Shown here piece after piece: positions 1 through 64,000 of a stretch of DNA of 64,000 nucleotides (positions are counted from its first letter, which is position 1; the number at the start of each line of letters is the position of its first letter). Made by a program: the position numbers and the translations under genes. The notes beneath the pieces were generated by a model that saw only the letters and a list, made by a program, of their open reading frames with translations, did no database searches and had not been told where the DNA came from. The stretch covers positions 33,960-97,959 of the forward strand of contig CAIMLR010000017.1 of assembly GCA_903842345.1 (NCBI GenBank). The letters run 5' to 3'. Origin of the DNA: an uncultured Myxococcales bacterium (lineage in GTDB: Bacteria; Myxococcota_A; UBA9042).

Positions 1-382
1 CGCGTTCCTGCGCGACGCCGCCCGCGCTTGGGGCTTGCAGGTTGGCACGGTCTCGCAGCCGCTTGGCACGATCACGCCGGCCAGTCGTCTGGTCGTGGCC
101 GGTGTCGGAGCGCTGCTCGCCGTCTTCGCCGCGTTTGACGGCCGCTCCGGCTTCGATTTCGCCGAACAGGTCACCGTCGTTGCCGACCGGCCGGGTGAGC
201 GGCAGCTGGCTGGCCTCGTGGGCGCCCTGCTCGGCAGCCATCAGGCCGTCAAGCTCTTGGCTCCGAATGCTGCCAAGGACGCAGTCGCGGCCTTTCGCGC
301 GGAACGCATCATCGCGTCGTCGGACGTCTCTGCCGCGGTTACCCGTGCGCTGGACTCTTGGCGGCAAGGGGGCCTCTTCTAA
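1..382 (+). CDS. Hypothetical protein, 5'-truncated at the window edge. The reading frame is open from nt 2. Its stop TAA at 380-382 overlaps the ATG of pglW (TAATG).
   Basis: ORF track 35..382. The frame is open to position 2. Ala/Val-rich with no recognisable motif. Translationally coupled to the downstream pglW. Confidence 0.3.
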   Translation, partial: AFLRDAARAWGLQVGTVSQPLGTITPASRLVVAGVGALLAVFAAFDGRSGFDFAEQVTVVADRPGERQLAGLVGALLGSHQAVKLLAPNAAKDAVAAFRAERIIASSDVSAAVTRALDSWRQGGLF

Positions 383-3300
383 TGGCCCTGTCGGCGTCCC
401 GCATTCCCGCTCAAGGCCTCACTCGCCATCCGCACGAAGCGGCGGCGTTTGAGCTGGTTCGCGCGACGCTTCCGGACTCGGACCCGTATCACGCTTGGGC
501 ATTTGTCGAGCTGCGTGCCCCGGACGGCCGCCTGTATGAAATTGACGCCTTGGTTCTGACCCGCAACTGCCTGTTCCTGATTGAAATGAAGTCGTGGCAC
601 GGCAAGGTGCGCAGCGACAATCCGGTCGACTTCATCCGCACGATGCCCGACGGCAGAAGCTGGGTCGAAGCCAACCCCTACGACTTGGCCAACCTGAAGG
701 CCAAGGTCCTGGCGTCGATGCTGGAACGGCGGATGGGCAGCCGTAAGCCGCACGTGCAGGCGCTGGTGCTCATCACGGAGTCGACCGGCATCGAGCTGCG
801 CGGGCAGGCAGGGTCGTGCATCGTCGGCCCAAAGAAACTGCCGGACGCCCTGCTCCGCAGCCAGTTTGACGGCGCCCCAGCATGGTTGTCCGCGCGCACC
901 GTCGACAAGCCGATCGCGCGCGACGTGGCGGCGGCGCTGCTTGCGATGGGCGTGGCCAAGAGCAAAGGCGCGTTCAAACTGGGTGCACTTGAACTCGGTG
1001 AAGTACTGGAAGAAGGCCCGGGCTATCAGGACCGGATCGGCCGAAACCCGACCGTCAAGGAAATGGAGCGCCGCGTCCGCCTGTACCTGGTGCCGCAGGC
1101 CGCGACCGACGCCAACCGCGAGCAATTGCGCCGCGCGGCAGAACGGGAAGCCCGACTGCTGACCGTGCTGGGCGACCACCGCTACATCCTCAAGGCGCCG
1201 GACTACAACCCCGAAGGTCCGCACGGTGGGCCGTGTGTCGTTTTTGAGCGGTTTGACGACGGCGTCACGCTCGACACGTTCATGCGCCGCCACGCGGATC
1301 TGCCGCTGGACCTGCGCATCGACATCATCACGCAGGTTGGCGAGGCGCTGCAGTACTGCCACGCCAAGAGCGTTTTCCACCGCGGCCTACACCCGGGCGC
1401 CGTGCTGGTGCGCAGGAATGCCGACGGCAAGGTCGAGACGCGTCTGTACAACTTCCAGCTGGCGGCGCGCGAAGGCATGACGTCGGGCACGGCGCACCAC
1501 ACGTTGCACACCGCGCGGGCGGCGGAAATCTACCGAGCGCCGGAGCTGCTGGAGAACCCGCAGATTCAGAACGCGGAAGCCGACATCTTCTCGCTGGGCG
1601 CTGTCGCCTGGTTTGTGCTGGTGGGCCGACCGCCGGCGAGCAACCTGGCCGAGCGTCAGCGTATCCTCGACCTGAACGATTGCCTGTCCCTGGCGCCGGC
1701 GCGCGACGATCTGGCCAACGGCTACCGTGACGTCGACGACGATGGTTTTCGCGGCCTGGACGACGCGATTCAAGCGGCGACGCAGGCCAAGCCCGTCAAC
1801 CGCAACGACTCCGTGCACCAGTGGCTGGAATGGCTGATGGACGCTGTGACCAAGCCGGCCCCACCAGAAGACACCACGGTGGAGCCGCTTTCGGCGCGCG
1901 CCAAGGACGAATTGGAAGACGGCTTCACGGTCGTGGAGGTGCTGGGCACCGGCTCGACGGCGCGGGCGCTGCTGGTCGAGCGGGATGGGCGTCAGTACGC
2001 CTTGAAAGTGGCGCTGGACCGGGACTGCGAAGACAAGCTGCAGGCAGAAGCGCTGGTGTTGGAGAAGCTGACCAAGCTCGACAACATCGTCACGCTCGCC
2101 GCCACGCCGACCATCGCAGGCCGGTATTCGCTGCTCATGACGCACGCCGGGCAATCGCTGGCGCAGTATTTGGCGAAGGCTGGCCCACCGACGCTGGACC
2201 TCGCCGCACGCTGGGGCGAGGACCTGCTGCGCGCGCTGGTGACGCTGGAAGAGCTGGGCATCCAGCACCGCGACATCAAGCCAGCCAACATCGGTACGAA
2301 CGACACGGCGGCCAAAGACGCGCGGCATCTGATCCTGTTCGACTTCTCGCTGTCGCCCGTGCCCGCGGAACGCACGACCGCAGGCACGCCAGCCTACCGC
2401 GACCCGTTCCTCATCAAGCGCGGCCGCTGGGACCAGGCGGCAGACCGGTACTCTGCGGCGCTGACGCTCTACGAGATGCTGACGGGCGTGCTGCCCCGCT
2501 ATGGCAGGGGCAACACGTCCGCGATTGCGACCGACGAGGAAGTGACGGTCGAAGCCGAGCGCTTTGACGCCGCCATCCGCGAGCAGGTTGCCGCCTTCTT
2601 TGCCAAGGCGCTGGCCCGCAATGTCCTGGAACGCCATGCAAGTGCCGAGTCGATGCTGCACGACTGGCGCCGCTGCCTGGCTGGCTTGGACGCCGCGACA
2701 GCACACGGCGACGACGACGCGCAGAGCGACGAGAACATCAGCAAGTTCAACTACGCGGGCCTGACGGCTGAATCGCCCGTGGACGTGCTGCCGTTGACCG
2801 TGCGCGCCCGCAGTGCGCTGGACCGCTCGGGCGCCCACACGGTGCGCGAACTGCTGGGTCTGTCGCGCAACCGCCTGGCGTTCATCCGCGGCGTGGGCAA
2901 AGACACCCGCAACGCGATCCTGCGGGTCATCAACCTGATCGAGGAAGCCAAGCCCGACCTGCGCGGCGCGCAAGGCGAGGCGTTCTGGCCGGACTGGCGC
3001 GGCGTCGATTCCACGGTGGCGCTGGTGCCGGGCTTGGGCCAGGACGCCGCTGCTGCGCTGGAAGACGCCGACCTGCGCCGCGTCGGCCAGCTGGTGCGTG
3101 CGCCCAAGTCCCGCGTGGAGCGGCTGCTGCAGCGCTTTCCGGGCGCGGCCGATGCGGTCACGGCCTACTTGAAGCTCGCCCTGCCGGGTACCGTCCCCGC
3201 GCTGGCAACGACGATTGAAGGCTGGGTGGATCTGCTCCTGCCGCCGTCCGCCGCCAAGCGGGGCGATGCTGCGTTGCGCAACGTGCGAGTGCTGTTTGGT

Positions 3301-4749
3301 CTGGAGGACGTCGACGGCAAGTACGCGGAGAACGCGGACACGGCCGCGACGCTGCTCGGCATGACGCGGCAAGCCGTCCACATCTCGCTCACCCACCGCA
3401 AAGAAGCGTGGCTGGGCATCCCGCACGACGACGTTCTGACCGCGGTGAAGTTGACGCTGGACGCCTTGGGCGGCGCGGCCCCTGCGGCGCGCGTGGCGGA
3501 CGCGTTGCCCGACATCCTGCCGCACGCCGCTGATATTACCGGTGATACGGCCGCGCGTTCTGCCCTGGCGCTGGTGCAGTTGGCCGCCGCGCTGGCTAGC
3601 GACTTCACCAGCACGTGGAAGGCCAGTACCCGCTGGCTCGTGCCGGACACTTCGTGCGGCGCCGTGGTCCGTGACCTCGGCAAGGTCGCTGACAGCCTTG
3701 CGGCGCGTGAGACCGTGGCGGCACCGGGTGTCGCGCAGGAAGCTTTGCTTGCCGTCGTGAAGAATACGCCGCTGGCCAGTGCGCCGCCGGAGCGTCTGGT
3801 GCGCATCGCCGCCTGGGCGAGTGACCACGCGGCCGCCAGCGCGCGTCTGGAGCTCTACCCGCGCGGCTTGCATGCCAAACGGGCGCTGCAGCTCTGCTCG
3901 GGTGCGGTGTCGGCCAAGGAGCTGAAGGTTGAGGAGCTGAACACGCTCGTGTGCGCCCGTTACCCGGAGTCCGAGCCGCTGCCGACGCGCCCCGCGCTGG
4001 ACGCCTTGGTCAAGCACGAGCTGGGCCTGCGCTGGTTTGAAGACCGTCAGGCGTACGCGCGCGACTATGCGCCGGGTGAGACGCGCAATCACACGCAGCA
4101 CTCGACGTCGCACCGGTCTGCGTCCACCGGCCGTCTGCGTTCGTCGTCCTTGGTGACCGCGCCGATCCAGACGCCGGAACAACAGGTCGCGTCCGACTTC
4201 GAGCGGGATCTGCAAATCGCTCTCGAACGATTCAGCTTCAAGGTGCTGCGGGTGGGCGCCAGCAAAGCGGAAGCGCTCGCGCGGGCCATCCGGGCACGTT
4301 TCAACGTGCAGGAAGTATCGCTGGACGAGTTGCTGCTCAAGCACGCGCGCGCCTTCGCGGCCGAGCATGAGTTCGCGCTGGAGCTGGTGTACACGGCCGA
4401 CCGCGCTGGCAAAGACAGCGACCGCTGGAACGATCTGGTGTCCGTCATGCGCGAAGCTGCCACCCGCACGCAGATTGAGCTGCTGGCCAAGCGCGGCATG
4501 CTGCTGCTGACCCGTCCGGGCTTGCTGGCGCGCTATGGCTTGAACGACCTCGTCGTCAACCTGCGCGACGCCGTCGCCACGACGGACGGCCTCGGCATCC
4601 TGTTCATCGTGCCGTCGGAGGCCGCAAACCCCGCGCTGGTCATTGACGGCCGCCCGTACAGCATGGAACTGGAAGCGCTGCCCGCCCACCGTCTGGAAGT
4701 CCCTCCCGCCTGGATCCGCCAGCACACGCCGGCCATCCTCGCCGCCTGA
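382..4749 (+). CDS. pglW: BREX type 2 PglW: serine/threonine protein kinase with an N-terminal NERD-like nuclease-related domain, a degenerate then a canonical kinase domain, and a C-terminal HhH-like region
   Basis: NERD-like motif YEIDALVLTRNCLFLIEMKSWHGKV. First kinase-like domain with a degenerate catalytic loop (HRGLHPGAVLV). Second domain has the glycine loop LGTGSTARALLVERDGRQYALKV, catalytic HRDIKPANIG and DFS. HhH-like GVGKDTRNAIL. Position is first in the pglW-X-Y-Z-brxD-brxHI order. ATG at 382; the track alternative is TTG at 358. Confidence 0.85.
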   Translation: MALSASRIPAQGLTRHPHEAAAFELVRATLPDSDPYHAWAFVELRAPDGRLYEIDALVLTRNCLFLIEMKSWHGKVRSDNPVDFIRTMPDGRSWVEANPYDLANLKAKVLASMLERRMGSRKPHVQALVLITESTGIELRGQAGSCIVGPKKLPDALLRSQFDGAPAWLSARTVDKPIARDVAAALLAMGVAKSKGAFKLGALELGEVLEEGPGYQDRIGRNPTVKEMERRVRLYLVPQAATDANREQLRRAAEREARLLTVLGDHRYILKAPDYNPEGPHGGPCVVFERFDDGVTLDTFMRRHADLPLDLRIDIITQVGEALQYCHAKSVFHRGLHPGAVLVRRNADGKVETRLYNFQLAAREGMTSGTAHHTLHTARAAEIYRAPELLENPQIQNAEADIFSLGAVAWFVLVGRPPASNLAERQRILDLNDCLSLAPARDDLANGYRDVDDDGFRGLDDAIQAATQAKPVNRNDSVHQWLEWLMDAVTKPAPPEDTTVEPLSARAKDELEDGFTVVEVLGTGSTARALLVERDGRQYALKVALDRDCEDKLQAEALVLEKLTKLDNIVTLAATPTIAGRYSLLMTHAGQSLAQYLAKAGPPTLDLAARWGEDLLRALVTLEELGIQHRDIKPANIGTNDTAAKDARHLILFDFSLSPVPAERTTAGTPAYRDPFLIKRGRWDQAADRYSAALTLYEMLTGVLPRYGRGNTSAIATDEEVTVEAERFDAAIREQVAAFFAKALARNVLERHASAESMLHDWRRCLAGLDAATAHGDDDAQSDENISKFNYAGLTAESPVDVLPLTVRARSALDRSGAHTVRELLGLSRNRLAFIRGVGKDTRNAILRVINLIEEAKPDLRGAQGEAFWPDWRGVDSTVALVPGLGQDAAAALEDADLRRVGQLVRAPKSRVERLLQRFPGAADAVTAYLKLALPGTVPALATTIEGWVDLLLPPSAAKRGDAALRNVRVLFGLEDVDGKYAENADTAATLLGMTRQAVHISLTHRKEAWLGIPHDDVLTAVKLTLDALGGAAPAARVADALPDILPHAADITGDTAARSALALVQLAAALASDFTSTWKASTRWLVPDTSCGAVVRDLGKVADSLAARETVAAPGVAQEALLAVVKNTPLASAPPERLVRIAAWASDHAAASARLELYPRGLHAKRALQLCSGAVSAKELKVEELNTLVCARYPESEPLPTRPALDALVKHELGLRWFEDRQAYARDYAPGETRNHTQHSTSHRSASTGRLRSSSLVTAPIQTPEQQVASDFERDLQIALERFSFKVLRVGASKAEALARAIRARFNVQEVSLDELLLKHARAFAAEHEFALELVYTADRAGKDSDRWNDLVSVMREAATRTQIELLAKRGMLLLTRPGLLARYGLNDLVVNLRDAVATTDGLGILFIVPSEAANPALVIDGRPYSMELEALPAHRLEVPPAWIRQHTPAILAA

Positions 4750-4770
4750 CTTTTTTCGCACCGGAGTCCC

Positions 4771-7700
4771 ATGGCCCGCACCCGCCAGCCCGAGAACCTG
4801 ACCGCAGCGCTCGCCCGTCTCCTGACCAGGACGCTGCTGCCGGACCTGCGCGAGCGCACCAAGCTGCCGGCCGTGGCCAAGGAACTGCAGCGGGAGTACG
4901 ACGACGAGCGCGCGGCCAAGAAGACCGGTGCCAGCTTTATCGACTGGCGCGAGCAGCTGCTGGATCAGGTGGCCGCGGCGTGGGCGCTGTCCTGCGTGTT
5001 CGTGCGCACGCTGGAGGATCGCGACCTGCTGGACCAGCGCCGCATCGCCGGGCCGGGCGCGGATGACAGCCTGCACCTCTTCTACACGCTGGCGCCGAGC
5101 CTGGGCCCGCGCGAGTACCTGCTTGGCGTGTTCAAGGAAGTGTCGCGCCTGCCCGGTGCCGTGGACCTGCTGGGGCCCAAGCACAACGCCGCGTGGAAGC
5201 TGGGGCCGAGCCAGGACGGCGCACGCGCGCTGCACGATTTCTTCCGGGAAGTGGATGACGCGGGCGAGCTCCGCTGGCAGTTCGGCGGCGAGGACACGCG
5301 CTTTCTGGGCGACCTGTACCAGGACCTGTCCGAAGCCGTGCGCGAGCGCTTTGCACTGTTGCAGACGCCGGAGTTCGTGGAGTCGTTCATCCTCGACCGG
5401 ACGCTGACGCCTGCCATTGCCGAGTTTGGCCTGCAGACCGTGCAGGTGCTGGACCCGACGTGCGGTTCTGGCCACTTTTTGCTGGGCGCGTTCGAGCAGC
5501 TGTTCAACCAGCGGCTGGCGGCGACGCCGGGGGCGGAGCTGGGCAAGGTCGCGCTGGCGGCGCTGCAGCAGGTGCATGGCGTGGACCTGAACCCGTACGC
5601 GGTGGCAATTGCGCGGTTCCGGCTGACGCTCCGGTTCTTGCAGGTGACCGGGATTGGCAAGTTGCGGAACGCGCCGCGGGAGTTGGACGAACTGACGGGC
5701 AACCTGGTGGTGGCTGATTCGTTGCTGATCGAGGCTGGCGGCCAGCGTCACGCGGGCGAGCTGTTCCCGTCGGACGAGGGCTGGGGCAAGGACGTGTCGA
5801 TCTTTGCGCTGGATGAACCCGAGGCGGCGCGCGAACTGCTGCGGAAACGGTTCCACATCGTCGTGGGGAATCCGCCGTACATCACCTGCAAGGACGCTGT
5901 GTTGCGGGAGGCGTACCGGGCGAAGTACACGAGCGCGGCTGGCAAGTACGCGCTGTCTGCACCGTTTGCTGAGCGATTCTTTCAGCTGGGCTCGGACGGA
6001 GCGTTTGTCGGGCAGATCACCTCCAACTCGTTCATGAAGCGCGAGTTTGGCAAGTCGCTGATTGAGCAGGTGTTTCCGCACCTAGATTTGACCGAAATCA
6101 TTGACACTTCAGGCGCGTACATCCCTGGGCACGGCACGCCGACGGTGATTCTCGTCGGGCGGAATCGCCCGCCGGTGCACTCGACTGTTTTTGCTATTCA
6201 AGGCAAGCGCGGCGAGCCATCCACGCCGTTAGATCCGGCGTCTGGTAGGGTTTGGACAAGTATCGTGTCGACAATGAGGGCACGAGACGAAGGAGTAGTA
6301 GCGCCTGACGCCGACGAGTTCATCTCCAACGCAACATTCGCCCGAAAGGCCCTCGCGATTCATCCATGGTCGCTCGGTGGTGGTGGCGCCAGCGAACTCA
6401 AGGAAGTGCTCGATCAGACAGCCCACTCCCAGCTCGGAAGCACAACATCGATCGGCATCGGCTCGATCTCAGCCGCGGACGAAGTGCATATTCGGACAGC
6501 TCAGGAATGGGCGCGCGTGCGGATGCCCCCTAAATGGCTTCGTCAGCTCGTCACAGGCGATATCGTCCGGGACTGGCTCGCACCTTCGACGGAGCAAGCG
6601 TGGCACCCATACGGCGACAGCGGCCGCCTCGCACCGCCTGACCCCGCTGAACTGTCCGCGCTGTGGCGATTCCGGACGATTTTGTGGGATCGCGCCACGT
6701 TTTCCGGGCGGAACTACCGATCTGAAGGTCGACCTTGGTACGAATGGCATCAGGTCACGGGGAGCAGGTATGCGACGCCTCTATCCCTCAACTTCGCCTG
6801 CGTCGCTACGCACAACCACTTCGTTCTCGACAAGGGGGGCAGCGTGTTCAACCGCTCCGCTCCTGTCATCAAACTTCCCGCCGACGCCAGCGTCGACGAC
6901 CACTTGGCAGTGCTCGGTGTGCTGAATTCGTCGGTTGCCTGCTTCTGGATCAAGCAGGTGTTCTATCCGAAGGCGTCGGCCTCCAAGGAAGCGTATTCCG
7001 AACCAGGAAAGCCAGAAGATAACCGGTATGACATCGCTGCAACCGGGATGGAATCGTTCCCGATGCCCGATCTTTCCAATCGGTTCCGCGACCCCATTAT
7101 TGAGTGCGCGCGGAGCATCGATCGGCTGGCCCGCACACGCGCCCGCGTGGAGCCGCTCTACATCGTCGCCGGCAACAACGGCTCAGCCCAATCACTGACG
7201 AGAGCACTCGCGGACGCAGATGCCAACTCACAGACGCTCTTGAACGAGATGGTGGCCTGGCAAGAAGAGTTGGACTGGCTGGTTTACTCGGCGTACGGAC
7301 TGACCGGCGACGTGGAACGCATTCGGACGCCTTCGCCAGTCCGCCCAGAGGACCGCCCGTTTGCTTGGGTGAATGACGATGGGCCCGCTCATTTGCCGCT
7401 GGAAAATGCACAGGTCTATCGACAGCGGCGGAAGTTGATTCTTGAGAACCGAAACCTTGCGCTCATCGAGACCCCGGTGTTCAAGCGTCTGTGGCTCGGG
7501 CAACGCGGCATCTTTGGCCACAACAATTTGGACTACAAGCAGCGCACCACTTCGGCGTGCAAAGCATGGCTGCTGGACCGCCTGGAATCCTGGAGCCAGG
7601 ACGACCTCAGCCGCCCCTTCTCCATCCGCGAAGCCACCCAAGCCCTGCAGCACGAGCCCGCCGTCCAAGCCGTTGCCGAAGTCCTCACCGGCTCGTCGGA

Positions 7701-8295
7701 CTACGACCTCGAACGCGTGCTGACCGACCTCGCACTGACCGACGCCGTGCCCGCCATTGCCGCCCAGCGCTACAGCGACATCGGCATGGAAAAGCGCGCG
7801 GCGTGGGAGAAGACCTGGGACCTGCAGCGCAAGGAAGACGCGGGCGAGACGGTCGACATCCCGGTGCCGCCCAAGTACGGCCAGCCCGACTTCCGCAGCA
7901 CGACCTACTGGCAGCTGCGCGGCAAGCTGGACGTGCCCAAGGAGCGGTTTGTCCACTTGCCCGGCGCAGAACGCGATGACGACCCGAGCCCCGTTCTGCT
8001 CTGGGCCGGTGCGGACCACCTGCAGCGCGCGCTGGCGATGGCGGCGCTCTACCAGGACCGCGAGGCGGTGGAAGGCTGGGACAAGGACCGGCTGCTGCCG
8101 CTGCTGGTGGGCGTGGCGGAGCTGGTGCCGTGGATCAAGCAGTGGCACAACGAGCCCGGCCGCGGCGGCCAGCGCATGGGCGAATATTTTGCGAAATACG
8201 TGGAAGACGAGGCGCGCAAGCTGGGCAAGTCGGTGGACGACCTGGCCAAGTGGCGGCCGATGGCGAAGGTGCGCAAGGGGCGCGGGAAGGCGTAA
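4771..8295 (+). CDS. pglX: BREX PglX/BrxX N6-adenine DNA methyltransferase
   Basis: 1174 aa. AdoMet motif I VLDPTCGSGHFLLGAF. Catalytic motif IV VVGNPPYI (NPPY). Size and position are typical of PglX. Confidence 0.9.
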   Translation: MARTRQPENLTAALARLLTRTLLPDLRERTKLPAVAKELQREYDDERAAKKTGASFIDWREQLLDQVAAAWALSCVFVRTLEDRDLLDQRRIAGPGADDSLHLFYTLAPSLGPREYLLGVFKEVSRLPGAVDLLGPKHNAAWKLGPSQDGARALHDFFREVDDAGELRWQFGGEDTRFLGDLYQDLSEAVRERFALLQTPEFVESFILDRTLTPAIAEFGLQTVQVLDPTCGSGHFLLGAFEQLFNQRLAATPGAELGKVALAALQQVHGVDLNPYAVAIARFRLTLRFLQVTGIGKLRNAPRELDELTGNLVVADSLLIEAGGQRHAGELFPSDEGWGKDVSIFALDEPEAARELLRKRFHIVVGNPPYITCKDAVLREAYRAKYTSAAGKYALSAPFAERFFQLGSDGAFVGQITSNSFMKREFGKSLIEQVFPHLDLTEIIDTSGAYIPGHGTPTVILVGRNRPPVHSTVFAIQGKRGEPSTPLDPASGRVWTSIVSTMRARDEGVVAPDADEFISNATFARKALAIHPWSLGGGGASELKEVLDQTAHSQLGSTTSIGIGSISAADEVHIRTAQEWARVRMPPKWLRQLVTGDIVRDWLAPSTEQAWHPYGDSGRLAPPDPAELSALWRFRTILWDRATFSGRNYRSEGRPWYEWHQVTGSRYATPLSLNFACVATHNHFVLDKGGSVFNRSAPVIKLPADASVDDHLAVLGVLNSSVACFWIKQVFYPKASASKEAYSEPGKPEDNRYDIAATGMESFPMPDLSNRFRDPIIECARSIDRLARTRARVEPLYIVAGNNGSAQSLTRALADADANSQTLLNEMVAWQEELDWLVYSAYGLTGDVERIRTPSPVRPEDRPFAWVNDDGPAHLPLENAQVYRQRRKLILENRNLALIETPVFKRLWLGQRGIFGHNNLDYKQRTTSACKAWLLDRLESWSQDDLSRPFSIREATQALQHEPAVQAVAEVLTGSSDYDLERVLTDLALTDAVPAIAAQRYSDIGMEKRAAWEKTWDLQRKEDAGETVDIPVPPKYGQPDFRSTTYWQLRGKLDVPKERFVHLPGAERDDDPSPVLLWAGADHLQRALAMAALYQDREAVEGWDKDRLLPLLVGVAELVPWIKQWHNEPGRGGQRMGEYFAKYVEDEARKLGKSVDDLAKWRPMAKVRKGRGKA

Positions 8296-8304
8296 CGGCC
8301 GGGT

Positions 8305-11300
8305 GTGGGAGAATCGATGACCAAGCTGCGTGAACTGCTGATCCTGCCAGAGACCGTCTCCAAGGGGCAGTTCGTCGTCCGTCTGACCGACGGCGTCGAA
8401 CACCCCGAGGAGCTGCTCAAGGACTACGCCATCACGCCGGACTTGGCCGCGGCCTTTGACAAGGCGCTGAGCCTGACCCGCGAATCGCTGCAGAACGCCC
8501 GCAGCGTCGGCAGCTACATCCACGGCTCGTTTGGCTCCGGCAAGTCGCACTTCATGGCCGCGCTGTCGCTGACGCTGGCGGGCAACCCGACGCCGTGGGG
8601 CAAGCCGGAGCTGCACGCCACGCTGGCAAAGCACGAGTGGGTCAAGAACACCAAGCTGATGCGCCTGCACTTTCACGTCGTCGGCGCGCAGACGCTCGAA
8701 GAGAAGGTCTTTGCCGGCTACCTGGACTTCGTGCAGGCCAACCACAGGGACGCCCCGCTGCCGGCGCTGTTTCAGGACGCCGCGCTCTTTGCCAACGCCG
8801 TTCAGATGCGCAGCACGCTGGGCGACACGCCGTTCTTTGAGCGATTGAACGCCGCGACGCCCAGCGGCAACGGCGGTGGCTGGGGCACTTTCCGCCCGGC
8901 CGCGCGCTGGCATGCGGACAGCTTTGACCAAGCCGTGGCCTCGACGGACGCCCAGCTCCGCGCCGACCTGTTCTCAGCGCTGGTGCGCACGCTGTTCCCA
9001 GCGTTCATTGGCCAACAGTCGCGCTACGTCGGCATCGACGACGGGCTGGCGGTGCTGTCGCAGCACGCGGCCAAGCTCGGCTATCAGGGCGTGGTGCTGT
9101 TCCTCGACGAACTCATCCTGTGGCTGGCCAGTCGCGCCGCCGACCAAACGTGGCTGAGCGCGGAAGCGACCAAGGTCGCCAAGCTGGTGGAAGCGCAGAA
9201 CACCCACCGGCCGATCCCCATCATCAACTTTGTGGCCCGGCAGCGCGACATCTCGGAACTGGTCGGCGACTCCATGGCCGGCGCCAATGCGGTGAACTTG
9301 CGCGATTCGCTCAAGTGGTGGGAAGGCCGGTTTGACACCATCACGCTGCCCGACCGCAACCTGCCCGCCATCATCGCCACCCGCGTCGTCAAGCCGCGCG
9401 ACACGCAAGCGCGCAACCAGCTGAACCAGGCGTTCAGCAAGTTCCAGGGCGGCGCGCGCGCATCGTGGGCCACGCTCTTGGGCGAGGAATGGTCGACGCA
9501 GGACTTCCAGCAGATCTACCCGTTCTCCCCGGCGCTGGTGCAGGGTCTCGTCGCGCTTTCGCACTACCTGCAGCGCGAGCGCACGGCGCTGAAAGTGCTT
9601 ATGGAAATGCTCGTCCAGCACATGGAGGATTTCAAGCTTGGCGACCTCGTCGGCGTCGGCGACCTGTTTGACGTGCTGGCCGGCGGCGAAGACCCGATGG
9701 ACGGGCGGATGCGCGACCTGTTCGACGGCGCCAAGAAGCTCTACAACAACGAGCTGCTGCCGCTCATCCAGAACCGCAACAACACCACGACTGAGGCGGT
9801 CTGCCAGCGCAAGCGCGACGACCACCCGATTGCGCTGGGCTGTTCCAACTGTCCTCAGACGGCGTGCCGCAGCGACAACCGCTTGGTCAAGACGCTGCTG
9901 CTGGCCGCGCTGGTGCCGGAAGTGCAGGTGCTCAAGCGCCTGACAGCGTCGCGGCTTGTGGCGCTCAACCATGGCACGCTGGAGGTGATGATCAAGGGGC
10001 GCGAGGCCAAGGACGCCGTCATCCGCCTGCGCGACTACGCCGCAGAAGTCGGCAAGCTGCAGATTGGCAGTGAGGATGACCCGACCCTGGCGATTGCGCT
10101 GCAGGGCGTGGACGTGAAGCCGCTGCTGGACCAGGAGCGCGTGCAGGACGGCCCAGGCGCACGGCGGCGGCGTCTGCGCGAGCTGCTGTTCCAGGCGCTG
10201 CAGTTGAACGACACGCTGGCGGAGCTCCCGTACAGCCTGGAGTGGCGCGGCACGATGCGCAAAGGCACAGTGCGCTTTGGCAACGTGCGGGAGATGACCG
10301 ACTCCGATCTGGACACGCCGACTGGCGACGACTTCCGCGTGGTCATCGACTACCCGTTTGACGAGCCGCAGCACCGTCCCAAGGAGGACGAGGAGCGCGT
10401 CGGCTTGTACCTGGAGAAAGGCAAGACGGCGCGGACTGTGGTGTGGCTGCCGAGCTTCTTCTCGGACAAGCTGCAGCGCGACCTGGGCGACCTGGTGGTG
10501 GTCGAGTACGTGCTGAAGAACGAGAGTCAGTCACTGGCGCTGTTGCGGCCCGAGGACCGTGCGCGCGCGGCGTCCGAACTGCAGAGCCTGCGCAACCAGA
10601 AGCAGGAGCGCCTGAAGCGGGCGCTGGCGGCGGCGTATGGCGTGGCGACGATGCAGGAAGGCGATCTGGACGAGGAGAACCGCGTCTCGCACAACTTCTA
10701 CCTGCTGCGCGAGGACCTGAAGGTGCAGCCGTCCTTGGCGGCGGACCTGAAAGCAGCGATGGATGGCGCGATTGGCGACATGCTGGCGCAGTGGTACCCG
10801 CGGCATCCGAAGTTCAGCGAACGCCTGTCGAACATGAAGCTGACCAAGGCCCTGGAGCGATTCCAGGCAGCGGTCGACGCCGAAGGCCAGCGGATTGCCG
10901 TGGACAGGGCCGAGCGGCCACAGTTGGACATCTGTCAGGACGCGCAACTGCTCCACGTGACCGACACCTGGGCGAGCGTGCATGCGGCGGTTCTGCAGCA
11001 GGTCGATGGCCGGCTGTCGGCGCGCGGGATGCTGCGGCCGATGGTCAAGCAGGTGGCGGACGCGTTTGACCCGGACGGCTACTTTGGCCTGCAGCGCGAC
11101 GTGCGCGACTTCTACGTGCTGGCGTACGCCGCGTGGAACGCCCGCCAGCTGCGGCTGGATGGCGAGCTGTGCAAGGACCTGAGGATCGGCCAGTTGCCGC
11201 CCGACGCGGAGCTGGAGAAGCCGCTGCTGCCGTCAGCCACGGAGTTCCAGAGCGCGCTTGAGAAAGCCGGCAAGCTGTTCGGCATCACGATTGCCGGCCG

Positions 11301-11952
11301 CGCGCTGAACCCCAAGAACGTCAACGACTTTGTCGAGAACCTGCAGAAGGCGCGCAAGGTAGCGGTGACGCAGTCGGCTGGCGCAGTAGCGCAGTACCTG
11401 CTGCAGCGCTCGGCGTTCTTCAATCTCGACCCCGAGCCCGCGCGGCTGCGTACGGCGAACTCGGCGCTACAACTGCTGGATGAACTGGACGAGCGGGACG
11501 TGGTTCTGGTGGTCCAACGCCTGGCTGCGTTTCAGCCGGAGACTTCAGCCACGGCTCTGGCCAAGCACTTCACCGACGCGCTGAAAGTGGCGAGCGTCCT
11601 GCAAGAGCGCCTGCCGTTTGACCTGTTTGCCGACGTCATGTCGCTCACGGACCGCCCGGACGCCACGGAGCTGCTGACCGCACTGCGCGCTGCGCTGGAA
11701 GCTGATCAGGTGCAGACGGAGCTGAAGACACAAGTTGACCAGTTGGCCAACCGGGCGCGACAGCTGCTGCGCAAGCCGATACCGCCGCCGCCCCCGCCAC
11801 CGCCGCCGCCCCCGAAGGGCAAAGGTGGCCAAGCGCGCGGTGATGCGGCTGCCATCCAGGCTGAAGTGGCCAAGGCGATTGCGGCGCTAGGAGAAGCCAA
11901 CGAAAACGAGGAGCTGACAGTTGAGTGGCTTCTGGTCCGGAGGGATAGTTGA
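8305..11952 (+). CDS. pglY: BREX PglY/BrxC-type P-loop ATPase
   Basis: Walker A YIHGSFGSGKSHFMAAL near the N-terminus. About 1200 aa. An 11-residue poly-Pro tract lies near the C-terminus. GTG at 8305, or ATG at 8317 preceded by GGGAGA. The stop overlaps the pglZ start (TTGA). Confidence 0.85.
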   Translation: MGESMTKLRELLILPETVSKGQFVVRLTDGVEHPEELLKDYAITPDLAAAFDKALSLTRESLQNARSVGSYIHGSFGSGKSHFMAALSLTLAGNPTPWGKPELHATLAKHEWVKNTKLMRLHFHVVGAQTLEEKVFAGYLDFVQANHRDAPLPALFQDAALFANAVQMRSTLGDTPFFERLNAATPSGNGGGWGTFRPAARWHADSFDQAVASTDAQLRADLFSALVRTLFPAFIGQQSRYVGIDDGLAVLSQHAAKLGYQGVVLFLDELILWLASRAADQTWLSAEATKVAKLVEAQNTHRPIPIINFVARQRDISELVGDSMAGANAVNLRDSLKWWEGRFDTITLPDRNLPAIIATRVVKPRDTQARNQLNQAFSKFQGGARASWATLLGEEWSTQDFQQIYPFSPALVQGLVALSHYLQRERTALKVLMEMLVQHMEDFKLGDLVGVGDLFDVLAGGEDPMDGRMRDLFDGAKKLYNNELLPLIQNRNNTTTEAVCQRKRDDHPIALGCSNCPQTACRSDNRLVKTLLLAALVPEVQVLKRLTASRLVALNHGTLEVMIKGREAKDAVIRLRDYAAEVGKLQIGSEDDPTLAIALQGVDVKPLLDQERVQDGPGARRRRLRELLFQALQLNDTLAELPYSLEWRGTMRKGTVRFGNVREMTDSDLDTPTGDDFRVVIDYPFDEPQHRPKEDEERVGLYLEKGKTARTVVWLPSFFSDKLQRDLGDLVVVEYVLKNESQSLALLRPEDRARAASELQSLRNQKQERLKRALAAAYGVATMQEGDLDEENRVSHNFYLLREDLKVQPSLAADLKAAMDGAIGDMLAQWYPRHPKFSERLSNMKLTKALERFQAAVDAEGQRIAVDRAERPQLDICQDAQLLHVTDTWASVHAAVLQQVDGRLSARGMLRPMVKQVADAFDPDGYFGLQRDVRDFYVLAYAAWNARQLRLDGELCKDLRIGQLPPDAELEKPLLPSATEFQSALEKAGKLFGITIAGRALNPKNVNDFVENLQKARKVAVTQSAGAVAQYLLQRSAFFNLDPEPARLRTANSALQLLDELDERDVVLVVQRLAAFQPETSATALAKHFTDALKVASVLQERLPFDLFADVMSLTDRPDATELLTALRAALEADQVQTELKTQVDQLANRARQLLRKPIPPPPPPPPPPPKGKGGQARGDAAAIQAEVAKAIAALGEANENEELTVEWLLVRRDS

Positions 11953-14723
11953 GCCAGGACGTCCCGCACCTGAGCACGCCCGAGATCGGCGACGAGTTGG
12001 CCCGCATCCACGGTGGCAAGCCGCACGCGATGCTCGACACGGTGATCTTTGGCAGCACGCAGCCGGCCGAAGTCATTGTGCGCTTGGGCAACCGCGACCA
12101 GATATTTCGCGTAATACCGGCGACGTGTGAGCTGGCGCTGCGCGATGCCCTAGCCAACCGCGGAGATACGCCGGTCGCGGCCGTCATCGACTTTGGCGTC
12201 GACCTGCCGCTGGACATCAGTTGCCGCGTCGCCCAGATGCGGGTCCACACGCCCGACCGCGCCCAGCGCCTCGTGAGCCGTCTGGTCGATTTGGAGCCGG
12301 GCCAACGCATCGACGCCAGCGCGCCGTTGCTGCGCAGTGCGCTTGGCAAGGCGATCCTGTCGGGGATTCCGGTCCGGCAGCGGAAGGCCACTTGGCCGCT
12401 CATCGGCGTCGGCGATGCCTGGCGCGCCGTCCTGGCTGAAACGGCCGGGCTGCCGCTCGACACGACGCTGACCTTTGACCGCGTCCTGGAGCACGTTGCG
12501 ACGACGCAGAAGCCGGCGACGCTGACCGCCATCCTCGACGCCAACAAGGATCGCCGCAGCGAGTTCGATGTCTGGTTTACCGGCGAGGTCGGTGCCCCGG
12601 CGCTGCAGGCGTGGAAAGCGTGGGAGCGCGGCGACGGCGGCAAGGTGGCGGCTGTGGCCGTGCTGCTGCGCGCCGCCCGCGACCACTACGCCAGCAACCC
12701 GTTCCTGCAAGGCTGGCTGACGCTGCCGCTGAAAAGTGCGGGCGTCAGCATCGACGGTGAGAAGGACGTCACCATTTGGGCCGATGCCGGTCAGAGCCTG
12801 CTGGTGCGCTTGGATACGAGCGGCAACACCTGGCAGGTCCAGCAGCTCATCGACGCTGCGTCCGAGATGGCCTCCGAGGAAGTCGTGCGCGAGCAGCTGG
12901 CGGACAGCAACTGGCTGCCGTTCGCGTTCGAGATCCAAAAGCGTCGGCTCGCCAAGGCGCTCACTGACGCTGGCGCGACCGAGTCGGCACAGGCACAGAA
13001 AGATGCCCGCGAGGCACTCAAGGCCCTGCGTGCCCATCGCCTCGCCAATCACCATGCCAATGCCGGCCTGCTGGCCCGAGGCGAAGCGGCCATCCGCCTA
13101 CTGGCATGTCTAACGCGCGCGGAGGTCAGTCGTCCTGTTGGCTGGGAAGCCGTCGCGAGCTACGCATCCGAATACGCGCAGGAAGGTGGCTACGTCGACC
13201 GCGCCCGGCGTGCCCTGCGAGGTGAGAACGGCACCGACGAGCTGGGCGACGCGATGCAGGACGTGTTGCGGCGAGCCGACAAGGCCCGTGACGCGCTGGA
13301 CTTGGCGTTTGCGCGAAGCCTGGCTGCGTGGGCAAACGCGGGGCGACCGGCTGCGGGCGTGCTGCCCATCGAGATGGTGCTGGAGCGGATGGCCGCGCAG
13401 TTCCTCGACCAAGGCCCGGAACGCAAGCTGCTGGTGCTCGTACTCGATGGCTTGTCGTGGACGGTCGCGTGTGAGTTGCTGGAAGGCTGGGTCTCACGCG
13501 AAATATCACCGGTGCGCTGGAACCCGGACGGCTTCGCAGCAGGCACGCTGGTGCCCGTGCTGGCCGCGCTGCCCACGGCGACTGACGTCAGCCGCGCGGC
13601 GCTCTTTGCCGGGAAGCGGATGCAGTCCGGTGTCACGCACTACACGGCGGGCGACACGGACCGCTTTGCCCATCATCCGGGCCTGTGTCGGCATGTTACG
13701 CGAGCGGGCGGACCGACGCTCCTGCTGCGCGCCAAGCTGGAAGGATCGGCGACGGCCATTTCGCCCGAAGCGCTGCGGCTGCTGCAGAGCGCGGACCGCG
13801 TCGTAGCGTGCGTGGTCAATGCAATCGACGACGACCTCAGCGGCACGACCCAAGCCAAGCTGTCCTATGGTCCGGACGACGTGCCGCTGGTGCGGGAACT
13901 GCTGTCCCAGGCGTTTGCCGCCGGCCGTCACGTACTGCTGACCTCCGACCACGGCCACGTCCCAGGCGCTCGGCTGAAGTACCGGGCGACGACAAACAAC
14001 AAGGGCGCGCGCTGGCGGCAAATCGCTCCGGGTGAACAGCCTGCGGCTGATGAGATCGCGCTGACCGGCGACTGCGTATGGCTTCCGCCCGGCGCAGAAC
14101 GTGTGGCGCTGCTTGCCAGTGAGACGGCTCGCTTTTCGACATCCGCGCTGGCCGGTGAACACGGTGGAGCGTCGCTGGCCGAGGTCGTGATCCCGGCGGT
14201 GATTCTGGGCAACAGCGAGTTGGACCGGCAGTTCCGCGACACCGACCCTGCCTTGGAGCAGATTCCGCTGCGGCAGCCGACGTGGTGGCAGCTTGAGGGC
14301 TGGGTAGAAGAAGCGCCAGTCAAGCCAGCAAAGACCGCGCCTGCTCCGACCAAGAAGAACGTCATGGCGCTGCCCGGGCTTGTCGACGTCGCCCCGCCAG
14401 TGACCGACCCCGCGAAGAAACCGTCGCACGTCCGGCAGCTGATCCTCGAGTCCAAGCTGTTCGATTCGCTGACGGCGTACCAACGCGACCAGATGCAAAC
14501 GCGCGTCCTGCCGTGGCTGGAGGCCATCGAAGGTGCAGGCGGGCAGATGTCCGCGGACCGCTTTGGCCAAGCCGCTGGGCTCCTGCCCACACGCGTCGGC
14601 GGTGCTGTGTCGCTGATGCAGGAGTCCATCAGCATGGACGGGTACGAGCCGGTGACGTTCGACGCGACCACGCGCGAGCTCAAGCTGCACATGGACCTGC
14701 TCAAACAGCTGTGGGGAGGCTAG
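11949..14723 (+). CDS. pglZ: BREX PglZ alkaline-phosphatase-superfamily protein
   Basis: PglZ-type motifs LLVLVLDGLSWTV and LLTSDHGHVPG. 924 aa from TTG 11949. Alternative in-frame ATGs at 12027 and 12237. Confidence 0.85.
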   Translation: MSQDVPHLSTPEIGDELARIHGGKPHAMLDTVIFGSTQPAEVIVRLGNRDQIFRVIPATCELALRDALANRGDTPVAAVIDFGVDLPLDISCRVAQMRVHTPDRAQRLVSRLVDLEPGQRIDASAPLLRSALGKAILSGIPVRQRKATWPLIGVGDAWRAVLAETAGLPLDTTLTFDRVLEHVATTQKPATLTAILDANKDRRSEFDVWFTGEVGAPALQAWKAWERGDGGKVAAVAVLLRAARDHYASNPFLQGWLTLPLKSAGVSIDGEKDVTIWADAGQSLLVRLDTSGNTWQVQQLIDAASEMASEEVVREQLADSNWLPFAFEIQKRRLAKALTDAGATESAQAQKDAREALKALRAHRLANHHANAGLLARGEAAIRLLACLTRAEVSRPVGWEAVASYASEYAQEGGYVDRARRALRGENGTDELGDAMQDVLRRADKARDALDLAFARSLAAWANAGRPAAGVLPIEMVLERMAAQFLDQGPERKLLVLVLDGLSWTVACELLEGWVSREISPVRWNPDGFAAGTLVPVLAALPTATDVSRAALFAGKRMQSGVTHYTAGDTDRFAHHPGLCRHVTRAGGPTLLLRAKLEGSATAISPEALRLLQSADRVVACVVNAIDDDLSGTTQAKLSYGPDDVPLVRELLSQAFAAGRHVLLTSDHGHVPGARLKYRATTNNKGARWRQIAPGEQPAADEIALTGDCVWLPPGAERVALLASETARFSTSALAGEHGGASLAEVVIPAVILGNSELDRQFRDTDPALEQIPLRQPTWWQLEGWVEEAPVKPAKTAPAPTKKNVMALPGLVDVAPPVTDPAKKPSHVRQLILESKLFDSLTAYQRDQMQTRVLPWLEAIEGAGGQMSADRFGQAAGLLPTRVGGAVSLMQESISMDGYEPVTFDATTRELKLHMDLLKQLWGG
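12101..12120. repeat. Short AT-rich motif copy (GATATTTCGCGTAATACCGG) of the GTATTT..GTGATAC family, inside the annotated 5' end of pglZ
   Basis: Matches the copy at 58996-59026 (ATATTTCGCGTGATAC) in 16 of 17 positions. Confidence 0.4.
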
Positions 14724-14726
14724 GCC

Positions 14727-16058
14727 ATGTCCAACGTCTCCCTACTTCGCCGCCAGGAGATTGTCGCCGCGCTGCGCAACGGCACCGTCCCCGAGTTCGG
14801 CTTTGACCAGCTCGCCGTTGGCATCGAGCGCTTCTCGACCGCCATCGACGAGGAACTGGAGCGCGTGGCCCGCGGCCGCGGCGGATTCAAAGCCGTGCGC
14901 GGCGACTGGGGCGCGGGCAAGACGTTCTTTAGCCGATGGTTGCAGAATCGCGCGCGTGCCCAAGGCTTCGCCACGGCCGAGGTGCAGATCTCCGAGACGG
15001 AGACGCCGCTGTACCGCTTGGAGACCGTCTACCGGCGCGCGATGGAGCACTTGCGGACGCGCGAGTGGAACGACGGCGCTTTTCGCGCGCTGGTGGAGCG
15101 CTGGTTCTTCTCGCTGGAAGAGGAGGTGCTGGCGCAGCCGGGTGCGCCGACTGACGAGAGGCTGGTCGCCAAGGCAGTGGCCGAACTGCTGGAAGGCCGC
15201 CTGAACGCGGTCAGCGCCACGCACCCGCAGTTCGCCGCTGCGCTGCGCGCCGTCTACAAGGCCCGCATGGACGGAGACCCGGCGACCGCCGACGGCCTGC
15301 TGGCGTGGCTGATGGGCGAACCGCATGTGGCCGCCAGCGTGAAGCAGCGCGCCGGCGTCAAAGGCGAGGTCGACCACTTTGCGGCGACCGGGTTCCTGCG
15401 CGGCCTGTTGTCCGTCCTGAACCAGACGGGCCGGCGCGGACTGGTGCTGGTGCTGGACGAGGTAGAGACGATCCAGCGGATGCGCTCCGACGTGCGCGAG
15501 AAGAGCCTGAACGCACTACGGCAGTTCCTGGATGACTTGGACGGCGGTCGCTACCCAGGGCTGTACCTCGTCATCACCGGCACGCCCAGCTTCTTTGACG
15601 GCCCACAAGGCGCCCGCCAATTGCCGCCGCTGGCCCAACGCCTGCACGTCGACTTCGGCGCGGACCCGCGCTTTGACGCCACGCGCGCCATCCAGATCCG
15701 CCTGCAGCCGTTCGACCAGGCGCGACTGTTGGAAGTGGGCCAGAAGGTACGCGCCCTCTACCCGACCAAGCACCCTGAACGCGTAGCAGAGCGGCTGTCC
15801 GACGACGTGCTGGTCGCGCTAGCTCGCAAGGTGGCCGGGCAACTCGGCGGCAAGGTCGGTTTGGCGCCACGGCTGTTCCTGAAGAAGCTCGTCGGCGACG
15901 TGCTGGACCGCATCGAGGAGTACGAGGACTTCGACCCGGTGCAGCACTACCAGCTCACCGTGTCTGCGTCGGAGCTGTCAGACGTGGAGCGCGCCGCGGC
16001 CGGCATCGAGCGCAGCGTCGACGACATCGAGCTTGACCTGAGCGGCGGCGACACGTGA
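14727..16058 (+). CDS. brxD: BREX BrxD ATP-binding protein
   Basis: Walker A RGDWGAGKTFFSRW. 443 aa, typical BrxD size. ATG 4 nt after the pglZ stop. Confidence 0.8.
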   Translation: MSNVSLLRRQEIVAALRNGTVPEFGFDQLAVGIERFSTAIDEELERVARGRGGFKAVRGDWGAGKTFFSRWLQNRARAQGFATAEVQISETETPLYRLETVYRRAMEHLRTREWNDGAFRALVERWFFSLEEEVLAQPGAPTDERLVAKAVAELLEGRLNAVSATHPQFAAALRAVYKARMDGDPATADGLLAWLMGEPHVAASVKQRAGVKGEVDHFAATGFLRGLLSVLNQTGRRGLVLVLDEVETIQRMRSDVREKSLNALRQFLDDLDGGRYPGLYLVITGTPSFFDGPQGARQLPPLAQRLHVDFGADPRFDATRAIQIRLQPFDQARLLEVGQKVRALYPTKHPERVAERLSDDVLVALARKVAGQLGGKVGLAPRLFLKKLVGDVLDRIEEYEDFDPVQHYQLTVSASELSDVERAAAGIERSVDDIELDLSGGDT

Positions 16059-18157
16059 CGGCGTTCGAGCGCTTGAGCCCCGCGATGCAGTACCAGATCG
16101 TCAACGCTCTGGGCTTTCAGTCGCTGCGCCCGGTGCAGGAAGTCGCGATTCCGCCGATTCTGGACGGCGCCAACTGCGTGGTGCTTGCGCCGACGGCGGG
16201 CGGCAAAACAGAAGCGGCGTTCTTCCCGCTGCTCTCGCAAATGGACACGCACGGCTGGCAGCCGGTGTCGGTGCTGTACGTGTCGCCGATCCGCGCGCTG
16301 CTGAACAACCAGGAGGAGCGCCTGCGCAGCTACGCCACCGTGCTGGGGCGTCGTGTGGCGGTATGGCACGGCGACGTCTCGCAGCGGGACAAACGCAAGT
16401 TCCTGCAGGAACCCGCGGACATCCTGTTGACCACGCCTGAGTCGCTGGAAGTGATGCTGATGAGCAGCAAGGTGCCGTCGCGCAGGCTGTTTGCCGGTTT
16501 GCAGGCGGTGGTCATCGACGAGGTGCACGCGTTTGCCGGCGACGACCGCGGCAGTCACCTGATGGCCGTGCTGGAGCGCCTGTGCCGTTTCTGTGGCCGC
16601 GACGTGCAGCGCATTGGACTGTCGGCGACGGTTGGCAACCCGGAGGAAATCCTGACGTGGCTGCAGGGCTCGTCGACGCGGCCGGGCGTGCTGGTGTCGC
16701 CGCCACGGCCACCGTCCACGCCGGAGATTGTCATCGACTACGTCGGCACGCTGGAGAACGCCGCGCGGGTTATCGCGCAGATGCATCGCGGCAAGAAGCG
16801 GCTGGTCTTTCTGGATAGCCGGGCAGGCGTCGAGTCGCTGGGGCAGCACCTGCGGGATCTGGGCGTGGACACGTACGTGCTGCACTCGTCATTGGCGCCG
16901 GATGAGCGGCGCAGGAGCGAAGCGGCGTTCGCCGAGCGGCAGAACTGCGTCATCGTGGCGACCAGTTCGCTGGAGTTGGGCATCGACATCGGCGACCTCG
17001 ACCATGTGCTGCAGATTGACGCGCCACGGACGGTCGCCAGCTTCCTGCAGCGCATGGGGCGGACCGGGCGCCGTGCCGGGGCGACGTCGAACTGCACGTT
17101 CCTGGCCACGGACGATGACGCGCTGTTGCAGGCCGCGGCCCTTTTGCGCCTGTATCGCAATGGCTTCGTCGAGTCGGTAGTGCCGGTGACGCGTGCGTTT
17201 CACATCCTCGCGCACCAGCTGCTGGCGCTGGGGCAGCAGGAGCAAGGCATCCCGCTGGCCGACTGGTGGGCGTGGGTCGGCCAAGCGGCGCCCTTCAAGG
17301 ACATCACCGCCGACGAACGCACCGCGCTCCTCGCGCACATGATGGCGGAGCAGATTCTCGTTGAGGATGGCGGCCGTCTGAGCCTCGGCCCCCAAGGCGA
17401 AAAGCTCTACGGCGGAAAGAACTTCCTGCCGCTGTACTCGGTGTTCGACACTGCGGACAGCCTGGATGTCTGCTACGGCCAGCGTATCATCGGTAATATC
17501 GAGTCCACGTACGTCGAGCAGCAAGGCGCGGGCGACCTGACGTTCACGCTCGGGGCGCGGGCCTGGCGCGGGTTGTACGTCGATTGGCAGCGGCATCGCC
17601 TCTACGTGGAACCGGCAACCCACGCCAATGCGCCATCGTGGCGAGGTTCGCCCGCGTTCCTCTCGTCCGAGCTGTGCGGCGCCATGCGGGACGTGCTGCG
17701 GGACGAAGGTCCCGCACCGGAATGGTCCAAGCGAGCAGAGAGCCAGATGGATGCGGTGCGCAAGACACGTCTGCATCAGGCGGACGCAGACGGGCAGCTG
17801 CTGCCGGAGACGGACGGGCTGTCGCTCTGGACGTTTGCGGGCGGGCGGGCCAACCATGTGGTGGCGAAGGTGCTGCAGGAGCTGATTGGCGAGAAGGTGA
17901 CTGCAGACAACCTGCGGATCAGGTTCAGGAGCGGCGCTGCGGACGTGGAGAAAATTCAGGGTGCGATGCAGGTGCTGGCAGAAGAGCACCGGCCAAACCG
18001 TGAGGATGCCCTGCGGGTGGTGGTGAAGATTGCCAAGGCGAAGTTGAGCAAGTTCCAGCCCTGTTTGCCGCCGGAGCAGGAGGCGGAGGTGCTGGTGGGA
18101 CGGTTGGTGGATTTGGGGGTGGTCGGAGATTTGGTGCGGCGATTGGCGGCGGGGTGA
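16055..18157 (+). CDS. brxHI: BREX BrxHI Lhr-like DEAD/DEAH-box helicase
   Basis: Walker A VVLAPTAGGKTEAAF. Motif II VVIDEVHAF. Helicase C motifs QRMGRTGRR. The GTG start overlaps the brxD stop (GTGA). Confidence 0.85.
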   Translation: MTAFERLSPAMQYQIVNALGFQSLRPVQEVAIPPILDGANCVVLAPTAGGKTEAAFFPLLSQMDTHGWQPVSVLYVSPIRALLNNQEERLRSYATVLGRRVAVWHGDVSQRDKRKFLQEPADILLTTPESLEVMLMSSKVPSRRLFAGLQAVVIDEVHAFAGDDRGSHLMAVLERLCRFCGRDVQRIGLSATVGNPEEILTWLQGSSTRPGVLVSPPRPPSTPEIVIDYVGTLENAARVIAQMHRGKKRLVFLDSRAGVESLGQHLRDLGVDTYVLHSSLAPDERRRSEAAFAERQNCVIVATSSLELGIDIGDLDHVLQIDAPRTVASFLQRMGRTGRRAGATSNCTFLATDDDALLQAAALLRLYRNGFVESVVPVTRAFHILAHQLLALGQQEQGIPLADWWAWVGQAAPFKDITADERTALLAHMMAEQILVEDGGRLSLGPQGEKLYGGKNFLPLYSVFDTADSLDVCYGQRIIGNIESTYVEQQGAGDLTFTLGARAWRGLYVDWQRHRLYVEPATHANAPSWRGSPAFLSSELCGAMRDVLRDEGPAPEWSKRAESQMDAVRKTRLHQADADGQLLPETDGLSLWTFAGGRANHVVAKVLQELIGEKVTADNLRIRFRSGAADVEKIQGAMQVLAEEHRPNREDALRVVVKIAKAKLSKFQPCLPPEQEAEVLVGRLVDLGVVGDLVRRLAAG

Positions 18158-18158
18158 G

Positions 18159-18180
18159 GGGTATTACTGGAAATACGGCC
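18159..18180. repeat. Short AT-rich inverted-repeat motif (GGTATTACTGGAAATACGG) 2 nt after the brxHI stop
   Basis: GTATT-N6-AATAC hairpin-capable. Near reverse-complement match to the 60491 copy. Confidence 0.45.
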
Positions 18181-18189
18181 GGGAACGAG

Positions 18190-18612
18190 TCAAGCCGGAT
18201 CCTGCGGCGGCCAGTCTCCAACCGCTGGTGGGTCAAAGTAACGATCGAGCACAGCAGCCTCGACGCTGGGCTGAGAGCGCAAATAGTCACTAAGGATTTC
18301 GCGGAACGTGCCGCGCCCCAACTCGCTGCGAATTGTTATGTCAATGAAGTTGCTCTTCTTGAGGTTGCAATCGCCGCATAGGTACTCGAGGTTGCTCCAA
18401 CTCGTCTCGCCGAAGAGTGAATATGGCCATCGGTGATCCGCCTGCATTGACGAGAGTCCCACATGATCAATGACTTTTCCACATGGACGGCAAGTCACGA
18501 CCGGGTAGGTGTATCCGACCAACTTCTTTGCGTGCTGACGAAACCACAGATCCCTCCAACTGCTCGGGAACGTCCGCTGAAGGGGGTCACATGTTGGCAC
18601 ATTGTCATCCAC
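18190..18612 (-). CDS. HNH endonuclease
   Basis: 140 aa. HNH motif CRPCGKVIDHVGLSSMQADHRWPYSLFGETSWSNLEYLCGDCNLKKSNF (Cys box plus DH..N..H). Overlaps the upstream DUF262 gene by 8 nt. Confidence 0.8.
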   Translation of the reverse strand: MDDNVPTCDPLQRTFPSSWRDLWFRQHAKKLVGYTYPVVTCRPCGKVIDHVGLSSMQADHRWPYSLFGETSWSNLEYLCGDCNLKKSNFIDITIRSELGRGTFREILSDYLRSQPSVEAAVLDRYFDPPAVGDWPPQDPA

Positions 18613-20188
18613 GGCGCTCTATTTCCTCACAGATTTGAAATGTTGCGTCCACCTGCTGCAATTGCCCGGGCCACTTCCCTTTCGCAATGGGATACTTGAT
18701 TTTGAACTTGTCCTCGATGTCCTTGGGACCGGACGTCAGGAATTCACTCGTCAGGCGCCACTGGCGTTCTGTCATGCCGTCAGGCGACTTGAACGCTTCC
18801 GCAGCCGCAGCAATGAACAGAGCCACCTTGCGCGCTGAACTGACCGTCAGGCTAGGAATCTTTGCCGTCTTGATCGTATTGAACCAGAGCTCAAAGTCAG
18901 CAAACCACCGTTGCACGACCGATAGTGTCGGTAAGAATACGGCTCGATTTTCACCTGAACTCTCGTACAATGCTTGCGCGCAGAACAAGTCGAGAACTGA
19001 GGTGGTCGTCCTGTCGTATCGAATGCGAACCGTGTCTCGTGTTTTTTGGGTCATCAGCGCATCATAGGCACGCCGCGGTCGCTCAGCGAGCATTCGAGCG
19101 ATTACGTAGTACAGGAACATTTCAGATGGCGCTTGTCCGACCGCCTGCCGGCTATCTCCCCACCAAGCGGCCCACGGCTGATGGTCCTTCCATGGAAAAA
19201 CCACACCGTGTCCCTCCGCCGCGGCAATCATGCGGGCGCCGGCCGTTCCCGCCGGTTCTCTGATACCCGCAAGACGAATCAGAGATACCCGAGCACAATC
19301 GCCGAAAGACGCCAAGCGGAGGTCGTGCGCGCTGAGAGGGACTCCCTCTTCATTGATCCGGCGAAAAATCAGCAGGCGCAGACTGAGATCAAGATTTTTC
19401 GGAAGAACGATAAGGTTGATCACGTAATCCCGGATTTGTTCTTGGATGTCCGGAGGCAACTCGCTGAAATGCTTTCCTTGAATCTGCGCGCCAACGTTCT
19501 CGGCATACTCAACGTCGTTTTCTGACGCCAACTTGAATTGATCCCTCATGAAGGAGTCTAGGGTGGTCAGCCGCTGTTGGCCATCAATAACTTGTCTGAC
19601 TTCAATTCCCGCCGAATCATCCTCAGGATACACGAGGATAGGTGGCACGGTAAGGTTGTTGATTACGGATTCAATGAAAAGCGATCGCTTCTCGTCACTC
19701 CACTCCGCCGCGTCGCGCTGATACGAGGGGATCTTGTACTTTCCTCGTCTCATCGACCCCATAATGGTGGCGACGTTCAGCGATTGTGCTGTGGTTGCGG
19801 ACGTGACGAGCGGCATGAAGGTGGGCATTTGTCCCTCGCGGTTGCCATTGGTAATTGGCGTAATTGATGGCACGACCGCGCCAACGCTAAGTGACGTTGA
19901 TCGCGCGGTCACCGCTTGAACAACAGGTGCGGTCGAGTCCGAACGTCCCGATCCTAGCGCTGCCTGCAGGTAATAGCCCCACGACCCGGCGGCGCGGATG
20001 ACCCGTCGTGCCGGATCAGCGGACACCACCGACAATCGAGACCGAATGCTGCCGTTCGAGTACCCCTGCGCCGCGAAATCCGCATCTGCGTTCAATCGTC
20101 CGATGACATCGGTCGCGCTCATGCGCTCGGCGATATCAGATGACAAAAACTTCTCAGCGCATTGTTCGATCCAGTCGTCCATGTTCAT
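18605..20188 (-). CDS. DUF262 (ParB-like nuclease/GmrS N-terminal family) protein, the partner of the HNH nuclease in a split GmrSD-like type IV restriction module
   Basis: DUF262 motifs KYKIPSYQRDAAEW and IDGQQRLTTL. The C-terminal half has no HNH motif; the nuclease is supplied by the downstream ORF. The ATG at 20188 is preceded by GGGAGA; the track start is TTG at 20203. Confidence 0.75.
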   Translation of the reverse strand: MNMDDWIEQCAEKFLSSDIAERMSATDVIGRLNADADFAAQGYSNGSIRSRLSVVSADPARRVIRAAGSWGYYLQAALGSGRSDSTAPVVQAVTARSTSLSVGAVVPSITPITNGNREGQMPTFMPLVTSATTAQSLNVATIMGSMRRGKYKIPSYQRDAAEWSDEKRSLFIESVINNLTVPPILVYPEDDSAGIEVRQVIDGQQRLTTLDSFMRDQFKLASENDVEYAENVGAQIQGKHFSELPPDIQEQIRDYVINLIVLPKNLDLSLRLLIFRRINEEGVPLSAHDLRLASFGDCARVSLIRLAGIREPAGTAGARMIAAAEGHGVVFPWKDHQPWAAWWGDSRQAVGQAPSEMFLYYVIARMLAERPRRAYDALMTQKTRDTVRIRYDRTTTSVLDLFCAQALYESSGENRAVFLPTLSVVQRWFADFELWFNTIKTAKIPSLTVSSARKVALFIAAAAEAFKSPDGMTERQWRLTSEFLTSGPKDIEDKFKIKYPIAKGKWPGQLQQVDATFQICEEIERRG

Positions 20189-20308
20189 GACAGAATCTCC
20201 CAAGAGTCAAGTCGTACACGTCCGTCCGCTGTGAACGTGTCGAGCGCATCCACGCACGAGTCTAGGCCCGGCACCCGGCTTCGGTCAACCGCGCAGAAGG
20301 ACGAAGGA

Positions 20309-20635
20309 CTACCACCTTCGGCGCCGGCCCCCCTTGTCGCCGAGCACGCCAAAACGCAGCAGCTCATCGCGATCCAGCAGATACTCCTCGCCCTCCTTCA
20401 AGTACTTGGCGATGAAGCGCATCTCCATCTCGCCCGCCTCGTGCTCGTCCTTGCGCTCGGTCAGCGACTCGATGGGATTGCCGTTCGTGTAGTTCATGCC
20501 CTCGACTTGCGCGGCCTTCAGGTTGTTGATCTGCGCGTCATACGTCGCAGCGCGTTCGTGATGAAACTCGGCGCTCGCGATGCACAACTCGCGTAGTTCT
20601 GCGGTGGGGATGCAAACTTTCAGTCCTTCAATCAC
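20309..20635 (-). CDS. Hypothetical protein (108 aa)
   Basis: ORF only. No recognisable motif. Lies in a defence island. Confidence 0.4.
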   Translation of the reverse strand: MIEGLKVCIPTAELRELCIASAEFHHERAATYDAQINNLKAAQVEGMNYTNGNPIESLTERKDEHEAGEMEMRFIAKYLKEGEEYLLDRDELLRFGVLGDKGGRRRRW

Positions 20636-20677
20636 GGTGTTCCTCGCTCGGGGTTGAAATGGATGGCGACGACCGCT

Positions 20678-21211
20678 TCAGCGGCTGCGCCCACGGCCGA
20701 CGGGCACCAAGCCCATCATGCGTTCGCCGTTGTGGTAGTAGACGATGAAGGCGCGGCAGCCGTCGGCCCAGAGCTCGTCGCGGCCGGCCGACATCCCGTT
20801 GTTGGCAGAGGCGATGTTGGTGAACACGAAGTCGCGGCCGGCGTTGAAGGCGGCGACGACCGCGGCGACGTTGCGGCAGTTGACCGGCGCGCGCAGTGTC
20901 GCGCGTGGACCGCCGTTCGGCGTGCCGGACTTGAACTCCGGACAGACATCCGGGTCCAGGTCGACCGGCGCGTCGATCGGCTGGTCGGGCTTCTGCTCGC
21001 GTTGTGTCTGCTCCTTGGGCGTCGGCTCTTCGTCGAGGCCCAGTTCCGAGAAGTCGACGTTTTGCAGCATCGCGACGATGACTCGCCCCATAACGCCACC
21101 ATCCGCTTCGCTCGACGCCCTGGGCTGGTCTACGTCGTCTTCGAACAGGCAATCGAACTCGTCTGCATCGTCGCGCGGCATGGAGCTGGGTTGATCTTCG
21201 GTCTTGGACAT
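20678..21211 (-). CDS. Hypothetical acidic protein (177 aa)
   Basis: ORF with an Asp/Glu-rich N-terminus. Same orientation as the 108-aa ORF, 43 nt apart. Confidence 0.4.
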   Translation of the reverse strand: MSKTEDQPSSMPRDDADEFDCLFEDDVDQPRASSEADGGVMGRVIVAMLQNVDFSELGLDEEPTPKEQTQREQKPDQPIDAPVDLDPDVCPEFKSGTPNGGPRATLRAPVNCRNVAAVVAAFNAGRDFVFTNIASANNGMSAGRDELWADGCRAFIVYYHNGERMMGLVPVGRGRSR

Positions 21212-21269
21212 GGGACTCCTTCAGGTCGCACCTGCCCCGCGGGAACGCAGCACGATGTTGCGGACCGGG

Positions 21270-21380
21270 ATCGAGTGGGCTTGCTTGACAAGCATACGGC
21301 AATAACATAATGATGTCAAGTAGTTGAGAAAACAAGGCGAACGATTAAGGAAAATGACGGGGAAAAAAGAGCGGCGACGG
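21270..21380. promoter_or_regulatory. AT-rich divergent intergenic region, a probable promoter/operator for the WYL regulator and the minus-strand genes
   Basis: An unusually AT-rich stretch (aataacataatgatgtcaagtagttgagaaaacaaggcgaacgattaaggaaaatgacgggg) in a ~69% GC background. Confidence 0.3.
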
Positions 21381-21799
21381 CATCGTCGTCTGCCAAAAAG
21401 CCCTCGTTCTATTTGTGCGAGCAAGAAATCGGCAAATTGTGCATTCAAGGTCTTCTTCTTGACGCACAGGCGATTTCCACTTCTTGCACGACGATTATTC
21501 TTTCGCCCCTTCGCAGCAGATTTCCTCCTCGCCTCGTGTTTCTTTCCGCGTCGCATTTCTGCTTTTTGCGGCGCGAATGCTTGCGGAGCGGTTTCAAGGC
21601 CCAATTGCCGCCGGACCTGGGCTTCCGCCGTGCCGGGCCACGCCAGCGCCCCCAAAAGTCGATGGAAGCATCCTCCCGGCCCCCAGCGACAACGACTGTC
21701 GCATTCGCGCCCGAGCCTCCACGTCCCGCTTGTGCGAAACCGGGCCATCGACAAGACTCGCCGCCAGCGCGAAGCGCGCACGCAACAGCGAGGCCGACG

Positions 21800-22801
21800 A
21801 TGTCCGATACCGTACTCCGCCACTGGACGATGCTCCGCCAGGTCCCGCGCCATCCGCGCAAGGTAGGCGCCGCACAATTGGCCCGAGTGCTCAGCAACGC
21901 TGGCTTTGACGTCTCGCGGCGATCCATCGAGCGCGACCTCAACAAGCTCTCGACCGTGTTCCCGCTGCGCTGCGATGACGAGCACAAGCCGTACGGCTGG
22001 TCATGGATGGCCGACGCGACCGCGTTCGACTTGCCCGCGATGGACGTTCACGCGGCATTAGCGTTCCGCATGGCCGCAGATCATCTGCACGCGCTGCTCC
22101 CCGAGGTGACGCGCAGCCACCTGGACCCGCACTTCCGGCGAGCGAAGGCCGTGCTCGATGGCCTGAATGACAACGTGCTCTCCGATTGGCCGGACAAAGT
22201 GCGCGTCATGCCAGCGGGCCAGCCGATGCTGCCGCCGGCGATCCCGCAGGACGTGCTGGAAAACGTGCAGGCGGGGCTGCTGGCGGAGAAACAATTGCGC
22301 GTCGTGTACCGCAAGCGCGGTGAGGCGGAGGCGCGGACGTACCTCGTGCATCCGCAGGCGCTCGTCTGGCGCGACGCGGTCGGGTACTTGCTGTGTATTT
22401 TGTGGAAATACGACGATTTGAAGCAGTTCGTGCTGCATCGCATGGAGTCAGTCGAGCTGGTGGACGAGCCGCGCCGTCCGCTGCCTGGCTTCTCGCTCGA
22501 CGCGGAGATCGCGACTGGCTCGTTTAGCTTCTTGCTGGCTGACCAGTCGATCGAGCTGGAGGTGCTGTTCCATGCATTCGCCGCAGTCCGGGTGCGCGAG
22601 ACGCCGGTGGCCGTGACCCAGGAGCTGGTCGAGCAGCCCGACGGCAAGATCCTGCTCCGCGCCACGCTGGCCGACACCGTGCAACTGCGGACGTGGCTGC
22701 TCAGCATGGGCGAGTACGCGGAAGTGCTGGGGCCGCCGGCGTTGCGCAAGTCGATCGCGACCAGCATCCGCGAGATGGCGGACAAGTACGCGGGCGACTA
22801 A
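21800..22801 (+). CDS. HTH plus WYL-domain transcriptional regulator (BrxR/CapW-like)
   Basis: ATG at 21800 (MSDTVLRHWTMLRQVPRHPRKVGAAQLARVLSNAGFDVSRRSIERDLNKL is an N-terminal wHTH like YafY/BrxR). WYL-type segment RVVYRKRGEAEARTYLVHPQALVWRDAVGYLLC. 333 aa. The track ORF extends upstream to TTG 21413 through a low-complexity leader. Confidence 0.75.
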   Translation: MSDTVLRHWTMLRQVPRHPRKVGAAQLARVLSNAGFDVSRRSIERDLNKLSTVFPLRCDDEHKPYGWSWMADATAFDLPAMDVHAALAFRMAADHLHALLPEVTRSHLDPHFRRAKAVLDGLNDNVLSDWPDKVRVMPAGQPMLPPAIPQDVLENVQAGLLAEKQLRVVYRKRGEAEARTYLVHPQALVWRDAVGYLLCILWKYDDLKQFVLHRMESVELVDEPRRPLPGFSLDAEIATGSFSFLLADQSIELEVLFHAFAAVRVRETPVAVTQELVEQPDGKILLRATLADTVQLRTWLLSMGEYAEVLGPPALRKSIATSIREMADKYAGD

Positions 22802-22870
22802 TCGGCAGCGGAAACGCATGCGACACGGATTGTCGCAGCCTTCCCGTACATTCTACGGCGGAGGTTTCCC

Positions 22871-24916
22871 ATGTTTGAATACGAACTCACAGCCGACAGC
22901 CACACTCGCCAATGCGCCATCTGGACCACCCGCCTGGTCCTCGCGGGCCTCGCGCACCATCCGCGTGGGCCTGACGCGTTGGATACCTTGGACACCGAGA
23001 CGCGGCGACTCGTTGGCCTGCAGCACACGCCGGAGCACTCGCCCCTTACGGTTGCTGCACTGCAAGACCGCCTAGCGGCGCTGGAACCTGACAAGTCGGC
23101 GCGCGGAGGGGCGCTGTTTGCCAACGTGACGATGCTCGGCGACTCGCTTGGGCTGTCGAAGTTGGAGCGCGACCTGCTGGCGCTCGCGGTCATGATGAAC
23201 ACGACGGAGGGTGTGAACGAGATCTTCTGGCAGATCGCGCCGGTGCCGTGGTCTCGCGTGGCGGCGATTCTGGCAGCGGTCCTGGAGTCGACGCCGGCGG
23301 AAATGCACGCTGCTCTCAGCCCTGGGGCGCCACTCGTCGCGACACGGCTGGTCAAGCGCGGTGGAGTGCGCAAACCTCAGCAACTGCTGGACTTGCCGGA
23401 GGGTTTTGTCGGGCTGATTCTGGAAGAACATAGCGACGCGGACGCGCTGGTCGCCAACCTGTTCCGCCCCGCGCCGCCTCCGACGCTGACAATCGCCGAT
23501 TTTCCGCACGTCGCGGCCGATCTGGAGCTGCTGGTGCCGATCCTCAAGACGGCGTACCGCGATGGGACACTCGGGTTTGACGTGCTCATCCATGGACCGC
23601 AGGGCACGGACAAGACGGAGCTGGTGCGGGTCATTGCGCATGAAGTCGGCGCGCGGCTGTGCGAAGTGAATCTCGTGGACAACGACGGCGATGCGCTGAG
23701 CGGCGGCAAGCGGCTGGCGGCGTGGGCGCTGTCGCAGGGGATACTGAGGCACAAACCCGGGTCATTGTTGCTGTTTGAGAAAGCGGAGGCCGTGTTTCCA
23801 TGCGACCCTCGGGCCAGAATATTCGGCGAGGAGCCGGAAAGTCGCGTTGGCGAGGGCTGGCTGAACCGCGCGCTGGAGACGCATCCGGTGCCCACGGTGT
23901 GGGTCAGCAACGCGATTGACCAGCTCGACCCCGCGTACCTGCGGCGCTTTGACATCGTCGTGGAGGTGGGGCCCGCGCCGGCGTCGATTCGGCGACAGAT
24001 GCTGAACCGGCATTTGAGCGCGCTACCGCTGGGCGATTCGTGGCTGGATCGCGCGGCAAACGACGTGCGGCTAGCTCCTGCGCACGTGAAGAGGGCGGCG
24101 CGGGTGGTGCGCATGCTGGAGTCGGACTGCGCTGTGACGACGGAAGCCGCGCTGGACCGCCTGCTGGAGCCGGGACTGGACGGAAGTGGCACCCGACGAA
24201 TTGGCGGGACAATGGACGTCGGGCCGTACGACCTGAGCTTGGTGAACGCCAGCCGCGACGTGCAAGCACTGGGTGCGGCTTTGGCCAAGAATCCGCGCGG
24301 GACGCTGTGCCTGTACGGGCCGCCGGGGACGGGCAAGACGGCGTTCGTGCAGCACTTGGCGACGCTGACGGGTTTGCCGCTGTTGCAGAAACGCGGCTCG
24401 GATTTGAGGGGCAAGTACGTCGGCGAGACGGAGAAGGCGATCGCAGCAATGTTCCGTCAGGCGCGTGACGAGCGGCGCATGCTGTTCCTCGACGAAGCGG
24501 ACACGTTCCTGCAGGATCGCTCGACCGCGCAGCGCCATTGGGAGGTGTCGTTCGTCAACGAACTGTTGGTGCAGATGGAGGCGTTTGACGGGCTGTTTGT
24601 CTGCGCGACCAACCTTGTGGACAGCCTGGACCGGGCGTCGCTGCGGCGATTTTCGCTGAAGATTCGCTTCGATCCGCTGAGCGCGGTGCAGCGGTGGGAG
24701 ATGTTGACGCAGCTCTGCGGGAAGACGCCAGAAGAGTCCCTGCGGGCGCGGCTGGACAAGGCGGACGGGCTGGCGGCGGGCGATTTCGCCGTGGTGGCGC
24801 GGCAGGAGGCGATGCTCGGCACGCAGGCATCGGCCGAGGCGATGGTCACGGCGCTGGAGGAGGAACTGGCGATGAAGTCCGGGACGGCGCGGCGGGTGGC
24901 GGGATTCGCCAGATGA
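22871..24916 (+). CDS. Tandem AAA+ ATPase (two AAA modules)
   Basis: First Walker A VLIHGPQGTDKTELV. Second Walker A LCLYGPPGTGKTAFV, with Walker B LFLDEADTF and a CbbX/SpoVK-like module. 681 aa. Starts 70 nt downstream of the WYL regulator. Confidence 0.8.
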   Translation: MFEYELTADSHTRQCAIWTTRLVLAGLAHHPRGPDALDTLDTETRRLVGLQHTPEHSPLTVAALQDRLAALEPDKSARGGALFANVTMLGDSLGLSKLERDLLALAVMMNTTEGVNEIFWQIAPVPWSRVAAILAAVLESTPAEMHAALSPGAPLVATRLVKRGGVRKPQQLLDLPEGFVGLILEEHSDADALVANLFRPAPPPTLTIADFPHVAADLELLVPILKTAYRDGTLGFDVLIHGPQGTDKTELVRVIAHEVGARLCEVNLVDNDGDALSGGKRLAAWALSQGILRHKPGSLLLFEKAEAVFPCDPRARIFGEEPESRVGEGWLNRALETHPVPTVWVSNAIDQLDPAYLRRFDIVVEVGPAPASIRRQMLNRHLSALPLGDSWLDRAANDVRLAPAHVKRAARVVRMLESDCAVTTEAALDRLLEPGLDGSGTRRIGGTMDVGPYDLSLVNASRDVQALGAALAKNPRGTLCLYGPPGTGKTAFVQHLATLTGLPLLQKRGSDLRGKYVGETEKAIAAMFRQARDERRMLFLDEADTFLQDRSTAQRHWEVSFVNELLVQMEAFDGLFVCATNLVDSLDRASLRRFSLKIRFDPLSAVQRWEMLTQLCGKTPEESLRARLDKADGLAAGDFAVVARQEAMLGTQASAEAMVTALEEELAMKSGTARRVAGFAR

Positions 24917-25027
24917 TGAAGCTGGCTCGGTGACGCCCTCGTGCGCGCCGCCTTCCAGTGAGGCACGCCAACCGCTAGAGTTGGTCGACTGGCCAGCCGC
25001 CGCGACCATGTTCCAAGAGGCAGACCC

Positions 25028-25753
25028 ATGAAGTTGCGCATCCTCTCCGACCTCCACTTCGAGTTCCACCCGGACGCTGGGCGTGGCTTCGTACGATCGC
25101 TCCAAGTCGAGCCAGATGAGGTCCTGGTCCTCGCTGGCGACCTCGCGACGCCCGAACTTCTGCCGCAGTCGCTGGACCTGCTTTGCCAGCGCTTTCGCCA
25201 CGTGGTGTTCGTCGCTGGCAATCACGAGTACTACGGCCGATCGCCCGACGAGGTGCACGAGATTCTGCGCGCGGCCGTGGGTCGCAACGCCAACTTGCAC
25301 TGGCTCGAATCTGCTGCCGTGATGATCGAGGAGCAGCGTTTCGTCGGCGCGACGTTGTGGTTTGGTGAAGAGGCGGGCGAACAGCCAGGACGCCATTTCC
25401 TAAATGACTTTGCCGTCATCGACGACTTCGAGCCTTGGGTCTACAGCCAGCATGAGCGCGCCGTTGCGTACTTGAGCCGCACTATCCGCGCTACGGATGT
25501 CGTCATAACCCATCACTTGCCGGCCCAGGCATGCGTCTCGCCGAAGTGGCGGAGCTCGCCGCTGAACCCGTTCTTCGTGCACGACATGGAGCCGCTCATC
25601 CGTGCGCGTCAGCCGAAGCTCTGGGTGCACGGGCACACGCATTCCGCCGTGGACGTGAAGGTCGGTCAGACGCGCGTCGTGGCGAATCCACTCGGCTACG
25701 TGGGGCATGAGGCGCAGGACGGGTTTATCGACCGACTGGTGGTGGAGGTGTAG
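25028..25753 (+). CDS. Calcineurin-like metallophosphoesterase
   Basis: Motifs LVLAGDL (GD), VAGNHEY (GNHE) and ITHHLP. 241 aa. Confidence 0.8.
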   Translation: MKLRILSDLHFEFHPDAGRGFVRSLQVEPDEVLVLAGDLATPELLPQSLDLLCQRFRHVVFVAGNHEYYGRSPDEVHEILRAAVGRNANLHWLESAAVMIEEQRFVGATLWFGEEAGEQPGRHFLNDFAVIDDFEPWVYSQHERAVAYLSRTIRATDVVITHHLPAQACVSPKWRSSPLNPFFVHDMEPLIRARQPKLWVHGHTHSAVDVKVGQTRVVANPLGYVGHEAQDGFIDRLVVEV

Positions 25754-25755
25754 TT

Positions 25756-25774
25756 AAATTTTACGTGATATCAC
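25756..25774. repeat. Short AT-rich motif copy (AAATTTTACGTGATATCAC) 2 nt after the metallophosphoesterase stop
   Basis: GTATTT..GTGATAC family. Contains the palindrome GTGATATCAC. Confidence 0.45.
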
Positions 25775-26502
25775 TCCCACAGGCCGCACCGCCATTCCGG
25801 TTACCTCTTGAAAAACCTCGTTGGCCCGTTTGTCGGGCGAATGCTACTTTGACGATCCGGCTCGTGGATGGTCGAGCCAGATGGTGGACCGTGGCCAAAA
25901 CGTCATCAACGCCTGGACAAAGTCTGCGAACGCTGTTGCGGGCAGCATTGGAAGCCGCGCGCGCAGCAGATGTGCCTTACGCGATCGGCGGTGCGCTCGC
26001 GATGCATGCGCATGGGTTCGAGCGCAGCACGAAGGACGTGGACATCTTCGTCGCGCAAGAGAACGCGTTCGCGCTGTTGCGTGCGCTACGTGTGCTCGGA
26101 TTGAAAGTCATTCCGATTTCCGAGCCGAACAATTATGCTGCTTATTTACCCAACACGACAGATCCCGAAGAACGCATCGATGTCATTGTGCCTGAAGGTG
26201 AGCCAGGGTTGAGCGCCATTGAATGGTCGGAAACTAAAGAACTTTTCGGGAGCGCGGCCCAAGTTTTCCCGCTCGACTTGCTGGTGTTCGCCAAGGGGTG
26301 CGCGTTGCGCCCCAAGGATGAATTCGACCTCGCCTCACTGATGGCGCGAGGCATGTTCGACCCGCGCCAGGTAAGCGAGTTGATTCGCTCGATAGACCCC
26401 GAAGGGGCGGATGAGTTCGATCGTGCGATTCAGCGGTTGACGCGGCCATCTCCGCCACGCCGACCGCCGCTGCTTTCTCGATTGCCACCCCGTAAGCGCT
26501 AA
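25765..26502 (+). CDS. Nucleotidyltransferase-fold protein (AbiEii/MNT-like)
   Basis: NTase signature AIGGALAMHAHGFERSTKDVDIFV (hGG...S..DhD). The GTG start is uncertain; the first ~45 codons may be non-coding. Confidence 0.6.
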   Translation: MISLPQAAPPFRLPLEKPRWPVCRANATLTIRLVDGRARWWTVAKTSSTPGQSLRTLLRAALEAARAADVPYAIGGALAMHAHGFERSTKDVDIFVAQENAFALLRALRVLGLKVIPISEPNNYAAYLPNTTDPEERIDVIVPEGEPGLSAIEWSETKELFGSAAQVFPLDLLVFAKGCALRPKDEFDLASLMARGMFDPRQVSELIRSIDPEGADEFDRAIQRLTRPSPPRRPPLLSRLPPRKR

Positions 26503-26589
26503 CAGGAAGTGAGCGACAGGTGCGCCGGAAGAAGTAGGCGACGGCGACGCACGCCGCGTTTTCATACCCCACTGCGACGGTGCTGCGGC

Positions 26590-26611
26590 GGTATTACCAG
26601 GTGATACGGCG
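26590..26611. repeat. Short AT-rich motif copy (GGTATTACCAGGTGATACGGCG) in the intergenic region upstream of the Ubl gene
   Basis: GTAT-N-GTGATAC family. Confidence 0.4.
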
Positions 26612-26725
26612 ACACGCCGTCATGCGCAAAACTCACTGATTTCCTGAGATAAGAAGCATGACGAGGCAAAGTCTGCCCGCGTCACAGTGTCTTTTTCCCA
26701 TTCGTATTTCAGGAGCTTTCCCACC

Positions 26726-26935
26726 ATGAACATCAAAATCCTCCGCCTCGGTCATTCCGCCCGCCATCACGAAGCCGCTGCCGGCGCCACCGTCGGCGAA
26801 GTCCTGGACGCGGTCGACCTGCCCGCCGCCGGTCACGCCATCTCGGTCAACGGCTTGGGCGCCAGCACGACCACCGGCCTCAGCGACGGCGACGTCGTCA
26901 CGCTGGTCCCGAAGGTCGAGGGCGGCAGCAAGTAA
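26726..26935 (+). CDS. Ubiquitin-like (beta-grasp, ThiS/MoaD/BilA-like) protein, 69 aa, ending ...VEGG-SK
   Basis: ATG at 26726, preceded by AGGAG at 26711. 69 aa with a C-terminal di-Gly followed by two residues (VEGGSK). Sits immediately upstream of E2-like, JAB and E1 genes. Confidence 0.6.
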   Translation: MNIKILRLGHSARHHEAAAGATVGEVLDAVDLPAAGHAISVNGLGASTTTGLSDGDVVTLVPKVEGGSK

Positions 26936-27009
26936 GCGATCCCGCAACACATTCGCCCGCTGGGCCGCATCCGGTGCGTCCGGAGCGGCTCGGCTGGCGG
27001 GGAGGCAAC

Positions 27010-28026
27010 ATGCATCACTGTGACCAGACCATGGCCGCGTACCTGCTGGATTGGCAGGCGAAGCTCGGCTTGAACATCCGCTACCAGCGTTGGTCGGCGC
27101 GGTACACCGACCCGGCGCCTTTCCGCCGCGAGATTGAACTGTTGGGCCCGATTGCTGGGACCGCAGACGAATGCCGGTTGCCGTACAAGGACGGCGTGCA
27201 GACGGTCAACGTCGTGCACGGCCGTCCTCACACGGGCGAGCCGGTCGAGCTGACCATCGACGGCGAGACCTTCGTGGTCGCGTCTGTTGAAGGCCGGCGC
27301 GTGCGCCTGGCGTTCGATCTCGAGCGCCTGTTTGAAGTGCCGGGCGAGATCCAACCGGGCCTCATCCTGGAAGCGGTCCTGGGCGCGGCGTTGCCACTGG
27401 CAGCGGCGTACATCAGTGCCTACGACTGGGAGCGCGAGAAGGCGGAGTTCGGGGCGTGGATGGTGTCGTCGGTCGACGGCATGGTCCGCAACTGGAAGAA
27501 CGCCATCCGCGACAATGAATACGAGGCCAACCGCCTGACGTCGCAAATCAGCGGCCTGGTACGCAAGAACGGCGAGCTGCGTGAGCAGATTGTGGCGCTT
27601 GAAGCAACGACGCGCCCGGCGCAGGAGACCAAAGCGGCGGAAGAGTTCGCGGCGCTGGTGAAGATGATGCCGTCGCCGGTCGTGAGTGTGGAAGTCGACT
27701 ACGGCAAGCTGAGCATCGTGCTGGAGCCGCTCACGTTGGAGCACGACAGCACGGACTACCGGATGGGCAGCTATACGCTGACGGTCACCGCCGACAAAGT
27801 GCACATCTGGTCGGACGGCGGTTTCAGCTATCCGCACCCGCACGTGAGCAGCGACGGCGTGCCCTGCTGGGGCAATCTGGGCCCCGGCATTGGCAAGTTG
27901 CTCGGCGAGGGCCAGTACGCGGCGTTGGTCAGCGTGATTCTGGAGTTTCTCCACAGTTACAACGAGCGCGACGCGTACCGGCACATCGAGACCTGGGACC
28001 CGGATTACAACAGCGAAGACGATTAG
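27010..28026 (+). CDS. E2-like (UBC-fold) ubiquitin-conjugating enzyme homolog with a ~230-aa N-terminal extension (BilB-like)
   Basis: C-terminal motif YPHPHVSSDGVPCWGNLGPG resembles the E2 HPN(I/V)...G.IC active site (candidate catalytic Cys in VPCW). ATG at 27010, preceded by GGAGG. The track alternative is GTG at 26974. Confidence 0.55.
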   Translation: MHHCDQTMAAYLLDWQAKLGLNIRYQRWSARYTDPAPFRREIELLGPIAGTADECRLPYKDGVQTVNVVHGRPHTGEPVELTIDGETFVVASVEGRRVRLAFDLERLFEVPGEIQPGLILEAVLGAALPLAAAYISAYDWEREKAEFGAWMVSSVDGMVRNWKNAIRDNEYEANRLTSQISGLVRKNGELREQIVALEATTRPAQETKAAEEFAALVKMMPSPVVSVEVDYGKLSIVLEPLTLEHDSTDYRMGSYTLTVTADKVHIWSDGGFSYPHPHVSSDGVPCWGNLGPGIGKLLGEGQYAALVSVILEFLHSYNERDAYRHIETWDPDYNSEDD

Positions 28027-28061
28027 CGTCAGCGCGACCGGCATCGACAACAGACGGCCTC

Positions 28062-28088
28062 GGGCAGTTTCCACGGTGGAAACTGCCC
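28062..28088 (+). terminator. Perfect 12-13 bp inverted repeat (GGGCAGTTTCCAC-G-GTGGAAACTGCCC) followed by GCGCTTTTGG. Intrinsic terminator/attenuator-like hairpin between the E2 and JAB genes.
   Basis: Read directly. Located 36 nt after the E2 stop and 28 nt before the JAB ATG. Confidence 0.4.
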
Positions 28089-28115
28089 GGGGTCGTCGCG
28101 CTTTTGGAGACGAAC

Positions 28116-28715
28116 ATGAAAGTGAAACAGAATCTGCGGGTTCGCATCGACGCGGACGCCATGGAGCGCATCTGGCACTGGACCGACCTGGCGGCAGGCG
28201 AGTTTTCCTGCCTGGGGACTGTCGCCGACGACATCCTCGTTGGCGATGTGCGCCTGTTCGATCAGATCTGCACGGCGGCCAGCACGGAGCTGGACCAGGA
28301 GGCGCTGGCGAAGTTCCTCGTGACGCATCCTCAGCCCGAGCACGTGCGGGCGTGGATCCACAGCCACGGGCGCCTGGGGGTCTTCTGGAGCCAGCAGGAC
28401 GAGGCGTGCATCGAGGGCCTGGCCAACGAGGCGTGCCTGATCAGCATCGTGGTCAACAAGAAGCGCGAGTGGAAGGCGCGGATCGACGTCTGGCAGCCGT
28501 TTCGGCTGACCTTCGACGACCTGCCGCTGGAAATCCGCCTGCCCGACCAGAACCTGCGCGGCGAGTGCGAACGCCTGTTCAATGCGCATGTGGTCGAGAT
28601 GGCGCCGGTGCTGATGCCGGATTGGCGCGGTGGTGTGCGGCAGCAGCAGCAACAGAGCCAGCCGTATCGGGGCGGGTGGCCTGATTTTGACGACGATTTG
28701 GCAGACTGGAGGTAA
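28116..28715 (+). CDS. JAB/JAMM (MPN+) metalloprotease, a deubiquitinase-like peptidase (BilC/Cap3-like)
   Basis: JAMM motif E(FSCLG)...HSHGRLGVFWSQQD, which is HxHx7Sx2D. 199 aa from ATG 28116. The track start is TTG at 28104. Confidence 0.75.
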   Translation: MKVKQNLRVRIDADAMERIWHWTDLAAGEFSCLGTVADDILVGDVRLFDQICTAASTELDQEALAKFLVTHPQPEHVRAWIHSHGRLGVFWSQQDEACIEGLANEACLISIVVNKKREWKARIDVWQPFRLTFDDLPLEIRLPDQNLRGECERLFNAHVVEMAPVLMPDWRGGVRQQQQQSQPYRGGWPDFDDDLADWR

Positions 28716-28718
28716 GCA

Positions 28719-29342
28719 ATGAATTTCCATCGACAACTGGATGTGCTGGATGTTCCGCGGCTGGCGCGGACGCCCATCACGGTCATTGGCGCGGGAGCGG
28801 TGGGCAGCTTCACCGTGCTGGCGTTGGCAAAGAGCGGCGCGGAAAACATCACCGTTTGGGATGACGACAGCATCGAGAGTCACAATTTGCCGAGCCAGTG
28901 GTACCGCCTGGCGGATTTGGGACGGCCGAAGGTGCTGGCGCTCAAGGCGCTGGTGTTGGAGATGACCGGCGTGGACATCAAGGTGGTGCAAGAGCGCTTC
29001 CAGGGCGACGGTGCGACGGAACTGACCATCTGCTGCGTGGACAGCATGGACGCGCGCATCGCGTTGTGGAGGCAACTTCATCCACGGCCTGCGCTTTATG
29101 TCGATGCGCGCATGGGCGCCGAGGTCGGCAAGGTCATGTGCGTCGGCGCGTTCGGCTCCTGGTACGAGGAAACGCTGCACCCCAGCAGCGAAGCGTACCG
29201 GGCACCGTGCACGGCGCGCGCGACCATGTACTGCGCCAGCGGCCTGGCGGCTTTCATCGCCGGGCAAGTGGCGAACTACGCCAGCGACCGGCCCACCCGG
29301 GACGAGATGACCGTCGATTTTCGCAACGGAATCATCATCTAA
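28719..29342 (+). CDS. E1-like ThiF/MoeB-family adenylyltransferase (BilD-like)
   Basis: Rossmann motif ITVIGAGAVGSFTVLALAKSGAENITVWDDD. 207 aa. Starts 3 nt after the JAB stop. Confidence 0.8.
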   Translation: MNFHRQLDVLDVPRLARTPITVIGAGAVGSFTVLALAKSGAENITVWDDDSIESHNLPSQWYRLADLGRPKVLALKALVLEMTGVDIKVVQERFQGDGATELTICCVDSMDARIALWRQLHPRPALYVDARMGAEVGKVMCVGAFGSWYEETLHPSSEAYRAPCTARATMYCASGLAAFIAGQVANYASDRPTRDEMTVDFRNGIII

Positions 29343-29354
29343 CCGGAGGTTTCT

Positions 29355-29456
29355 ATGAGCTGGATTTTCACGGCCCTGACCAACTTCGCAAGGATCCTCG
29401 ACCTCTGCATCGCCATCGCGATGTGGGTGGGCGGGACCCGGGCGGCGTGGATCTGA
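29355..29456 (+). CDS. Candidate small hydrophobic peptide (33 aa, MSWIFTALTNFARILDLCIAIAMWVGGTRAAWI)
   Basis: ATG 12 nt after the E1 stop, with GGAGG 7 nt upstream. Below the ORF-track size cutoff, so read directly from the sequence. Confidence 0.3.
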   Translation: MSWIFTALTNFARILDLCIAIAMWVGGTRAAWI

Positions 29457-29531
29457 CGCACGCTGCGGCGTGACAGCGAGAAGTCCGGGGCGGTCAAGGT
29501 GGCCGTCCCGGGCTTTTTGCGATGGAGCAAA

Positions 29532-29930
29532 ATGAAGCCATTGGCAAAGAACGCGGGCGACATCCTGGACGCGCTGACAGCGGGACTGGAGATCGGCGGC
29601 GCGCGCAAGATCGACAACGGCACCTACATGGCCGTCCACGTGGACAGGCTGAGCCAGGCGACTTTTAGCGTCGCGCACTACTTCAAGCAGAACGGCGAAC
29701 TGGTGTGCGACCCGGACGGCGTGTTCCTCAAGACCGCCGCCGGCTGGTTGCCCGTGACGCTGCAGCTCAGCACCGGCCATTACACCGTGGCGGTCGAGTT
29801 GGACGGCAACGACAAGCCGACAGGTTGGCGGCCGCGGCAGTACCGCGAGTTGCACTCGTTCGCGGCGATGTGGCTGCGAAACATTCGCGAGCAGCAAGGC
29901 GGACTGCGCAATATCACCGAAAATACATGA
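29532..29930 (+). CDS. Hypothetical protein (132 aa)
   Basis: ORF co-directional with the Ubl-E2-JAB-E1 cluster. No recognisable motif. Confidence 0.45.
   Translation: MKPLAKNAGDILDALTAGLEIGGARKIDNGTYMAVHVDRLSQATFSVAHYFKQNGELVCDPDGVFLKTAAGWLPVTLQLSTGHYTVAVELDGNDKPTGWRPRQYRELHSFAAMWLRNIREQQGGLRNITENT
29906..29927. repeat. Short AT-rich motif copy in reverse orientation (rc: TGTATTTTCGGTGATATTGCGC), overlapping the last codons of the 132-aa ORF
   Basis: GTATTTT-CGGTGATA family. Confidence 0.4.
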
Positions 29931-29993
29931 GGTCTTGGCGTAGGCCGGTGTCGGAGGTTCCGGCGCTGACCCGCGTCTCTATGGAGGTGCGAC

Positions 29994-30602
29994 ATGGACC
30001 AGGAGAAACTGCGGCTGCTGACGCGGCCATTCGCGGACATCAAGAGCCGGCCCGGCCGGAACGGTCAGGCGATCCAGTACGTGGAGGGGCACGCGATCGT
30101 GCAGCGGCTCAACGAGGCGCTCGCGGGCGACTGGTCGTTCCGCGTGCTGGAGCACGACGTGCGCGAGGGCGAGGTCATCGTGCTGGGCGAGCTGCGCGTC
30201 GGCGACACGGTCAAGCAGGCGTTTGGCGGATCGGAAGTGACGCGGACGCGCGAGGGCAAGGTCGTCAGCGTGGCGGATGACCTCAAGGCGGCGGCGACGG
30301 ACGCGCTGAAAAAGGCGGCGACGCTGCTCGGCGTGGGCATGCACGTGTACGTCGCGGAAGAGCCGCCGGCGCAGGTGCACAAGGGACCCAAGCTGGTGGA
30401 AGCGCACGACGAGCCCGACGTGCCGCCGAACAATCGGCTGACGCGCAAGCAGGCAGAGTTCATCGGCACGCTGGCGAAGTCAAACGGCATGGGAAAGCAC
30501 GAAGTGGACGAACTGGCGCAGCGGCGATTCGGCAAGTCGGCGGGATTCTTGACGGTAAAGGAGGCGAGCGAGTTCATTGCGGCGCTGACGGCGGCGGCGT
30601 AG
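29994..30602 (+). CDS. Rad52/Rad22-family single-strand annealing protein (phage-type recombinase)
   Basis: N-terminal motif GQAIQYVEGHAIVQRLNEALAGDWSFRV resembles the Rad52 ssDNA-annealing core (YIEGw.vi..aNeiFGf.GWS). ATG preceded by GGAGG. Confidence 0.55.
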   Translation: MDQEKLRLLTRPFADIKSRPGRNGQAIQYVEGHAIVQRLNEALAGDWSFRVLEHDVREGEVIVLGELRVGDTVKQAFGGSEVTRTREGKVVSVADDLKAAATDALKKAATLLGVGMHVYVAEEPPAQVHKGPKLVEAHDEPDVPPNNRLTRKQAEFIGTLAKSNGMGKHEVDELAQRRFGKSAGFLTVKEASEFIAALTAAA

Positions 30603-30946
30603 CGCGCGCTGGTATTCGCGCGGGTCACAGCGCCGGGAGTGCGAGTGCCGGGCGCGGTGCGCGGCCTGAAGGGGCAAGGTCGGCGAATGCTGATCTTGTT
30701 TCTTAGGTTCAAGCCGTAATCCGGCGCGAGAACTACAAAGCGGTTGAACGTGCCAGCCGAGCAGCAAGATTCTGGCGCTCGATGTCGGATCAATCGCGGC
30801 TGCGCCACGGGCCAACGCCCATTCGTTGTGAAACTGCAGGCCGGTGAGCTGGGTCCAAGTTTTCGTAACATGACCTGCGCAGATTTCGGTGGAGCGGCAG
30901 CTTGTCGCGGGTCGGTTGCGGTGAGGCAAGACGCGCAAGCGCCCGC

Positions 30947-30975
30947 TTGACATGCAACGGGAGATGGCTTACATT
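30947..30975 (+). promoter_or_regulatory. Sigma70-like promoter: TTGACA, 17 nt spacer, TACATT
   Basis: -35 TTGACA at 30947-30952, a 17-nt spacer, -10 TACATT at 30970-30975. Lies 36 nt upstream of the ATG at 31011, which is preceded by AGGAGA. Confidence 0.4.
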
Positions 30976-31010
30976 GGCTGTCGACGCGGCATGCGCCACA
31001 GGAGACAGTC

Positions 31011-31457
31011 ATGGCAGAGTTCATTTCTCAAGAGGTTTTTGCATCTACCACGCCGCGGACGCTGGAACGGACCGCGTTCGTGGAGTCGTTCGATGGCCAG
31101 ATTCGTGGGTCGATCCTCGCATATTTCGCGTCCGACTTGCGCGGCACACAGGTCACGCTGCGTGTCCTTGACGATCTAGGCGAATCGCAGGTCAAGGCTC
31201 TGGCGGAGGCGTCGGTCCGTACGTTTGGCGAGGCCAAGCAATGTATCGGGCTTCGGGTGCCGATCCTGCTGGTGCGAATGTTTGGCGCAGGGCACGTCGC
31301 GACCTACCGCGATCCGGTAAGCAAGAAGGCCTCGACGCGATCCTGTTCCGCCAACTGGCCGAACCTCAAGTGGGTCAGTCGTTACACGCCGCATCAACTC
31401 TCCGAGGCGGCGCGTGGCCAGGTCCAGACTCTTCTCACAAGCGTCGATCGCGTCTAG
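31011..31457 (+). CDS. Hypothetical protein (148 aa)
   Basis: ORF with an RBS and an upstream promoter-like element. Confidence 0.45.
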   Translation: MAEFISQEVFASTTPRTLERTAFVESFDGQIRGSILAYFASDLRGTQVTLRVLDDLGESQVKALAEASVRTFGEAKQCIGLRVPILLVRMFGAGHVATYRDPVSKKASTRSCSANWPNLKWVSRYTPHQLSEAARGQVQTLLTSVDRV

Positions 31458-31499
31458 CCCACCTTCATGCAATCGACCAAACCGAACAGGAGCCCCATC

Positions 31500-32492
31500 A
31501 TGACCCAGATTTCGCACCGCATCTGCCAAGAACACCAGCAAATTCAATATTTTTCCCTACCGGCCGCTACGCCGCAGCACCGACATCGCCACGTCCTGCC
31601 GCACGGGACGAACTGGACGAACCTGTTCACTTCAATCGCGGGTGCAGATGGCACGGCGGACCGCTTCTTCGAGGAGCGGCGGATCAAATGGTGGTCGTCG
31701 CCGGTCACGGGCGATCCGCGCTGGCTGCGTGGGCCGACCCACAACGCGCTGAGCTCGCAAGTCGCGTGCGTCAACGTGCTGCTGCCATTGCGGGAAGACC
31801 CGGACGCGCTCACGGCGATGCTCCAGGCGTTGGATCCGGAAGTCGAGACGGTCGTCGCGGTGAACGACGGCCACACGGAGCGCCCTGCGAGCGTGGAGTT
31901 CGAGTGGGTTGGTGCCAAAGGTCACCGGTCGCTGGAAGGCACGGCGCCGACGCGCGGGCAACGCGTCACGAGCACGGACGCGGTGCTGGTCGCGCGGCTC
32001 AAGAACGGCGCGCTCCGCGGCTACCTGATGGAGTGGAAGTACGTGGAAACAGGCGATGAAGCGGACAAGCGTGCAGGGACGGAGGGCGAGACGCGACGCG
32101 GTCGATATCGCCAGCTGTTTGAGACGGTGTTCAAGACGGACGCGACGCTCGACAACTTCCTCGTCGATCCCGCGTACCAGCTGATGCGCCTCTCCCTGCT
32201 CGCGCGCCAGGTCCTCGACAAACAGCAGCTGCCGGGCGTGACCAGCATGCGGACGGTGCTTGTGTGCCCGCGCGAGAACTTCGCGTATCGCAAACTGCGC
32301 GCGGATGGCCTCCTTCGAGCGCGTTTTCAGGTCGATACGCTCGTCGAAGTGATGCGCGCCGGGCTGCGGGAGCCGCAGACTTTCATTGACACGTCGCCCG
32401 CAGAGTTGGTGCAGGCCGTGCGACGGGCACGAACGCCTGGCACCGACCGCGTGACTTGGCTCGCATACATGGCTCATCGCTACGGCTGGTGA
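31500..32492 (+). CDS. Hypothetical protein, possible PD-(D/E)xK nuclease fold
   Basis: D...GYLMEWKYVE suggests a D/ExK motif. ATG at 31500 preceded by AGGAG. The track start is 31467. Confidence 0.4.
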   Translation: MTQISHRICQEHQQIQYFSLPAATPQHRHRHVLPHGTNWTNLFTSIAGADGTADRFFEERRIKWWSSPVTGDPRWLRGPTHNALSSQVACVNVLLPLREDPDALTAMLQALDPEVETVVAVNDGHTERPASVEFEWVGAKGHRSLEGTAPTRGQRVTSTDAVLVARLKNGALRGYLMEWKYVETGDEADKRAGTEGETRRGRYRQLFETVFKTDATLDNFLVDPAYQLMRLSLLARQVLDKQQLPGVTSMRTVLVCPRENFAYRKLRADGLLRARFQVDTLVEVMRAGLREPQTFIDTSPAELVQAVRRARTPGTDRVTWLAYMAHRYGW

Positions 32493-32580
32493 TGCGGCCG
32501 GCGGCCACCACCTGATTGCGCGCCGAGAGCCTTCCAGGACGCACTGGATGACGCTGACGCGCGACAGGATGCGCAACGTG

Positions 32581-32937
32581 CTGCGCCAGTAGCCGCTCTG
32601 AACGCCGCCGCGTAGCTGGCCAAGGCGGGGACAGACCGACCTGCCGGGAAAAACTCCAGGGTATTGAACTCACCGACGCCGTATCCATCATAATATCCAG
32701 CCAGTAGCAGACATGAACGTCAAGCTGGCGCCGTGCAGGCGCTGCGTGCAACGTGTAGACCGTAGTGCGGCCGCGTGCCGCGCCTGCGCCTGAACACCAC
32801 AAAATCAGGCGATTCTGCGCGCAGCTCGGCCTTGACGGGCTCGCTGGACCGGTCAAACTCGACTTCAGGCGGCGTGCTGGCGGGTCCTGCGTTGGCGGAG
32901 GGCAGTATGGAGGCGGCGAATAGCGAAGCGAGACCCC
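32581..32937. repeat. R1: ~360-bp composite repeat (copy 1 of 4) immediately upstream of the 1261-aa ORF
   Basis: Shares with 37029-37430 and 38361-38768 these blocks: gcgccagtagccg..., ataatatccagccagtagc(c/a)gac, gaacacc(c/a)(g/c)aaaat(g/c)a, ccttgacggg(c)(c/t)cgctggaccgg, tcgacttcaggcggcg(c/t)gctgg, ggcgaat(g/a)gcgaagcgagaccc. Confidence 0.6.
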
Positions 32938-33064
32938 ATGGGACTTACTACTCGCCCCCAGCAAATGAACGTTTCGTCTCAGCTGATGGAGATGATCGAG
33001 CGTCGCGTCGACTTCACTGGGATGGTGCTCTGTGGTGAGTTGGAGCAACTCGAAGGAATTGTCG

Positions 33065-36000
33065 ATGCCATACACGCACCTCGCCGACGCCGCCGATTTG
33101 AACTTGTGGGCGGCGCATCGTCACGCGGCCGCGGCGCTGCTACCAAAGCTGGTTCGGCGTCTAATCTTGCAGACGACCGACAGCGCCGAACGCGTTGAAT
33201 TCCGCGCGGGTGAAGGCGTCTACCTTCCTGGCTGGGACGGCGTCGTGTTGGCGGCCGCTGCGACCGCTTTCGTACCGCAAGGCGCATCCGTCTGGGAAAT
33301 GGGCGTCGGCGACCCCGGCGGCAAAGCGAACGAAGACTACAGCAAACGCACGGCAGACCCGCGTGGCGTCACCCTCGCCGACACGACTTTCGTATTCGTC
33401 ACGCCGCGTCGATGGCCAGGCAAGTCGGCGTGGCTTTCCGACCGCACTGCCGATGGGCTCTGGCGGTCGGTGCGAGCCTTCGATGCCGACGATTTGGAGA
33501 CATGGCTTGAGCACGCGCCGTCCGTCCACCTGTGGGTCTCTGCGCTCGTCGGCAAGCCTTCCGATGGCGTTCAGTCGTTGGACGACTGGTGGTCGGGGTG
33601 GTCAGCCGTGACCAATCCGCAAACGCCGGCGGCGCTACTTCTCGCGGGACGCGAAGACCAAGCCCAACGCATTCAGGCGTGGCGCGACGGCGACGGTTTC
33701 TCGCTGACCATCCGCGCGGACGCGCCCGACGAGGGCGTTGCATTCCTTGCGGCCCACGCGCAGGCGATCTCGGACGATACAAACCGCGAGCGGATCTTCG
33801 CTTCGACGTTGGTCGTCACCAGCGAGGCCGTCTGGACTCGGCTATGCAAGACGGCGACGCCGCTCGTGCTGGTGCAGCTCTTCCAATCGACCAGTGCGGT
33901 AGGGCAGGCACGCCGCGGGCACCGCGTTGTCGTTCCATCAGGCCGCGTCTCCAAGACCGCCGGAACCGCAATTGATCTGCCACGGATTTCGCGCGGGCCA
34001 GCCGAAGAGGCCCTGCGCAAAGCCGGTCTGACGGAACACCAAGCAACACCGCTCGCCGGCATCGCGCGGCGGAGCCTCACCGCTTTTCGCAGGAACCTGT
34101 CAGATGGCGCGGCGACTCCCGTCTGGGCGAGCCCCTCCGACGCGCGCACGCTGCTTCCTGCGCTTCTCCTTGGCCGTTGGCGGGACGCCGTTCCGGGTGA
34201 CGTCGCCGCCGTGGAGCGTCTCGCTCGCGTGTCATACGTGGACGCGATTGCTCCGCTCCGCCGGTGGTCGCTGGAGCCGGATCCGCCGATTCGGCAAGTC
34301 GCCGGGACTTGGTATTTGACCGCTCCCGAGGATGCGTGGTCTTGGCTCGCCCCGTCCCTTCTCGCGGCCGACCTCGACGCGTTCACAGAGCTGGCCGGCG
34401 ACGTGCTAGCCGCAGTGGACCCGAAGTTCGACCTTGCCGACCACGAACAGTGGCTGGCTCGTACTCGTGGACTGGTCGCCGTGCATTCTGAGCAACTGCG
34501 GATAGGGATCGCGCAAACGCTGGCGCTGATGGCGACCCGTGCAGATGAAGCGCACGCGGGCCTGGGTTTGCCGACCCGCGCGGCGATGGTCGTTCGGTCA
34601 GTTCTTGACCGCGCGCATGCTGACTGGCGGGTCTGGGCGACGCTTGGTCGCGCGCTTTCGGTGCTTGTCGAGGCGGCACCCGACGAGTTCCTGGGTGCCG
34701 TCGGTCGTGGCCTAGCAGGAGAACCACCGCCGCTGCGGGCAATCTTCCGCGACGCCGCTAGCTCACTGTTTGGCGAATCTCCCCATCCGAGCGTGATCTG
34801 GGCGCTGGAAACGCTCGCGTGGAGCACCGGGCACCTTTCAGCCGCTACTCTGGCGCTCGCCGGACTCGCGCGCATCGACCCGGGTGGAAAGCTGGCGAAT
34901 CGACCGGGACACAGCCTCCGGACCATCTTCCTGCTGTGGATGCCGCAGACTTCGGCCTCAATGGAACGTCGCCTCGAAGCCATCGACCTGCTCCGGCAGC
35001 GTGAGCCCACCGTTGCATGGAAGCTGATGTGCGACATCATGCCGACCGGCCACGACACCAGTTCGCATACGACGCGTCCGACGTGGCGCGACTGGGCGCC
35101 CGACGGAGAGATGGCGGTGTTGCATGCGGAAATGCTGAAGGGCTGGCGCGCGATACTGGATCGCCTGCTTCAGGATGTTGGCGTCGACGGCGTTCGATGG
35201 GCGGTGCTCGTGGACAAGCTCCAGTCGTTGCCGCAGGAATGGCGTGCCGATGTCGTGTCGCCCCTCGCGGCCCTCTCGAACGTGCCCTCGACGGTCTTGG
35301 AACCGAGGAATTTGCAGCGTGCAATCCGCCAGTTGGTCGGATTCCACAGGTCACATTCACATGCTGACTGGACACTGCCGCCGGCCCTCCTCGAATCGCT
35401 GGCCGCTGTTCACCAACGACTGGACCCAGTCGACCCGGTCGAGCGATACATGTGGCTGTTTGCGGCGGGCGCGCGCCTGCTGGACGGCTCGGAGTCGGAT
35501 GACTGGCGCAAAGAGCAGGAGGAGATCCAAGCGGCTCGTCAGGCTGCGATTCGAGAAGTCTTTTCCGCGGGTGGACATGCCGGCGTTGTGGCGCTTGCAC
35601 AGGCTGCCTCGATCCCTGAACTCGTCGGGTTCAGCTCCGGTCGTGTGGGCGTACTGACGGATGTCGAAGACAGAATTCTGAGCGAAGGGCTGGCGGCGTC
35701 CGATCCTGGGACCTCGTCGTTTGCATTCGGCTTGCTCAAAGGCCGCGCGTCCGTCGGCGGACAGCACTGGCTGGCCGGCCAGCTCGCAGGCGCTTCCGCG
35801 AACTGGACTCCCGACGCCCGGGCGTGTGTGCTCATGCTCGTGACGCCTGGCCCGACCGCCTGGGCAGCGGCAGATGCGTTTGGACGCGACACAGCACGCG
35901 CCTATTGGAAGCGCATCCCCTATTTCCACGTCGGCGAACTCACGAACGCAGCGGCCGCGGCATCGCTGTTTGTCGAGCACGGGCGTCCGTTTAGCGCGGT

Positions 36001-36850
36001 CGACCTTGTCGCGGCCGCCCTGTACCAGAACGTTTCGCTGGAACCGTCCACGGTCTTGGGAGTTTTGACCGCGGCGCTGACACCAGCGCCGGTCGAAGAG
36101 CCGCAGTCAGATGGCTTCGCCGACCATGTACTCAAGCTGATGGAGTCGGTTCAGGTGGCGCCGGAATTGGAGGATGATGCGGTCGCGCGCGTCGAGTGGC
36201 TCGGCATCCGCTTTTTCCGCCACTCGCACCGCGGGCATCGACCAGTTCGTCTCCACCGCGCGATGAGCCGCGACCCAGACGTGTTCATCTCGGCGCTCAA
36301 ACTGGTCTTCACGGGCGACGACATCCAAGCGGCCGACCACGACATCGGTCGAAACGAAGCGGCGGCCCACAACGCGTACGAACTTCTGTCCTCGTGGCGC
36401 GTGCTGCCTGGCAGCCAAGACGACGGATCGATCGACGGCGCTGCTCTGCTCGCTTGGGTGCGGAGCGCGCGTCAGTTGGCCGCGGCCTGCGGCCGGACCG
36501 GTATCGCCGATGACCAGATTGGCGCCATGTTGTCCGGCTCACCCGCGGACCCCGACGGCGCGTGGCCGCACCCGTCGGTTGCTGCGGTGATCGACGAAAT
36601 CTCCACCGAGGCCATGGACAGCGGTTTCCGTTGCGGAATCTTCAATTCCCGTGGCGTCTCGTCACGCCGCCTCTTCGAGGGCGGGGTGCAGGAACGGTCG
36701 CTCGCGGACACCTACCGCGAACGGGCCGCTGCGCTGTCGTCGCGATGGCCACGGACGGCGTCCGTTCTGCGCGCTCTCGCCGATACCTACGCTCGCCACG
36801 CAACGAGCGAGGACGAGGAAGCCGAGCGCGACCAAGACCTGGGATACTGA
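33065..36850 (+). CDS. Large hypothetical protein (1261 aa), orphan
   Basis: A long uninterrupted ORF with codon usage consistent with the host. ATG at 33065 preceded by GAAGGAA. No motif recognised by eye. Confidence 0.55.
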   Translation: MPYTHLADAADLNLWAAHRHAAAALLPKLVRRLILQTTDSAERVEFRAGEGVYLPGWDGVVLAAAATAFVPQGASVWEMGVGDPGGKANEDYSKRTADPRGVTLADTTFVFVTPRRWPGKSAWLSDRTADGLWRSVRAFDADDLETWLEHAPSVHLWVSALVGKPSDGVQSLDDWWSGWSAVTNPQTPAALLLAGREDQAQRIQAWRDGDGFSLTIRADAPDEGVAFLAAHAQAISDDTNRERIFASTLVVTSEAVWTRLCKTATPLVLVQLFQSTSAVGQARRGHRVVVPSGRVSKTAGTAIDLPRISRGPAEEALRKAGLTEHQATPLAGIARRSLTAFRRNLSDGAATPVWASPSDARTLLPALLLGRWRDAVPGDVAAVERLARVSYVDAIAPLRRWSLEPDPPIRQVAGTWYLTAPEDAWSWLAPSLLAADLDAFTELAGDVLAAVDPKFDLADHEQWLARTRGLVAVHSEQLRIGIAQTLALMATRADEAHAGLGLPTRAAMVVRSVLDRAHADWRVWATLGRALSVLVEAAPDEFLGAVGRGLAGEPPPLRAIFRDAASSLFGESPHPSVIWALETLAWSTGHLSAATLALAGLARIDPGGKLANRPGHSLRTIFLLWMPQTSASMERRLEAIDLLRQREPTVAWKLMCDIMPTGHDTSSHTTRPTWRDWAPDGEMAVLHAEMLKGWRAILDRLLQDVGVDGVRWAVLVDKLQSLPQEWRADVVSPLAALSNVPSTVLEPRNLQRAIRQLVGFHRSHSHADWTLPPALLESLAAVHQRLDPVDPVERYMWLFAAGARLLDGSESDDWRKEQEEIQAARQAAIREVFSAGGHAGVVALAQAASIPELVGFSSGRVGVLTDVEDRILSEGLAASDPGTSSFAFGLLKGRASVGGQHWLAGQLAGASANWTPDARACVLMLVTPGPTAWAAADAFGRDTARAYWKRIPYFHVGELTNAAAAASLFVEHGRPFSAVDLVAAALYQNVSLEPSTVLGVLTAALTPAPVEEPQSDGFADHVLKLMESVQVAPELEDDAVARVEWLGIRFFRHSHRGHRPVRLHRAMSRDPDVFISALKLVFTGDDIQAADHDIGRNEAAAHNAYELLSSWRVLPGSQDDGSIDGAALLAWVRSARQLAAACGRTGIADDQIGAMLSGSPADPDGAWPHPSVAAVIDEISTEAMDSGFRCGIFNSRGVSSRRLFEGGVQERSLADTYRERAAALSSRWPRTASVLRALADTYARHATSEDEEAERDQDLGY

Positions 36851-37028
36851 CACAAGCATCGCCCCGGGGACCTGTGAGGCACCCCCGCGCCGGAATCGAC
36901 TCAGCCCCTGGTCTGCCTCAGCTCGGTCAGGCGGCGGAGCGCGGCTCGCTGCGTGGCGGCATCCACGGGCGTTTGATTTACGGCGCTTGCGTACTGGGTG
37001 TGCAGCCATGCCATGACACCTTCGCCTT

Positions 37029-37430
37029 TGCGCCAGTAGCCGACCTCGACGCCTTGGACGACTCTGCGTAGCCGGCACGGCGGGGACAGACCGACCCGCC
37101 GCGAAAAAAGTTCGTGGCCGTGAAGTCGTGACGTCGTATCCGTCATAATATCCAGCCAGTAGCCGACATGAACGTCGAGCTGGCGCCGCACAGGCGCTTA
37201 CGTGCAGCGTGTGGACCGGTAGACCGGCCGCGCGTGCACAACTGCGGCTGAACACCCGAAAATGACGCCGTTCTGAGCCACTGCTAAGGCCACTGCTAAG
37301 GCCTTGACGGGCCCGCTGGACCGGGCTAACTCGACTTCAGGCGGCGCGCTGGACGGTCCGGTGTCTGAAAAGGAACTCAATGTGGGTGGCGAATGGCGAA
37401 GCGAGACCCGTTCCTATCTCCTATCAGCCG
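37029..37430. repeat. R2: ~400-bp composite repeat (copy 2 of 4) upstream of the 275-aa ORF
   Basis: Same conserved blocks as R1/R3. Ends with ggcgaatggcgaagcgagaccc...cctatcagccg. Confidence 0.6.
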
Positions 37431-37492
37431 GCCAATTTGTCTCGTCTGCCAAGGCGATGTTTCATCAACTAGATTGAACGGCGAGGCCTCCT

Positions 37493-38320
37493 TTGGTCGA
37501 ATCTGTGAACAGAAATCCCAATGAAATTGCTAATGACTGGCAGATGCGGTCGTGGCGCCCGCTCCTCGTCGTTGATGAAGCACGCGCACAGACCAACCCC
37601 ATCGGTCGTGAATGGGTTGGGTTCTTCTGCGTGGTGACCACCGTGGGTCAGGCTTGCCGTTTCCTCCAAGAATTCCAGTCGATCCGGGAATCGCTTCACG
37701 CCACGGACGTCTCGTACAAGTCTGTGAACCTGCATCGCAAATCGAATCCAAGACGCCACCAGCAGATTCTAAGTTTCCTTGAATCCGAAACGGCGGCGAT
37801 GCCATGGTACGTGGCAATGACCACGCAACATCAACTCGATCGGATGCGTGACGATTCGGTGAAGGCAAGGCTCACAATCGGGAACCCGCATCCAGATCGG
37901 CCTGCCGAAATCGGTGGTCGCGAACTCTTGCCTGCAGCGACGATGATGCGGGAAGTTGCACTGCGGCGTGGGTATGTCAACGAGCAAGTGGATGTTCTTA
38001 TTGACCGATCCAAGCAGTTTGGACTCGACCCAAAGACGCGGAATCTTCCTCCAAACGTATTCGAGGTGCTCGGTCCGGGAAGCTTCAACGCCGGACCAGG
38101 GGGCGTGGCCTTGGACCCGTACTGCCCAGCCGAGTTCCGCCTGATTGCCGCGTCCGACCAGACACCGGGGTTGCGGGATCTTCTGCTGCTTCCGGACTTT
38201 GTCGGATACCGGAACCGTCTCCGACTGCATGAGGAGTACAAGGCACATCCAGAAACCGACAATCATTACATGTGGTTCAAGACGCGCGACGACATTTCTA
38301 ACTGGCCGACAATCAAATAG
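37493..38320 (+). CDS. Hypothetical protein (275 aa), lower GC than its surroundings
   Basis: ORF directly after R2. Visibly more AT-rich codons (aatgaaattgctaatgactgg...). Confidence 0.45.
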   Translation: MVESVNRNPNEIANDWQMRSWRPLLVVDEARAQTNPIGREWVGFFCVVTTVGQACRFLQEFQSIRESLHATDVSYKSVNLHRKSNPRRHQQILSFLESETAAMPWYVAMTTQHQLDRMRDDSVKARLTIGNPHPDRPAEIGGRELLPAATMMREVALRRGYVNEQVDVLIDRSKQFGLDPKTRNLPPNVFEVLGPGSFNAGPGGVALDPYCPAEFRLIAASDQTPGLRDLLLLPDFVGYRNRLRLHEEYKAHPETDNHYMWFKTRDDISNWPTIK

Positions 38321-38360
38321 CTTTCCGTCCGCTCAGGTAAACCTTGAAATGAAAGAGCCA

Positions 38361-38768
38361 CTGCGCCAGTAGCCGACTTGGACACCTTGGACGACGCTGG
38401 GTAGCGCCGCAGCGTCTTGACGGACGCGTGCTGGCCAAGGCCGGGACCGCCAGACCTACGGGGAAAAGTCCCACGGCGGTGAAGTCGCCGACGCCGTATC
38501 CGCCATAATATCCAGCCAGTAGCCGACGTGCGTCGCCGCGCAGGCGCGGATGAGGAACGTGTGGACCGGTAGCCCGGCCGCCGGCGCACTGCTGCATCTG
38601 AACACCCGAAATGACGTCATTCTGAGCCATTGCGGCCCTTGACGGGGGCGCTGGAGCGCCCGAAACTGGCCGTCAGGCGTGGCGCTGGACGGTCCGGGGC
38701 TGCCAAGAAGCTGGATGGGTGCGGCGAATGGCGAAGCGAGACCCCATCGCACGTCCTATCAGCCGCAG
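38361..38768. repeat. R3: ~400-bp composite repeat (copy 3 of 4) upstream of the GNAT gene
   Basis: Same conserved blocks. Ends ggcgaatggcgaagcgagaccccatcgcacgtcctatcagccg, 13 nt before the GNAT ATG. Confidence 0.6.
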
Positions 38769-38780
38769 GCGATTTGAGCA

Positions 38781-39173
38781 ATGAAGATTCAGGAAATCGA
38801 GGCCGCGCAACTGCGCAATGCCGCTTTGCAAGCGCGTGCCACCATTGGCGGCGTTACGTCTTGCACTCGACTGTTCGCCGCGACGGAGAACGGCGTTGAA
38901 GTCGGTTTCCTTTCTCTCGATTTCAAACGGCCACCCGCTGACCTCGAAATCTATGAAATCTTTGTGATTGTGGGCCATCGCCAGAGATCTGTTGGAAATT
39001 CACTTTTGGCCCACGCGGAGGAATTAGCCCGCAAAAATGGATACTCACATGTGTTGTTGAAACCAAAGCCGCTTGACACGACCATTTCGGAAGACGACTT
39101 GATCGGGTGGTACACGCGGAAGGGATTTGTAACACATCCGGCCGCAGAGTGCCTCCTTCGTAAATCAATATGA
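38781..39173 (+). CDS. GNAT-family N-acetyltransferase
   Basis: 130 aa. Acetyl-CoA-binding-like segment IFVIVGHRQRSVGNSLLAHAEELARKNGYSHVLLKPKP. Confidence 0.65.
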   Translation: MKIQEIEAAQLRNAALQARATIGGVTSCTRLFAATENGVEVGFLSLDFKRPPADLEIYEIFVIVGHRQRSVGNSLLAHAEELARKNGYSHVLLKPKPLDTTISEDDLIGWYTRKGFVTHPAAECLLRKSI

Positions 39174-39215
39174 ACGACCACGTGCGGCGCGAACTCCGGC
39201 TGCCACCACTCGGAC

Positions 39216-39404
39216 GTGAAAAGCGGCAGTTCCAGCGACTCCAACGCGTTCAGGTCCGGCGACCACTGCCACTTTGGCAACTGCGTTGGCAGCAACATCA
39301 GCTGCAACGACAGCAACCCGTGCACCACCGGCGCGCGCAGTCCGGCCACCGGCTGCACCCACGCGCTCCAGGGCGGCACGAGCTGCGGCAGCGGCAATTA
39401 TTGC
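39216..39404 (+). pseudogene. Fragment of a Myxo-type Cys-rich repeat gene (CNDSNPCTTGAR...CTHALQGGTSCGSGNYCA), abutted by repeat copy R4
   Basis: Its translation resembles the CxDGNxCTxDxC repeats of the giant protein at 41188-47064, but only ~1.5 repeat units are present, with no signal peptide or C-terminal domain. The ORF continues into repeat-derived sequence. Confidence 0.3.
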
Positions 39405-39520
39405 GCCGATAGCCGACTAGGACGCCGTGGACGACGCCGGGTAGTCGGCACGCCGCAACGTGTGGACTGGTGCGGGCTGGCCAAGGCGGGGACAACAGAC
39501 CTGCAGCGAAAAAATCCACG
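39405..39520. repeat. R4: truncated copy (the first ~115 bp only) of the R repeat
   Basis: gccgatagccgactaggacgccgtggacgacgccgggtagtcggcacg...ggccaaggcggggacaacagacctgcagcgaaaaaatccacggccgtg aligns to the 5' part of R1-R3. Confidence 0.45.
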
Positions 39521-39966
39521 GCCGTGCAGATGCTTCTCGTGGTCGCCCATGTCGTCCTCTTCCCGCCGTTGTCACCGCCAACCGTGTCGATCGAGCCGTT
39601 CTTGGTCGAGCCGAACGCCCGCGTGTAGCACGCCACATCCGATCACGCCGGGACATCGCGGTCAAGGCTAGGGCCTCTCTTGGCCGCTCACCAAAAACCA
39701 TCCACCCCTTGCACCAAAAGCCAGCCGCCGCCGCCCACAAGTTCCGTTCCAATGGCGCACGACGATGGCAACTCTGCCCGCAAATGTCAGTCCCGTGCCG
39801 ACGTCCAGATGCCAACAATTATTCGTAGATAATAGATGCGCGCACACGCGCGGTCGCCCCACGTTGAAGGCCGCCGCGGTTCGGGAGACGGCCTCATGAA
39901 GTCGGGCATCGCCGCGCCAGATGCGGTATAAGCCAGCGAAGCGACTACTGCTTCCCTGGAGGATCC

Positions 39967-40899
39967 ATGCTGAACATCTACTACCGCGACGACATGGTGC
40001 CGGCCGACGTGCCCGGCAACTACAGCAAGTCGCCCACCAAGCCGCGCCGCTTCCTGGAGTTCCTGCGCGGCACGCCGGTGTGGCTGCACGTCGCTCTGCG
40101 TGACAACTTTGGCCCGGTCACCCGTGACGACCTGCTGACGGCGCACACGCCCGCGTACGTGGACGCGTTTCTGACGGGCCAGCCCAGAAGCCTCGCGGAG
40201 TCGAACGATCTGCGGTGGAGCCCGGAGTTCCGCGATTCCGTGCTGCTGACGAACGGCTGCCTGCTGGCCGCCAACACGGCGGCGGTCGACAACCCGGCGC
40301 AGGTCACAATGGCGCCGGTTTCCGGCTTTCATCACGCGCAGCCTGAACGGGGCAGCGGGTACTGCACGTTTTCCGGGCAGGTCGTCGCGGCGCTCAAGCT
40401 GTACCGGGAGCGCGGCTTGCGCGGCGCGTGGATCGACTTGGACGGCCATTTCGGCAACTCGATCGAGGATTCGCGCGCATTCGCGGCGGATCTCGATGTG
40501 GCGATTCCGCGCGGGTGCAACGTCAACGCGACTGGCTCGCATGTAGCGTATCTGGCGGACTTGGAGCACAAGCTGCACGAGATCGAACGGCGTGTGCTCG
40601 CGGGCGAGCTGGCGTACGTCTGCATGGCGCACGGCGCGGATTCGCACGAGTGGGACCAGCTTGGCCACCAGTGCACGACCGCGGAATGGTTGCAGGCGGC
40701 CGACATGGTGTACGAGATGCTGGCGCGGTGCCGGGAAGTGCGGCCCGTCGCGGTGACGCTGGCGCTGTTTGGCGGCTACCGCGACGACCATCCGGAGTCG
40801 GTGCTCGGCCTGCACGCTATGGACACGGCGCAGTGCTTGAAGTTTTTGGGCGGCGTTGAGCTGAAGTACATGGCCGAGGTCCATGCGCGGCGCAGCTGA
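39967..40899 (+). CDS. Histone-deacetylase-like / arginase-deacetylase-superfamily protein
   Basis: Motifs SGFHHAQPERGSGYC and IDLDGHFGNS resemble HDAC/AcuC-family metal-binding motifs (D.D.HHGDG-like). Confidence 0.55.
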   Translation: MLNIYYRDDMVPADVPGNYSKSPTKPRRFLEFLRGTPVWLHVALRDNFGPVTRDDLLTAHTPAYVDAFLTGQPRSLAESNDLRWSPEFRDSVLLTNGCLLAANTAAVDNPAQVTMAPVSGFHHAQPERGSGYCTFSGQVVAALKLYRERGLRGAWIDLDGHFGNSIEDSRAFAADLDVAIPRGCNVNATGSHVAYLADLEHKLHEIERRVLAGELAYVCMAHGADSHEWDQLGHQCTTAEWLQAADMVYEMLARCREVRPVAVTLALFGGYRDDHPESVLGLHAMDTAQCLKFLGGVELKYMAEVHARRS

Positions 40900-40986
40900 A
40901 TGCGCCGTCGCAGTCGGGTCAGTGCGGAGGACGCAGTCGGACGGGGCGCTGTGAAGGCAGTTTCTGGTGGTCCTGAGCGAGCGCGA

Positions 40987-41010
40987 CAAAAAATCACCTG
41001 AAAATACGCA
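40987..41010. repeat. Short AT-rich motif copy in reverse orientation (rc: GCGTATTTTCAGGTGATTTTTT)
   Basis: GTATTTT-N-GGTGAT family. Intergenic between the HDAC-like gene and the giant lipoprotein gene. Confidence 0.4.
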
Positions 41011-41187
41011 GGGCGCTAGCCCGTTTGTCGCATTTGGCGGAACCGCGGTTCAGCGCGCCTATGGCCACGAGTAAGGGCCAGTCAACGCGCCCCAGGCCGG
41101 ATTCCTCCTGCTTCGTCGTCGGGGCTTTCTCTTGGAGCATCGCGGCAAGCACCGTTGTGTCCGCGCCCACGCGCTGACCGCCCAAGC

Positions 41188-44100
41188 TCAAAGCGTGCGT
41201 GCGCATCGAAATCCGAGTCCCGGGTAACGCCAGACTGGAGTTGTGTTCAGGCGATACGTCGCCCGCATTTGGTTGGCTGCGCCCGACTCGTACCAGGAAC
41301 TACCGCGATAGACCTTGTCGCCACCGACAGCCGGACCGCCCGGATTTGTTTGCGCGGCGGCTGGATACTTGTCGTACCAGTCCGAGCACCACTCCTGGAC
41401 ATTTCCCTCCAGATCGCACGCCCCCTGGCCACTGTTTCCCGCGGTCTTTGAGCACACCGGCCATTCGCTGCCCGTGTTGCAACCGAAGCCGATCTCGTAC
41501 CAGACAGCATAGGTGCAGGACGGTGTTGCGCTGCCCCAAGGGTAGTCTTGGCTGAGTCCGCCGCTCCGGGCCGAGTACTCCCACTCTGCCTCCGTCGGCA
41601 ACCGCCCGCCCGTGTGCGCCCAAGCGCAGTATGCGTCCGCTTGGAACCAGTCCACGCAGTTGATGGGATGTTGCCCAACTCCCGTGCTGCCAAAATTGCA
41701 GCCCGTCATCGTTGGTGGGTATGCCGGGTAGTCCGAATTCGCCGGATTTCCGCACAAGAAACTGGCTTGGTTGTAGCCAGAACATTTTTGCCCGGAGCCC
41801 AGCTGGTTGTAGAACGTCGTGTATTGCGCGACGGTCACCTCGGCCTTGTCGAGCTCAAATGCGGAAAGTGTCACTTGGTGGTCTGGTTCCTGATCGAACT
41901 CTGTCGCCTTGCTCGCCGGCAACCCCATCGTGAACGTGCCCGCCGGTAGCACGACCATCCCTGGCGTGGCGCAGTCGGTGGCGCAGGTCAACGCCGTCTC
42001 GCAGCCGTCGCAAGCTGCGTTGCCACAGACAGGCACAGTGCCCTTGCAGGTGCCCGCAGCGCAGGCATCGCCCGTCGTGCAGGTGTTGCCGTCGTTGCAG
42101 TTCACGGCATTGTTCGCGTGCTGGCAGCCAATCGCGTTGCACGAGTCCGTCGTACACGTGTTGCCGTCGTCGCAGCTGGTCGTTGTTGTGTGCACGCAAG
42201 TTCCGGTGGCGTTGCAACTGTCGGCGGTGCAGACATTGCTGTCGTCGCAGTTCGTCGCAGTCCCGGCGCAACTGCCGCTGGCGCAGATGTCGCTCGTGGT
42301 GCAGGCGTTGCCGTCGTTGCAGGCGCTGCCGTCAGACTTGGTGGGATTGCTGCATGCGGCAGCGCTGCAGACGCCCGCAGCGTGGCATTGATCCAGCGCA
42401 GTGCAGACGATGGCCGTGCCGCCGCAGACGCCAGTGGTACACTTGTCGCTGGTCGTGCATGCGTTTCCGTCGCTGCAAGTTGTGCCGTTGCTGATCGCCG
42501 GGTTGCTGCACAGACCGCTCGATGTGTCGCAGGTGCCAGCAGCGTGGCACTGGTCGAGCGCGCCGCACGTCACGGAGTTGCTGCCAGTGCAGGCGCCGGC
42601 GATGCACGTGTCCACCAAGGTGCAGGCATTTCCGTCCGCGCATGTCGTTCCGTCGTTCTTGACCGGGTTGGTGCACACGCCGGTTCCAGAATTGCACGCC
42701 CCCACGCCGTGACACTGGTCGATCGCAGCGCAGACGACGGCCGACCCGCTCGAACACCCGCCGCCCTGACATGTGTCGGGCGCTGTACAGGCGTTGCCAT
42801 CGCTGCACGCCGAGCCATTCGCCTTGGCCGGGTTTGAACAGCTGCCAGAAGCCGAGTCGCACGTACCGGCCAAGTGGCACTGATCCAGCGCCGTGCAAAC
42901 GATCGGACTCGCGCCGCTGCACGCCCCCGCGACGCACGTGTCGGACTGCGTACAAGCGTTGCCGTCCGTGCAGGCGGCCCCGTCAATTTTCTTCGGGTTG
43001 CTGCAGGTGCCCGCCGTGCACGTTCCGACGTTGTGGCACTGGTCGCTGGCGGCGCAGACGACGGCAGCGCCACCACAGAGACCGCTGGTGCAAACGTCGC
43101 TCGTCGTGCACGCATTTGCGTCGTCGCACAACACACCGTCGACTTTGTTGGGATTGCTGCACTGTCCGCTGGCCAGATCGCAGCTGCCCGAGCCGTGGCA
43201 CTGGTCGCTCGCCATGCACGTGACCGGCGCGCCGCCGCATGTGCCACCCGCGCACTTGTCGCCCGACGTGCAGAGGTTCCCGTCGTCGCACCCGGCGCTG
43301 TTGTTGGTGAACGCACACGCGCCGCCGCTGCAGGCGTCCGTCGTACAAGCGTTGCCATCGGAGCAAGCCATCGCGGCGCCGGCTACGCATGTGTTGCCGG
43401 CGCATTTGTCGTTCAGCGTGCAGGGGTTGTTGTCGCTACACGGCGACACGTTGGCTGCGTGCTTGCAGCCTGCGATGGGGTCGCAGCTGTCGTCGGTGCA
43501 CGGGTTGCCATCGTCGCAGTTGAGCGGACCGCCAGCGTTGCACACGCCGCCCACGCACGCGTCGCCGGCGGTGCACACCGTGCCATCGGCATAGCACAAT
43601 TGCCCAGAGTTTTGCGCGACCAAGCTGCACGCTCCGCTCGTCGGATTGCACGTGTTCTTGCGGCAAAAGTTGTCGCTGGCCGTGCTGCATGTCACCACCG
43701 TCGCCGGGTTCACCTTGCAGCCGTATGGCACGCTCGATGTGTCGCAGAACAGCGTGCCGTTGCACGCGTTGCCATCCTCCTGACCGGCACAATCGGCTGT
43801 CGTCGTGCACGAGCAAGTGTTGGTGCCAGAGGCGCACTTGCCGCTGCTGCAGAGGTCGCCCACCGTACAAGGGTTGTCGTCGCTGCACGCGCCGGTGGCG
43901 CTCTTGTGCTGGCAGCCACCGACGGGATCGCAGGTGTCCGCCGTGCAGCCGTTGTTGTCATCGCAGTACGCGGCGGGCGTTACCGGCAAGCCACTGCACG
44001 CCGCTGCTGCGCAGACGTCATTGATCGTGCAGGCATTCCCGTCAACGCACGGGAGCGTGTTTGGCGCGAAGACACACCCCGAGGCGGTATTGCACGTGTC

Positions 44101-47064
44101 GCTCGTGCACACGTTGCCGTCGTCGCATGTCACCAAGCTGCCGACGCAACCGCCAATGGCGTTGCACACGTCGCCTTGGCTGCATGCGTTGCCGTCGCTG
44201 CATGAGGCGCCCGGCTGGGCGACATAGGCACACATGCCCGTTGCTGGGACGCAGGTATCAAGCGTGCAGGCGTTCTGGTCGTCGCATCCCGTCTTGACGC
44301 CCGGCACGCAGCCGCCGTTCGCGCAGTTGTCACCGACCGTGCATGCGTTGCCGTCGGTGCAAACATTGGCGTTGGCCGTGAACGTGCATCCGGTGGTGGC
44401 ATCGCACGCGTCGGTCGTGCACACCTTGCCGTCAACGCAGACGGCAGCGGGGCCGGGCACACAGTTCCCCCCCGAACATGCGTCGTTCAAGGTGCAGACG
44501 CTGCCGTCGGCGTCACACGCTGTGCCGCCGAGCGAACTGCCGTTGTAAGTGCACGCGCCCGTCGCAACGTCACACTTGTCAGCCGTGCAGATCTGGCCGT
44601 CGTCGCACACCTTGGTCGCGCCAGCGACGCACACTTTCGCCACGCAGTTGTCGCCGACAGTGCAGGCGTTGTCGTCGGCATTGCACGGGGCTGTATTGGC
44701 CGTATGCACGCACCCGGTGACCGCGTCGCAACTGTCGCTCGTGCAGCCGTTCTTGTCGTCGCAGTCCGACTTCGCGCCTGCCAAGCACGTGCCGGCCGAG
44801 CAGCTATCGCCGACCGTGCAGATCGAGCTGTCCGCATTGCACGTCGCCCCATCCTGAGCCGGCGCGTTGTAAACGCAGAGGCCAGACTTCACGTCACAGC
44901 TATCCGCGGTGCAGACAACGCCGTCATCGCACAGCTTCACCGGGCCGGCGACACAGACCTTGCCGAAGCACGAGTCGTCTTGCGTGCACGCATTGTCGTC
45001 TGCGTTGCATGGGGCAGTGTTGGCCACGTGTGTGCAGCCTGTCAGCGCGTCGCAACTATCGGTCGTGCAGCCGTTCTTGTCGTCGCAATCGGCCTTCGCG
45101 CCTGACTGACAAGTTCCCGCCTGGCAGGCGTCGCCAATGGTGCAGACGCTACCATCGGCATCACAGGGCCCGCCGTTCTGGGCCGTCGGGTCGTAAAGAC
45201 ACGCGCCGGTGGCCGAGTTGCAGACGTCCGCCGTGCAGAAGTTCCCATCATCGCAGACCTTGCTCGCGCCCGGCACACAAGCCTTGTTGACGCAGGCGTC
45301 GCCGACCGTGCATGGGTTTTGGTCGGCATCGCATGGCGCGGTGTTGGCTGTGTGCGAACAGCCCAGCTTCGAGTCGCAGGCATCGTCCGTGCAGGGATTT
45401 GCGTCGTCGCACGATTTGCTGGTGCCGGTGCAGGTTCCGGACGCGCATGCGTCGTCGAGCGTGCAGGCGTTGCCGTCATCGCAGGACAGCCCGTCGGCCG
45501 CCTTGCTGGTCACGCATTGTCCGCCGATCGGATCGCACGCGCTCAAGTAGCAGGCGCCAGCTGAAGTGCATTTCTTCGGGGCACCGGATCCGCACTGACC
45601 GGAATCGCAAGTGTCGCCGAGCGTACACGGGTTGTCGTCCGAGCACGGCGCACCTGTCAGCGGCGTCGGCGCGCAACCAGTCGGGGCGTCGCACGTGTCG
45701 TCGGTGCACGGATTGCCATCGTCGCAGTCGACTGGCGTGCCCTTGCAAACGCCACTGCCGCAAAGATCCTTCGAGGTGCACTTGGTACCATCGTTGCAGG
45801 GGATGCCGTCGGTGACCGACACGGAACTGCACTTGCCGGATAGCGACTCGCAGCTGTCGGTGGTGCACGCGTTTCCGTCGTCACAGGAGACCGGCTGCCC
45901 TTTTTGGCATTTGCCGCCTTCGCAAGCGTCGCCCTGCGTACATGCCGACGCGTCCGCATCACAGGGCGCGCCGTCGTCATCGGTCTGGGTACAGCCCTTC
46001 GCGGGGTCGCATGTGTCGACCGTACAGGGATTCGTGTCGTCGCAGTTCTTGAGCGGACCGGGCGCGCATGCGCCGACCTTGCAAATGTCGCCGACCGTGC
46101 AAACGCTGCCGTCCGCATCGCAGGGCGTGCCGTCCAGCGCCAGGTGGGCGCAGCCGTTCTTCGCATCGCAGGTGTCCGTCGTGCACTGCTGAGCGTCGTT
46201 GCACGTGCCTTCATCGGTCTGGCCGTCGCAGTTGTTGTCGATGCCGTCGCAGACCTCGGCCGTCGGCGGCAACGCGGTGCAGGCACCCAGCCCCTTGTCG
46301 CCGCACTGCCGGGTGCCGGCACACTTACCGACGATGGCACCTGAACCATCGGTCACCTGGGCAAAGCACGTCGTCCCGATCTTCTTGGCGGTTGCCACCG
46401 CGTCGCACGGGCACGTGCCGAACGTGTCGCCGACTTTGTCCGGCTTGCGCACGCACTGGGTCGTCATGGTTCCCTCCGCTGTCTTCGCGGGTGCGCAGGT
46501 ATAGCCGTCCGGGCAGGCCGTTGCGCTGCCACAGGCGATGCCGCAGAACAGGCCGACGGCGCCTTCAACGACGCAGGCGGTGCCGTTGAGCCCGGGCGAC
46601 TTGCAGTCGTCGCTCTTGAGGCACGGCTCGCAAAGGCGGCCAGTGGCGTTGACGCAGACCGAGATGAGGTCCGAAGACGCACTCGTCACCTGGGCACAGG
46701 TGTACCCGGCCGGACAGCTATCCACGCAGTTCCGAGCACACGTCTTGCCGCCTGGGACGGACGCATCGTCAAGGCAAAGGGCAGAGTCGCATTCGGAGTT
46801 CTGCGCGCAGGGGCATCCGCTGCTGCCGGGACATCCGACGGTGTCCACCAGCGACTGACCGTCGAGCACGTCAATTAGCGCGACAGAATCATGCATGTCC
46901 TCGGATTTGCCGTCGGTCACGACCACAACATCCTGATCGGCCAGCGCGGCGTCCACCTCGGTCGCGGGAAAGTTTTGCGGCTTGGCCGAGCAGGCGACGA
47001 GCAGCGCCAGCCCAGCCGCCAAAAACCGCAGTCTGAAAGCGTTCTGACGACGGTGTTGAGCCAT
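41188..47064 (-). CDS. Giant secreted lipoprotein (~1958 aa) with dozens of Myxococcus-type cysteine-rich repeats and a C-terminal formylglycine-generating-enzyme (FGE/SUMF1) domain
   Basis: Signal/lipobox MAQHRRQNAFRLRFLAAGLALLVAC (ATG at 47064). Long arrays of CDDGN(A/P)CT(T/D)D(S/T)C repeats. C-terminal FGE-like LPAGTFTMG...GGLSQDYPWG...RGSSWYE...GFRCARTL. Confidence 0.8.
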   Translation of the reverse strand: MAQHRRQNAFRLRFLAAGLALLVACSAKPQNFPATEVDAALADQDVVVVTDGKSEDMHDSVALIDVLDGQSLVDTVGCPGSSGCPCAQNSECDSALCLDDASVPGGKTCARNCVDSCPAGYTCAQVTSASSDLISVCVNATGRLCEPCLKSDDCKSPGLNGTACVVEGAVGLFCGIACGSATACPDGYTCAPAKTAEGTMTTQCVRKPDKVGDTFGTCPCDAVATAKKIGTTCFAQVTDGSGAIVGKCAGTRQCGDKGLGACTALPPTAEVCDGIDNNCDGQTDEGTCNDAQQCTTDTCDAKNGCAHLALDGTPCDADGSVCTVGDICKVGACAPGPLKNCDDTNPCTVDTCDPAKGCTQTDDDGAPCDADASACTQGDACEGGKCQKGQPVSCDDGNACTTDSCESLSGKCSSVSVTDGIPCNDGTKCTSKDLCGSGVCKGTPVDCDDGNPCTDDTCDAPTGCAPTPLTGAPCSDDNPCTLGDTCDSGQCGSGAPKKCTSAGACYLSACDPIGGQCVTSKAADGLSCDDGNACTLDDACASGTCTGTSKSCDDANPCTDDACDSKLGCSHTANTAPCDADQNPCTVGDACVNKACVPGASKVCDDGNFCTADVCNSATGACLYDPTAQNGGPCDADGSVCTIGDACQAGTCQSGAKADCDDKNGCTTDSCDALTGCTHVANTAPCNADDNACTQDDSCFGKVCVAGPVKLCDDGVVCTADSCDVKSGLCVYNAPAQDGATCNADSSICTVGDSCSAGTCLAGAKSDCDDKNGCTSDSCDAVTGCVHTANTAPCNADDNACTVGDNCVAKVCVAGATKVCDDGQICTADKCDVATGACTYNGSSLGGTACDADGSVCTLNDACSGGNCVPGPAAVCVDGKVCTTDACDATTGCTFTANANVCTDGNACTVGDNCANGGCVPGVKTGCDDQNACTLDTCVPATGMCAYVAQPGASCSDGNACSQGDVCNAIGGCVGSLVTCDDGNVCTSDTCNTASGCVFAPNTLPCVDGNACTINDVCAAAACSGLPVTPAAYCDDNNGCTADTCDPVGGCQHKSATGACSDDNPCTVGDLCSSGKCASGTNTCSCTTTADCAGQEDGNACNGTLFCDTSSVPYGCKVNPATVVTCSTASDNFCRKNTCNPTSGACSLVAQNSGQLCYADGTVCTAGDACVGGVCNAGGPLNCDDGNPCTDDSCDPIAGCKHAANVSPCSDNNPCTLNDKCAGNTCVAGAAMACSDGNACTTDACSGGACAFTNNSAGCDDGNLCTSGDKCAGGTCGGAPVTCMASDQCHGSGSCDLASGQCSNPNKVDGVLCDDANACTTSDVCTSGLCGGAAVVCAASDQCHNVGTCTAGTCSNPKKIDGAACTDGNACTQSDTCVAGACSGASPIVCTALDQCHLAGTCDSASGSCSNPAKANGSACSDGNACTAPDTCQGGGCSSGSAVVCAAIDQCHGVGACNSGTGVCTNPVKNDGTTCADGNACTLVDTCIAGACTGSNSVTCGALDQCHAAGTCDTSSGLCSNPAISNGTTCSDGNACTTSDKCTTGVCGGTAIVCTALDQCHAAGVCSAAACSNPTKSDGSACNDGNACTTSDICASGSCAGTATNCDDSNVCTADSCNATGTCVHTTTTSCDDGNTCTTDSCNAIGCQHANNAVNCNDGNTCTTGDACAAGTCKGTVPVCGNAACDGCETALTCATDCATPGMVVLPAGTFTMGLPASKATEFDQEPDHQVTLSAFELDKAEVTVAQYTTFYNQLGSGQKCSGYNQASFLCGNPANSDYPAYPPTMTGCNFGSTGVGQHPINCVDWFQADAYCAWAHTGGRLPTEAEWEYSARSGGLSQDYPWGSATPSCTYAVWYEIGFGCNTGSEWPVCSKTAGNSGQGACDLEGNVQEWCSDWYDKYPAAAQTNPGGPAVGGDKVYRGSSWYESGAANQMRATYRLNTTPVWRYPGLGFRCARTL

Positions 47065-47221
47065 CGCGCCGCTGAGCCGAAGCCCCGTTCGCCAGTCCAC
47101 GTTCACCCCTGGCGTCAAGCACAAGTTGTCGTGCTGATGTTGACGATACTACCGCCAATGACCAAGCAGCAAGGGTCTATAGCGGGTTCAATGTCAACGA
47201 TGCGCCGCCGACACTTCCGGC

Positions 47222-47551
47222 ATGGCGACCACCGACGACCTCAAGCACTTCGGCCAGAACCTCAAGACCTTGCGCAACGCCCGCTCGTGGACGCAGGACC
47301 ACCTGGGCGAGATCGCGGACCTGAACCCCAAGTACCTGGGCGAGATGGAACGTGGCGAGCGCAACCCGTCGCTGGACGTGCTTTGGCGGCTGGCCCGTGC
47401 GCTCGGCGTTGACGCGGCGGAGCTGGTGGGCGACGAGCTGACGCGGCTTGATCGCGAGGAGCTTTTGCGGCGTGGAGCCGAGGAGCTGGGCCGGCAATCG
47501 GGTGAGGAGTTGCGGACCTGGCTACGTCTGGCGCGGTCACGGCGGCAGTAG
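47222..47551 (+). CDS. XRE-family (Cro/C1-type) HTH transcriptional regulator
   Basis: FGQNLKTLRNARSWTQDHLGEIADLNPKYLGEMERGERNPSLDVLWRLARALGV is a classic HTH_3 segment. Divergent from the giant lipoprotein gene. Confidence 0.75.
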   Translation: MATTDDLKHFGQNLKTLRNARSWTQDHLGEIADLNPKYLGEMERGERNPSLDVLWRLARALGVDAAELVGDELTRLDREELLRRGAEELGRQSGEELRTWLRLARSRRQ

Positions 47552-47577
47552 CGGGCAGCACGCCCGCCTGCCACCCG

Positions 47578-47605
47578 CCGGTATTTTACGTGATACGCGT
47601 GCGGC
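47578..47605. repeat. Short AT-rich motif copy (GGTATTTTACGTGATACGCG) flanked by CGCCG/CGGCG arms, ~27 nt after the XRE stop
   Basis: GTATTTTACGTGATAC core. Confidence 0.45.
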
Positions 47606-47668
47606 GCCCAACTATTCTTCAGAATCGTCTGCGCGCACACGATGCCGACCGCGGACCGGTCCAGTTGG

Positions 47669-49018
47669 TCACCGGCAAACCGCGGCGCTCCGCCCGCCCT
47701 GCGCGCGCAACTCCCGCACTTCCTGCCGCAACTGTTCAATCTGCCGCTGCTGCTCCTGCAGCGTCGCGACCGACAGGCTGAGGTAGCCGTACAGGTCGAC
47801 CATGTCGCGCTGCGCGTCCACCGCAGTGCCGCCCGGCTGGTCGTCGATGATGAATCCGAGATGCCGCGGCGCCTGCGGTCCTGCTGCGGTGTATCGGTAC
47901 GTCGCCAAGCGCGTGTCCAGCAGCTCCGCCGCCAGGCTTTGCCGCTCGACCGTGTCGACATACCGCACGTCCGACTTGAACTTCGCCTTGGAAATCGGGC
48001 AGCCGACCGCCTTCGGGTCCGAAGTCGCGCACTTCAGGAACTGCCCGCAGCCCGCCTTGGCGTCGCACTCCTGGCCTTCCGTGCTGCACGCGTCGCCGGC
48101 TTTCTCGGTCGTGCAGAGCGACACGCCTGTTGTCGGCGTCCAACCGCCGGGACAATCCGGGTAGCCGCAGGTCGTATAGTAATTGTGCGCTTTGGGCGAC
48201 TGGCACGCGCCGGTGGCCAACACGCTGACGCCGGCGGCTGCTGCCTCACATGCGTTGCCGTACGTCTTACCGTCGCAACCGCAGACGGGCGCGTAGATCT
48301 TGTCACACGCCTGCGGCTTGGTCCGGCACGTGCCCTGGCTGCTGCCGCATTGGCCGTCCGCGAGCGCGCAGTACTCGGTCGTGGCGCATTGCGCGGCCGG
48401 CCCCATGCTAAGCGGGTTGCACGCCTTGGCTGTGACGGCGCACGTGCCCATGTGGTCGACCGAGACGCCAGCCTGCGCCGCCGGACAAGAGTCGCCGTAG
48501 TCCTTGCCGTCGCAGCCGCACACGCCACCTGGAGGAGGAGGCAGCGCGGGACAGGTTTGCGGGATCGCTTTGCACACGCCCGGACCGACGCACTGGCCGA
48601 CGGGAACGGCGCAGAACTCGCCGTTGTTGCACACCAGGGGGCCACTGGTTGACGGCACGCATGCGTGGCCAATGTCGGGCGCGCACTGGCACGTCTCGCA
48701 GCCGTTGGCGTCGATCAGGATGCCGTTGGGACACTGTGGCGCGCAGCCGAATGCGGGACAGCAGACGCCGGCGGCGTTGCAGAGCTGGCCCAAACCGCAC
48801 TGGCCGCCGGATTTGCAATTGGCGTCGGCCTTGCTTGCGTCGATGGCGTCCGTGACGGCGACATCCGTGGCGCCCGAGACGGCGTCGGTGGTGTCGCTGA
48901 CGACGCCGAGATCCGTATTGATGCTGTCTGCCGTGACGGCGCCGCTGTTGGTGGGACTGTCGCAGGCGGTGAGCGCAAGCGCGAGGCACAACATCAGAAT
49001 GTTCAGGTAGATGCGCAT
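47669..49018 (-). CDS. Lipoprotein with multiple Kazal-like Cys-rich domains and a C-terminal peptidase-S74-type (tail-fibre intramolecular chaperone-like) domain
   Basis: Signal/lipobox MRIYLNILMLCLALALTAC (ATG at 49018; the track extends to 49354). Kazal-like CGCDGKTYGNAC and CGCDGKDYGDSC. C-terminal SDVRYVDTVERQ...HLGFIIDDQPGG...LSVATLQEQQRQIEQLRQEV. Confidence 0.55.
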   Translation of the reverse strand: MRIYLNILMLCLALALTACDSPTNSGAVTADSINTDLGVVSDTTDAVSGATDVAVTDAIDASKADANCKSGGQCGLGQLCNAAGVCCPAFGCAPQCPNGILIDANGCETCQCAPDIGHACVPSTSGPLVCNNGEFCAVPVGQCVGPGVCKAIPQTCPALPPPPGGVCGCDGKDYGDSCPAAQAGVSVDHMGTCAVTAKACNPLSMGPAAQCATTEYCALADGQCGSSQGTCRTKPQACDKIYAPVCGCDGKTYGNACEAAAAGVSVLATGACQSPKAHNYYTTCGYPDCPGGWTPTTGVSLCTTEKAGDACSTEGQECDAKAGCGQFLKCATSDPKAVGCPISKAKFKSDVRYVDTVERQSLAAELLDTRLATYRYTAAGPQAPRHLGFIIDDQPGGTAVDAQRDMVDLYGYLSLSVATLQEQQRQIEQLRQEVRELRAQGGRSAAVCR

Positions 49019-49180
49019 GACCAGCTCCGGTGGCGGGATGAGCGCCGTGGTGCGCCGACCGACGCGACGCGTGCCGTCAGGGTAGCACAATTGGAGATTG
49101 GGCAGTCGCGGCAGACGGCCGGCGCGAGCGGCAAGAAGCCAAGCGGCGATGGGGAAATATGCCGGAGACAGCTGGACCTG

Positions 49181-49207
49181 CGGCCGAATCACGGAAAATA
49201 CGCGGTG
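49181..49207. repeat. Short AT-rich motif copy in reverse orientation (rc: GCGTATTTTCCGTGATTCGG)
   Basis: Lies just downstream of the stop of the 49224-50534 minus-strand gene. Confidence 0.4.
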
Positions 49208-49223
49208 GGCACCTGCCTCGGCG

Positions 49224-50534
49224 CTACAGTGCGCCGATAGCGTCGCGAAACTGAGCAAGGACGTCTTCTTCGGTCTCCCGCAGCAGCCGCCAACAGATTC
49301 CCCTCCGCTTTCCGTTCCATTCTGTGACGCCCAGGGCTTCCAGAATTGGCCCAAGATAAGACGCCGCTTGGGCGTGGGTCACTTTGCCTGTCGCGTCGTA
49401 GATGAACTTCCCCAGTCCGTCCTTCTCGTCGCCGGCGTGCATCTTCGTGACGTTGTTGGCCAATGGAAACCAGCCCTGACGAAAGTCGCCGAACAGTTTT
49501 CTGAGCAGTGCTTCGGTCTCGACGAGAGTGAACCGGTCCATTCGGTTCGCGTCGTTGCGGGACTCAAGCGCATCGAGCGATACCTCGAAGGAAAACGTCT
49601 TCGCGTTCGCGCCGCCTCGGGTCGTGCAACCGGCTCCCGCAAACCCAGCCGCAGGCACTGCTTCGCCAGCATCCTCCGCGCCCGCGAAACGCCCAAGGTC
49701 GTAACCAATCATGAAGAGCGCCGCCTCCAGCGACCGGAGCGGTTCCGGCTGTGTTCGGAACTGCGACGTCGGACTCAGCCGAAGAACCTCGGCCAGTAAC
49801 CAACTGGCGGCGACATTCCAGCGCGCGTGTGCGCTTGCAGGTGCCAAGGTCGCAAATCGCAACGCGCCGCGGCTTGGATCGCGGTTCTTCGGGTTCACCA
49901 TGTTCTGGGCCTCTTTGGCCGCACCCCAGGGGAACGCCAAGTTGGCCGGGACCGCCGCGACGCCATTTTCCACACAGTACTGGGCAATCAAGTGCCCAAG
50001 CGCCGCGCCGACGCGACCGTCGTAGATGACGTAGTCGTCGAGCAGGAGCGAGTGAACTTTGGTCAGCCCGGAGTTCATCCGTTTGACGGACATCTGGCCC
50101 AGCCGAGCCGTGTCGGGGGCGAGCAGCCCCATGTCGTGTCGGAGCGCTTCGACAAGACCGAGCGGATCGCCCTCGGCCCAATCGACGTTGCCGTTGGCCA
50201 CGCCGCCCCACTTGAACACCAAGCAACTCGCTTGGACGGTCCCGTCGGCGTCTCCGGTGGACACCGCACGTCTGAGATCTGTTCTGAGCTTGGCCAACAC
50301 GCGCGTGCTCGCTCCAAACGTGGACTCTGCCTTCGTGCGTCCGTCTGGAAAGGTCACGCGGAAGGGCCATGAATACTGTTCGAACGCGTCCCAAATTGAA
50401 TCGCACTGCCACAGGATGCCGTTTCGGCGATTGACGTACGCGTGCGGTAGGCTGCCGGGGCGGTCCAGCCGCTCCGCAAGCCACTGGGCGAAGCCGGCCA
50501 CGTCAGGATCGTTCAAGTAGGCTGTTCTGTTCAT
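49224..50534 (-). CDS. Hypothetical protein (436 aa), last gene of a 3-gene minus-strand operon
   Basis: ORF. 4-nt overlap with the upstream 115-aa ORF. Confidence 0.45.
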   Translation of the reverse strand: MNRTAYLNDPDVAGFAQWLAERLDRPGSLPHAYVNRRNGILWQCDSIWDAFEQYSWPFRVTFPDGRTKAESTFGASTRVLAKLRTDLRRAVSTGDADGTVQASCLVFKWGGVANGNVDWAEGDPLGLVEALRHDMGLLAPDTARLGQMSVKRMNSGLTKVHSLLLDDYVIYDGRVGAALGHLIAQYCVENGVAAVPANLAFPWGAAKEAQNMVNPKNRDPSRGALRFATLAPASAHARWNVAASWLLAEVLRLSPTSQFRTQPEPLRSLEAALFMIGYDLGRFAGAEDAGEAVPAAGFAGAGCTTRGGANAKTFSFEVSLDALESRNDANRMDRFTLVETEALLRKLFGDFRQGWFPLANNVTKMHAGDEKDGLGKFIYDATGKVTHAQAASYLGPILEALGVTEWNGKRRGICWRLLRETEEDVLAQFRDAIGAL

Positions 50535-50878
50535 TTGTCTTCCTCGCTTGATCCCGACCGAGACGTGGTTTCTAAGGGCCGGTCAGTACAATCCTGACGT
50601 AGCCGTTCGCATAGTGCCCGAGCCAAGTCGATCATCCCCTCGTGCATCTCGTCGGCGCCCTCGGCGTGGAAGCGCAGCGTCCCAAACTTCTCCTTGATCT
50701 GCACCGCGACGACCTGCGTCGCCCCGTCCGCGTCCGTGTGGAACTGCAGGCGCGTGCAGAGTAGATCCAAGAGGTCGAACCAGCCGTCGCCGCACGCAAT
50801 GCCGGCTCCGGACCCCTGCAGGCGCCCGAGGATCCGACCGTGACGCGTGAACAGCAATTCTTGAAGTTCGGGGCTCAC
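50531..50878 (-). CDS. Hypothetical protein (115 aa)
   Basis: ORF. 4-nt overlaps with both flanking genes. Confidence 0.4.
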   Translation of the reverse strand: MSPELQELLFTRHGRILGRLQGSGAGIACGDGWFDLLDLLCTRLQFHTDADGATQVVAVQIKEKFGTLRFHAEGADEMHEGMIDLARALCERLRQDCTDRPLETTSRSGSSEEDK

Positions 50879-52458
50879 GGCGCTTCCTCAAAGGGCCCCG
50901 GCAGCCGCATCGCCGGCCGCGCTTGGGGCCGAAAATCAAGCGCCATCAACCGCACCCGGCACTGCACGCACACGGACATCCAGGTCGCTTCGCTACGCCC
51001 ATCCGCAGATTCCTCGGGCGTGCGCGAGACAAAGAACCAACGAACGTGGTCCTCCGTGCGGCAGTCTGGACACCGTCGGCCGCGACCGCGAAGGAAGCTC
51101 GGCGTCTCCATGAGCGCTTCACGCTCGGGTTCGCTCAGCACGGGGGATGCAGCGGTTTCGGCATTCGAACCCGACCGCGGCTTCCTTGACGGGCTCCGCT
51201 GCGCCCACCGCCGTTCCGGCGTGTCTGCTGCGCTCCACGCTGCCAGTTGCGCCTCAGGGACCCGAAGGTCGGCGCTATCGAGCAATTCGCGCCAGACGTC
51301 CTCGGGGTCACGGTCCGCGATTTGGCGCAGCGCAACAAACACCTCGTCATTGTAACGCATCTGCCAGTCTGGCGAGTCGAGCAGCGTGCGCGCAGCCACA
51401 CGGTTCATCGTCCACGCCCGAAGCAAGGGTGCGCCACCTTCAAGGTGCGGCGCCCCTGCGAGCGCGCGGATCGTCGACGGCGCGACGGCCGAGACCAGCG
51501 TGGGCCACGCAGCCAAGATAGCGTCGTCTGCTTCGTTGGCCCAAATGAGGTGGTCGTACGCGACGACGATGCGCGGGACGAGCTCCGTCGGGACGGGGCG
51601 CTCGGCCAGCCAACCAAGGATTTCCCGAAGGTCTTCGGGCAGCGCCAACCTGTCGACCAATACCCGGGCCAGCGCTTCCATCAGCGCGTTCCTTGGTGGC
51701 TTGCCGTCTTCATCCGGCGCAACTTCTGCCTCCGTATGCGCCGGCAGCTCATAGAACCGCCGGTTGTTTTTGTGCACGCTTTCCTCGGCTTTGTCCTCGC
51801 ACACGAGGCGCCCGCGCGCGGTCCATTCACCAAGCTGGTTGTTCTCGCCGACGACAAGCAGCGTCGGCAAATAGACCCAACTTCCTGAAAACCGGCGGAT
51901 TCTGCTGCTGAAGGATCGCCAATGGTGCGTTCCGAACCCGTGGTCCTGTGCTACGATGGCGAACGGCGCCATCCATGGGTACAGCGCGATCAGCGCCGAA
52001 AGCGCCTCGACGTTGAGAATCAGTAGGCTGAACCGTTCCGGGGTTCCGCGCAGCGTCGTCTCATACACGCCCCAGAGCCCAAAGCCAGGCGTGACGTCTG
52101 CGACCGGCATCTGTTCTGCCGGCAGCAGCCAGAGGCTCGGGCCAATGAACTCCGCGGCATCGAACTCAGTGAGCCCGACAAGCCGATGGTGCGCGAACCC
52201 CTGGCCATTGCGATGATTTTCGGTCATCGCGGCCGCGAAGGCGTCTCTACTAACGTCGAGGTCGAGGAAGATGAAGGAGCGCACGATGCCGCTCAACTGC
52301 CGAACGGGCGAGCTGTCGTCACCGCTGCCTGGGTAAACAAGCGCGCTTTCAAGCAACTGGCGCCGCCACAGGCTGGGGCCGGCCTGGATGCCGTCGGGCG
52401 TGAGCGCCGCGAGCCAATCGGGATTGGGCTGGGCGAGGTGCGCAAGGGCGTCGAGCAT
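50875..52458 (-). CDS. Hypothetical protein (527 aa) with a C-terminal Cys4 cluster (CPDC...CVQC)
   Basis: ORF. Possible zinc-ribbon RRCPDCRTEDH...SVCVQCRV. Divergent from the ADP-ribosylglycohydrolase gene. Confidence 0.45.
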   Translation of the reverse strand: MLDALAHLAQPNPDWLAALTPDGIQAGPSLWRRQLLESALVYPGSGDDSSPVRQLSGIVRSFIFLDLDVSRDAFAAAMTENHRNGQGFAHHRLVGLTEFDAAEFIGPSLWLLPAEQMPVADVTPGFGLWGVYETTLRGTPERFSLLILNVEALSALIALYPWMAPFAIVAQDHGFGTHHWRSFSSRIRRFSGSWVYLPTLLVVGENNQLGEWTARGRLVCEDKAEESVHKNNRRFYELPAHTEAEVAPDEDGKPPRNALMEALARVLVDRLALPEDLREILGWLAERPVPTELVPRIVVAYDHLIWANEADDAILAAWPTLVSAVAPSTIRALAGAPHLEGGAPLLRAWTMNRVAARTLLDSPDWQMRYNDEVFVALRQIADRDPEDVWRELLDSADLRVPEAQLAAWSAADTPERRWAQRSPSRKPRSGSNAETAASPVLSEPEREALMETPSFLRGRGRRCPDCRTEDHVRWFFVSRTPEESADGRSEATWMSVCVQCRVRLMALDFRPQARPAMRLPGPFEEAP

Positions 52459-52634
52459 GGCGTCTGACCTTCAGCATTCGGGTTGGATCTGTGGCAGCGA
52501 CCGTGACGGGCGCATCTGATTGGAGCGAAACAACGTGTAGCAGGTTGTCCAGAGGCGCGCCACCTACTAAAACACCATACCCTCGAAGAATCCGCGCCAG
52601 CGGAGCTGTCCATGTGAAAGGAGCCGAATTCCCC

Positions 52635-53894
52635 ATGGCTGACGCGCAATTGACCGCCATCCAACTTGACCGGGCCATGGGCGCGCTGCTCGGCCTCGCG
52701 TGCGGCGACGCACTCGGCGCCCCGTACGAGTTTCTGCCACGCGTTCCGTACACGACGCCAATCGGCATGGTCGGCGGCAACCGAATGCGCTGGGCGCCTG
52801 GGGAATGGACGGACGACACAGCCATGGCGCATGGCATTGCGTCTGTCGCAGCGACGGGCGTCGACTTGCGCAGCGTGACGGCGCAGGACCAGATCGCGCG
52901 CAACTGGTGGGCGTGGTCCGAGGGTCCCGTCGACATCGGCCGCCAAATCAGCGCCGTCATGTTTGTCGCGGAGGAAGCGGGGACAGCCAAAGCGATGCGG
53001 ACTGCGGCCATGCGCTACCATGAGGACAATCCGCATCGCAGCGCAGGGAACGGCGCCCTGATGCGCACTGCACCCGTCGCGTTGGCCTACCTGGGCGACG
53101 GCGACGAATCAGCGCTCTGGCAGGCTGCCCAGGAAATCGCCACGCTGACGCACTTTGCGCGAGACGCCCAGGAAGCTTGCGCACTCTGGTGCTTGGCGAT
53201 TCGGCACGCGGTGCGGTTTGGCACCTTCGACGGCCTACGCCTCGCACTGGAGCGCCTTGATGCCGAACGCCGCGCGCTATGGTCCACGCGGTTGGCCGAG
53301 GCCGAGCACAAACAGTCCTGGCAGTTCCCGAACAACGGCTGGGTCGTCGCAGCCTTGCAGGCCGCTTGGTCGGCGATTGTCCACGCCGCGGAGCCGGTCG
53401 ATCGACCCGAGCTGACGCTTTGTGCCGCGCAGCACGCGTCGCACGCGATCGAGCGCGCAGTCCGATGCGGTGACGATACGGACACGGTCGGGGCCATCGC
53501 CGGCGCGCTGGCGGGAGCGCGATGGGGTGCGGGCGCGCTGCCGCGGTCGTGGCTGGCGAAGATTCACGGATGGCCAGACGCCACGGAGGACGACCTGAGA
53601 CGGCTTGCCGTGCTGACGGCCAGTGGCGGCAGAAGCGCAGCGGTCCCGCCTTCCTCCGCTTTCAGTGACGTGGACAATGCGGCGCCGCGCCTCGCGTACG
53701 GCCGCCTGAGCGCCGTCCACCAGAACGGACGATTTGATCGCCTGTATCTTTCGCACTCGGACGAAGTGCTCATGCGTCGCGGCGGCGCGTGGATTGCGGC
53801 CGACGCTGCGCCTACGGCGGCGCAACCGGTGGAGGCGGACGCGATTGCGATGTTCGATGAGGCGGAGATGGCTGGAGAGGTCCAGCCACCTTGA
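52635..53894 (+). CDS. ADP-ribosylglycohydrolase (ARH/DraG family)
   Basis: N-terminal signature LGLACGDALGAPYEF..., later GNGALMRTAPV and DTDTVGAIAGALAGA. ATG at 52635; the track ORF begins at 52491. Confidence 0.75.
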   Translation: MADAQLTAIQLDRAMGALLGLACGDALGAPYEFLPRVPYTTPIGMVGGNRMRWAPGEWTDDTAMAHGIASVAATGVDLRSVTAQDQIARNWWAWSEGPVDIGRQISAVMFVAEEAGTAKAMRTAAMRYHEDNPHRSAGNGALMRTAPVALAYLGDGDESALWQAAQEIATLTHFARDAQEACALWCLAIRHAVRFGTFDGLRLALERLDAERRALWSTRLAEAEHKQSWQFPNNGWVVAALQAAWSAIVHAAEPVDRPELTLCAAQHASHAIERAVRCGDDTDTVGAIAGALAGARWGAGALPRSWLAKIHGWPDATEDDLRRLAVLTASGGRSAAVPPSSAFSDVDNAAPRLAYGRLSAVHQNGRFDRLYLSHSDEVLMRRGGAWIAADAAPTAAQPVEADAIAMFDEAEMAGEVQPP

Positions 53895-54030
53895 ACGCGG
53901 GTGGTGCAAGGTCCGAAGGTGGCAGCAAGCGGGCGGACTAACTGCATGAAGCCGTGCAGCCAGCCCAGACTGCCGCCCGGCCGGCGGGTCCCTATTCTGC
54001 TGCCGAAAGTCGCGACCCGACGATAGGGTT

Positions 54031-54056
54031 GCGCGCTATCACCGAAAATACGCGCC
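54031..54056. repeat. Short AT-rich motif copy in reverse orientation (rc: GCGTATTTTCGGTGATAGCGCG), flanked by GCGCG/CGCGC
   Basis: Immediately downstream of the 54069 minus-strand gene stop. Confidence 0.45.
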
Positions 54057-54068
54057 AACGAGCGTCTT

Positions 54069-54557
54069 CTACACCATCAACTCCAGCATCTTCTTGCCTT
54101 CCATCCGGTCCAGCCATCGCAGCACCGCCTCGCCACGGTTGCGCGTCGTAATTGTCGCGGTGCCGTTGCGGCGGATGACGACGTCCGTCTTCATGCAGCG
54201 GCCGCGGAGGTAGTCGGTCGACACGTGCAGCTCGCCATCCTCGTAGCGGAAGTGCCGGACCAGGTCGAAAACGGTGAAGGCGTCGCCCGCCACGAAATCC
54301 GGCTCGGAGCTGCCGCGCGGGCGACCGTCGATGAACGACAACATCTGGACGCAGAAGGCGAATCCAAGTCCGCCCCATTCGTGGTCTCGGGTGCGCTCAT
54401 CGGCGTCGCCGTCCTCGGGCTCGCCCAGCAGGAGCTCCAGGCAGACGTACGTGTCGTCGCCGCCCGGTGTCGTTTGGATCTGCTGCGCGGAAATGGTGAA
54501 GTCCACCAGCGCGCCCTTTTGTAGAAGCTCGATCTCGGCTTCGCCTGGATAGTTCAT
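54069..54557 (-). CDS. Hypothetical protein (162 aa), translationally coupled to the phosphatase gene (ATGA overlap)
   Basis: The ATG at 54557 overlaps the TGA of the upstream phosphatase ORF. The track merges it into a longer ORF, 54069..55007. Confidence 0.45.
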   Translation of the reverse strand: MNYPGEAEIELLQKGALVDFTISAQQIQTTPGGDDTYVCLELLLGEPEDGDADERTRDHEWGGLGFAFCVQMLSFIDGRPRGSSEPDFVAGDAFTVFDLVRHFRYEDGELHVSTDYLRGRCMKTDVVIRRNGTATITTRNRGEAVLRWLDRMEGKKMLELMV

Positions 54558-55186
54558 GGGCTGCTCCTCACTTGGGTCGGCGGTGCCACCGCGACGCTGA
54601 AGACGTGCTGCGCCTGCAATTCGTTCTCGATGGCGCCGGTCCGCGCGCGCCGCGCCGACGCGATGGCGTCGCGGGGCGGCACGCCAAACTCGACGAGGAT
54701 TTGTGCGGCCAGCAAGCCGGTGCGCCCCATGCCGCCCTTGCAGTGGATGAGCAACCGCTCGCCGCGACACAACCGAGCGCGAATGTCCGATCCGACGCCG
54801 TCGCGCCAGTGGCGGACAAACGACCTGTCGGGCGCACCCCGGTCGGCGATCGGCAGGTGCCACCACGTCAGGCCCAGTGCGCGCACGGCCTTGCCAAGTT
54901 CCGGGACGTGCAACTCGCGCAGTTCGTCGTCGGTGACCAGCGTGATGACGCCGGACGCGCCCCAAGCTTTCAACGCCGCCAGATCGATCGTCAGGTCGCG
55001 GTCCCAAGGTCCGGTGATCGCGTCCGTCTGCTTCTTGCCAGGGCAGAACGTCAAGCCGAGCACACCGGGCTGGTCGGCGGCGGGCAAGCTGGCGATCAGC
55101 AGCGGGTGCGTGAGGCTGTTGCGGATGGGCTTATGCATGCTGGCACGATACGGCGACGCCACTTGCAGCGTCAACCGCGGCGGCAA
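54554..55186 (-). CDS. Dual-specificity/tyrosine protein phosphatase (CX5R)
   Basis: Active-site motif IHCKGGMGRTGLLAA (HCxxGxxR[ST]). Alternative ATG at 55138. Confidence 0.7.
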   Translation of the reverse strand: MPPRLTLQVASPYRASMHKPIRNSLTHPLLIASLPAADQPGVLGLTFCPGKKQTDAITGPWDRDLTIDLAALKAWGASGVITLVTDDELRELHVPELGKAVRALGLTWWHLPIADRGAPDRSFVRHWRDGVGSDIRARLCRGERLLIHCKGGMGRTGLLAAQILVEFGVPPRDAIASARRARTGAIENELQAQHVFSVAVAPPTQVRSSP

Positions 55187-55323
55187 GTTCCGCCTTTACA
55201 TCCGCCGACGTTTCCAAGAACATCGCCGCAGGATCGAGTTGGCCGCCCCACTTCAGCGCGCCAGCCGGACGTTCGGGTCCCGTCCTGCCTCAACATTGTC
55301 GCCGTTTACGCCAAGGCTCGCGC

Positions 55324-55944
55324 TTGGTCGACTCGCTGTATGAAGCCGCAAGGAGCCCGATGCCGTACACCCGAATCACGCTCGAACAGGGCACCGACGA
55401 CTGGCTGGCGTGGCGCACGCAGGGCATCGGCGCGTCGGAAGCGGCGGCCATCCTGGGCGAGAACCCGTGGAAGTCGCGCCGCGCGCTGCTGGCGGAGAAG
55501 TGCGGGCTGGCGCGTCGCGACTTCAACAGCGCCGCGATGGACTTTGGCACACGGACGGAGCCTGAGGCCCGCGCGCACTACGTCGCGGCCGTGGGCGTGC
55601 AAGTTGAGCCCGCCTGCCTGCAGAGCACGGCGCACGACTGGCTGCGCGCCAGCCTGGACGGGCTGTCAGCGGACGGCACGCGCGTCGTCGAGATCAAGTG
55701 CGGCCCAAGCGTGTACGCCAAAACCGCGCAGGACCGGCGCCCGCCGCGGTACTACGTCGGGCAGCTACAGCACATCTTGGCCGTCACGGCGCTGCCGGGC
55801 ATCGACTTCTGGTGCTACCTGCCAGGCCAGCCGCCGGTGCACGTGGCGGTGGCGCGCGACGACGCCTACATCGCGCGGATGCTGGTCGCCGAGGCGGCGT
55901 TTTGGCTGGAAGTTCAGGATTTTCGGGCACAGCGGGGGCGGTAG
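55324..55944 (+). CDS. YqaJ-like (lambda-exonuclease-type, PD-(D/E)xK) viral recombination exonuclease domain protein
   Basis: WLAWRTQGIGASEAAAILGENPWKSRRALLAEK matches the YqaJ N-terminal signature. E.K occurs in VVEIKCG. Confidence 0.6.
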   Translation: MVDSLYEAARSPMPYTRITLEQGTDDWLAWRTQGIGASEAAAILGENPWKSRRALLAEKCGLARRDFNSAAMDFGTRTEPEARAHYVAAVGVQVEPACLQSTAHDWLRASLDGLSADGTRVVEIKCGPSVYAKTAQDRRPPRYYVGQLQHILAVTALPGIDFWCYLPGQPPVHVAVARDDAYIARMLVAEAAFWLEVQDFRAQRGR

Positions 55945-56982
55945 ATGGACACGGCAGACACAGATTTTGTGTGGACCGAGCTGGACGAGCAAGTGGCGGC
56001 GATTGACGGCGCCACTTACCCGGAGCTGCAGCGAATGCTTGCAGACGGGGCGGACCCGAATGTGCGCACGCCGGACGGCGTTTCCGCGCTGGTTTCGGCC
56101 TGCATGGGCGATCAGTGGCGCTACGACATGCTGGTCGCTGCCGGCGCGCAACTGCCGGAAGACGACCTGCCGCTGGCGCTGCACTATGCCTGCGAGCGCG
56201 GGTGCAAAAGCGGGCTGGTGGACGAACTGCTCCAACGCGTGGCGCACCTGGACCCGCACGTCTGGGCTCCGATGGCGATGCACGGCGCGACGCACTCGGG
56301 CGATGTCTGGCTGCTCAAGAAGCTGTTGCGAGCGGGCGCGCCGGTGAATTGCCGCGACGAGCGCGGGCGGACGCCGCTCCACATGGCGGTTGGATTCTAC
56401 CGCGACTTGAACATGCTGGTGCTGCTGGTCGACGCGGGCGCCGACGTTGACGCAGAAGACGATGCGGGCGCAACGGCGTTGGACTACGTGGAACGTCGGG
56501 AAGGGATAGCGTGTCCGGAAGATCATCCCCGCGGGCCGGATGAACTCGCGGCGGCGGAATGGCTGCGCGCGCTGATGCGGGCTTCGCAGACACGTGCTGG
56601 CGCGCTAGCGTACCCGCGCGGCAGGCTGTCGGGCCGGCTCGATGCGACTCGGGATGTCGGTCCATACGTCCTGTATGCGAAAGTCATCAGCGAGCCGGTC
56701 TCCACATTTTTCGCTGCCCACCGCCGTGACGATGATGCCGAGCGTCTACTTGTGCGCGTTCTTCACGACCATCTGGCGGATGACCGGCGGCACGTCGAGG
56801 CATTTCTGGCGGAGGGGCGCGCGGGCATGGCGTTGGGTCCGACCGTGGATGTGCCGGTGCTCGACGTGGGCCAGGCAGACGGCGCGGCGTACTGGGTGTT
56901 GGAGTTCGAGCGCGGCGTGGAGCGGGCATGTCGGCCGCAGCCGCCGGTGAAGTGGCGCCAGATTCCGCGGTGGTTGCCGTGA
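55945..56982 (+). CDS. Ankyrin-repeat protein
   Basis: Repeated ANK units (GATHSGDVWLLKKLLRAGAPVNCRDERGRTPLHMAV..LLVDAGADVDAEDDAGATALDYV). The ATG directly follows the stop of the previous gene. Confidence 0.75.
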   Translation: MDTADTDFVWTELDEQVAAIDGATYPELQRMLADGADPNVRTPDGVSALVSACMGDQWRYDMLVAAGAQLPEDDLPLALHYACERGCKSGLVDELLQRVAHLDPHVWAPMAMHGATHSGDVWLLKKLLRAGAPVNCRDERGRTPLHMAVGFYRDLNMLVLLVDAGADVDAEDDAGATALDYVERREGIACPEDHPRGPDELAAAEWLRALMRASQTRAGALAYPRGRLSGRLDATRDVGPYVLYAKVISEPVSTFFAAHRRDDDAERLLVRVLHDHLADDRRHVEAFLAEGRAGMALGPTVDVPVLDVGQADGAAYWVLEFERGVERACRPQPPVKWRQIPRWLP

Positions 56983-57000
56983 TACGGCGGTATCGGGCAC
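56979..57000. repeat. Short inverted-repeat motif GTGATACGGCGGTATCGGG overlapping the ankyrin gene stop
   Basis: GATAC-GGCG-GTATC palindrome, related to the GTGATAC family. Confidence 0.35.
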
Positions 57001-57100
57001 TTCAACGGGTCGAACGGGCCGCGGCCACCGGCCACTTGTGTTCGGCTGAGGCACATGCGATTGTCGGCTACACCGTGAGCACTGATGCGCGACTGCGCGA

Positions 57101-58936
57101 ATGGAGACTGAAATGTCGAGCATCAAGGACGAGTTTTGGGGTCCGGAGCGCAATGTCACCGCAAGTGACTTGGATGGAATGCTTGCTCGGTTCCCGGTTC
57201 AGACACCGGCGAGCGTAGCGTTTGAGCCTGCCAACGCGCTAGAAAAGGTCCTTGAGACCTACATCGCGTTGGAGTTCGAGAACGTGACCGGGATTAAGCC
57301 GCTCGCGGTCACGACGAGTCGCGCGTTGACGAGTGAAGCCGACGTGGTCGCGATAGACGAGCTGGGGCGCGTGCATCTCGTCGAGGTGAAGAAGGACAAG
57401 ATTACTCGGGCCGATGTGCGTCAAGCGACGCAGTACATGCTGCGGTCCGTCTTTGCAGACCGGTTTGATGCATTTCCTGATAGTTTGGGCGACGATGAGG
57501 AACGGGCGCGGTCGCTGGCTGCGGCGCTCGCCGGCGCCGTGAGCGGGCTGGACGAAACCAAAGTCGGCTACGCCTTGTACCAGGAGCTGACCAAAGTCGA
57601 CCCGTCACTCGCGGCGTTCGCCAAAATCACTCTCGGCCGCGAGCCCACCGCATACAGTTGGCCGACGGACAGACAGAGCCTTGCCGGCACACGCGTCCAC
57701 ATGGCCACACTTCTGGCTTGGGCTCGCCGCGCCGAACTTTGGCACGGCGATGACTTGCCAAGTGCCATCGAGCGGCTCATCAGCGCTGGGCACGATCGGG
57801 CTGGCTCATCTGCGCTCTGGGCACGCCTCTCGCGGGTGACGCGGGACACGTTGCCGCGCCCGTCTCGTGCCCTTGTGTTGTGGCTTGTCGCTCCCCGCAT
57901 CAGCGAAGAGGCGCTCGTGGAAGTTCGTCAACTTCGATCTGTCGGTGTGGACGTTCGGGCGGTTGAGGTGGTTCTGCGTCGACATGCAACGTGGACGGCA
58001 GCAGGCACTCGCGGGTGGCGCGCCTCGATTCGACGTGAGCATGCACCGGAGAGAGATCGTGTGGAGTCCGATGCGAGCGCGGCGCTCCGAGACGGCAAGG
58101 GGCAGCATGCCCGACTGGAGTCTGAGTACTACCTGGAACGCTCACCGAGCGACCGCTCAGCAGACGCAAGCCACGGTGCACACGTTGACTTCCCTAGTCT
58201 GACCGTCCACTGGACCAACCGGACGGCCGTGCAGTTCGGCTCGCTGCACGACGATCGCTGGGAGGCGGCGTCCGCGACCCTGGGCGTCCCTGCGCTTGAG
58301 TTGAAGACGACTATTGAAGCGTGGAGCAGTCGCGCAGAGCGCGAGCATGACTGGTCCAACGTTCTTCCGGGGCCGTGGCTCGCTGACAGGCTGCGAGTTC
58401 ATTCCCGAAACGCAAACGCGGGCGAGGGGAAGATCGGTGTCGATTTTCTGAACACATGGACGCCTGGACTATTCGCCGGCTTGCTCTTCCGCGGCAGCGA
58501 CCATGGGATTGCCGCAGCCGACCGCACCAAGGGAGTGGACGTGGTCTGTATCGTCGACATCCTGCAAGGACTCCTTGGGAAAGAACCCAGCAGACGGAAG
58601 GAAAAGCTCGCGGACACGGGCGCGTTTGGCGCGTACGCGCGTTTGGCTCGGGCCCTCAACGAGGATTCCGCCCTTCGCGCAAAAGGTTGGCAGGTCCACG
58701 ACGGAACGAGGCAACTGAAACCAAATCTGTGGCATCCGCTGGCCCTGCGCCGCCCGTTGGTCGACGTGCTCAACGGCCAGTGGCTCCCAGAAGCCGGCTA
58801 CGGCGCGTGGGTCGCAGCCCTGGAAGAGGCTGTAGCGGCGATCACGTCACAGCCCGCGTTCGCCGACTTTGCGCGCGAGTTGGACAAAGCACACACGAAG
58901 TCCGACAAACAGGGTGCGGTTGCCGCAGATGGATGA
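57101..58936 (+). CDS. Hypothetical protein (611 aa) with a possible N-terminal PD-(D/E)xK nuclease-like motif
   Basis: DVVAIDELGRVHLVEVKKDK is a D...E.K-like segment. The rest is unrecognised. Confidence 0.45.
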   Translation: METEMSSIKDEFWGPERNVTASDLDGMLARFPVQTPASVAFEPANALEKVLETYIALEFENVTGIKPLAVTTSRALTSEADVVAIDELGRVHLVEVKKDKITRADVRQATQYMLRSVFADRFDAFPDSLGDDEERARSLAAALAGAVSGLDETKVGYALYQELTKVDPSLAAFAKITLGREPTAYSWPTDRQSLAGTRVHMATLLAWARRAELWHGDDLPSAIERLISAGHDRAGSSALWARLSRVTRDTLPRPSRALVLWLVAPRISEEALVEVRQLRSVGVDVRAVEVVLRRHATWTAAGTRGWRASIRREHAPERDRVESDASAALRDGKGQHARLESEYYLERSPSDRSADASHGAHVDFPSLTVHWTNRTAVQFGSLHDDRWEAASATLGVPALELKTTIEAWSSRAEREHDWSNVLPGPWLADRLRVHSRNANAGEGKIGVDFLNTWTPGLFAGLLFRGSDHGIAAADRTKGVDVVCIVDILQGLLGKEPSRRKEKLADTGAFGAYARLARALNEDSALRAKGWQVHDGTRQLKPNLWHPLALRRPLVDVLNGQWLPEAGYGAWVAALEEAVAAITSQPAFADFARELDKAHTKSDKQGAVAADG

Positions 58937-58995
58937 GAGCCGGTACCAGTGCGTCCCAGCCGACCGATGTGGTGCCTCAACGACCCGGCTGCGAC

Positions 58996-59026
58996 GGCGC
59001 CATATTTCGCGTGATACGCGCTCGCC
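58996..59026. repeat. Short AT-rich motif copy (CATATTTCGCGTGATACGCG), flanked by GCGC arms, ~60 nt after the 57101-58936 stop
   Basis: Near-identical to the copy inside pglZ at 12101. Confidence 0.45.
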
Positions 59027-59230
59027 CGGTCCCGCGCGCGCTTTGACCGACATGGCGTCTCGGGCTATTCCCTGAGGTCCTTCGCCTTTGCCGCCACACC
59101 GATCGGCGGGCGCGTAATGCTCGGCCGGCCATATATCCAGTTTTCGTCTGGCGGGCTGTTAGGCCCGGGGGCCTTGGAGACTTGAAGCAGCCGTCGTGTG
59201 TACCGATGCGAAGAAACTTTCAAATGTCGC

Positions 59231-60418
59231 CTATCGAAGAATAGCCCTGATCTGGCCAAGCTTTTGCTCAGCGGTCTGTTCCTCATCCGAAAAAAGGCGC
59301 ACACGCGGCAAGAGCGCCGCAACTTCTTCCTGCGAGGCGCGGTCGCCCATGCAATCTAGGAGACAATCGATCACGCGAGACAACGGACTTCCATCCTTGG
59401 TGTATACCCAGAGCCAGTCCGATTGACGCGGCTTCTCGTTGCCATCCGTGTCCAGCATCCACGTTGGAAAAAATCCGAGCGCTCCGTCGCTGAGTCCTGA
59501 CTCAATTTCCTCCAAGATGCGTTTCCCAAGACGTCCATAGCCGAGTGCGTCGCGAAGTTCACCCAAGTTGAACCTCGCAATGCCGCCCTGTCGCGCGCAT
59601 CGATCGCGTGCCCAAGCGGTCCATTCGGGCGGCGCCTTGCTTGGCGGTGCATCCTCAGCCTCCGGGATTTCCCGCTCGGGATGCACAGTTGGCGCGTTCA
59701 CTGCCGGCGCGGACGCCCCGCCGCTCGCCAGTGACCAAAGCGGCTCGCCGCTATCCCGCGATGTTGAGTCGCCGAGCGCCAGTGCGGGCGATTTGAGCAG
59801 ACAGAGAACGACCAGATTTCGGAGAAATTCAGCAGGACTTGGTTCGAGGCTTTCGCCGGATTCGGAAAGACGTCCAACGACCACTCTTGCGTTCCCGACC
59901 CGCTCAAAGCCGTACTGATCCAAGAGCTCATTCAACTTGGTGTCCCAAGGCTGGCGCTCCTCGTGCCCTCTGAACTGAACCGGAAGAAAGTTCGGGGCGA
60001 TTACACCCCTTCGCGTCGCACCCGGTTCGGTACTCTTGGCAGATACCCGCATCATTGCTGACGTCAGGGGCGTCGAACAAAGCGTTCGGTGCCCGTGCAT
60101 GCACTGGAGATCCAGCGTTCGCGACCCGTTCGCTTCAGCCGAATCACCGCGGCCCAGCCGGACGCTGAGAGTCAGCGAACCATCGCCCCAGTTCGCCGCC
60201 ACAGTCAGTGCCATCGGCCAAACATCAACAGCGCGCGATTCAGAAATATGAGTGAAATTCGATTCGTACTCACCGTGGTGGAGCGCAAAATGCACCATCT
60301 TACCGGCCAACGCGACACTGGACAACGACGTCAGTTCGAGCACGGGGCGCAATGCCACCAGGACTGCCTCATTCGCGTCGACTTCTGTCATACCAAGTCC
60401 TTTCTCAGTTCGCGCCAT
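59231..60418 (-). CDS. Hypothetical protein (395 aa)
   Basis: ORF only. Confidence 0.4.
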   Translation of the reverse strand: MARTEKGLGMTEVDANEAVLVALRPVLELTSLSSVALAGKMVHFALHHGEYESNFTHISESRAVDVWPMALTVAANWGDGSLTLSVRLGRGDSAEANGSRTLDLQCMHGHRTLCSTPLTSAMMRVSAKSTEPGATRRGVIAPNFLPVQFRGHEERQPWDTKLNELLDQYGFERVGNARVVVGRLSESGESLEPSPAEFLRNLVVLCLLKSPALALGDSTSRDSGEPLWSLASGGASAPAVNAPTVHPEREIPEAEDAPPSKAPPEWTAWARDRCARQGGIARFNLGELRDALGYGRLGKRILEEIESGLSDGALGFFPTWMLDTDGNEKPRQSDWLWVYTKDGSPLSRVIDCLLDCMGDRASQEEVAALLPRVRLFSDEEQTAEQKLGQIRAILR

Positions 60419-60490
60419 AGGTGCCCCACGGACGCGAGCATGCTGCCGGATAGGCGCGCGGTCAATGTGCGGACAGCCAGCAACGCCGGA

Positions 60491-60512
60491 GCGTATTTCC
60501 GGTAATATGGCC
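60491..60512. repeat. Short AT-rich motif copy (GCGTATTTCCGGTAATATGGCC)
   Basis: Intergenic. Near reverse complement of the 18159 copy. Confidence 0.45.
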
Positions 60513-60526
60513 TCGGATTCGATTGC

Positions 60527-61372
60527 TCAAAACGCCGCAGGCCAATCTTGGCCCGGCCGCAACGTCGCGTCCCGGAACGCCTTCCGCTGCAACGCCACCA
60601 GCTCTCGCTCGCAAGGCTGTGGCAGCGGCACGTCGGGGTGGCGCATCTGAAGCATGTCCCAGGAGCCCAGCGCCGCCCGCTGCCGCTCAGGGTCGTTGGA
60701 AGTGACCTCGTCAACCAGCCGCTTAAACCGCCGGTAGCCGCCCCGCCCGAACGCAGGTAGCTCGTCCGCGTCGGGGTCGTACGTGCGCAGGCGTCGTACG
60801 CCGGGGCCTACGCGCTGATCGAGGAAGCGCTCGGCATCACGCCATTCCGCATCTTCAAGGTGGCCCTCGCGGCACGCGGCAATGAGCGTGTCGGCGATCC
60901 AGCCGATGAATCCGGACCACGCGCCAAAGAAATTGGAGTCGCGGTACTTTGCCGGCATGCCGATCACGTCGCAAAGGGCGTCGCCATCCAACGGCCGACC
61001 CACGTGCGTACGGCGTCGCTCCAGCACGAACGTCCCGTGAATGCACAGCTTCTCCTGGTTGAAGCGGATGGTCGCCTCAAGATCCAGCTCACGAGCGTAC
61101 CACGCGCCGAGGGCCAGTTGGGTGCGGACCTGGGCGTGCAGCCACGGTACCAGCCCGAACTTCTCGTCCGCCCTGTATGGCGTGGTCTTGTGCCGCCCGA
61201 GCAGTTCGGCGAGCACCGTGAGCGGGACGGGAAACTCCCGGTGCTTCTTTGGTTTTTCCTGGCCTTGTTGCCGCTCTGCTTGTTTGGTGCTCACGGCAAC
61301 CGCAGCGACCACGTGCAGGGCGGGCGACTTGGTGTCGGCGGCTGAAGGCGATGTCGATTGTGGTGCGGTCAT
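60527..61372 (-). CDS. Hypothetical protein
   Basis: The track ORF is 60527..61612. The internal ATG at 61372 (MTAPQSTSPSAAD) removes the overlap with the next gene and a Cys/Arg-rich low-complexity leader. Confidence 0.4.
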   Translation of the reverse strand: MTAPQSTSPSAADTKSPALHVVAAVAVSTKQAERQQGQEKPKKHREFPVPLTVLAELLGRHKTTPYRADEKFGLVPWLHAQVRTQLALGAWYARELDLEATIRFNQEKLCIHGTFVLERRRTHVGRPLDGDALCDVIGMPAKYRDSNFFGAWSGFIGWIADTLIAACREGHLEDAEWRDAERFLDQRVGPGVRRLRTYDPDADELPAFGRGGYRRFKRLVDEVTSNDPERQRAALGSWDMLQMRHPDVPLPQPCERELVALQRKAFRDATLRPGQDWPAAF

Positions 61373-61481
61373 TGTGATCGTCCTTCTGACGCCGTTCGGC
61401 GCCGGCTGGGAGATGTGTTCAATTCGTCCAGACTTACGCGGCCGAAAAAGGCCTCCCGGGCCGCCCGAACGGTGCTGCCAA

Positions 61482-62678
61482 TCATGTCTGCCCGGCACGG
61501 TCGGCCACGACACGCAGGAACACGGTCCGCACCTCAAGAATGCCGGCGCGCATGAGCCGGTCAGACGACGCGTCGATCCGCATGACCCAAGCAGCGCACA
61601 GGCGGTCTTCAACCATCATGAACTGGTGGCCGATCGCGACATCGGCGTCGCACTGCGCCAGCTCTGGTAGTAGCTTCGCGAGCAGATCAAGCCACGCCGC
61701 CATCGCATCCGGTTTGACCGTGAAGAGCACGCGGGTGCTCGCGTGCGTCACCTGCACGGTCTGCACGTCGCACACGCCGGTCTCGTGCAGCGACCTGCAC
61801 ACCTCCGCGGCGATGCGCTCGTACGCGGCGGCCTTGGGCGCGGAAAACCTTGGAGTCGGCGCGGGGGCAAACGTTTCAAGCATCAGTCGCAGCATGGGAT
61901 CTCCCTGAAAGTCGAGCCAGGCCGCGGGTGTGCCCGGCCAGTAGCGCGGCTGGTGTAGTCCGGCGATGTTCTTGGTGGCGGGGCTGACCGCAGCGAGTTT
62001 GCCCGCGACGTCGGGCCATGCGGTTTTCTGGCAGTGGTCCGTGTCCGTCTGGCCGAGGTACCGTTCGCCATGCTTCAACACGAGCGTGAAGAACTTCGGC
62101 GCGCCGGCCTCGTCGGCGAAGGCAGCAAGCGCGTCCGCCTCCTGCTCGTAGCGTGTCGCCGCGGCCGACTCCAGCGCACACTTGAGAAAGCGCTGCTCGT
62201 CGACCTGCCGGCGTCGGGCGCGTTCGTTCTCTGCGTGAAGGCCGGTTTCTTCCCGCGCCAACAGCAGGTAGTCCGCCGTACGCGCGATTTGCGCCCGGTA
62301 AGTATCGATGTCGGCCGTGGCGAAGGGGACGGCTTCCGGTGCGTACGTCAGGCCGCATTGCCGGCACAGGCTGAACAGCGCACAGTGCGCAGCGATGATC
62401 CATCCCCGGCAGATGGGACAGGCCCAGTGGATCGCGTGCTCGGTGGCGCGCTGAAGGGATGTCGTGCCGGCGACGAGCTCCTCGGGTGCGGTTGCGCTGT
62501 GCCGTGTCACGCCCGCGGCGAAGGCGCTCGCGGCCGAGGGTGTCCGGGAGGTGGTCGGGCTTGGCATCGATGTCCACGGTGGCGCGCCTGGTCGTCGCTC
62601 ATTGCGGTCAAACCGGGACGTCGGAGCGACTGCGGGCGGCGGCGATCTGGGGCGACAACCGTGCGAATCGGTCTGCAT
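61482..62678 (-). CDS. Hypothetical protein (398 aa)
   Basis: ORF. Contains a CPICRGW...C..CG Cys cluster. Confidence 0.4.
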   Translation of the reverse strand: MQTDSHGCRPRSPPPAVAPTSRFDRNERRPGAPPWTSMPSPTTSRTPSAASAFAAGVTRHSATAPEELVAGTTSLQRATEHAIHWACPICRGWIIAAHCALFSLCRQCGLTYAPEAVPFATADIDTYRAQIARTADYLLLAREETGLHAENERARRRQVDEQRFLKCALESAAATRYEQEADALAAFADEAGAPKFFTLVLKHGERYLGQTDTDHCQKTAWPDVAGKLAAVSPATKNIAGLHQPRYWPGTPAAWLDFQGDPMLRLMLETFAPAPTPRFSAPKAAAYERIAAEVCRSLHETGVCDVQTVQVTHASTRVLFTVKPDAMAAWLDLLAKLLPELAQCDADVAIGHQFMMVEDRLCAAWVMRIDASSDRLMRAGILEVRTVFLRVVADRAGQT

Positions 62679-62882
62679 GTGTTACCTCGGGTGGTTGCTC
62701 GACTGGGTGAAAGTTTCGCGCATAGTCGTTTGAAATCGATGATAATTCTACCATCGAAGGCCAGCTCAACCAAGCCTATCTGTTCGTCAGGCGGATCCGA
62801 CGCAGTCGCTCGCACAGGTATAACGCAGTGATACCCAGCAACAGCTTGTGCTTGCTCACAAATCCAGTCCCCGGACGCGTCG

Positions 62883-63977
62883 CTACCGACCGCGCTCGGC
62901 ATCGTCGTCCTTGTCGACGTGCGAGAGTGCCGAACGGTAGCGCGGGAGGATACGAGGCAAGAGCATGTCGCGGGCGCGCCGACGGTCGCGTTCTTCAACC
63001 CCTTCTGCTAGAGCAGCGAACGCGGCAGAACGGTCGCGCTGGCCCGACCCCGCACGCTTTCCCGGCGGGTGCAAATCGTCGGGCTGCGGCAGGCACGAAC
63101 TCGACATTTCGATCGGTGGAGCGTCCGAGCTGTCGTTCCAGGCGACGTCGGGACGGTGTTCTTCCTGACGGGCCGCAGCACCAATGGCGACCATCGCTTC
63201 GGCTTTGGACTTCTTTTCCCACGCGATGTGCGGTGGGAAGTCGAACTGCGTCGTCCACTCCTCCACCATGATGGCGTGGACGTCGTCACGTCGGCTCACC
63301 GCGCACGTGATGCTGTCGTGGCAGTCGCGGTACGCGATGTTGGCGGCCTCGCAGCGGTGGCGAACACGCTCCATCCACCTGGCGTCGTCGCGCATGAGCG
63401 CTGGGCCCAACTTCTTGCACATGTGGGGCCCGAAGACCAGATCAGCCGTGAGCGTGTCGACCACTTGTTCGATCCGCGCCCGCGACCAGAACGGCTTCTG
63501 CTTCAAATCGTTCGGGTTGGTGAGTTGACCTGGAGGACACAGGCCGCCCGCGCTAGGGTCGTCGTACGAAATACGAGCCAGCGCGCTGATCGCGGATTCG
63601 CGACTGCGGGCGTTCAGGCAGACCGAGAACCCCAGCTTCCACTGCTTGCGGATGACCGCGGGCGCGAGCCAGGCGGCCAGCACGGCATCGTCAATCTCTC
63701 GGCCGGCCAACGCGGTCAGCAGGCTTTGCCGGAGCGCTTCCGGCTTGTCCAACTCCCGCTGGGCATACGATCCGTACACATCGTCGTCGTACTCGGCGAT
63801 CGAGCGGCCCGCGCGCGCCAGCAGAATTGTCGGGTGCGTGCACGCGATGTCGCCGGTGTCCGTCCCTTCGCCGTTGACAGTGTAGGCGGCGAGCAAGTCC
63901 TTGTTGATGTTCTGGCCGCCGAAGTAGAAGCGACCATGCTGTTCCAGCGTATCATCGCGGAATACGCGATGGCTCAT
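62883..63977 (-). CDS. Hypothetical protein (364 aa)
   Basis: ORF only. Confidence 0.4.
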   Translation of the reverse strand: MSHRVFRDDTLEQHGRFYFGGQNINKDLLAAYTVNGEGTDTGDIACTHPTILLARAGRSIAEYDDDVYGSYAQRELDKPEALRQSLLTALAGREIDDAVLAAWLAPAVIRKQWKLGFSVCLNARSRESAISALARISYDDPSAGGLCPPGQLTNPNDLKQKPFWSRARIEQVVDTLTADLVFGPHMCKKLGPALMRDDARWMERVRHRCEAANIAYRDCHDSITCAVSRRDDVHAIMVEEWTTQFDFPPHIAWEKKSKAEAMVAIGAAARQEEHRPDVAWNDSSDAPPIEMSSSCLPQPDDLHPPGKRAGSGQRDRSAAFAALAEGVEERDRRRARDMLLPRILPRYRSALSHVDKDDDAERGR

Positions 63978-64000
63978 CCGGCAGGTTGCCGGCTCGATCT

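Follow-up and report, generated by a model that had tools for sequence, protein, structure and literature searches.

Organization of the locus

Within a 64,000-nucleotide stretch of DNA from an uncultured Myxococcales bacterium (here called the window), a WYL regulator, a tandem AAA+ ATPase, a metallophosphoesterase (MPE) and an NTase are encoded one after the other between BREX and Ubl-conjugation genes, and the question arises whether these four genes form one conserved system or share only a neighbourhood. A first, sequence-only reading had proposed an uncharacterised four-gene defence module. Its four open reading frames and their domains were borne out, all on the + strand and with support from Pfam, Foldseek and sequence motifs. 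The first gene (21800..22801, 333 aa) encodes a wHTH-WYL-WCX transcription factor and is separated by a 69-nt spacer from the ATG of the AAA+ gene (22871..24916, 681 aa), whose product is a type II ATPase of the classical clade. The calcineurin-like MPE gene (25028..25753, 241 aa) lies on the same strand after a gap of 111 nt, and no terminator-like site was detected in this AAA+-MPE spacer. The last gene (25864..26502 from its probable start) encodes a MenT1-like minimal NTase. The claim that the locus is wedged between BREX and Ubl-conjugation genes also held, its 5' flank containing BREX type 2 together with a GmrSD_N gene and its 3' flank genes for a ThiS-like Ubl, a JAB protein and a ThiF/E1 protein. 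The window ORFs that were scanned included no gene for conjugation or phage structure.

Association of the WYL regulator with the AAA+ family

The AAA+ family was sampled in 69 non-redundant loci, 55 cellular and 14 viral, the genes of GC-rich loci being called by in-house ORF heuristics. The only consistent partner across these loci was the WYL regulator, which was present in 27 of the 55 cellular loci (at most 3 kb from the AAA+ gene in 22 of them and at most 600 nt in 13), in none of the 14 viral loci and in none of 197 loci outside the family. The association was evident on annotated plasmids, where a WYL gene was located within 5 kb in 9 of 11 loci, and when 132 genes neighbouring the AAA+ gene in 34 genome loci were sorted by Pfam family, WYL came first (nine occurrences), followed by SIR2 (five). 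Half of the cellular loci showed no WYL gene within 10 kb and, as all 14 viral members are also devoid of it, the ATPase is able to function with no regulator linked to it. Family members are patchily distributed and were located on plasmids, next to integrases and within defence islands, not at conserved chromosomal positions.

No other locus contained all four genes, and the genes for the closest AAA+ and MPE relatives, like those for NTase relatives on readable contigs, were not linked to one another; the AAA+ and MPE genes, whose synteny had been suggested as a check, were for the most part apart, with a gene of the MPE superfamily within 3 kb in just 5 of 64 AAA+ loci. The conserved unit is then a WYL regulator with a Cdc48-like double ATPase, not a set of four genes.

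The WYL regulator and its predicted operator

The regulator matched the Pfam WYL (1e-12) and WCX (8e-17) families and the PADLOC WYL profile (3.7e-26). Its residues 34-327 were aligned by phmmer to DriD (PDB 8tp8 and 9pfq), which by sequence is among its best-matching solved homologues, while BrxR and CapW were absent among the PDB matches at E < 0.01; the wHTH-WYL-WCX architecture is common to DriD, BrxR/CapW and the window protein. Caulobacter DriD controls an SOS-independent damage regulon (PMC10853764). In locus L087 a 74% identical WYL orthologue is encoded beside a 68% identical AAA+ protein, the identities of the two proteins declining in parallel.

An exact palindrome, TGCGACA-CGGAT-TGTCGCA (22819..22837), is located in the WYL-AAA+ spacer 33 nt 5' of the AAA+ ATG and represents the predicted WYL operator, its consensus being TGCGACA-N5-TGTCGCA. 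A copy with one mismatch (AGCGACA-N5-TGTCGCA, 21685..21703) occurs 96 nt 5' of the WYL start codon and is a probable autoregulatory site by its sequence; DriD homologues likewise have a site 5' of their own gene. The window holds four matches with up to two mismatches against 0.64 expected, and the two best flank the WYL gene. The palindrome was not found upstream of the BREX genes within the window, and no convincing sigma-70 promoter was recognised in the 69-nt spacer.

Among the other loci, 16 of 62 carried the palindrome (up to two mismatches) within 250 nt 5' of the AAA+ start, mostly at 26-49 nt, where the background rate of 0.0006 per 250 nt returned roughly 0.04 sites expected in total. 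These loci span several phyla, irrespective of gene order, and include Haemophilus with a GC content of 36%. The Sphaerotilus WYL-AAA+ spacer contains an exact copy, and L087 shows two exact palindromes 5' of the AAA+ gene despite two antisense genes between it and the WYL gene; in L087, L035 and L041 the palindrome also occurs just 5' of the WYL genes. The DriD box, ATACGAC(N7)GTCGTAT (PMC10853764), has the core CGAC-N7-GTCG in common with the window palindrome, whose half-site is TGCGAC instead of TACGAC. Since the palindrome precedes the AAA+ gene in the window and in 16 further loci, this gene is very probably a direct target of the WYL switch, which agrees with the earlier expectation that the regulator controls the gene directly downstream. 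We did not find a tandem AAA+ target described in the publications consulted on the DriD, BrxR and CapW regulons, whereas it is the conserved target here.

The tandem AAA+ ATPase

The ATPase matched Pfam AAA in two stretches (1.2e-39) and its AF2 model showed a pLDDT of 87.6. The best Foldseek matches were the type II ATPases Rix7, Drg1/AFG2 and Cdc48/p97 over both rings (probability 1.0, about 520-580 aligned columns, at only about 20% identity), and phmmer returned AFG2 and VAT. The two stacked AAA modules are common to Cdc48/p97, VAT, Rix7/NVL and Drg1/AFG2, as are the SRH-type arginine fingers and the YVG pore loop of D2. For D2 (GPPGTGKT, LFLDEAD) the sequence itself shows that both Walker motifs are intact and that LRRF arginine fingers are present. 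D1 (GPQGTDKT) is degenerate in both Walker motifs, the glycine of Walker A and the DE of Walker B being absent, and differs in this from 35 of 35 aligned relatives; set against type II unfoldases it is predicted to be catalytically dead, and the window copy could be functionally decaying.

The N-domain (about residues 1-220) is family-specific and all-helical, whereas Cdc48-type unfoldases carry a double-psi barrel. It sits N-terminally in 366 representatives, mostly of 680-730 aa, the shorter proteins being probably fragments. The ubiquitin-adaptor context of Cdc48-type unfoldases is absent for this family, and homologues of the Ubl, E1 and JAB neighbours were found at no other AAA+ family locus. 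The protein matched phrog_10401 over its full length (5.7e-78), and five of the 14 viral contigs that encode family members measure 360-561 kb.

The metallophosphoesterase and the NTase

The MPE (Pfam Metallophos, 2.3e-10) retains all metal-ligand motifs (D8/H10, GD38, GNHE65-67, HH162-163 and HGHTH201-205), and its active site is intact. It matched the phage family phrog_1649 (1.2e-42, 147 bits) much more strongly than the PADLOC profile PDC-S10 (1.5e-12, 45 bits, a modest match), and with at least 563 relatives on viral contigs the subfamily is mainly phage-borne. We know of no experimental test of PDC-S10, which is a candidate defence gene. This candidate consists of a single gene, a solitary pattern also seen for the nearest MPE homologues (82% and 76% identity), which stand alone in variable regions. 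Homologues of the AAA+, WYL or NTase proteins were found in 0 of 80 viral MPE loci, and no SbcC/Rad50-type partner lies beside the window MPE. Neither MPE nor NTase is adjacent to the closest AAA+ homologues (68, 60 and 56% identity), whose neighbours are Fic, integrase or genes of no assigned kind. L091 however encodes, close to its AAA+ gene, a relative of the window MPE with about 50% identity, as the P0012 contig apparently also does, and in the viral contig L095 an MPE gene follows the AAA+ gene directly after 106 nt. The window MPE may be an accessory that is not obligatory, or else an unrelated neighbour, and its gene may share a transcript with the ATPase gene.

The NTase had been placed 11 nt after the MPE, which is correct for the open frame, starting at GTG 25765, but not for the probable start. 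As its homologues measure 165-215 aa and the model shows disorder over residues 1-50, the real start is probably GTG 25864, giving 212 aa and a gap of 110 nt. The motif GG...DVD...IDV, along with Foldseek matches to MenT1, ANT(2'')-Ia and LnuA, confirmed the NTase fold. The best structural match of the model, MenT1 (Rv0078A), has a similar size and shares the catalytic GG...DxD...D motif (target-normalised TM-score 0.66-0.70, E 2e-7, 20-24% identity). No match to Pfam AbiEii/DUF1814 was obtained, only a sub-threshold one to Aminoglyc_resit, and the NTase differs from MenT1/AbiEii-type toxins in having no recognisable antitoxin gene adjoining it and in its conserved basic C-terminal tail (RLPPRKR). 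Its homologues are rare (10 full-length and one marginal partial match) and, in readable contigs, adjoin neither MPE nor AAA+ genes, being located in phage-like strings of small ORFs, one 46-kb viral contig included, or among housekeeping genes. The GC3 of 0.64, against 0.80-0.86 in the other three genes, is compositionally foreign, and the NTase was judged to be an unrelated, recently acquired passenger.

Comparison with named systems

In agreement with the sequence-only reading, no named system fitted the locus, and SbcCD was unmatched. The match to IetAS (Gao_Iet) was limited to the generic AAA core, residues 463-640; D2 matched the IetA profiles of PADLOC (5e-30) and NCBIfam (4e-25), the latter scoring 88.6 where the cut-off is 510. 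IetA contains one AAA module only and its partner is the IetS protease, whereas the window ATPase is tandem and no protease is present. TRIP13 profiles (PADLOC/NCBIfam) gave a partial, sub-threshold match only, and the CbbX score lay far under its cut-off.

A thematic likeness was observed with a group of conflict systems that Iyer et al. predicted in 2022 (PMC9503650); these are centred on ADP-ribosylglycohydrolase, are regulated by WYL or Nudix proteins and combine a WYL repressor, phosphatases including calcineurin-like ones, "chaperones", nucleases and helicases. Two AAA+ family loci, those of Leisingera and Fuscovulum, also carry ARH and PD-(D/E)XK nuclease genes next to the AAA+ and WYL genes. 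The chaperones listed for the predicted systems are however of vWA, SseB and TY types with no AAA+ ATPase (PMC9503650), and the window has no ARH/ARG gene.

Proposed mechanism and alternative explanations

We favour, with moderate confidence, a mosaic locus built around a two-gene WYL-AAA+ cassette, with a loosely linked MPE and the NTase as a passenger. The WYL factor very probably acts on the palindrome in front of the ATPase gene, the ATPase being the conserved output, a step that the comparison of sequences supports. The signal is probably ssDNA arising from DNA damage or phage infection, sensed by the WYL domain in the way of DriD and CapW, and it would change operator occupancy. Because the operator lies at the place expected for the core promoter, repression relieved by the signal is the favoured sign of regulation; activation in the manner of DriD may be the other. 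The ATPase hexamer would most likely unfold or extract a protein target bound by the helical N-domain, with D2 as the motor and D1 presumably inactive in the window copy. From the genomic context a defence or anti-phage role is plausible.

A dedicated anti-phage system of all four genes, with MPE and NTase as effectors alongside the ATPase, would account for the common strand, the short gaps without an AAA+-MPE terminator-like site, the BREX-2/GmrSD genes and Ubl/E1/JAB operon on either side, the PDC-S10 match, the apparent operons of MPE and AAA+ genes on the P0012 contig and in L091, and the MPE gene directly after the AAA+ gene in L095. It is nevertheless very improbable, as the four genes occur together nowhere else, the nearest AAA+ relatives have other neighbours, the closest MPE homologues are solitary and the viral ones without these partners, the NTase relatives are rare and unlinked with a foreign GC3 in the window gene, and the window operator precedes only the WYL and AAA+ genes. 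The operator before the AAA+ gene itself, which marks this gene as the target, also makes it quite unlikely that the AAA+ protein is part of the regulatory device, remodelling or removing WYL or another repressor so that the pair serves as a portable switch for an adjoining defence system, here BREX type 2. CapH/CapP are a protease-based analogue of such a switch. BREX-2 adjoins the pair in two independent loci, the window and a Sphaerotilus plasmid (BrxD 62% identical), and its other neighbours vary, with a hypothetical-PLD operon in Rhodoferax, hypothetical-hypothetical-SNF2 genes in Pantoea and the order AAA+-WYL-ARH-PD-(D/E)XK in Leisingera and Fuscovulum, followed in Leisingera by a UvrD helicase. 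The BREX-2 linkage is however confined to 2 of 69 loci, the window BREX genes lack the palindrome, and a WYL partner is missing from the 14 viral members and from every second cellular one.

A response and repair module for DNA or RNA damage is a tentative possibility: a DriD-like ssDNA sensor would induce a Cdc48-like segregase to remove protein-nucleic-acid complexes that are trapped or damaged, with help from end-processing enzymes (MPE, RtcB, DEDD exonuclease, RecB-like DUF2779 and Sir2). The DriD-like operator and regulator are consistent with it, as are the recurrent neighbours RtcB, Sir2, MPE, cREC-RNase T and DUF2779, which are of end-healing or repair type; a published link of RNA-end repair to sirtuins, cREC and calcineurin-like phosphoesterases comes from comparative genomics (PMC9503650). 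The patchy family on plasmids, beside integrases and in defence islands, the lack of any consistently linked core repair genes and the phage copies of the AAA+ gene argue against it. These phage copies, with the full-length PHROG match, the viral MPE relatives, the phrog_1649 match and the phage-like surroundings of NTase relatives, would instead suit a reading of AAA+, MPE and NTase as mobile-element or phage cargo for counter-defence or host takeover, by which for example signalling nucleotides would be degraded, cleaved tRNAs repaired or host immune complexes dismantled, with capture under WYL control only secondary; RtcB, Sir2 and cREC neighbours also recall the phage RNA-repair sets described previously (PMC9503650, PMC7824862). 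We consider this unlikely, as WYL-regulated copies reside on replicons of cells next to genuine defence genes, the scanned window ORFs include no conjugation or phage structural genes, and the viral copies without a regulator may put the same enzyme to another use.

In the favoured mosaic-locus reading, the cassette, residing in mobile or defence-rich DNA, would attract a variable layer of enzymes for nucleic-acid ends, nucleotides or phosphoproteins (Sir2, RtcB, DUF2779, PP2C, Fic, ADP-ribosylglycohydrolase, DEDD exonuclease and MPE), of which the window MPE would be the local example. The neighbours in 64 AAA+ loci comprised Sir2 (6), DUF2779 (5), RtcB (4), Fic (3) and MPE-superfamily genes (10), whereas in 110 control loci Sir2, DUF2779, Fic and MPE were absent and RtcB occurred in 2; the controls were loci of archaeal Cdc48 and of phage AAA genes instead of matched defence islands, and a common habitat may explain part of the enrichment of MPE, Sir2 and RtcB. 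Another recurrent neighbour is a PP2C gene, seen in three loci, L009, L030 and L033 (checked by Pfam in L009 and L033), and in L009 it is preceded by an exact copy of the operator.

Conservation of the Locus among Relatives of the ATPase

The four open reading frames noticed in the sequence-only reading, encoding a WYL regulator, a tandem AAA+ ATPase, a metallophosphoesterase (MPE) and a nucleotidyltransferase (NTase), were all confirmed at the positions proposed for them. They had been proposed as a single candidate defence module, and this interpretation did not survive comparison with relatives of the ATPase, which were drawn from species-representative genomes, viral contigs, plasmids and contigs encoding the closest homologues and yielded 69 non-redundant family loci (55 cellular and 14 viral). 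None of the other 68 loci held all four genes. Besides the window, no more than two contigs had a member of the MPE subfamily near the ATPase, none had the NTase there, and the synteny of the AAA+ and MPE genes, on which the four-gene interpretation depended, was thus largely lacking.

The conserved element across the family loci is the WYL regulator. Using an HMM built from the WYL proteins of these loci, a WYL gene was found in 27 of the 55 cellular loci, lying within 3 kb of the ATPase gene in 22 and within 600 nt in 13, and it was found in none of the 14 viral loci and none of the 197 loci without the family that served as comparison set. An HMM search for divergent WYL genes among the unannotated neighbours (L090, L041, L185 and others) returned no matches. 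Of 11 annotated plasmid loci, 9 encoded a "WYL domain-containing protein" within 5 kb of the ATPase, with the two genes in either order. When Pfam families were counted without bias among 132 ORFs that neighbour the ATPase at 34 genome loci, WYL came first (9), followed by Sir2 (5), and Metallophos was counted twice. In locus L087, which carries the closest ATPase relative (68% identical), a WYL gene of 74% identity lies 1.2 kb upstream of the ATPase, and the downstream neighbour is a Fic gene. The relative with 60% identity is followed by an integrase gene and that with 56% by an unknown gene, a Fic gene lying just upstream of the latter ATPase. On these comparative grounds, the true feature appears to be a two-gene, operator-linked cassette of WYL regulator and tandem AAA+ ATPase within the known WYL-gated stress and defence operons, and the MPE and NTase are not to be annotated as one system with the ATPase in the window.

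The WYL gene (21800–22801, plus strand) encodes a protein of 333 aa bearing Pfam WYL (1e-12, residues 151–220) and WCX (8e-17, residues 251–327) domains, both exceeding their cut-offs, and Pfam returned no HTH match at E < 0.01. Residues 34–327 aligned to residues 50–341 of DriD, the ssDNA-sensing WYL regulator of Caulobacter (phmmer, 8tp8), other solved WYL factors matched as well, and the PADLOC WYL profiles aligned from residue 18 onwards. The regulator shares with the wHTH-WYL-WCX factors of the DriD/BrxR/CapW type a WYL domain followed by the WCX dimerisation domain and, as judged from sequence, a palindromic operator in its own or cargo promoter.

A Conserved Predicted Operator Upstream of the ATPase Gene

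The palindrome TGCGACA-N5-TGTCGCA, shared by the window and L087, came to light when intergenic sequences of the two were compared. An exact copy is located at 22819–22837, 33 nt before the ATPase ATG, and a copy with one mismatch at 21685–21703, 96 nt before the WYL ATG, while the remaining matches in the 64 kb carry two mismatches each and fall within distant coding sequence. Exact copies were also found in the WYL-ATPase spacer of a Sphaerotilus plasmid, whose ATPase is just 37% identical, and two exact copies stand upstream of the ATPase in L087, although two antisense genes part the ATPase from the WYL gene there. With at most one mismatch, the palindrome was present in 13 of 64 family loci and, among the other loci, in L270 only, which turned out to be a family locus itself with the palindrome between divergent WYL and ATPase operons. 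Of 62 further loci, 16 had a copy with up to two mismatches in the 250 nt that precede the ATPase start, mostly at a distance of 26–49 nt, against a background rate of 0.0006 per 250 nt; Anaeromyxobacter, Burkholderiales, Pantoea, Rhodobacterales and a Haemophilus of 36% GC are among these 16. The conservation of the palindrome at this position is strong comparative evidence that WYL factors of this clade act directly on the ATPase gene as their conserved target. The proposal that the WYL protein controls the gene downstream of it was supported for the ATPase; the reading of the locus as a four-gene module was too wide in scope.

The WYL factor probably regulates its own gene as well. The core CGAC-N7-GTCG is common to the palindrome and the DriD box, ATACGAC(N7)GTCGTAT (PMC10853764), and by analogy with DriD and CapW the signal may be ssDNA. 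Since the operator sits where the core promoter should be, repression would be the favoured sign of control; no convincing promoter was identified at the operator region.

The palindrome is also kept 34 nt upstream of the ATPase start codons in L088 and L090, the loci of the 60% and 56% identical ATPases. A WYL gene was not detectable within either contig, and the regulator may act in trans or have been lost. Within the window, an overlapping divergent pair of sigma-70-like promoters on the palindrome TTGACA...TGTCAA was observed at 21285–21319, some 480 nt before the WYL start, bordering a lower-GC stretch (21320–21560) without an Rfam match or unusual RNA structure. For the 590 nt preceding the WYL gene, a non-coding RNA or structured leader was considered and discarded, as Rfam returned nothing and the folding z-score was just -1.2.

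Architecture of the ATPase

The ATPase gene (22871–24916, plus strand) begins 69 nt downstream of the WYL gene and encodes a protein of 681 aa with two Pfam AAA modules, D1 and D2. Its AlphaFold (AF2) model, with a pLDDT of 87.6, superposed on Rix7, Drg1/AFG2, Cdc48 and p97 across both rings in Foldseek searches. The protein belongs to the type II AAA+ proteins of the classical clade, its N-domain is all-helical and spans about 220 residues, and Pfam, AF2 and Foldseek agree on the two tandem AAA modules that characterize the Cdc48/Rix7-like type II unfoldases. The N-domain is N-terminal in proteins mostly of 680–730 aa (366 representatives at 50% clustering), and shorter N-domain proteins are probably fragments.

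The motifs read in the translation of D2 (GPPGTGKT, LFLDEAD, a KYVGE pore loop and LRRF arginine fingers) are those expected of a threading motor: as in the type II unfoldases, the Walker A and B motifs of the motor ring and the aromatic-hydrophobic-Gly pore loop are intact, and ATP-driven threading through a hexamer is predicted. The D1 ring of the window copy differs from that of the rest of the family, which has competent motifs. Each of the other 35 members in the alignment keeps the family consensus of GPPGTGKT and LFDExEDVF (DE in 34, EE in one), whereas the window copy reads GPQGTDKT (residues 242–249) and LFEKAEAVF (residues 301–308 region) and thus lacks the glycine of its Walker A motif (GTDKT) and the DE of its Walker B motif (FEKAE). 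Because the identical protein is present on 11 contigs, this motif loss is not a sequencing error, and D1 of the window copy is predicted to be dead and possibly non-binding. The DNA of the window is also present in several freshwater metagenome assemblies. Over its full length the ATPase matched phrog_10401 (5.7e-78), and members of the family were found on viral contigs, five of them of 360–561 kb, all without a WYL gene.

Membership of IetAS or of the TRIP13, CbbX or proteasomal ATPases was rejected, as these profiles gave only generic AAA-core matches far under their curated cut-offs. For IetAS (Gao_Iet), NF042959 scored 88.6 bits against a cut-off of 510, with a match spanning residues 463–634 only, and no neighbouring ORF had a peptidase domain that could represent the subtilase-type protease IetS (Pfam, PADLOC). 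The housekeeping alternative of a CbbX Rubisco activase was likewise not matched, TIGR02880 reaching 20.1 bits against a cut-off of 459, and no Rubisco genes occurred among the surveyed neighbours. The CDC48-like ATPases associated with CoCoNuT were dismissed on account of their different architecture. The earlier impression that the locus belongs to no named system agreed with these data: PADLOC and NCBIfam matches were far below cut-offs, the cassette was named in none of the papers and profiles searched, and literature searches for a named system of WYL regulator and AAA+ ATPase gave nothing relevant.

The Metallophosphoesterase and the Nucleotidyltransferase

The MPE gene (25028–25753, plus strand) encodes a calcineurin-like protein of 241 aa with every metal-binding motif intact. 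SbcCD and Mre11-Rad50 systems pair an MPE with an SMC/ABC-type ATPase, whereas the ATPase beside the MPE in the window is a classical AAA+ protein, neither ABC nor SMC, as already noted in the sequence-only reading. The protein matched the PADLOC profile PDC-S10, which has no curated cut-off, at E 1.5e-12 and 45 bits over residues 1–215, and matched the phage family phrog_1649 more strongly (1.2e-42); among solved structures, sequence comparison retrieved only 6unc and, weakly, Lmo2642. At least 563 relatives of the MPE subfamily lie on viral contigs, and the ATPase, WYL and NTase genes were absent from all of the best 80 viral MPE loci. Relatives with 82% and 76% identity were solitary in variable regions, beside Schlafen-like (SLFN/AlbA_2), HigBA, patatin or Ubl-type genes. 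In locus L176, the close MPE homologue adjoins a Multi_ubiq/Prok-E2_E and JAB-ThiF pair.

On the other side, relatives of about 50% identity to the window MPE were found near the ATPase in family locus L091 and, to judge from agreeing lengths of contig and protein, apparently within the ATPase operon of the P0012 contig, and an MPE lies directly downstream of the ATPase on the viral contig L095. Genes of the MPE superfamily were present in 10 of 64 loci, in five of them within 3 kb. The MPE is best regarded as one enzyme of a variable layer in which it is not obligate; that it functions with the ATPase in the window is possible, if rather doubtful.

The NTase ORF (plus strand) is open from 25765 and ends at 26502; GTG 25864 is the likelier start, because homologues measure 165–215 aa and the first 50 residues of the model are disordered. 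The protein has a minimal nucleotidyltransferase fold, and its closest structural match in Foldseek was the MenT1 toxin of M. tuberculosis (E 2e-7, TM-score 0.66–0.70 normalised to target), followed by ANT(2'')-Ia and LnuA. With the MenT/AbiEii toxins it has in common the Pol-beta-type NTase fold and the G[GS]...DxD...D motif, present as GG...DVD...IDV. In contrast to the MenT/AbiEii toxin-antitoxin systems, it lacks a conserved adjacent antitoxin, since the upstream MPE is not conserved with it and the neighbours of its homologues are unrelated. The NTase family is very small, a large protein search having returned ten full-length relatives and one marginal match. Its genes stood alone amid housekeeping genes or in rows of small, phage-like ORFs, in one case on a 46-kb viral contig, and one and the same protein was seen in differing contexts. 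The GC3 of the NTase gene (0.64 versus 0.80–0.86 for its neighbours) marks it as foreign. Its C-terminus (26440–26502) carries, past the folded domain, a conserved and strongly basic tail, R-L-P-x-R-K-R, common to the family, which might serve to bind nucleic acid or act as a signal for secretion.

A Variable Enzyme Layer and a Possible Role of the Cassette

The gene following the ATPase varies from locus to locus yet comes from a limited repertoire. Sir2 was found in 6 of 64 loci, being translationally coupled in Sphaerotilus, DUF2779 in 5 of 64 and in Sphingobium, RtcB in 4 of 64 and Fic in 3 of 64. Three loci carry a PP2C phosphatase and two an ADP-ribosylglycohydrolase with a PD-(D/E)XK nuclease, followed by a UvrD helicase in Leisingera; a cREC-RNase T exonuclease occurs in L091 and a dual-specificity phosphatase in Sphaerotilus. 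In family locus L009, the PP2C-type phosphatase gene, which follows the ATPase at a distance of about 2 kb, is immediately preceded by an exact copy of the palindrome (13970–13988), and the same PP2C family recurs in two Haemophilus loci, L030 and L033, which suggests that the WYL regulon can include a phosphatase. Iyer et al. (PMC9503650) predicted WYL-regulated conflict and repair systems centred on ADP-ribose and RNA ends; the repertoire overlaps theirs, and an AAA+ ATPase is not part of their descriptions.

We tentatively propose, as an idea well short of probable, that the pair of WYL regulator and tandem AAA+ ATPase is an undescribed, self-contained immune or damage-response system, in which a protease-free Cdc48-like unfoldase effector would be induced by ssDNA via the DriD-box operator and a swappable enzyme layer (MPE, Sir2, RtcB, PP2C, DUF2779, Fic) would tune processing after unfolding or extraction. 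If true, the pair would be to bacteria what segregases of the p97 type are in stress and immunity. WYL regulators gate BREX, CBASS and DNA-damage genes, and a conserved Cdc48-like double-ring ATPase as a direct WYL target is not described in the literature and profile libraries searched. Since the 19-bp operator is sharply defined and cultured carriers exist, those with D1 intact including Pantoea (pPAT9B03), Rhodoferax antarcticus and Haemophilus, the cassette is directly testable for an ssDNA switch, an unfolding target and phage protection.

Genomic Surroundings

Some few hundred sequence clusters contain the cassette; their genomes range from Myxococcota-like ones to Haemophilus, and plasmids and defence islands are among its locations. 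Near family members lie genes for defence proteins, known or candidate, such as PglZ, BrxA, SspE, HEC-06, PDC-S05 and PDC-S23 (PADLOC) and GmrSD_N (Pfam), together with toxin-antitoxin genes, integrases, IS elements and conjugation genes, while some loci have plain housekeeping neighbours instead. The cassette is mobile and often lies in defence-rich DNA, which makes an anti-phage or damage-response role plausible.

In the window, a complete BREX type 2 (Pgl-like) operon (358–18157) encodes PglW (kinase, NERD), PglX (methylase, DUF7008), PglY, PglZ, BrxD and the BrxHI helicase. A homologous BrxD/BrxHI/PglZ set, with BrxD 62% identical, precedes the WYL-AAA+ genes on the Sphaerotilus sulfidivorans plasmid. 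BREX-2 was nevertheless rejected as the regulated target, as the linkage occurs just in these two cases and the operator was not found elsewhere in the BREX region of the window. A type IV-like restriction gene, GmrSD_N (DUF262; 18605–20203, minus strand), with a GC3 of 0.62 versus about 0.85 for the window, was probably inserted recently between BREX and the cassette; gene calling in the metagenome copy placed a small HNH gene immediately upstream. The small minus-strand genes at 20309–20635 and 20678–21211 gave no Pfam or PHROG matches and were discarded as parts of the cassette, having no detectable similarity to the two similarly placed genes of L087.

Downstream, a Ubl operon (26687–29342) encodes a ThiS-like protein with GG near its C-terminus (…VEGGSK), a 350-aa protein without any family match, a weakly matching JAB/PRTRC-A-like protein and a ThiF/E1 protein. 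A link between the ATPase and this Ubl/E2-like/JAB/E1 operon was not retained, since no homologue of these proteins occurs in any other AAA+ locus. The operon is followed by DUF6908 and then by a Rad52-like gene and a REase-ARP/PDDEXK_13 gene (precomputed Pfam, identical metagenome contig). An ICE or plasmid context for the window was dismissed, conjugation genes being absent among the large downstream ORFs. Two minus-strand genes (41188–47124 and 47669–49354) encode very large, probably secreted proteins with Dicty_CTDC repeats, an FGE-sulfatase domain and Kazal/antistasin motifs; such proteins are associated with Myxococcota and, taken with matches to Myxococcales and Polyangiaceae in the protein searches, give a hint of the host lineage. 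Finally, L087 carries at 424–5674 a set of SWIM, MoxR-like AAA and DUF2201 (vWA-type) genes with a second, different tandem AAA protein bearing a WHD domain, which looks like another conflict-type ternary system.

Follow-up and report, generated by a model that had tools for sequence, protein, structure and literature searches.

On the plus strand of the 64-kb stretch of DNA analysed here (the window), positions 26726-29342 hold a four-gene operon that, read from its sequence, encodes a complete machine for tagging proteins with a ubiquitin-like modifier (Ubl): the tag itself, an E2 carrier, a trimming peptidase and a small E1 activator. This conjugation cassette appears to belong to a large family borne by phages and integrative elements, and on balance we lean slightly towards its serving the element that carries it over its acting in host defence of the Bil type. 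Such service could consist of host take-over, counter-defence, or control of the element's own replication or recombination proteins.

The first-pass annotation of this DNA had proposed four co-directional genes encoding a Ubl, an E2, a JAMM peptidase and an E1, and its calls were confirmed gene for gene: the ORFs lie where expected, and the GC3 of all four is that of real genes (window GC 65%). The intergenic gaps are 74 nt (Ubl/E2), 89 nt (E2/JAMM) and 3 nt (JAMM/E1). Dozens of independent loci, in widely differing genomes (28-66% GC), show the identical arrangement, which places it far beyond chance.

Beginning upstream, the operon contains a 69 aa pro-Ubl (26726..26935, plus strand), with an AGGAG 11 nt upstream of its ATG, that by sequence match is a single ThiS/MoaD-type beta-grasp domain; its match to Pfam ThiS (E 3.9e-8, 34.1 bits) lies above the cut-off of 22.5 bits, in agreement with its earlier reading as a beta-grasp Ubl ending in GG-SK. 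The C-terminus is PKVEGG-SK, in which the diglycine (G66-G67) is followed by a Ser-Lys tail. Across 38 related loci PKVEGG is invariant and the tail varies (1-4 aa), and the diglycine plus tail is present in every family locus that also has the JAMM gene. The small domain and C-terminal diglycine mark the predicted product as a modifier of the ThiS/MoaD/ubiquitin beta-grasp class, and exposure of its diglycine, to judge from the encoded C-terminus, must involve removal of the Ser-Lys tail. Some phage members of the operon family contain a di-Ubl.

The second gene (27010..28026, plus strand) encodes a 338 aa E2-like protein, E2L, that is a coiled-coil-extended, canonical-like E2 outside any Pfam family. 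Structure models divide it into a beta-rich N-terminal domain (about residues 20-100), a helical or coiled-coil region (residues 116-218) and a UBC-fold domain (about residues 200-325), so the N-terminal extension suspected earlier is real and consists of a beta-rich domain followed by long helices. The UBC fold, likewise suspected, is confirmed by the domain model, the structural neighbours and hhalign: E2L has the N-terminal helix, antiparallel beta-meander, active-site loop and C-terminal helices of an E2, and an HPN-type motif with a Cys about 10 residues on, in which Asn is replaced by His (HPH-x7-Cys). The HPH motif occupies residues 276-278 (27835-27843) and the candidate catalytic residue is Cys286 (27865-27867), both on the plus strand. 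The segment YPHPHVSSDGVPCWGNLG is invariant across 29 homologues, and H276, P277, H278 and C286 are the sole invariant residues among 36-50 diverse members; the N-terminal part varies across the family. In an hhalign comparison HPH and C286 fall on H75-P76-N77 and C85 of UBE2D2 (E 1.2e-5). The catalytic loop has low confidence in the full-length model and high confidence in the domain model. The closest structural neighbours are canonical E2s, and BilB is not among them. Canonical eukaryotic E2s (UBE2D, UBE2S, UBE2C, UBE2K) differ from E2L in having Asn at the motif position where E2L has His and in lacking its large N-terminal extension, and pairwise sequence similarity between the two is undetectable; moreover, E2L is encoded by prokaryotic mobile elements and is partnered by a ThiF-sized E1. 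Neither the single E2L sequence nor a close-family profile matched Pfam, NCBIfam, PADLOC, PHROGs or PDB sequences.

The third gene encodes a JAMM/MPN+ metallopeptidase (28116..28715, plus strand; 199 aa from an ATG that is the likely start, the alternative being a TTG at 28104 that gives 203 aa). The full zinc-site pattern E...HxH-x7-S-x2-D that had been noticed at the outset is present (E29, H82, H84, S92, D95), and these residues together with S83 do not vary among 25 diverse homologues. The protein also has a Gln-rich linker and, at its C-terminus, a conserved tail (GWPDFDDDLADWR) that is acidic and contains W. As a single sequence it gives a weak match to Pfam Prok-JAB (E 0.0075); the family profile matches Rpn11 and a Caldiarchaeum Rpn11-like protein (E 2.6e-9) and, less strongly, CSN5 and archaeal JAMM1, so that by profile comparison its closest relative is Rpn11.

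The fourth gene (28719..29342, plus strand) encodes a minimal E1-like adenylating enzyme of 207 aa, whose assignment to the ThiF type holds (Pfam ThiF E 2.5e-18, 66.5 bits, cut-off 28.1). It shows a Rossmann-type adenylation domain with the glycine motif GAGAVGS (residues 24-30) followed by the expected ATP/Mg-binding Asp, Lys and Arg residues and a later Cys; the family invariants are G24, G26, G29, D48, D50, N56, K71, D108, R113, R131 and C164. The invariant Cys164 (29208-29210, plus strand) lies in an APCTA motif and aligns in register with ThiF residue 184 and UBA2 residue 173, which we take to be the reactive cysteines of those enzymes. The closest matches of the family profile are UBA5 (8e-18) and ThiF (6e-17), ahead of Cap2 (5e-10) and BubCD (2.5e-9). 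In 22 other loci the E1 is 199-220 aa long, and the alignment contains one adenylation domain only.

These features suggest the following cascade. The JAMM peptidase would trim the Ser-Lys tail and expose Gly67 of the Ubl, a step inferred because the diglycine plus tail is universal and the JAMM site is intact. The 207 aa E1, presumably a ThiF-like homodimer, would then adenylate Gly67, and a thioester between Ubl and E1 would probably form on Cys164, at the position of the catalytic or reactive cysteine of ThiF and the SUMO E1. From there the Ubl would pass to Cys286 in the UBC-fold domain of E2L, as suggested by the fold and by the invariant HPH-x7-Cys, which aligns with HPN-x7-Cys85 of UBE2D2. 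No separate E3 is encoded in the cassette; more speculatively, E2L itself might pick the target, by means of its beta-rich N-terminal domain and coiled coil, and transfer the Ubl onto a lysine. The resulting mark may in addition be reversible by the JAMM peptidase.

An exhaustive search (E<=1e-3) collected 2,219 E2L sequence clusters, and a second, word-indexed homologue search, seeded with a diverse alignment, yielded essentially no more than the close homologues of the first such search. None of 10 distant and 29 close E2L members has a Pfam match, and E2L proteins are annotated as 'hypothetical protein' in their source databases. No annotation or description of the operon family was found in the literature on DUF6908, PRTRC and phage-encoded E1/E2/Ubl proteins, coverage of which was incomplete, so an earlier description is possible. 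Loci on IMG/VR contigs, which are viral by that database's call, were collected by exact matches to a degenerate DNA motif, which biases the viral sample, and up to 14 kb around each match was inspected. All 26 loci found in this way are true E2L homologues, nearly all arranged as E2L-JAMM-E1 with or without the Ubl, on contigs of up to 231 kb and 28-66% GC; around them lie DNA-metabolism genes of phage type and a gene for a small terminase. Matches to E2L in BFVD are uncharacterised Caudovirales proteins, and loci L030-L034 lie in integrase, PolA or phage-like contexts. The cultured phages of INPHARED contain no E2L detectable by tblastn with two E2L proteins, and blastn found no match to the operon among PLSDB plasmids. 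Short ThiF-like E1s of Flavobacterium phage FpV4, Xanthomonas jumbo phages and crAss-like phages were not counted as members, as HMMs detect no E2L in these phages; FpV4 alone among them has a weak JAB.

Metagenome-assembled genomes of Myxococcales carry 2-6 diverged operon copies each. As judged from gene content and alignment edges, the operon in these genomes sits in prophage-like or integrative elements, with sharp limits to the homology: in most loci similarity to the window sets in about 20-45 nt upstream of the Ubl start codon (in L001 it does so at 26621) and ends, in Myxococcales loci, exactly at the stop codon of the E1 or Rad52 gene. Two backbones recur. Type A elements have the order Ubl-E2L-JAB-E1-DUF6908-Rad52-PDDEXK exonuclease with an HTH_3 repressor-like gene further on, and type B elements have Replic_Relax and TrwB/DUF87 ATPase genes, then the operon, and after it genes for a DnaG-type primase, an SprT-like protein and a tyrosine integrase. 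The window has a DUF6908 protein (143 aa, 29499..29930, plus strand; Pfam DUF6908 E 2.2e-19), co-conserved with the operon by synteny in type A elements, and a Rad52/Rad22-type single-strand annealing protein (202 aa, 29994..30602, plus strand; Pfam Rad52_Rad22 E 1.1e-9), whose gene closes the conserved block, nucleotide homology to related loci ending at 30602. Upstream, the cargo changes by locus: BREX type 2 in the window, and elsewhere DUF1156/DUF499, type I restriction-modification (R-M), or DUF1156 with EMARD. The operon thus lies between a variable slot of defence cargo (BREX type 2 and other defence-like genes in the window) and the DUF6908-Rad52 recombination block. As to the defence islands anticipated by the first-pass annotation, the setting departs from that of a free-standing system of such islands: defence cargo does adjoin the operon, but the operon itself is a conserved block of the mobile-element backbone, outside the variable slot. 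We picture the window cassette as opening, as its first conserved block, the early/recombination region of a prophage-like element integrated in a Myxococcota-type host, with the small ORF described below, DUF6908 and the Rad52 annealing protein following in that order and the variable slot directly upstream. No tRNA, att site or integrase that would delimit such an element was found within the 64-kb window.

Close relatives of the Rad52 protein (>=48% identity) are preceded by the E1/Ubl operon in 7 of the 8 metagenome loci that are informative, and more distant Rad52 relatives lack it, indicating that the operon is not required for recombination as such. Rad52 and DUF6908 were considered as obligatory partners and rejected, because type B elements and phage loci lack both and because of these operon-free distant relatives. 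A weakly NTase-like ORF (E 0.0025) lies upstream of the operon at 25765-26502. It was rejected as a CBASS or class 6b-type partner, because homology between loci begins only at the Ubl gene.

Among known systems, type II BilABCD is one of the closest in layout: its Ubl, E2, JAB and E1 are likewise encoded in that order as four separate proteins, its Ubl is a single beta-grasp domain with a post-glycine tail for the JAB to remove, and it has no dedicated E3. The E1s differ: type II BilD is a multidomain protein built from two adenylation domains, one inactive and one active, plus an inserted CYS domain bearing Cys417 (Chambers et al.), whereas the operon's E1 has one adenylation domain in 207 aa and carries its Cys in the crossover segment. 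BilB is of the diverged CEHH type; E2L keeps an HPN-like HPH-x7-Cys and adds about 200 residues of N-terminal beta-domain and coiled coil. Bil operons have been reported for the most part from defence islands of Rhizobiaceae (Chambers et al.), in contrast to the phage and integrative-element backbones here. Type I BilABCD, the Collimonas ISG15-like system, shares the parts, their order and a Ubl C-terminal glycine as the presumed conjugation site, and a few BilA homologues likewise have 2-9 aa overhangs past the glycine; but its BilA consists of two fused beta-grasp domains (163 aa; Hör et al.), where the operon's Ubl is one domain of 69 aa ending in GG-SK; its E1, to judge from an E1~Ubl band of ~70 kDa (Hör et al.), is a far larger protein, and no sequence-model match to type I Bil was found. 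The likeness to Bil claimed by the first-pass annotation therefore stands for gene order and falls short for membership, since the E1 is single-domain, the Ubl has a single domain and neither Ubl nor E2 is matched by any PADLOC or NCBIfam model; the PADLOC 'E1-E2' models give partial matches, to the E1 domain only.

The PRTRC cassette, which we take to be operon class 6d of Iyer et al. 2006, resembles the operon in combining Ubl, E2-like, JAB and E1-like proteins on integrative conjugative elements. The matches to its NCBIfam models are PRTRC_ThiF for the E1 (E 5e-10, 39.1 bits, cut-off 144.75) and PRTRC_A for the JAB (E 0.0097, 15.5 bits, cut-off 101.8), and the NCBIfam scan found no match to PRTRC_C, no ParB-like protein and no PRTRC B, D, E or F partner. 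The class 6d E2 lacks the classical HPN-type histidine (Iyer et al. 2006), whereas the histidine is invariant in E2L. Bub operons (6E/DUF6527) are defined by Ubl-E2 or E2-E1 fusions and a DUF6527 serine protease; here the proteins are separate, and no DUF6527 gene was found among the window neighbours scanned. CBASS type II combines a CD-NTase, a Cap2 E2-E1 fusion and Cap3, whereas the operon has no fusion and the NTase-like ORF is not conserved. More generally, Bub operons and CBASS type II use fusions (Ubl-E2, JAB-E1, E2-E1) and the operon does not, and its E1 is nearer to UBA5 and ThiF than to Cap2 or BubCD.

The strongest competitor to service of the element, one that we regard as possible but rather unlikely, is antiphage defence or superinfection exclusion of the Bil kind by a prophage-like element, in which the Ubl would be attached to a structural protein of the invader and the N-terminal domain of E2L would recognise the phage; BilABCD itself conjugates its Ubl to the central tail fibre. 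The shared parts list and gene order, a Ubl that, like the one of type II Bil, has to be processed beforehand by a JAB, and the adjoining BREX type 2, type I R-M and DUF1156/DUF499 genes of related loci all point this way, as does the N-terminal part of E2L, which varies as a recognition module caught in an arms race would. Since defence systems are frequent on prophages and defence cargo adjoins the operon, exclusion is compatible with every context seen. Against it, the cassette is constant and its defence-gene neighbours are not; in compact integrative elements it is flanked by transfer and replication genes, and on the large viral contigs it lies among DNA-metabolism genes; and its component families are not those of Bil, as judged by the minimal E1, the want of PADLOC and NCBIfam defence-model matches for Ubl, E2 and JAB, and the absence of BilB from the structural neighbours of E2L. 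Alternatively, the cassette could be an addiction or self-regulation module in which conjugation and deconjugation act in opposition on element or host proteins, keeping the element stable or setting the timing of its excision and transfer, with no role in conflict with other phages. Iyer et al. 2006 speculated on an addiction role for prokaryotic E1/E2/JAB/Ubl clusters (classes 6a-6e), and we extend the idea here to PRTRC-like clusters. The position between relaxase/coupling-protein and primase/integrase genes, the stable maintenance of several resident copies per genome and the weak PRTRC_ThiF and PRTRC_A echoes fit such a module, which we nevertheless consider improbable: the PRTRC scores are far under their cut-offs, the invariant histidine sets E2L apart from class 6d E2s, nothing toxin-like occurs in the loci, and the cassette is also found on large viral contigs of apparently lytic size, where addiction makes little sense.

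Least probable of all, to the point of being hardly credible, is a sulfur-carrier or small-molecule biosynthesis pathway of the CysO/Mec+ or QbsE/QbsD type, in which the JAMM would trim a ThiS-like carrier and the E1 adenylate it on the way to a thiocarboxylate, with no protein conjugation. The Ubl does fall in the ThiS family, the E1 profile is about equally close to ThiF and UBA5, and carriers with a diglycine plus tail trimmed by JAMM enzymes exist in sulfur-carrier pathways. Against it stand the UBC-fold protein, an obligatory partner whose HPH..Cys active site is invariant, and the setting, which is that of a phage or mobile element. The first-pass annotation had named Moa, Thi or thiouridine synthesis neighbours as evidence that would count against its reading; neither these nor rhodanese or cysteine desulfurase genes occur in the loci inspected.

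To our knowledge, the only bacterial settings in which Ubl conjugation has been shown to date are host defence (CBASS type II, Bil) and Bub operons. We tentatively propose, as a conjecture that we would not yet back, that phages and integrative elements across many bacterial phyla possess a full Ubl cascade of their own, used on host or element proteins (for counter-defence, take-over, or control of recombination and replication), and that the HPH-x7-Cys E2L, the Rpn11-like JAMM and the 'PCT'-cysteine E1 mark a newly recognised lineage bearing on the origins of eukaryotic ubiquitin. If true, it would be a prokaryotic-virus counterpart of the exploitation of ubiquitination by eukaryotic viruses, and targeting of host or rival proteins by the element would be a new class of phage-host interaction; if the role is instead defence, the cassette would be a new, compact Bil-like type. 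In either case it would be a new packaging of known chemistry, with a ThiF-sized E1 and a canonical-looking, extended E2 carried by mobile elements, in a family of >2,000 E2L sequence clusters for which no Pfam match or functional name was found, and its E2, JAMM and E1 features would add to what is known of the prokaryotic roots of ubiquitination. The small size of the cassette (69, 338, about 200 and 207 aa, with no E3) makes it attractive for biochemistry.

Two further features of the surroundings deserve mention. A WYL regulator is encoded 4 kb upstream of the operon; CapH and CapP, the regulators that often accompany type II Bil, were not seen. Between the E1 and DUF6908 genes lies a small hydrophobic ORF (33 aa, 29355..29456, plus strand) whose link to the conjugation cassette is uncertain; its position is conserved, with ORFs of 30-37 aa at the matching position in loci L025, L063, L065 and L067, and a near-identical peptide in L013.

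Four co-directional, plus-strand open reading frames occupy positions 26726-29342, exactly where the first-pass annotation had placed them, and all show the codon-position GC pattern typical of real genes (the window is ~65% GC). They encode a 69 aa ubiquitin-like protein (Ubl, 26726-26935) that scores above the Pfam ThiS cut-off (E 3.9e-8) and has the C-terminus PKVEGG-SK; a 338 aa E2-like protein, E2L (27010-28026), carrying YPHPHVSSDGVPCWGNLG, which is unchanged in 29 homologues; a peptidase with a JAMM motif (28116-28715, or from an alternative TTG start at 28104); and a 207 aa ThiF-family E1 (28719-29342, E 2.5e-18). The folds or families of all four proteins, their invariant catalytic residues, the diglycine-plus-tail ending of the Ubl, the conservation of the operon and its carriage by mobile elements and viruses are established, and the biochemistry and Ubl-E2-JAB-E1 layout that had been proposed at first reading are correct.

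Searches of E2L itself against Pfam, NCBIfam, PADLOC, PHROGs and PDB sequences gave no match. Alignment of its family profile to human UBE2D2 with hhalign gave an E-value of 1.2e-5 and set HPHVSSDGVPC on HPNINSNGSIC, the UBE2D2 segment containing Cys85. Across 36-50 diverse members the sole invariant residues are H276, P277, H278 and C286. Because of this alignment and these invariant residues, the possibility that the protein lacks a UBC fold, raised in the first-pass annotation, can be set aside. Many distant members, among them P0047, P0052, P0070, P0100, P0120 and P0158, are extended at the C-terminus by 100-300 aa immediately beyond a conserved WDPD motif. This extension, which the window protein lacks, abounds in cysteine pairs of the CxxC type and in acidic residues, and might bind zinc, act like an E3 or mediate interactions. 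Conserved acidic, Trp-containing C-terminal tails also occur in the JAMM peptidase (GWPDFDDDLADWR, 28620-28715) and in E2L (ETWDPDYNSEDD, 27990-28026), and both proteins might use them to dock onto a common partner.

In the JAMM peptidase, E29, H82, S83, H84, S92 and D95 are invariant among 25 diverse homologues, and the family profile is nearest to Rpn11 and a Caldiarchaeum Rpn11-like protein (E 2.6e-9), followed by CSN5 and archaeal JAMM1. The E1 is 199-220 aa long in every family locus and conserves G24, G26, G29, D48, D50, N56, K71, D108, R113 and R131, together with a single cysteine, C164, within an 'APCTA' motif; its profile is nearest to UBA5 (8e-18) and ThiF (6e-17), then Cap2 (5e-10) and BubCD (2.5e-9). 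C164 corresponds to profile position 173; judged from where the PDB alignments stop, ThiF residue 184 and UBA2 residue 176, it is in register with ThiF Cys184 and UBA2 Cys173, the reactive cysteines of those enzymes. In every Ubl found beside a JAMM gene, the GG carries a variable tail of 1-4 residues (K, R, Q, C, N, SK, SL, AR, TR or AHHA). A distant Anaerolineae relative combines E2L and E1 with a Ubl ending exactly in GG, and no JAMM ORF was recognisable in the region read; this fits an obligatory maturation of the Ubl by the JAMM peptidase. On this reading, JAMM would remove the tail, E1 would adenylate the Ubl and then form a thioester with it on Cys164, and the Ubl would pass to Cys286 of E2L, from which transfer might proceed independently of an E3, steered by the N-terminal domain and coiled coil of E2L itself.

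Gene order and the need for JAB pre-processing are both as in BilABCD, the antiphage system to which the operon had first been assigned. That family assignment is wrong, as the type II BilD, unlike the E1 here, has several domains and an inserted CYS domain, and the Ubl lacks the two beta-grasp domains of type I BilA; BilB is of the CEHH type, to which E2L probably does not belong. Nor does the operon fit classes 6a-6e of Iyer et al. (2006), in which the class 6d E2 is without the classical histidine. We equate class 6d with PRTRC, and NCBIfam PRTRC models scored far under cut-off against the operon proteins. Bub and CBASS differ in having fusion proteins and extra components. No description of the E2L-operon family or of DUF6908 was found in the part of the literature covered. 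A sulfur-carrier role for these four genes is unlikely.

The loci nearest to the window operon are in uncultured Myxococcales MAGs, with 2-6 diverged copies per MAG. In most of them, nucleotide homology to the window sets in ~20-45 nt ahead of the Ubl start codon (as far out as 26621 in L001). Its end coincides with the stop codon of E1 (29336) or of Rad52 (30602). Two element backbones recur. In type A, which includes the window, variable upstream cargo is followed by Ubl-E2L-JAB-E1, a hydrophobic ORF of 30-37 aa, DUF6908 and a Rad52-type annealing protein; relatives continue with a PDDEXK exonuclease and, at some distance, an HTH_3 repressor-like gene in divergent orientation. Type B elements run from Replic_Relax and a TrwB/DUF87 coupling-type ATPase through the operon to a DnaG-type primase, a SprT-like gene and a tyrosine integrase. 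Type A cargo is defence-like and differs each time: BREX type 2, a WYL regulator, a double-AAA ATPase, a metallophosphoesterase and an NTase-like gene in the window, and DUF1156/DUF499, DUF1156 with EMARD/FRG, and type I R-M in other loci. In a metagenome scan with Rad52, an E1/Ubl operon lay upstream in 7 of 8 informative loci at identities of at least 48%, and in none of the ~25 more remote relatives for which >2 kb of upstream sequence was available. We conclude that the cassette is a stable backbone block that flanks a cargo hotspot in a single lineage of prophage-like and integrative elements. The hydrophobic ORF of the window (33 aa, 29355-29456, between E1 and DUF6908) has similarly hydrophobic counterparts of 30-37 aa at the same position in related loci L025, L063, L065 and L067, and a near-identical peptide in L013.

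Carriage of the cassette extends from mobile elements to viruses. A word-indexed search with E2L returned only 41 close relatives, all unnamed; exhaustive searching with HMMER yielded 2,219 clusters at E<=1e-3, of which 561 also reached E<=1e-10. No Pfam domains were found in 10 distant members. A degenerate DNA motif for HPH-x7-C-x-GN recovered 26 viral loci from IMG/VR, all verified as E2L by HMMs, on contigs of up to 231 kb and 28-66% GC. Nearly all are arranged E2L-JAMM-E1, with the Ubl before or after, and among the genes around them are those for DNA methylases, RecA/DnaB-like ATPases, endonuclease VII, SSB, UDG and a small terminase. Some of these phage operons have two tandem or flanking E2L paralogues and others a two-beta-grasp Ubl gene reminiscent of ISG15 or polyubiquitin (L036, L042, L047, L048, L051, L052, L053, L058). 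The BFVD hits are uncharacterised proteins from uncultured Caudovirales, and no family member was detectable in cultured phages or PLSDB plasmids. The cultured phages FpV4 (Flavobacterium) and PhiXhv-12 (Xanthomonas) encode short ThiF-like E1s (~30% identical) under the annotation 'thiamine biosynthesis protein'; in FpV4 the gene adjoins a weak JAB-like ORF, a UDG and exonuclease VIII. Because no E2L is detectable in either phage, these E1s may represent a related but distinct phage system.

We favour a role in which the cassette serves the mobile element, because it is the constant block while neighbouring defence genes vary, because it sits amid replication, recombination and transfer genes, and because viral contigs of large size carry it. 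Exclusion of the Bil kind, although less likely, is a serious rival: it draws on the shared gene order and JAB pre-processing, while the constancy, neighbours and viral carriage of the cassette count against it. The genomic role suggested in the first-pass annotation is probably wrong.

Elsewhere in the window, positions 358-18157 carry a BREX type 2 (Pgl-like) gene set that appears complete: a PglW-like NERD and Ser/Thr kinase protein (358-4749), a PglX-like Eco57I/DUF7008 methyltransferase (4771-8295), a 1215 aa DUF6079-like protein (8305-11952), PglZ (11949-14723), a BrxC/D-family ATPase (14727-16058) and a DEAD/Lhr-like helicase (16055-18157). A co-directional cluster at 21413-26502 is a candidate defence cluster that is not conserved alongside the Ubl operon in other loci; it comprises a WYL/WCX regulator, a 681 aa IetA-like double-AAA ATPase (phrog_10401, E 5.7e-78), a metallophosphoesterase (PADLOC PDC-S10; phrog_1649) and a 245 aa NTase-like protein. 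A PD-(D/E)XK 'REase-ARP' nuclease (31467-32492, E 6.5e-30) is encoded immediately 3' of the conserved block, and after it comes a 1272 aa protein with no Pfam match (33032-36850). About 10 small co-directional ORFs (100-230 aa) at 41909-46858 appear to be mutual paralogues, since several match the same stretch of one related locus (L019). A group of genes with eukaryote-like domains (47669-56982) encodes a Kazal/antistasin-domain protein (47669-49354, minus strand), an ADP-ribosylglycohydrolase (52491-53894), a dual-specificity phosphatase (54554-55186, minus strand), a YqaJ-type exonuclease (55324-55944) and an ankyrin-repeat protein (55945-56982).

Follow-up and report, generated by a model that had tools for sequence, protein, structure and literature searches.

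Why should one repeated sequence stand directly upstream of genes that have nothing in common? The question is raised by an array in the 64,000-nt stretch of DNA from an uncultured Myxococcales bacterium that was analysed here (the window). The array was picked out by a sequence-only reading, which likened it to an integron or another gene-capture system and proposed that each repeat supplies a promoter and a shared 5' UTR element. The repeats, the genes behind them and their surroundings were analysed computationally, and the explanations for the arrangement were weighed against each other.

Repeat units in one array and at a second locus

The repeats were recovered as direct repeats, three full units and one 5' fragment (Table 1), with pairwise BLAST E values of 1e-48 to 1e-64 among full units and 1e-8 to 1e-21 for R4. 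The identity of 80-85% first assigned to them was too high, the measured values being 74-80% over ungapped aligned columns and 71-76% in gapped BLAST. Unit boundaries were sharp and common to the copies, the GC content of the units was host-like (0.63-0.67), and all full copies had the same orientation, each at a gene junction of one array. R4 may end at about 39533, beyond the 39520 given for it earlier. The fragment that abuts R1 aligned by BLAST with R4 (80% over 35 nt) and with a third fragment at the second locus described below (78% over 59 nt), and was marginal in nhmmer (E 0.68).

Table 1. Features of the array, with positions in the window
Feature	Position	Strand	Remarks
Weak partial 5' (sub-a) copy	32514..32580	+	Directly abuts R1; repeat family D2, 61% identity
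R1, full unit	32581..32956	+	Repeat finding, BLAST; nhmmer E 1.6e-112; sub-a, sub-b, TTGACG 32832-32837, Shine-Dalgarno (SD) GGAGG 32897-32901, small-ORF start
R1 small ORF	32907..33038	+	43 aa, MEAANSEARPHGTYYSPP...; SD 5 nt upstream of ATG
Cargo 1, 1261-aa protein	33065..36850	+	GC 0.663, GC3 0.74
R2, full unit	37028..37430	+	nhmmer E 1.4e-120; 12-bp tandem duplication 37278-37301; TTGACG 37304-37309; SD AAGGA 37370-37374
R2 small ORF	37380..37472	+	30 aa, MWVANGEARPVPISYQP...; stop 20 nt before cargo 2 TTG start
Cargo 2, 275-aa ORFan	37493..38320	+	GC 0.562, GC3 0.63, foreign composition; TTG start
R3, full unit	38361..38765	+	nhmmer E 3.1e-110; TTGACG 38639-38644; degenerate SD AAGAAG 38705-38710
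R3 small ORF	38715..38777	+	20 aa, MGAANGEARPHRTSYQPQAI; stop 3 nt before GNAT ATG
Cargo 3, 130-aa GNAT acetyltransferase	38781..39173	+	GC 0.522, GC3 0.56, foreign composition
Cysteine-rich-repeat gene fragment	39216..39401	+	Between GNAT and R4; host-like GC
R4, only 5' (sub-a) part of unit	39402..39533	+	nhmmer profile positions 1-102, E 7.2e-23; array closes here

Three diagnostic blocks of the unit were confined to the repeat sites within the 64 kb, for which shuffled sequences predicted 0-0.16 matches, and no further copy was found by the nhmmer profile in the window or its 10-kb left flank. All units of the window lie within 7 kb and are absent from the other ~77 kb examined. Full-length matches from four loci agreed with the 7.5-kb array at 100% identity, and those covering part of it, on ten further contigs, at 99.96-100%, indicating that the array is not an assembly artefact. 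Neither population variants nor cassette presence/absence variants were observed, the array being invariant across these 14 independent contigs, and nothing therefore shows mobility.

A family unique to this locus, as simple local duplication would leave it, is not what was observed. In a second Myxococcales MAG (locus L003), a unit precedes a different gene, another low-GC ORFan, which encodes a lipoprotein. The L003 unit was 79-82% identical to the window units, which in this comparison are 74-79% identical among themselves, and since it is as similar to them as they are to each other, the units do not stem from a recent local duplication. The known family comprises only two loci: the genome scan returned one real match, L003, and two chance matches, the gapped metagenome scan gave chance matches only, viral scans gave nothing or chance matches, and blastn against plasmids and phages gave nothing. 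Related REase-ARP elements (L023-L027) contained no unit, and the unit motifs were not found in the literature searched. In L023, a tRNA-like 3' fragment with a 26-nt likeness adjoins a broken integrase, but the idea of a tRNA-derived att site was rejected; ARAGORN and Rfam detected no tRNA or tRNA fragment in the array. A longer contig with the L003 lipoprotein gene (ERZ1426847) encodes a 529-aa IS91-family transposase (Zn_Tnp_IS91 and Y2_Tnp) on the same strand, ~1.2 kb upstream of the units.

Anatomy of the unit and its small ORF

The unit is ~400 bp long and non-coding except at its 3' end. Protein coding elsewhere in it was rejected, as mismatches showed no 3-base phase, frames differed between copies and stops occurred in every frame in at least one copy. 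The 5' part consists of two paralogous sub-segments, each opening with CCAGTAGCCGAC. It is followed by a block bearing a conserved TTGACG, then by an SD sequence and the ATG of a small ORF; the spacing between the TTGACG block and the GAAGCGAGACCC block, which falls within that ORF, is constant at 76-77 nt. The promoter proposed around TTGACG gained no support from the scans: the motif is conserved, but it has no conserved -10 partner and a consensus scan found no canonical sigma-70 promoter. As for a sigma-54 promoter, GG-N10-GC was present in only three of five copies.

The "conserved 22-nt leader" of the sequence-only reading is indeed conserved, and the idea of an expression signal gained support from it, but it consists of the first codons of the small ORF, which has its own SD. 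The ATG was kept in all five copies containing that region. Four of them have a canonical SD 4-5 nt upstream of it, and the fifth a one-mismatch version, in a zone that is otherwise variable; such a motif precedes only 8.3% of ATGs in the window. The first 16-17 codons lie within the unit and read M-x-A/V-A-N-G/S-E-A-R-P-x4-Y-Q-P. The 3' boundary of the repeat is identical to the nucleotide among the copies (...TAT CAG CC/, with the slash marking the boundary), and the ORF continues past it to a stop codon that is supplied by cargo-specific DNA, 3-26 nt before the cargo start. At R1, for example, ~17 codons lie in the repeat and the stop lies 26 nt before the ATG of cargo 1. The first 16-17 codons are free of indels, although 1-nt indels are found directly ahead of them. 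Because third codon positions are nearly invariant too and mismatches lack 3-base periodicity, the conservation may act on DNA or RNA rather than on the peptide. The small-ORF peptides matched no Pfam family, and no intact paralogue with their N-terminus was found in any DNA examined.

Integron attC sites are imperfect palindromes of 57-141 bp that fold into hairpins and carry a GTTRRRY core at the junction, Frpo-type promoters are ~300 nt long and fold into a long hairpin that recreates -35 and -10 elements in single-stranded DNA, and MITEs are marked by terminal inverted repeats and a target-site duplication. The units, at 270-410 bp, are much longer than attC, as had been pointed out from the letters. 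Hairpins of attC or Frpo type were rejected by DNA folds of both strands (z = -1.09 and -0.65), and a structured RNA by the RNA fold (z = -0.10). Alifold analysis gave no covariation (covariation term +0.25 to +1.6, 1-3 compensatory pairs). No inverted repeat was present within the units, Rfam gave no hits in the window at the gathering threshold, and an Rfam E-value scan of 32400-39900 gave only two chance hits, both outside the units. Neither target-site duplications nor terminal inverted repeats were present: the 5' end TGCGCCAGTAGCC matched the reverse complement of the 3' end at 5 of 10 positions, and the flanks showed no duplication. The junctions read ...CAGCC/G and YTGCGCC/AGTAGCC. A dif/Xer site was rejected, the CATAATAT block having one arm-like half only and no palindromic partner.

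Cargo genes and their surroundings

The spacing between repeat and gene, noted before as 13-130 nt, was measured as ~108-127, 62 and 12-15 nt. Cargo 1 had been called an orphan, yet 6,868 representative homologues align with it over the full length at 35-40% identity, which places it, by sequence comparison, in a large uncharacterised family; it matched nothing in Pfam, NCBIfam or PADLOC. One homologue adjoins type I RM, caspase-like and TIR genes. No repeat unit was found upstream of the homologues elsewhere, and the unit is thus a feature of the array rather than of the genes. Cargo 1 as a conserved partner of REase-ARP was considered and rejected.

The low GC content of cargo 2 was borne out. 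It matched only itself among 5.8 billion proteins and no family in Pfam, NCBIfam or PADLOC, and its AF2 model was unusable (pLDDT 33). The GNAT assignment of cargo 3 was likewise upheld (Pfam Acetyltransf_1, E 2.1e-08). The SD of the GNAT gene itself is only weak; those of cargo 1 and cargo 2 are plausible. GC3 values of cargo 2, cargo 3 and the L003 cargo were 0.56-0.63 vs 0.80-0.88 in neighbouring native genes. Three of the four genes that follow a full unit have atypical composition, and all four (three in the window, one at L003) are mutually unrelated.

Behind the GNAT gene, a tail of host-like composition (39174-39401, GC 0.671) holds the cysteine-rich fragment, which aligned by tblastn at 35-47% identity (best E 1e-7) with repeats of a 1978-aa gene at 41188-47124. 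A host-type gene fragment between GNAT and R4 fits gene replacement as well as capture. The gene upstream of R1 encodes a PD-(D/E)XK nuclease (REase-ARP), and the neighbourhood is mobile-element-like, with a PRTRC-like Ub/JAB/ThiF cluster, a Rad52-like annealing protein and DUF6908. The array sits at the edge of a bacterial defence island. The search for an integron integrase or tyrosine recombinase nearby came out negative: Pfam detected no integrase, tyrosine or serine recombinase or transposase in the sizeable ORFs of the 64-kb window or in the flank gene tables, and the 10-kb left flank contained no recombinase or transposase.

Possible origins of the array

The reading we tentatively prefer, at somewhat less than an even chance, is that the repeats are expression adaptors placed at the junctions of a cassette-like gene array. 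In each unit a promoter around TTGACG would drive transcription, and ribosomes loaded by the unit would terminate beside the cargo start and re-initiate there. Such translational coupling would allow expression of a foreign gene whose own signals are poor, e.g. the GNAT gene. Foreign genes would have entered the unit at a single fixed point, and with each of them a unit would have been brought in or duplicated; as the responsible enzyme is not encoded nearby, the capture process may act in trans or be no longer active.

The closest functional parallel would be the integron attI1 site with ORF-11, here repeated at every junction. ORF-11 and ORF-18 of attI1 span the insertion point, take their stop codon from the cassette and enhance translation of cassettes lacking initiation signals (PMC8876359). 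In both systems a short ORF with a canonical SD begins in the conserved platform, crosses the point of foreign-gene insertion and stops short of the cassette start codon by a few to tens of nt (PMC8876359). The layout is shared as well, with three co-oriented cargo genes, some compositionally atypical, and four repeats, all on the plus strand. The integron element, however, is single and lies at attI beside intI, whereas the window unit is present at every junction, and the window array has no integrase, no attC-like fold and no observed cassette mobility. The resemblance to a gene-capture array therefore stands for the cassette-like, co-oriented layout immediately 5' of unrelated genes, but the array is not an integron, because the tested ORFs of the 64 kb encode no integrase or transposase and no attC-like fold is formed. 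Bacteroidales rAID-1 clusters consist of co-oriented skewed-GC genes with intergenic repeats described as "reminiscent of integrons" (bioRxiv 10.1101/471110), and share with the window array the repetitive intergenic sequences, the skewed cargo GC and a location on or near mobile DNA. They differ in that a conserved XerD-family recombinase heads the rAID-1 array, where a PD-(D/E)XK nuclease lies upstream of R1, and in phylum, and their repeats are unrelated. The rAID-1 cargo are recognisable immunity genes (of polymorphic toxins); among the cargo here no immunity family was matched, GNAT was the only Pfam, NCBIfam or PADLOC family found, and two genes (cargo 2 and the L003 cargo) are ORFans.

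A bolder version, which we consider unlikely, is that of a Myxococcota gene-capture platform analogous yet unrelated to integrons, with insertion at one nucleotide in a leader ORF, a ~400-bp module of promoter, SD and leader ORF at each junction, and a catalyst in trans of an unexpected kind. Since every junction has its own module, each captured gene would be transcribed and coupled alone, independently of a single Pc/attI. Candidate catalysts would be a Y2 HUH transposase like that near the second locus, or the Rad52-like annealing protein together with the PD-(D/E)XK nuclease, both encoded directly before the array. Should the units function as proposed, they would offer a further answer, independent of integrons, to the problem that integrons solve, the expression of acquired genes without usable signals; it would differ in that a transcription and translation adaptor stands at each junction and insertion takes place within a small leader ORF. 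They would then mark an unrecognised route of gene gain in Myxococcota defence and mobile islands and offer a sequence signature for finding more arrays.

An ordinary origin, to which we also assign a low probability, would be a decayed tandem array. An ancestral native gene, possibly for a cysteine-rich secreted protein, would have been tandemly duplicated; its promoter, 5' UTR and first ~16 codons would survive as the units, the gene bodies behind them having been replaced later by foreign DNA through illegitimate recombination. The small ORF does resemble a retained N-terminus, the cysteine-rich fragment persists before R4, units and tails have host-like GC, and the failure to find a recombinase and the static state of the array in the population would be as expected. 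Independent illegitimate events, however, would scatter, whereas R2, R3 and both L003 copies have one replacement boundary, to the nucleotide. The missing intact paralogue, a unit in the other genome whose distance does not exceed that among the local copies, and downstream genes that are unrelated in every case and mostly of atypical composition also speak against it. If this origin is correct, the array would be an ordinary case of regulatory DNA outliving its genes.

It is improbable that the unit stems from a Y2 HUH rolling-circle transposon of IS91/ISCR type, either as its oriIS-proximal end or as a non-autonomous derivative. The transposase near the L003 units points this way, as do a constant 3' end with varying 5' extent (94, ~290 and ~400 nt) and the absence of target-site duplications, which is shared with IS91 (PMC13181058) and ISCR1. 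The unit end ...TTCCTATCTCCTATCAGCC resembles ISCR1 oriIS ...CTTCCTATACCC (PMC13023784), and the latter is a conserved ~230-bp end with outward (POUT) promoters that lies 0-1211 bp upstream of many captured genes, ahead of 93 different gene groups (PMC6218425). The oriIS similarity is limited, however, to 6-9 nt, no significant subterminal palindromes or stable folds were found, and no conserved GTTC/CTTG-type tetranucleotide is present, the bases after the end being AGCC, AGCC, AGCG and GGCA. No transposase is attached to the window units, no Y2 transposase was found in the tested window ORFs or flank gene tables, and the one identical 5' boundary of four window copies is not predicted by one-ended transposition.

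Slightly less probable again is a non-autonomous mobile intergenic repeat, MITE-like or a "mobile promoter", inserted independently upstream of each gene. Homologous non-coding DNA before non-homologous genes, within and between genomes, has been described in >4,000 families of putative mobile promoters (PMC3488235), and the present units conform to that class in that the four genes behind full units are unrelated and the units are non-coding by mismatch phase and stop codons; sharp boundaries and occurrence in two genomes also agree. The published families, however, are 50-100 nt long at >=80% identity, with no tandem arrangement described in the paper (PMC3488235), whereas the window units are ~400 nt long, 74-80% identical and equipped with a small ORF and initiation signals. 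The window units are moreover clustered in one array, beside an ORFan, a GNAT gene and a member of a large uncharacterised family, in uniform orientation with every full copy at a junction, they lack both MITE hallmarks, and with 20-26% divergence between them nothing indicates that they spread recently.

The array could also be read as an integron or CALIN in the strict sense, or its units as Frpo-like single-strand promoters belonging to a conjugative leading region. Such a reading would account for co-oriented genes separated by repeats in a mobile-element-like neighbourhood, but is very improbable given that IntI is missing (Pfam Phage_integrase absent from sizeable window ORFs and flank gene tables), that the units form no imperfect-palindrome fold on either strand and have no Rfam match, and that no GTTRRRY core was seen at the boundaries on reading the sequence.

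Whichever origin applies, the 1261-aa cargo draws attention to a very large uncharacterised protein family with at least one member in a defence island.

A modular repeat at each gene junction of the array

A modular repeat of ~400 bp (the unit) stands at each gene junction of a three-gene array, in three full direct copies (R1, R2 and R3) and one 5' fragment (R4). Pairwise BLAST among the full units gave E values of 1e-48 to 1e-64, confirming the repeats described in the sequence-only reading; the identity over ungapped aligned columns was 74-80%, below the 80-85% claimed there. Three diagnostic blocks were confined to the array within the 64 kb (shuffle expectation, 0-0.16 matches), and a profile built from the copies detected no additional unit, neither elsewhere in the window nor across 10 kb to its left. 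An assembly artefact is excluded: the 7.5-kb stretch of the array had full-length matches at four loci (100% identical), and ten other contigs, which come from several samples and assemblers, matched it in part (99.96-100% identical). It was also invariant between strain assemblies.

Each full unit opens with a 5' segment of ~115-150 nt (sub-a), starting YTGCGCC-AGTAGCCGAC, followed by a paralogous segment (sub-b), starting CATAATATCCAGCC-AGTAGCCGAC. The conserved blocks after sub-b are, in order, GTGTGGACCGGTAG; CTGAACACC...AAAATGA...TTCTG; CCTTGACGGG..CGCTGGA; TCAGGCG; GCTGGACGGTCCGG; GGCGAATGGCGAAGCGAGACCC; and the end ...CCTATCAGCC. The spacing from the CCTTGACGGG..CGCTGGA block to GAAGCGAGACCC was 76-77 nt in all copies. 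R2, R3 and both copies at a second locus, L003, end at the identical nucleotide, and the R1 end is degenerate. In R2, and in no other copy, a 12-bp stretch just 5' of the TTGACG block is perfectly duplicated in tandem (CCACTGCTAAGG x2).

Apart from a small ORF, most of the unit is non-coding, since mismatches between copies showed no three-base phase, reading frames were not conserved and at least one copy had stop codons in all frames. There is no sign of conserved structure: fold z-scores were -1.09 and -0.65 for the plus and minus DNA strands and -0.10 for the 3' module RNA, consensus folding gave no meaningful covariation, and Rfam gave no match to the units, even at permissive thresholds. 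A promoter at TTGACG, as proposed earlier, would be suitably placed and this motif is conserved, but the -10 region is unconserved and a promoter consensus scan of the units was empty.

Features of the array, its surroundings and the second locus (gap, distance from small-ORF stop to cargo start)
Feature	Coordinates	Strand	Details
BREX type 2/Pgl-like system	382-18157	+	complete
HNH nuclease, DUF262/NsnA-like protein	18190-20203	-	
WYL/WCX regulator, IetA-like double AAA ATPase, calcineurin-like phosphoesterase (metallophosphatase)	21413-25753	+	
ThiS/ubiquitin-like (ends GG), JAB-like, ThiF, DUF6908, Rad52-like annealing protein, 148-aa gene, REase-ARP	26687-32492	+	
Weak additional 5'-type fragment	32514-32580		abuts R1
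R1	32581-32956	+	full direct repeat
R1 small ORF	32907-33038		43 aa; SD GGAGG, 5 nt to ATG; gap 26 nt
Cargo 1	33065-36850	+	1261 aa
R2	37028-37430	+	full direct repeat
12-bp tandem duplication	37278-37301	+	
R2 small ORF	37380-37472		30 aa; SD AAGGA, 5 nt to ATG; gap 20 nt
R3	38361-38765	+	full direct repeat
R3 small ORF	38715-38777		20 aa; SD AAGAAG (one mismatch), 4 nt to ATG; gap 3 nt
Cysteine-rich-repeat gene fragment	39216-39401	+	186 nt, pseudogene
R4	39402 to ~39533	+	5' fragment, sub-a alone
Cysteine-rich-repeat gene	41188-47124	opposite to the fragment	1978 aa, intact
ADP-ribosylglycohydrolase, 'polymorphic toxin system'-type DSP-PTPase (- strand), YqaJ-like exonuclease, ankyrin-repeat protein	52491-56982		
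L003 feature 1			94-nt 3' fragment of unit
L003 feature 2			unit without sub-a, directly 5' of 302-aa lipoprotein ORFan
L003 feature 3			third unit, internally deleted, directly after lipoprotein stop codon
Small ORF, L003 first copy			SD AAGGAG, 4 nt to ATG
Small ORF, L003 second copy			SD GGGAGG, 4 nt to ATG; no stop, no gap; in frame with downstream lipoprotein gene

The small ORF across the repeat/cargo boundary

The 22-nt leader previously taken for a shared 5' UTR element is indeed conserved but is the start of a small ORF with its own SD. An invariant ATG was found in all five copies containing the region (three in the window, two at L003), opening the frame M-x-(A/V)-A-N-(G/S)-E-A-R-P-x4-Y-(Q/S/R)-(P/R). 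The purine-rich SD motif was retained across copies although the bases around it vary, and an SD-like 4-mer stands at such a distance from only 8.3% of the window's ATG triplets. The first 16-17 codons were free of indels, and 1-nt indels occurred a few bases 5'. The unit terminates within the ORF (...TAT CAG CC), the remainder of which is cargo-specific DNA; the GNAT gene that follows R3 itself has only a weak SD. Because the third positions of the ten opening codons are also almost invariant, what is selected may be the nucleotide sequence, as a binding site or as the initiation region, and not the peptide.

In attI1 of class 1 integrons, the short ORFs ORF-11 and ORF-18 have a canonical initiation region, span the insertion point and take their stop from the inserted cassette, and they raise the translation of cassettes lacking their own signals via termination-reinitiation (PMC8876359). 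The unit has the same arrangement, with an SD-led small ORF across the junction. The functionally closest known system is integron attI1 with ORF-11, and the architecturally closest are integron/CALIN arrays and the Bacteroidales rAID-1 clusters; in the latter, intergenic sequences are repetitive, GC is skewed and there is a XerD-like recombinase (bioRxiv 10.1101/471110). Our tentative interpretation is that the units are expression-adaptor junctions of a cassette-like array, in which each would supply transcription and couple translation to the gene that follows, and genes would enter at a fixed site. On this reading, expression and array layout follow an integron-like logic, realised with a long unstructured repeat and a leader ORF per junction, and with no enzyme found. 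This unusual anatomy yields a testable signature.

Cargo genes, the second locus and alternative origins

No two of the genes behind the full units are related, and three of the four have a foreign base composition; the unit was not inherited along with these genes. Cargo 2, behind R2 (275 aa), is a true ORFan (GC 0.562, GC3 0.63), cargo 3, behind R3, is a small GNAT acetyltransferase (GC 0.522, GC3 0.56), and the L003 lipoprotein is likewise low in GC (0.571, GC3 0.60), against GC3 of 0.80-0.88 for native neighbour genes and GC of 0.63-0.67 for the units. Cargo 1, behind R1, had been called an orphan, wrongly: a full HMMER scan gave 6,868 representative homologues (50% clustering), of which 3,153 reached E <= 1e-30. 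These are full length, all ~1260 aa and 35-40% identical, and the family had no match in Pfam, NCBIfam, PADLOC or PDB. The unit was absent upstream of both homologues examined (L032 and L034), one of which is solitary in Cystobacter ferrugineus. Since the other adjoins type I restriction-modification, caspase-like and TIR genes, the family is a candidate single-gene defence protein.

A genome scan yielded one real relative, L003, which lies on a contig of 1,986 bp from a Myxococcales MAG of lake origin. Its unit is as similar to the window units (79-82% identity) as those are to each other (74-79%), giving a star-like relationship, and gene conversion does not homogenise the window units. A simple local duplication unique to this locus, the outcome that would have undone the earlier proposal, does not fit, as the copies in the window did not arise by recent local duplication and the unit family occurs in at least two genomes. 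The family is known from only two loci; mobility was not seen, and the origin may be an ordinary one.

One such origin is a decayed array of tandem paralogues with replaced gene bodies. A leftover fragment of a cysteine-rich-repeat gene ('Dictyostelium repeat'-type) lies between the GNAT gene and R4, in a tail of host-like GC, and is related to the intact 1978-aa gene, which also terminates in an FGE-sulfatase domain. This fragment and the static population favour such decay; however, the common boundary is nucleotide-precise and no native gene with this N-terminus was found, and we consider this origin unlikely.

The units could instead mark where an IS91/ISCR-like rolling-circle element ends, with expression signals that point outward. 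An IS91-family Y2 HUH transposase (529 aa) lies ~1.2 kb 5' of the L003 units on the same strand, on a longer contig of ERZ1426847 (6,647 bp) with the same lipoprotein (P0033). This transposase, the constant 3' end, the variable 5' extents, the lack of target-site duplications and the 6-9 nt that resemble ISCR1 oriIS all favour this origin, but no transposase was seen among the ORFs tested in the window and no palindromes in its units, which leaves it improbable. A 316-aa ORF also lies 5' of the repeats on that contig, on the same strand.

The units fall under the descriptive class of "putative mobile promoters" (PMC3488235), and a MITE-like mobile promoter as their source is quite improbable. 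That the array is a true integron, or the unit a Frpo-type promoter, is highly improbable, the defining features having been looked for and not found. Tested for membership in the integron, rAID-1, IS91/ISCR and MITE classes, the array did not pass. The search for an integron integrase or tyrosine recombinase proposed earlier was negative: none of the ORFs tested over the length of the window, and no entry of the flank gene tables, was an integrase, resolvase or transposase.

Defence and mobile-element surroundings

The array sits at the right-hand edge of a long series of genes of defence systems and mobile elements, with further defence genes to the left. The BREX members are PglW (NERD and two kinase domains, 1455 aa), the PglX methylase (Eco57I/DUF7008), PglY, PglZ, BrxD and a DEAD/Lhr-like helicase. 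Left of this system, a strain-level difference was seen between L028 and L029, two assemblies of the locus (locus positions 4918-8780), the left-flank genes being called as 559 + 186 aa in one and 443 + 555 aa (DUF4379) in the other.

The last pair before the array, the 148-aa gene and the PD-(D/E)XK "REase-ARP" nuclease, ends 88 nt from R1. The pair recurs at 62% identity in a relative, L023, where it stands behind a 1429-aa HIT-PLD-helicase-S24 protein with different genes downstream and no unit beside it. At 14440-15530 of L023, a tRNA-like 3' fragment and then a terminator hairpin lie beside an HTH_17 gene and a tyrosine integrase with a frameshift; ARAGORN found no intact tRNA in this region, where the neighbouring islands of L023 probably have their att boundary. 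Downstream of the array, the genes from the ADP-ribosylglycohydrolase to the ankyrin-repeat protein form a further conflict- or mobile-element-like patch.
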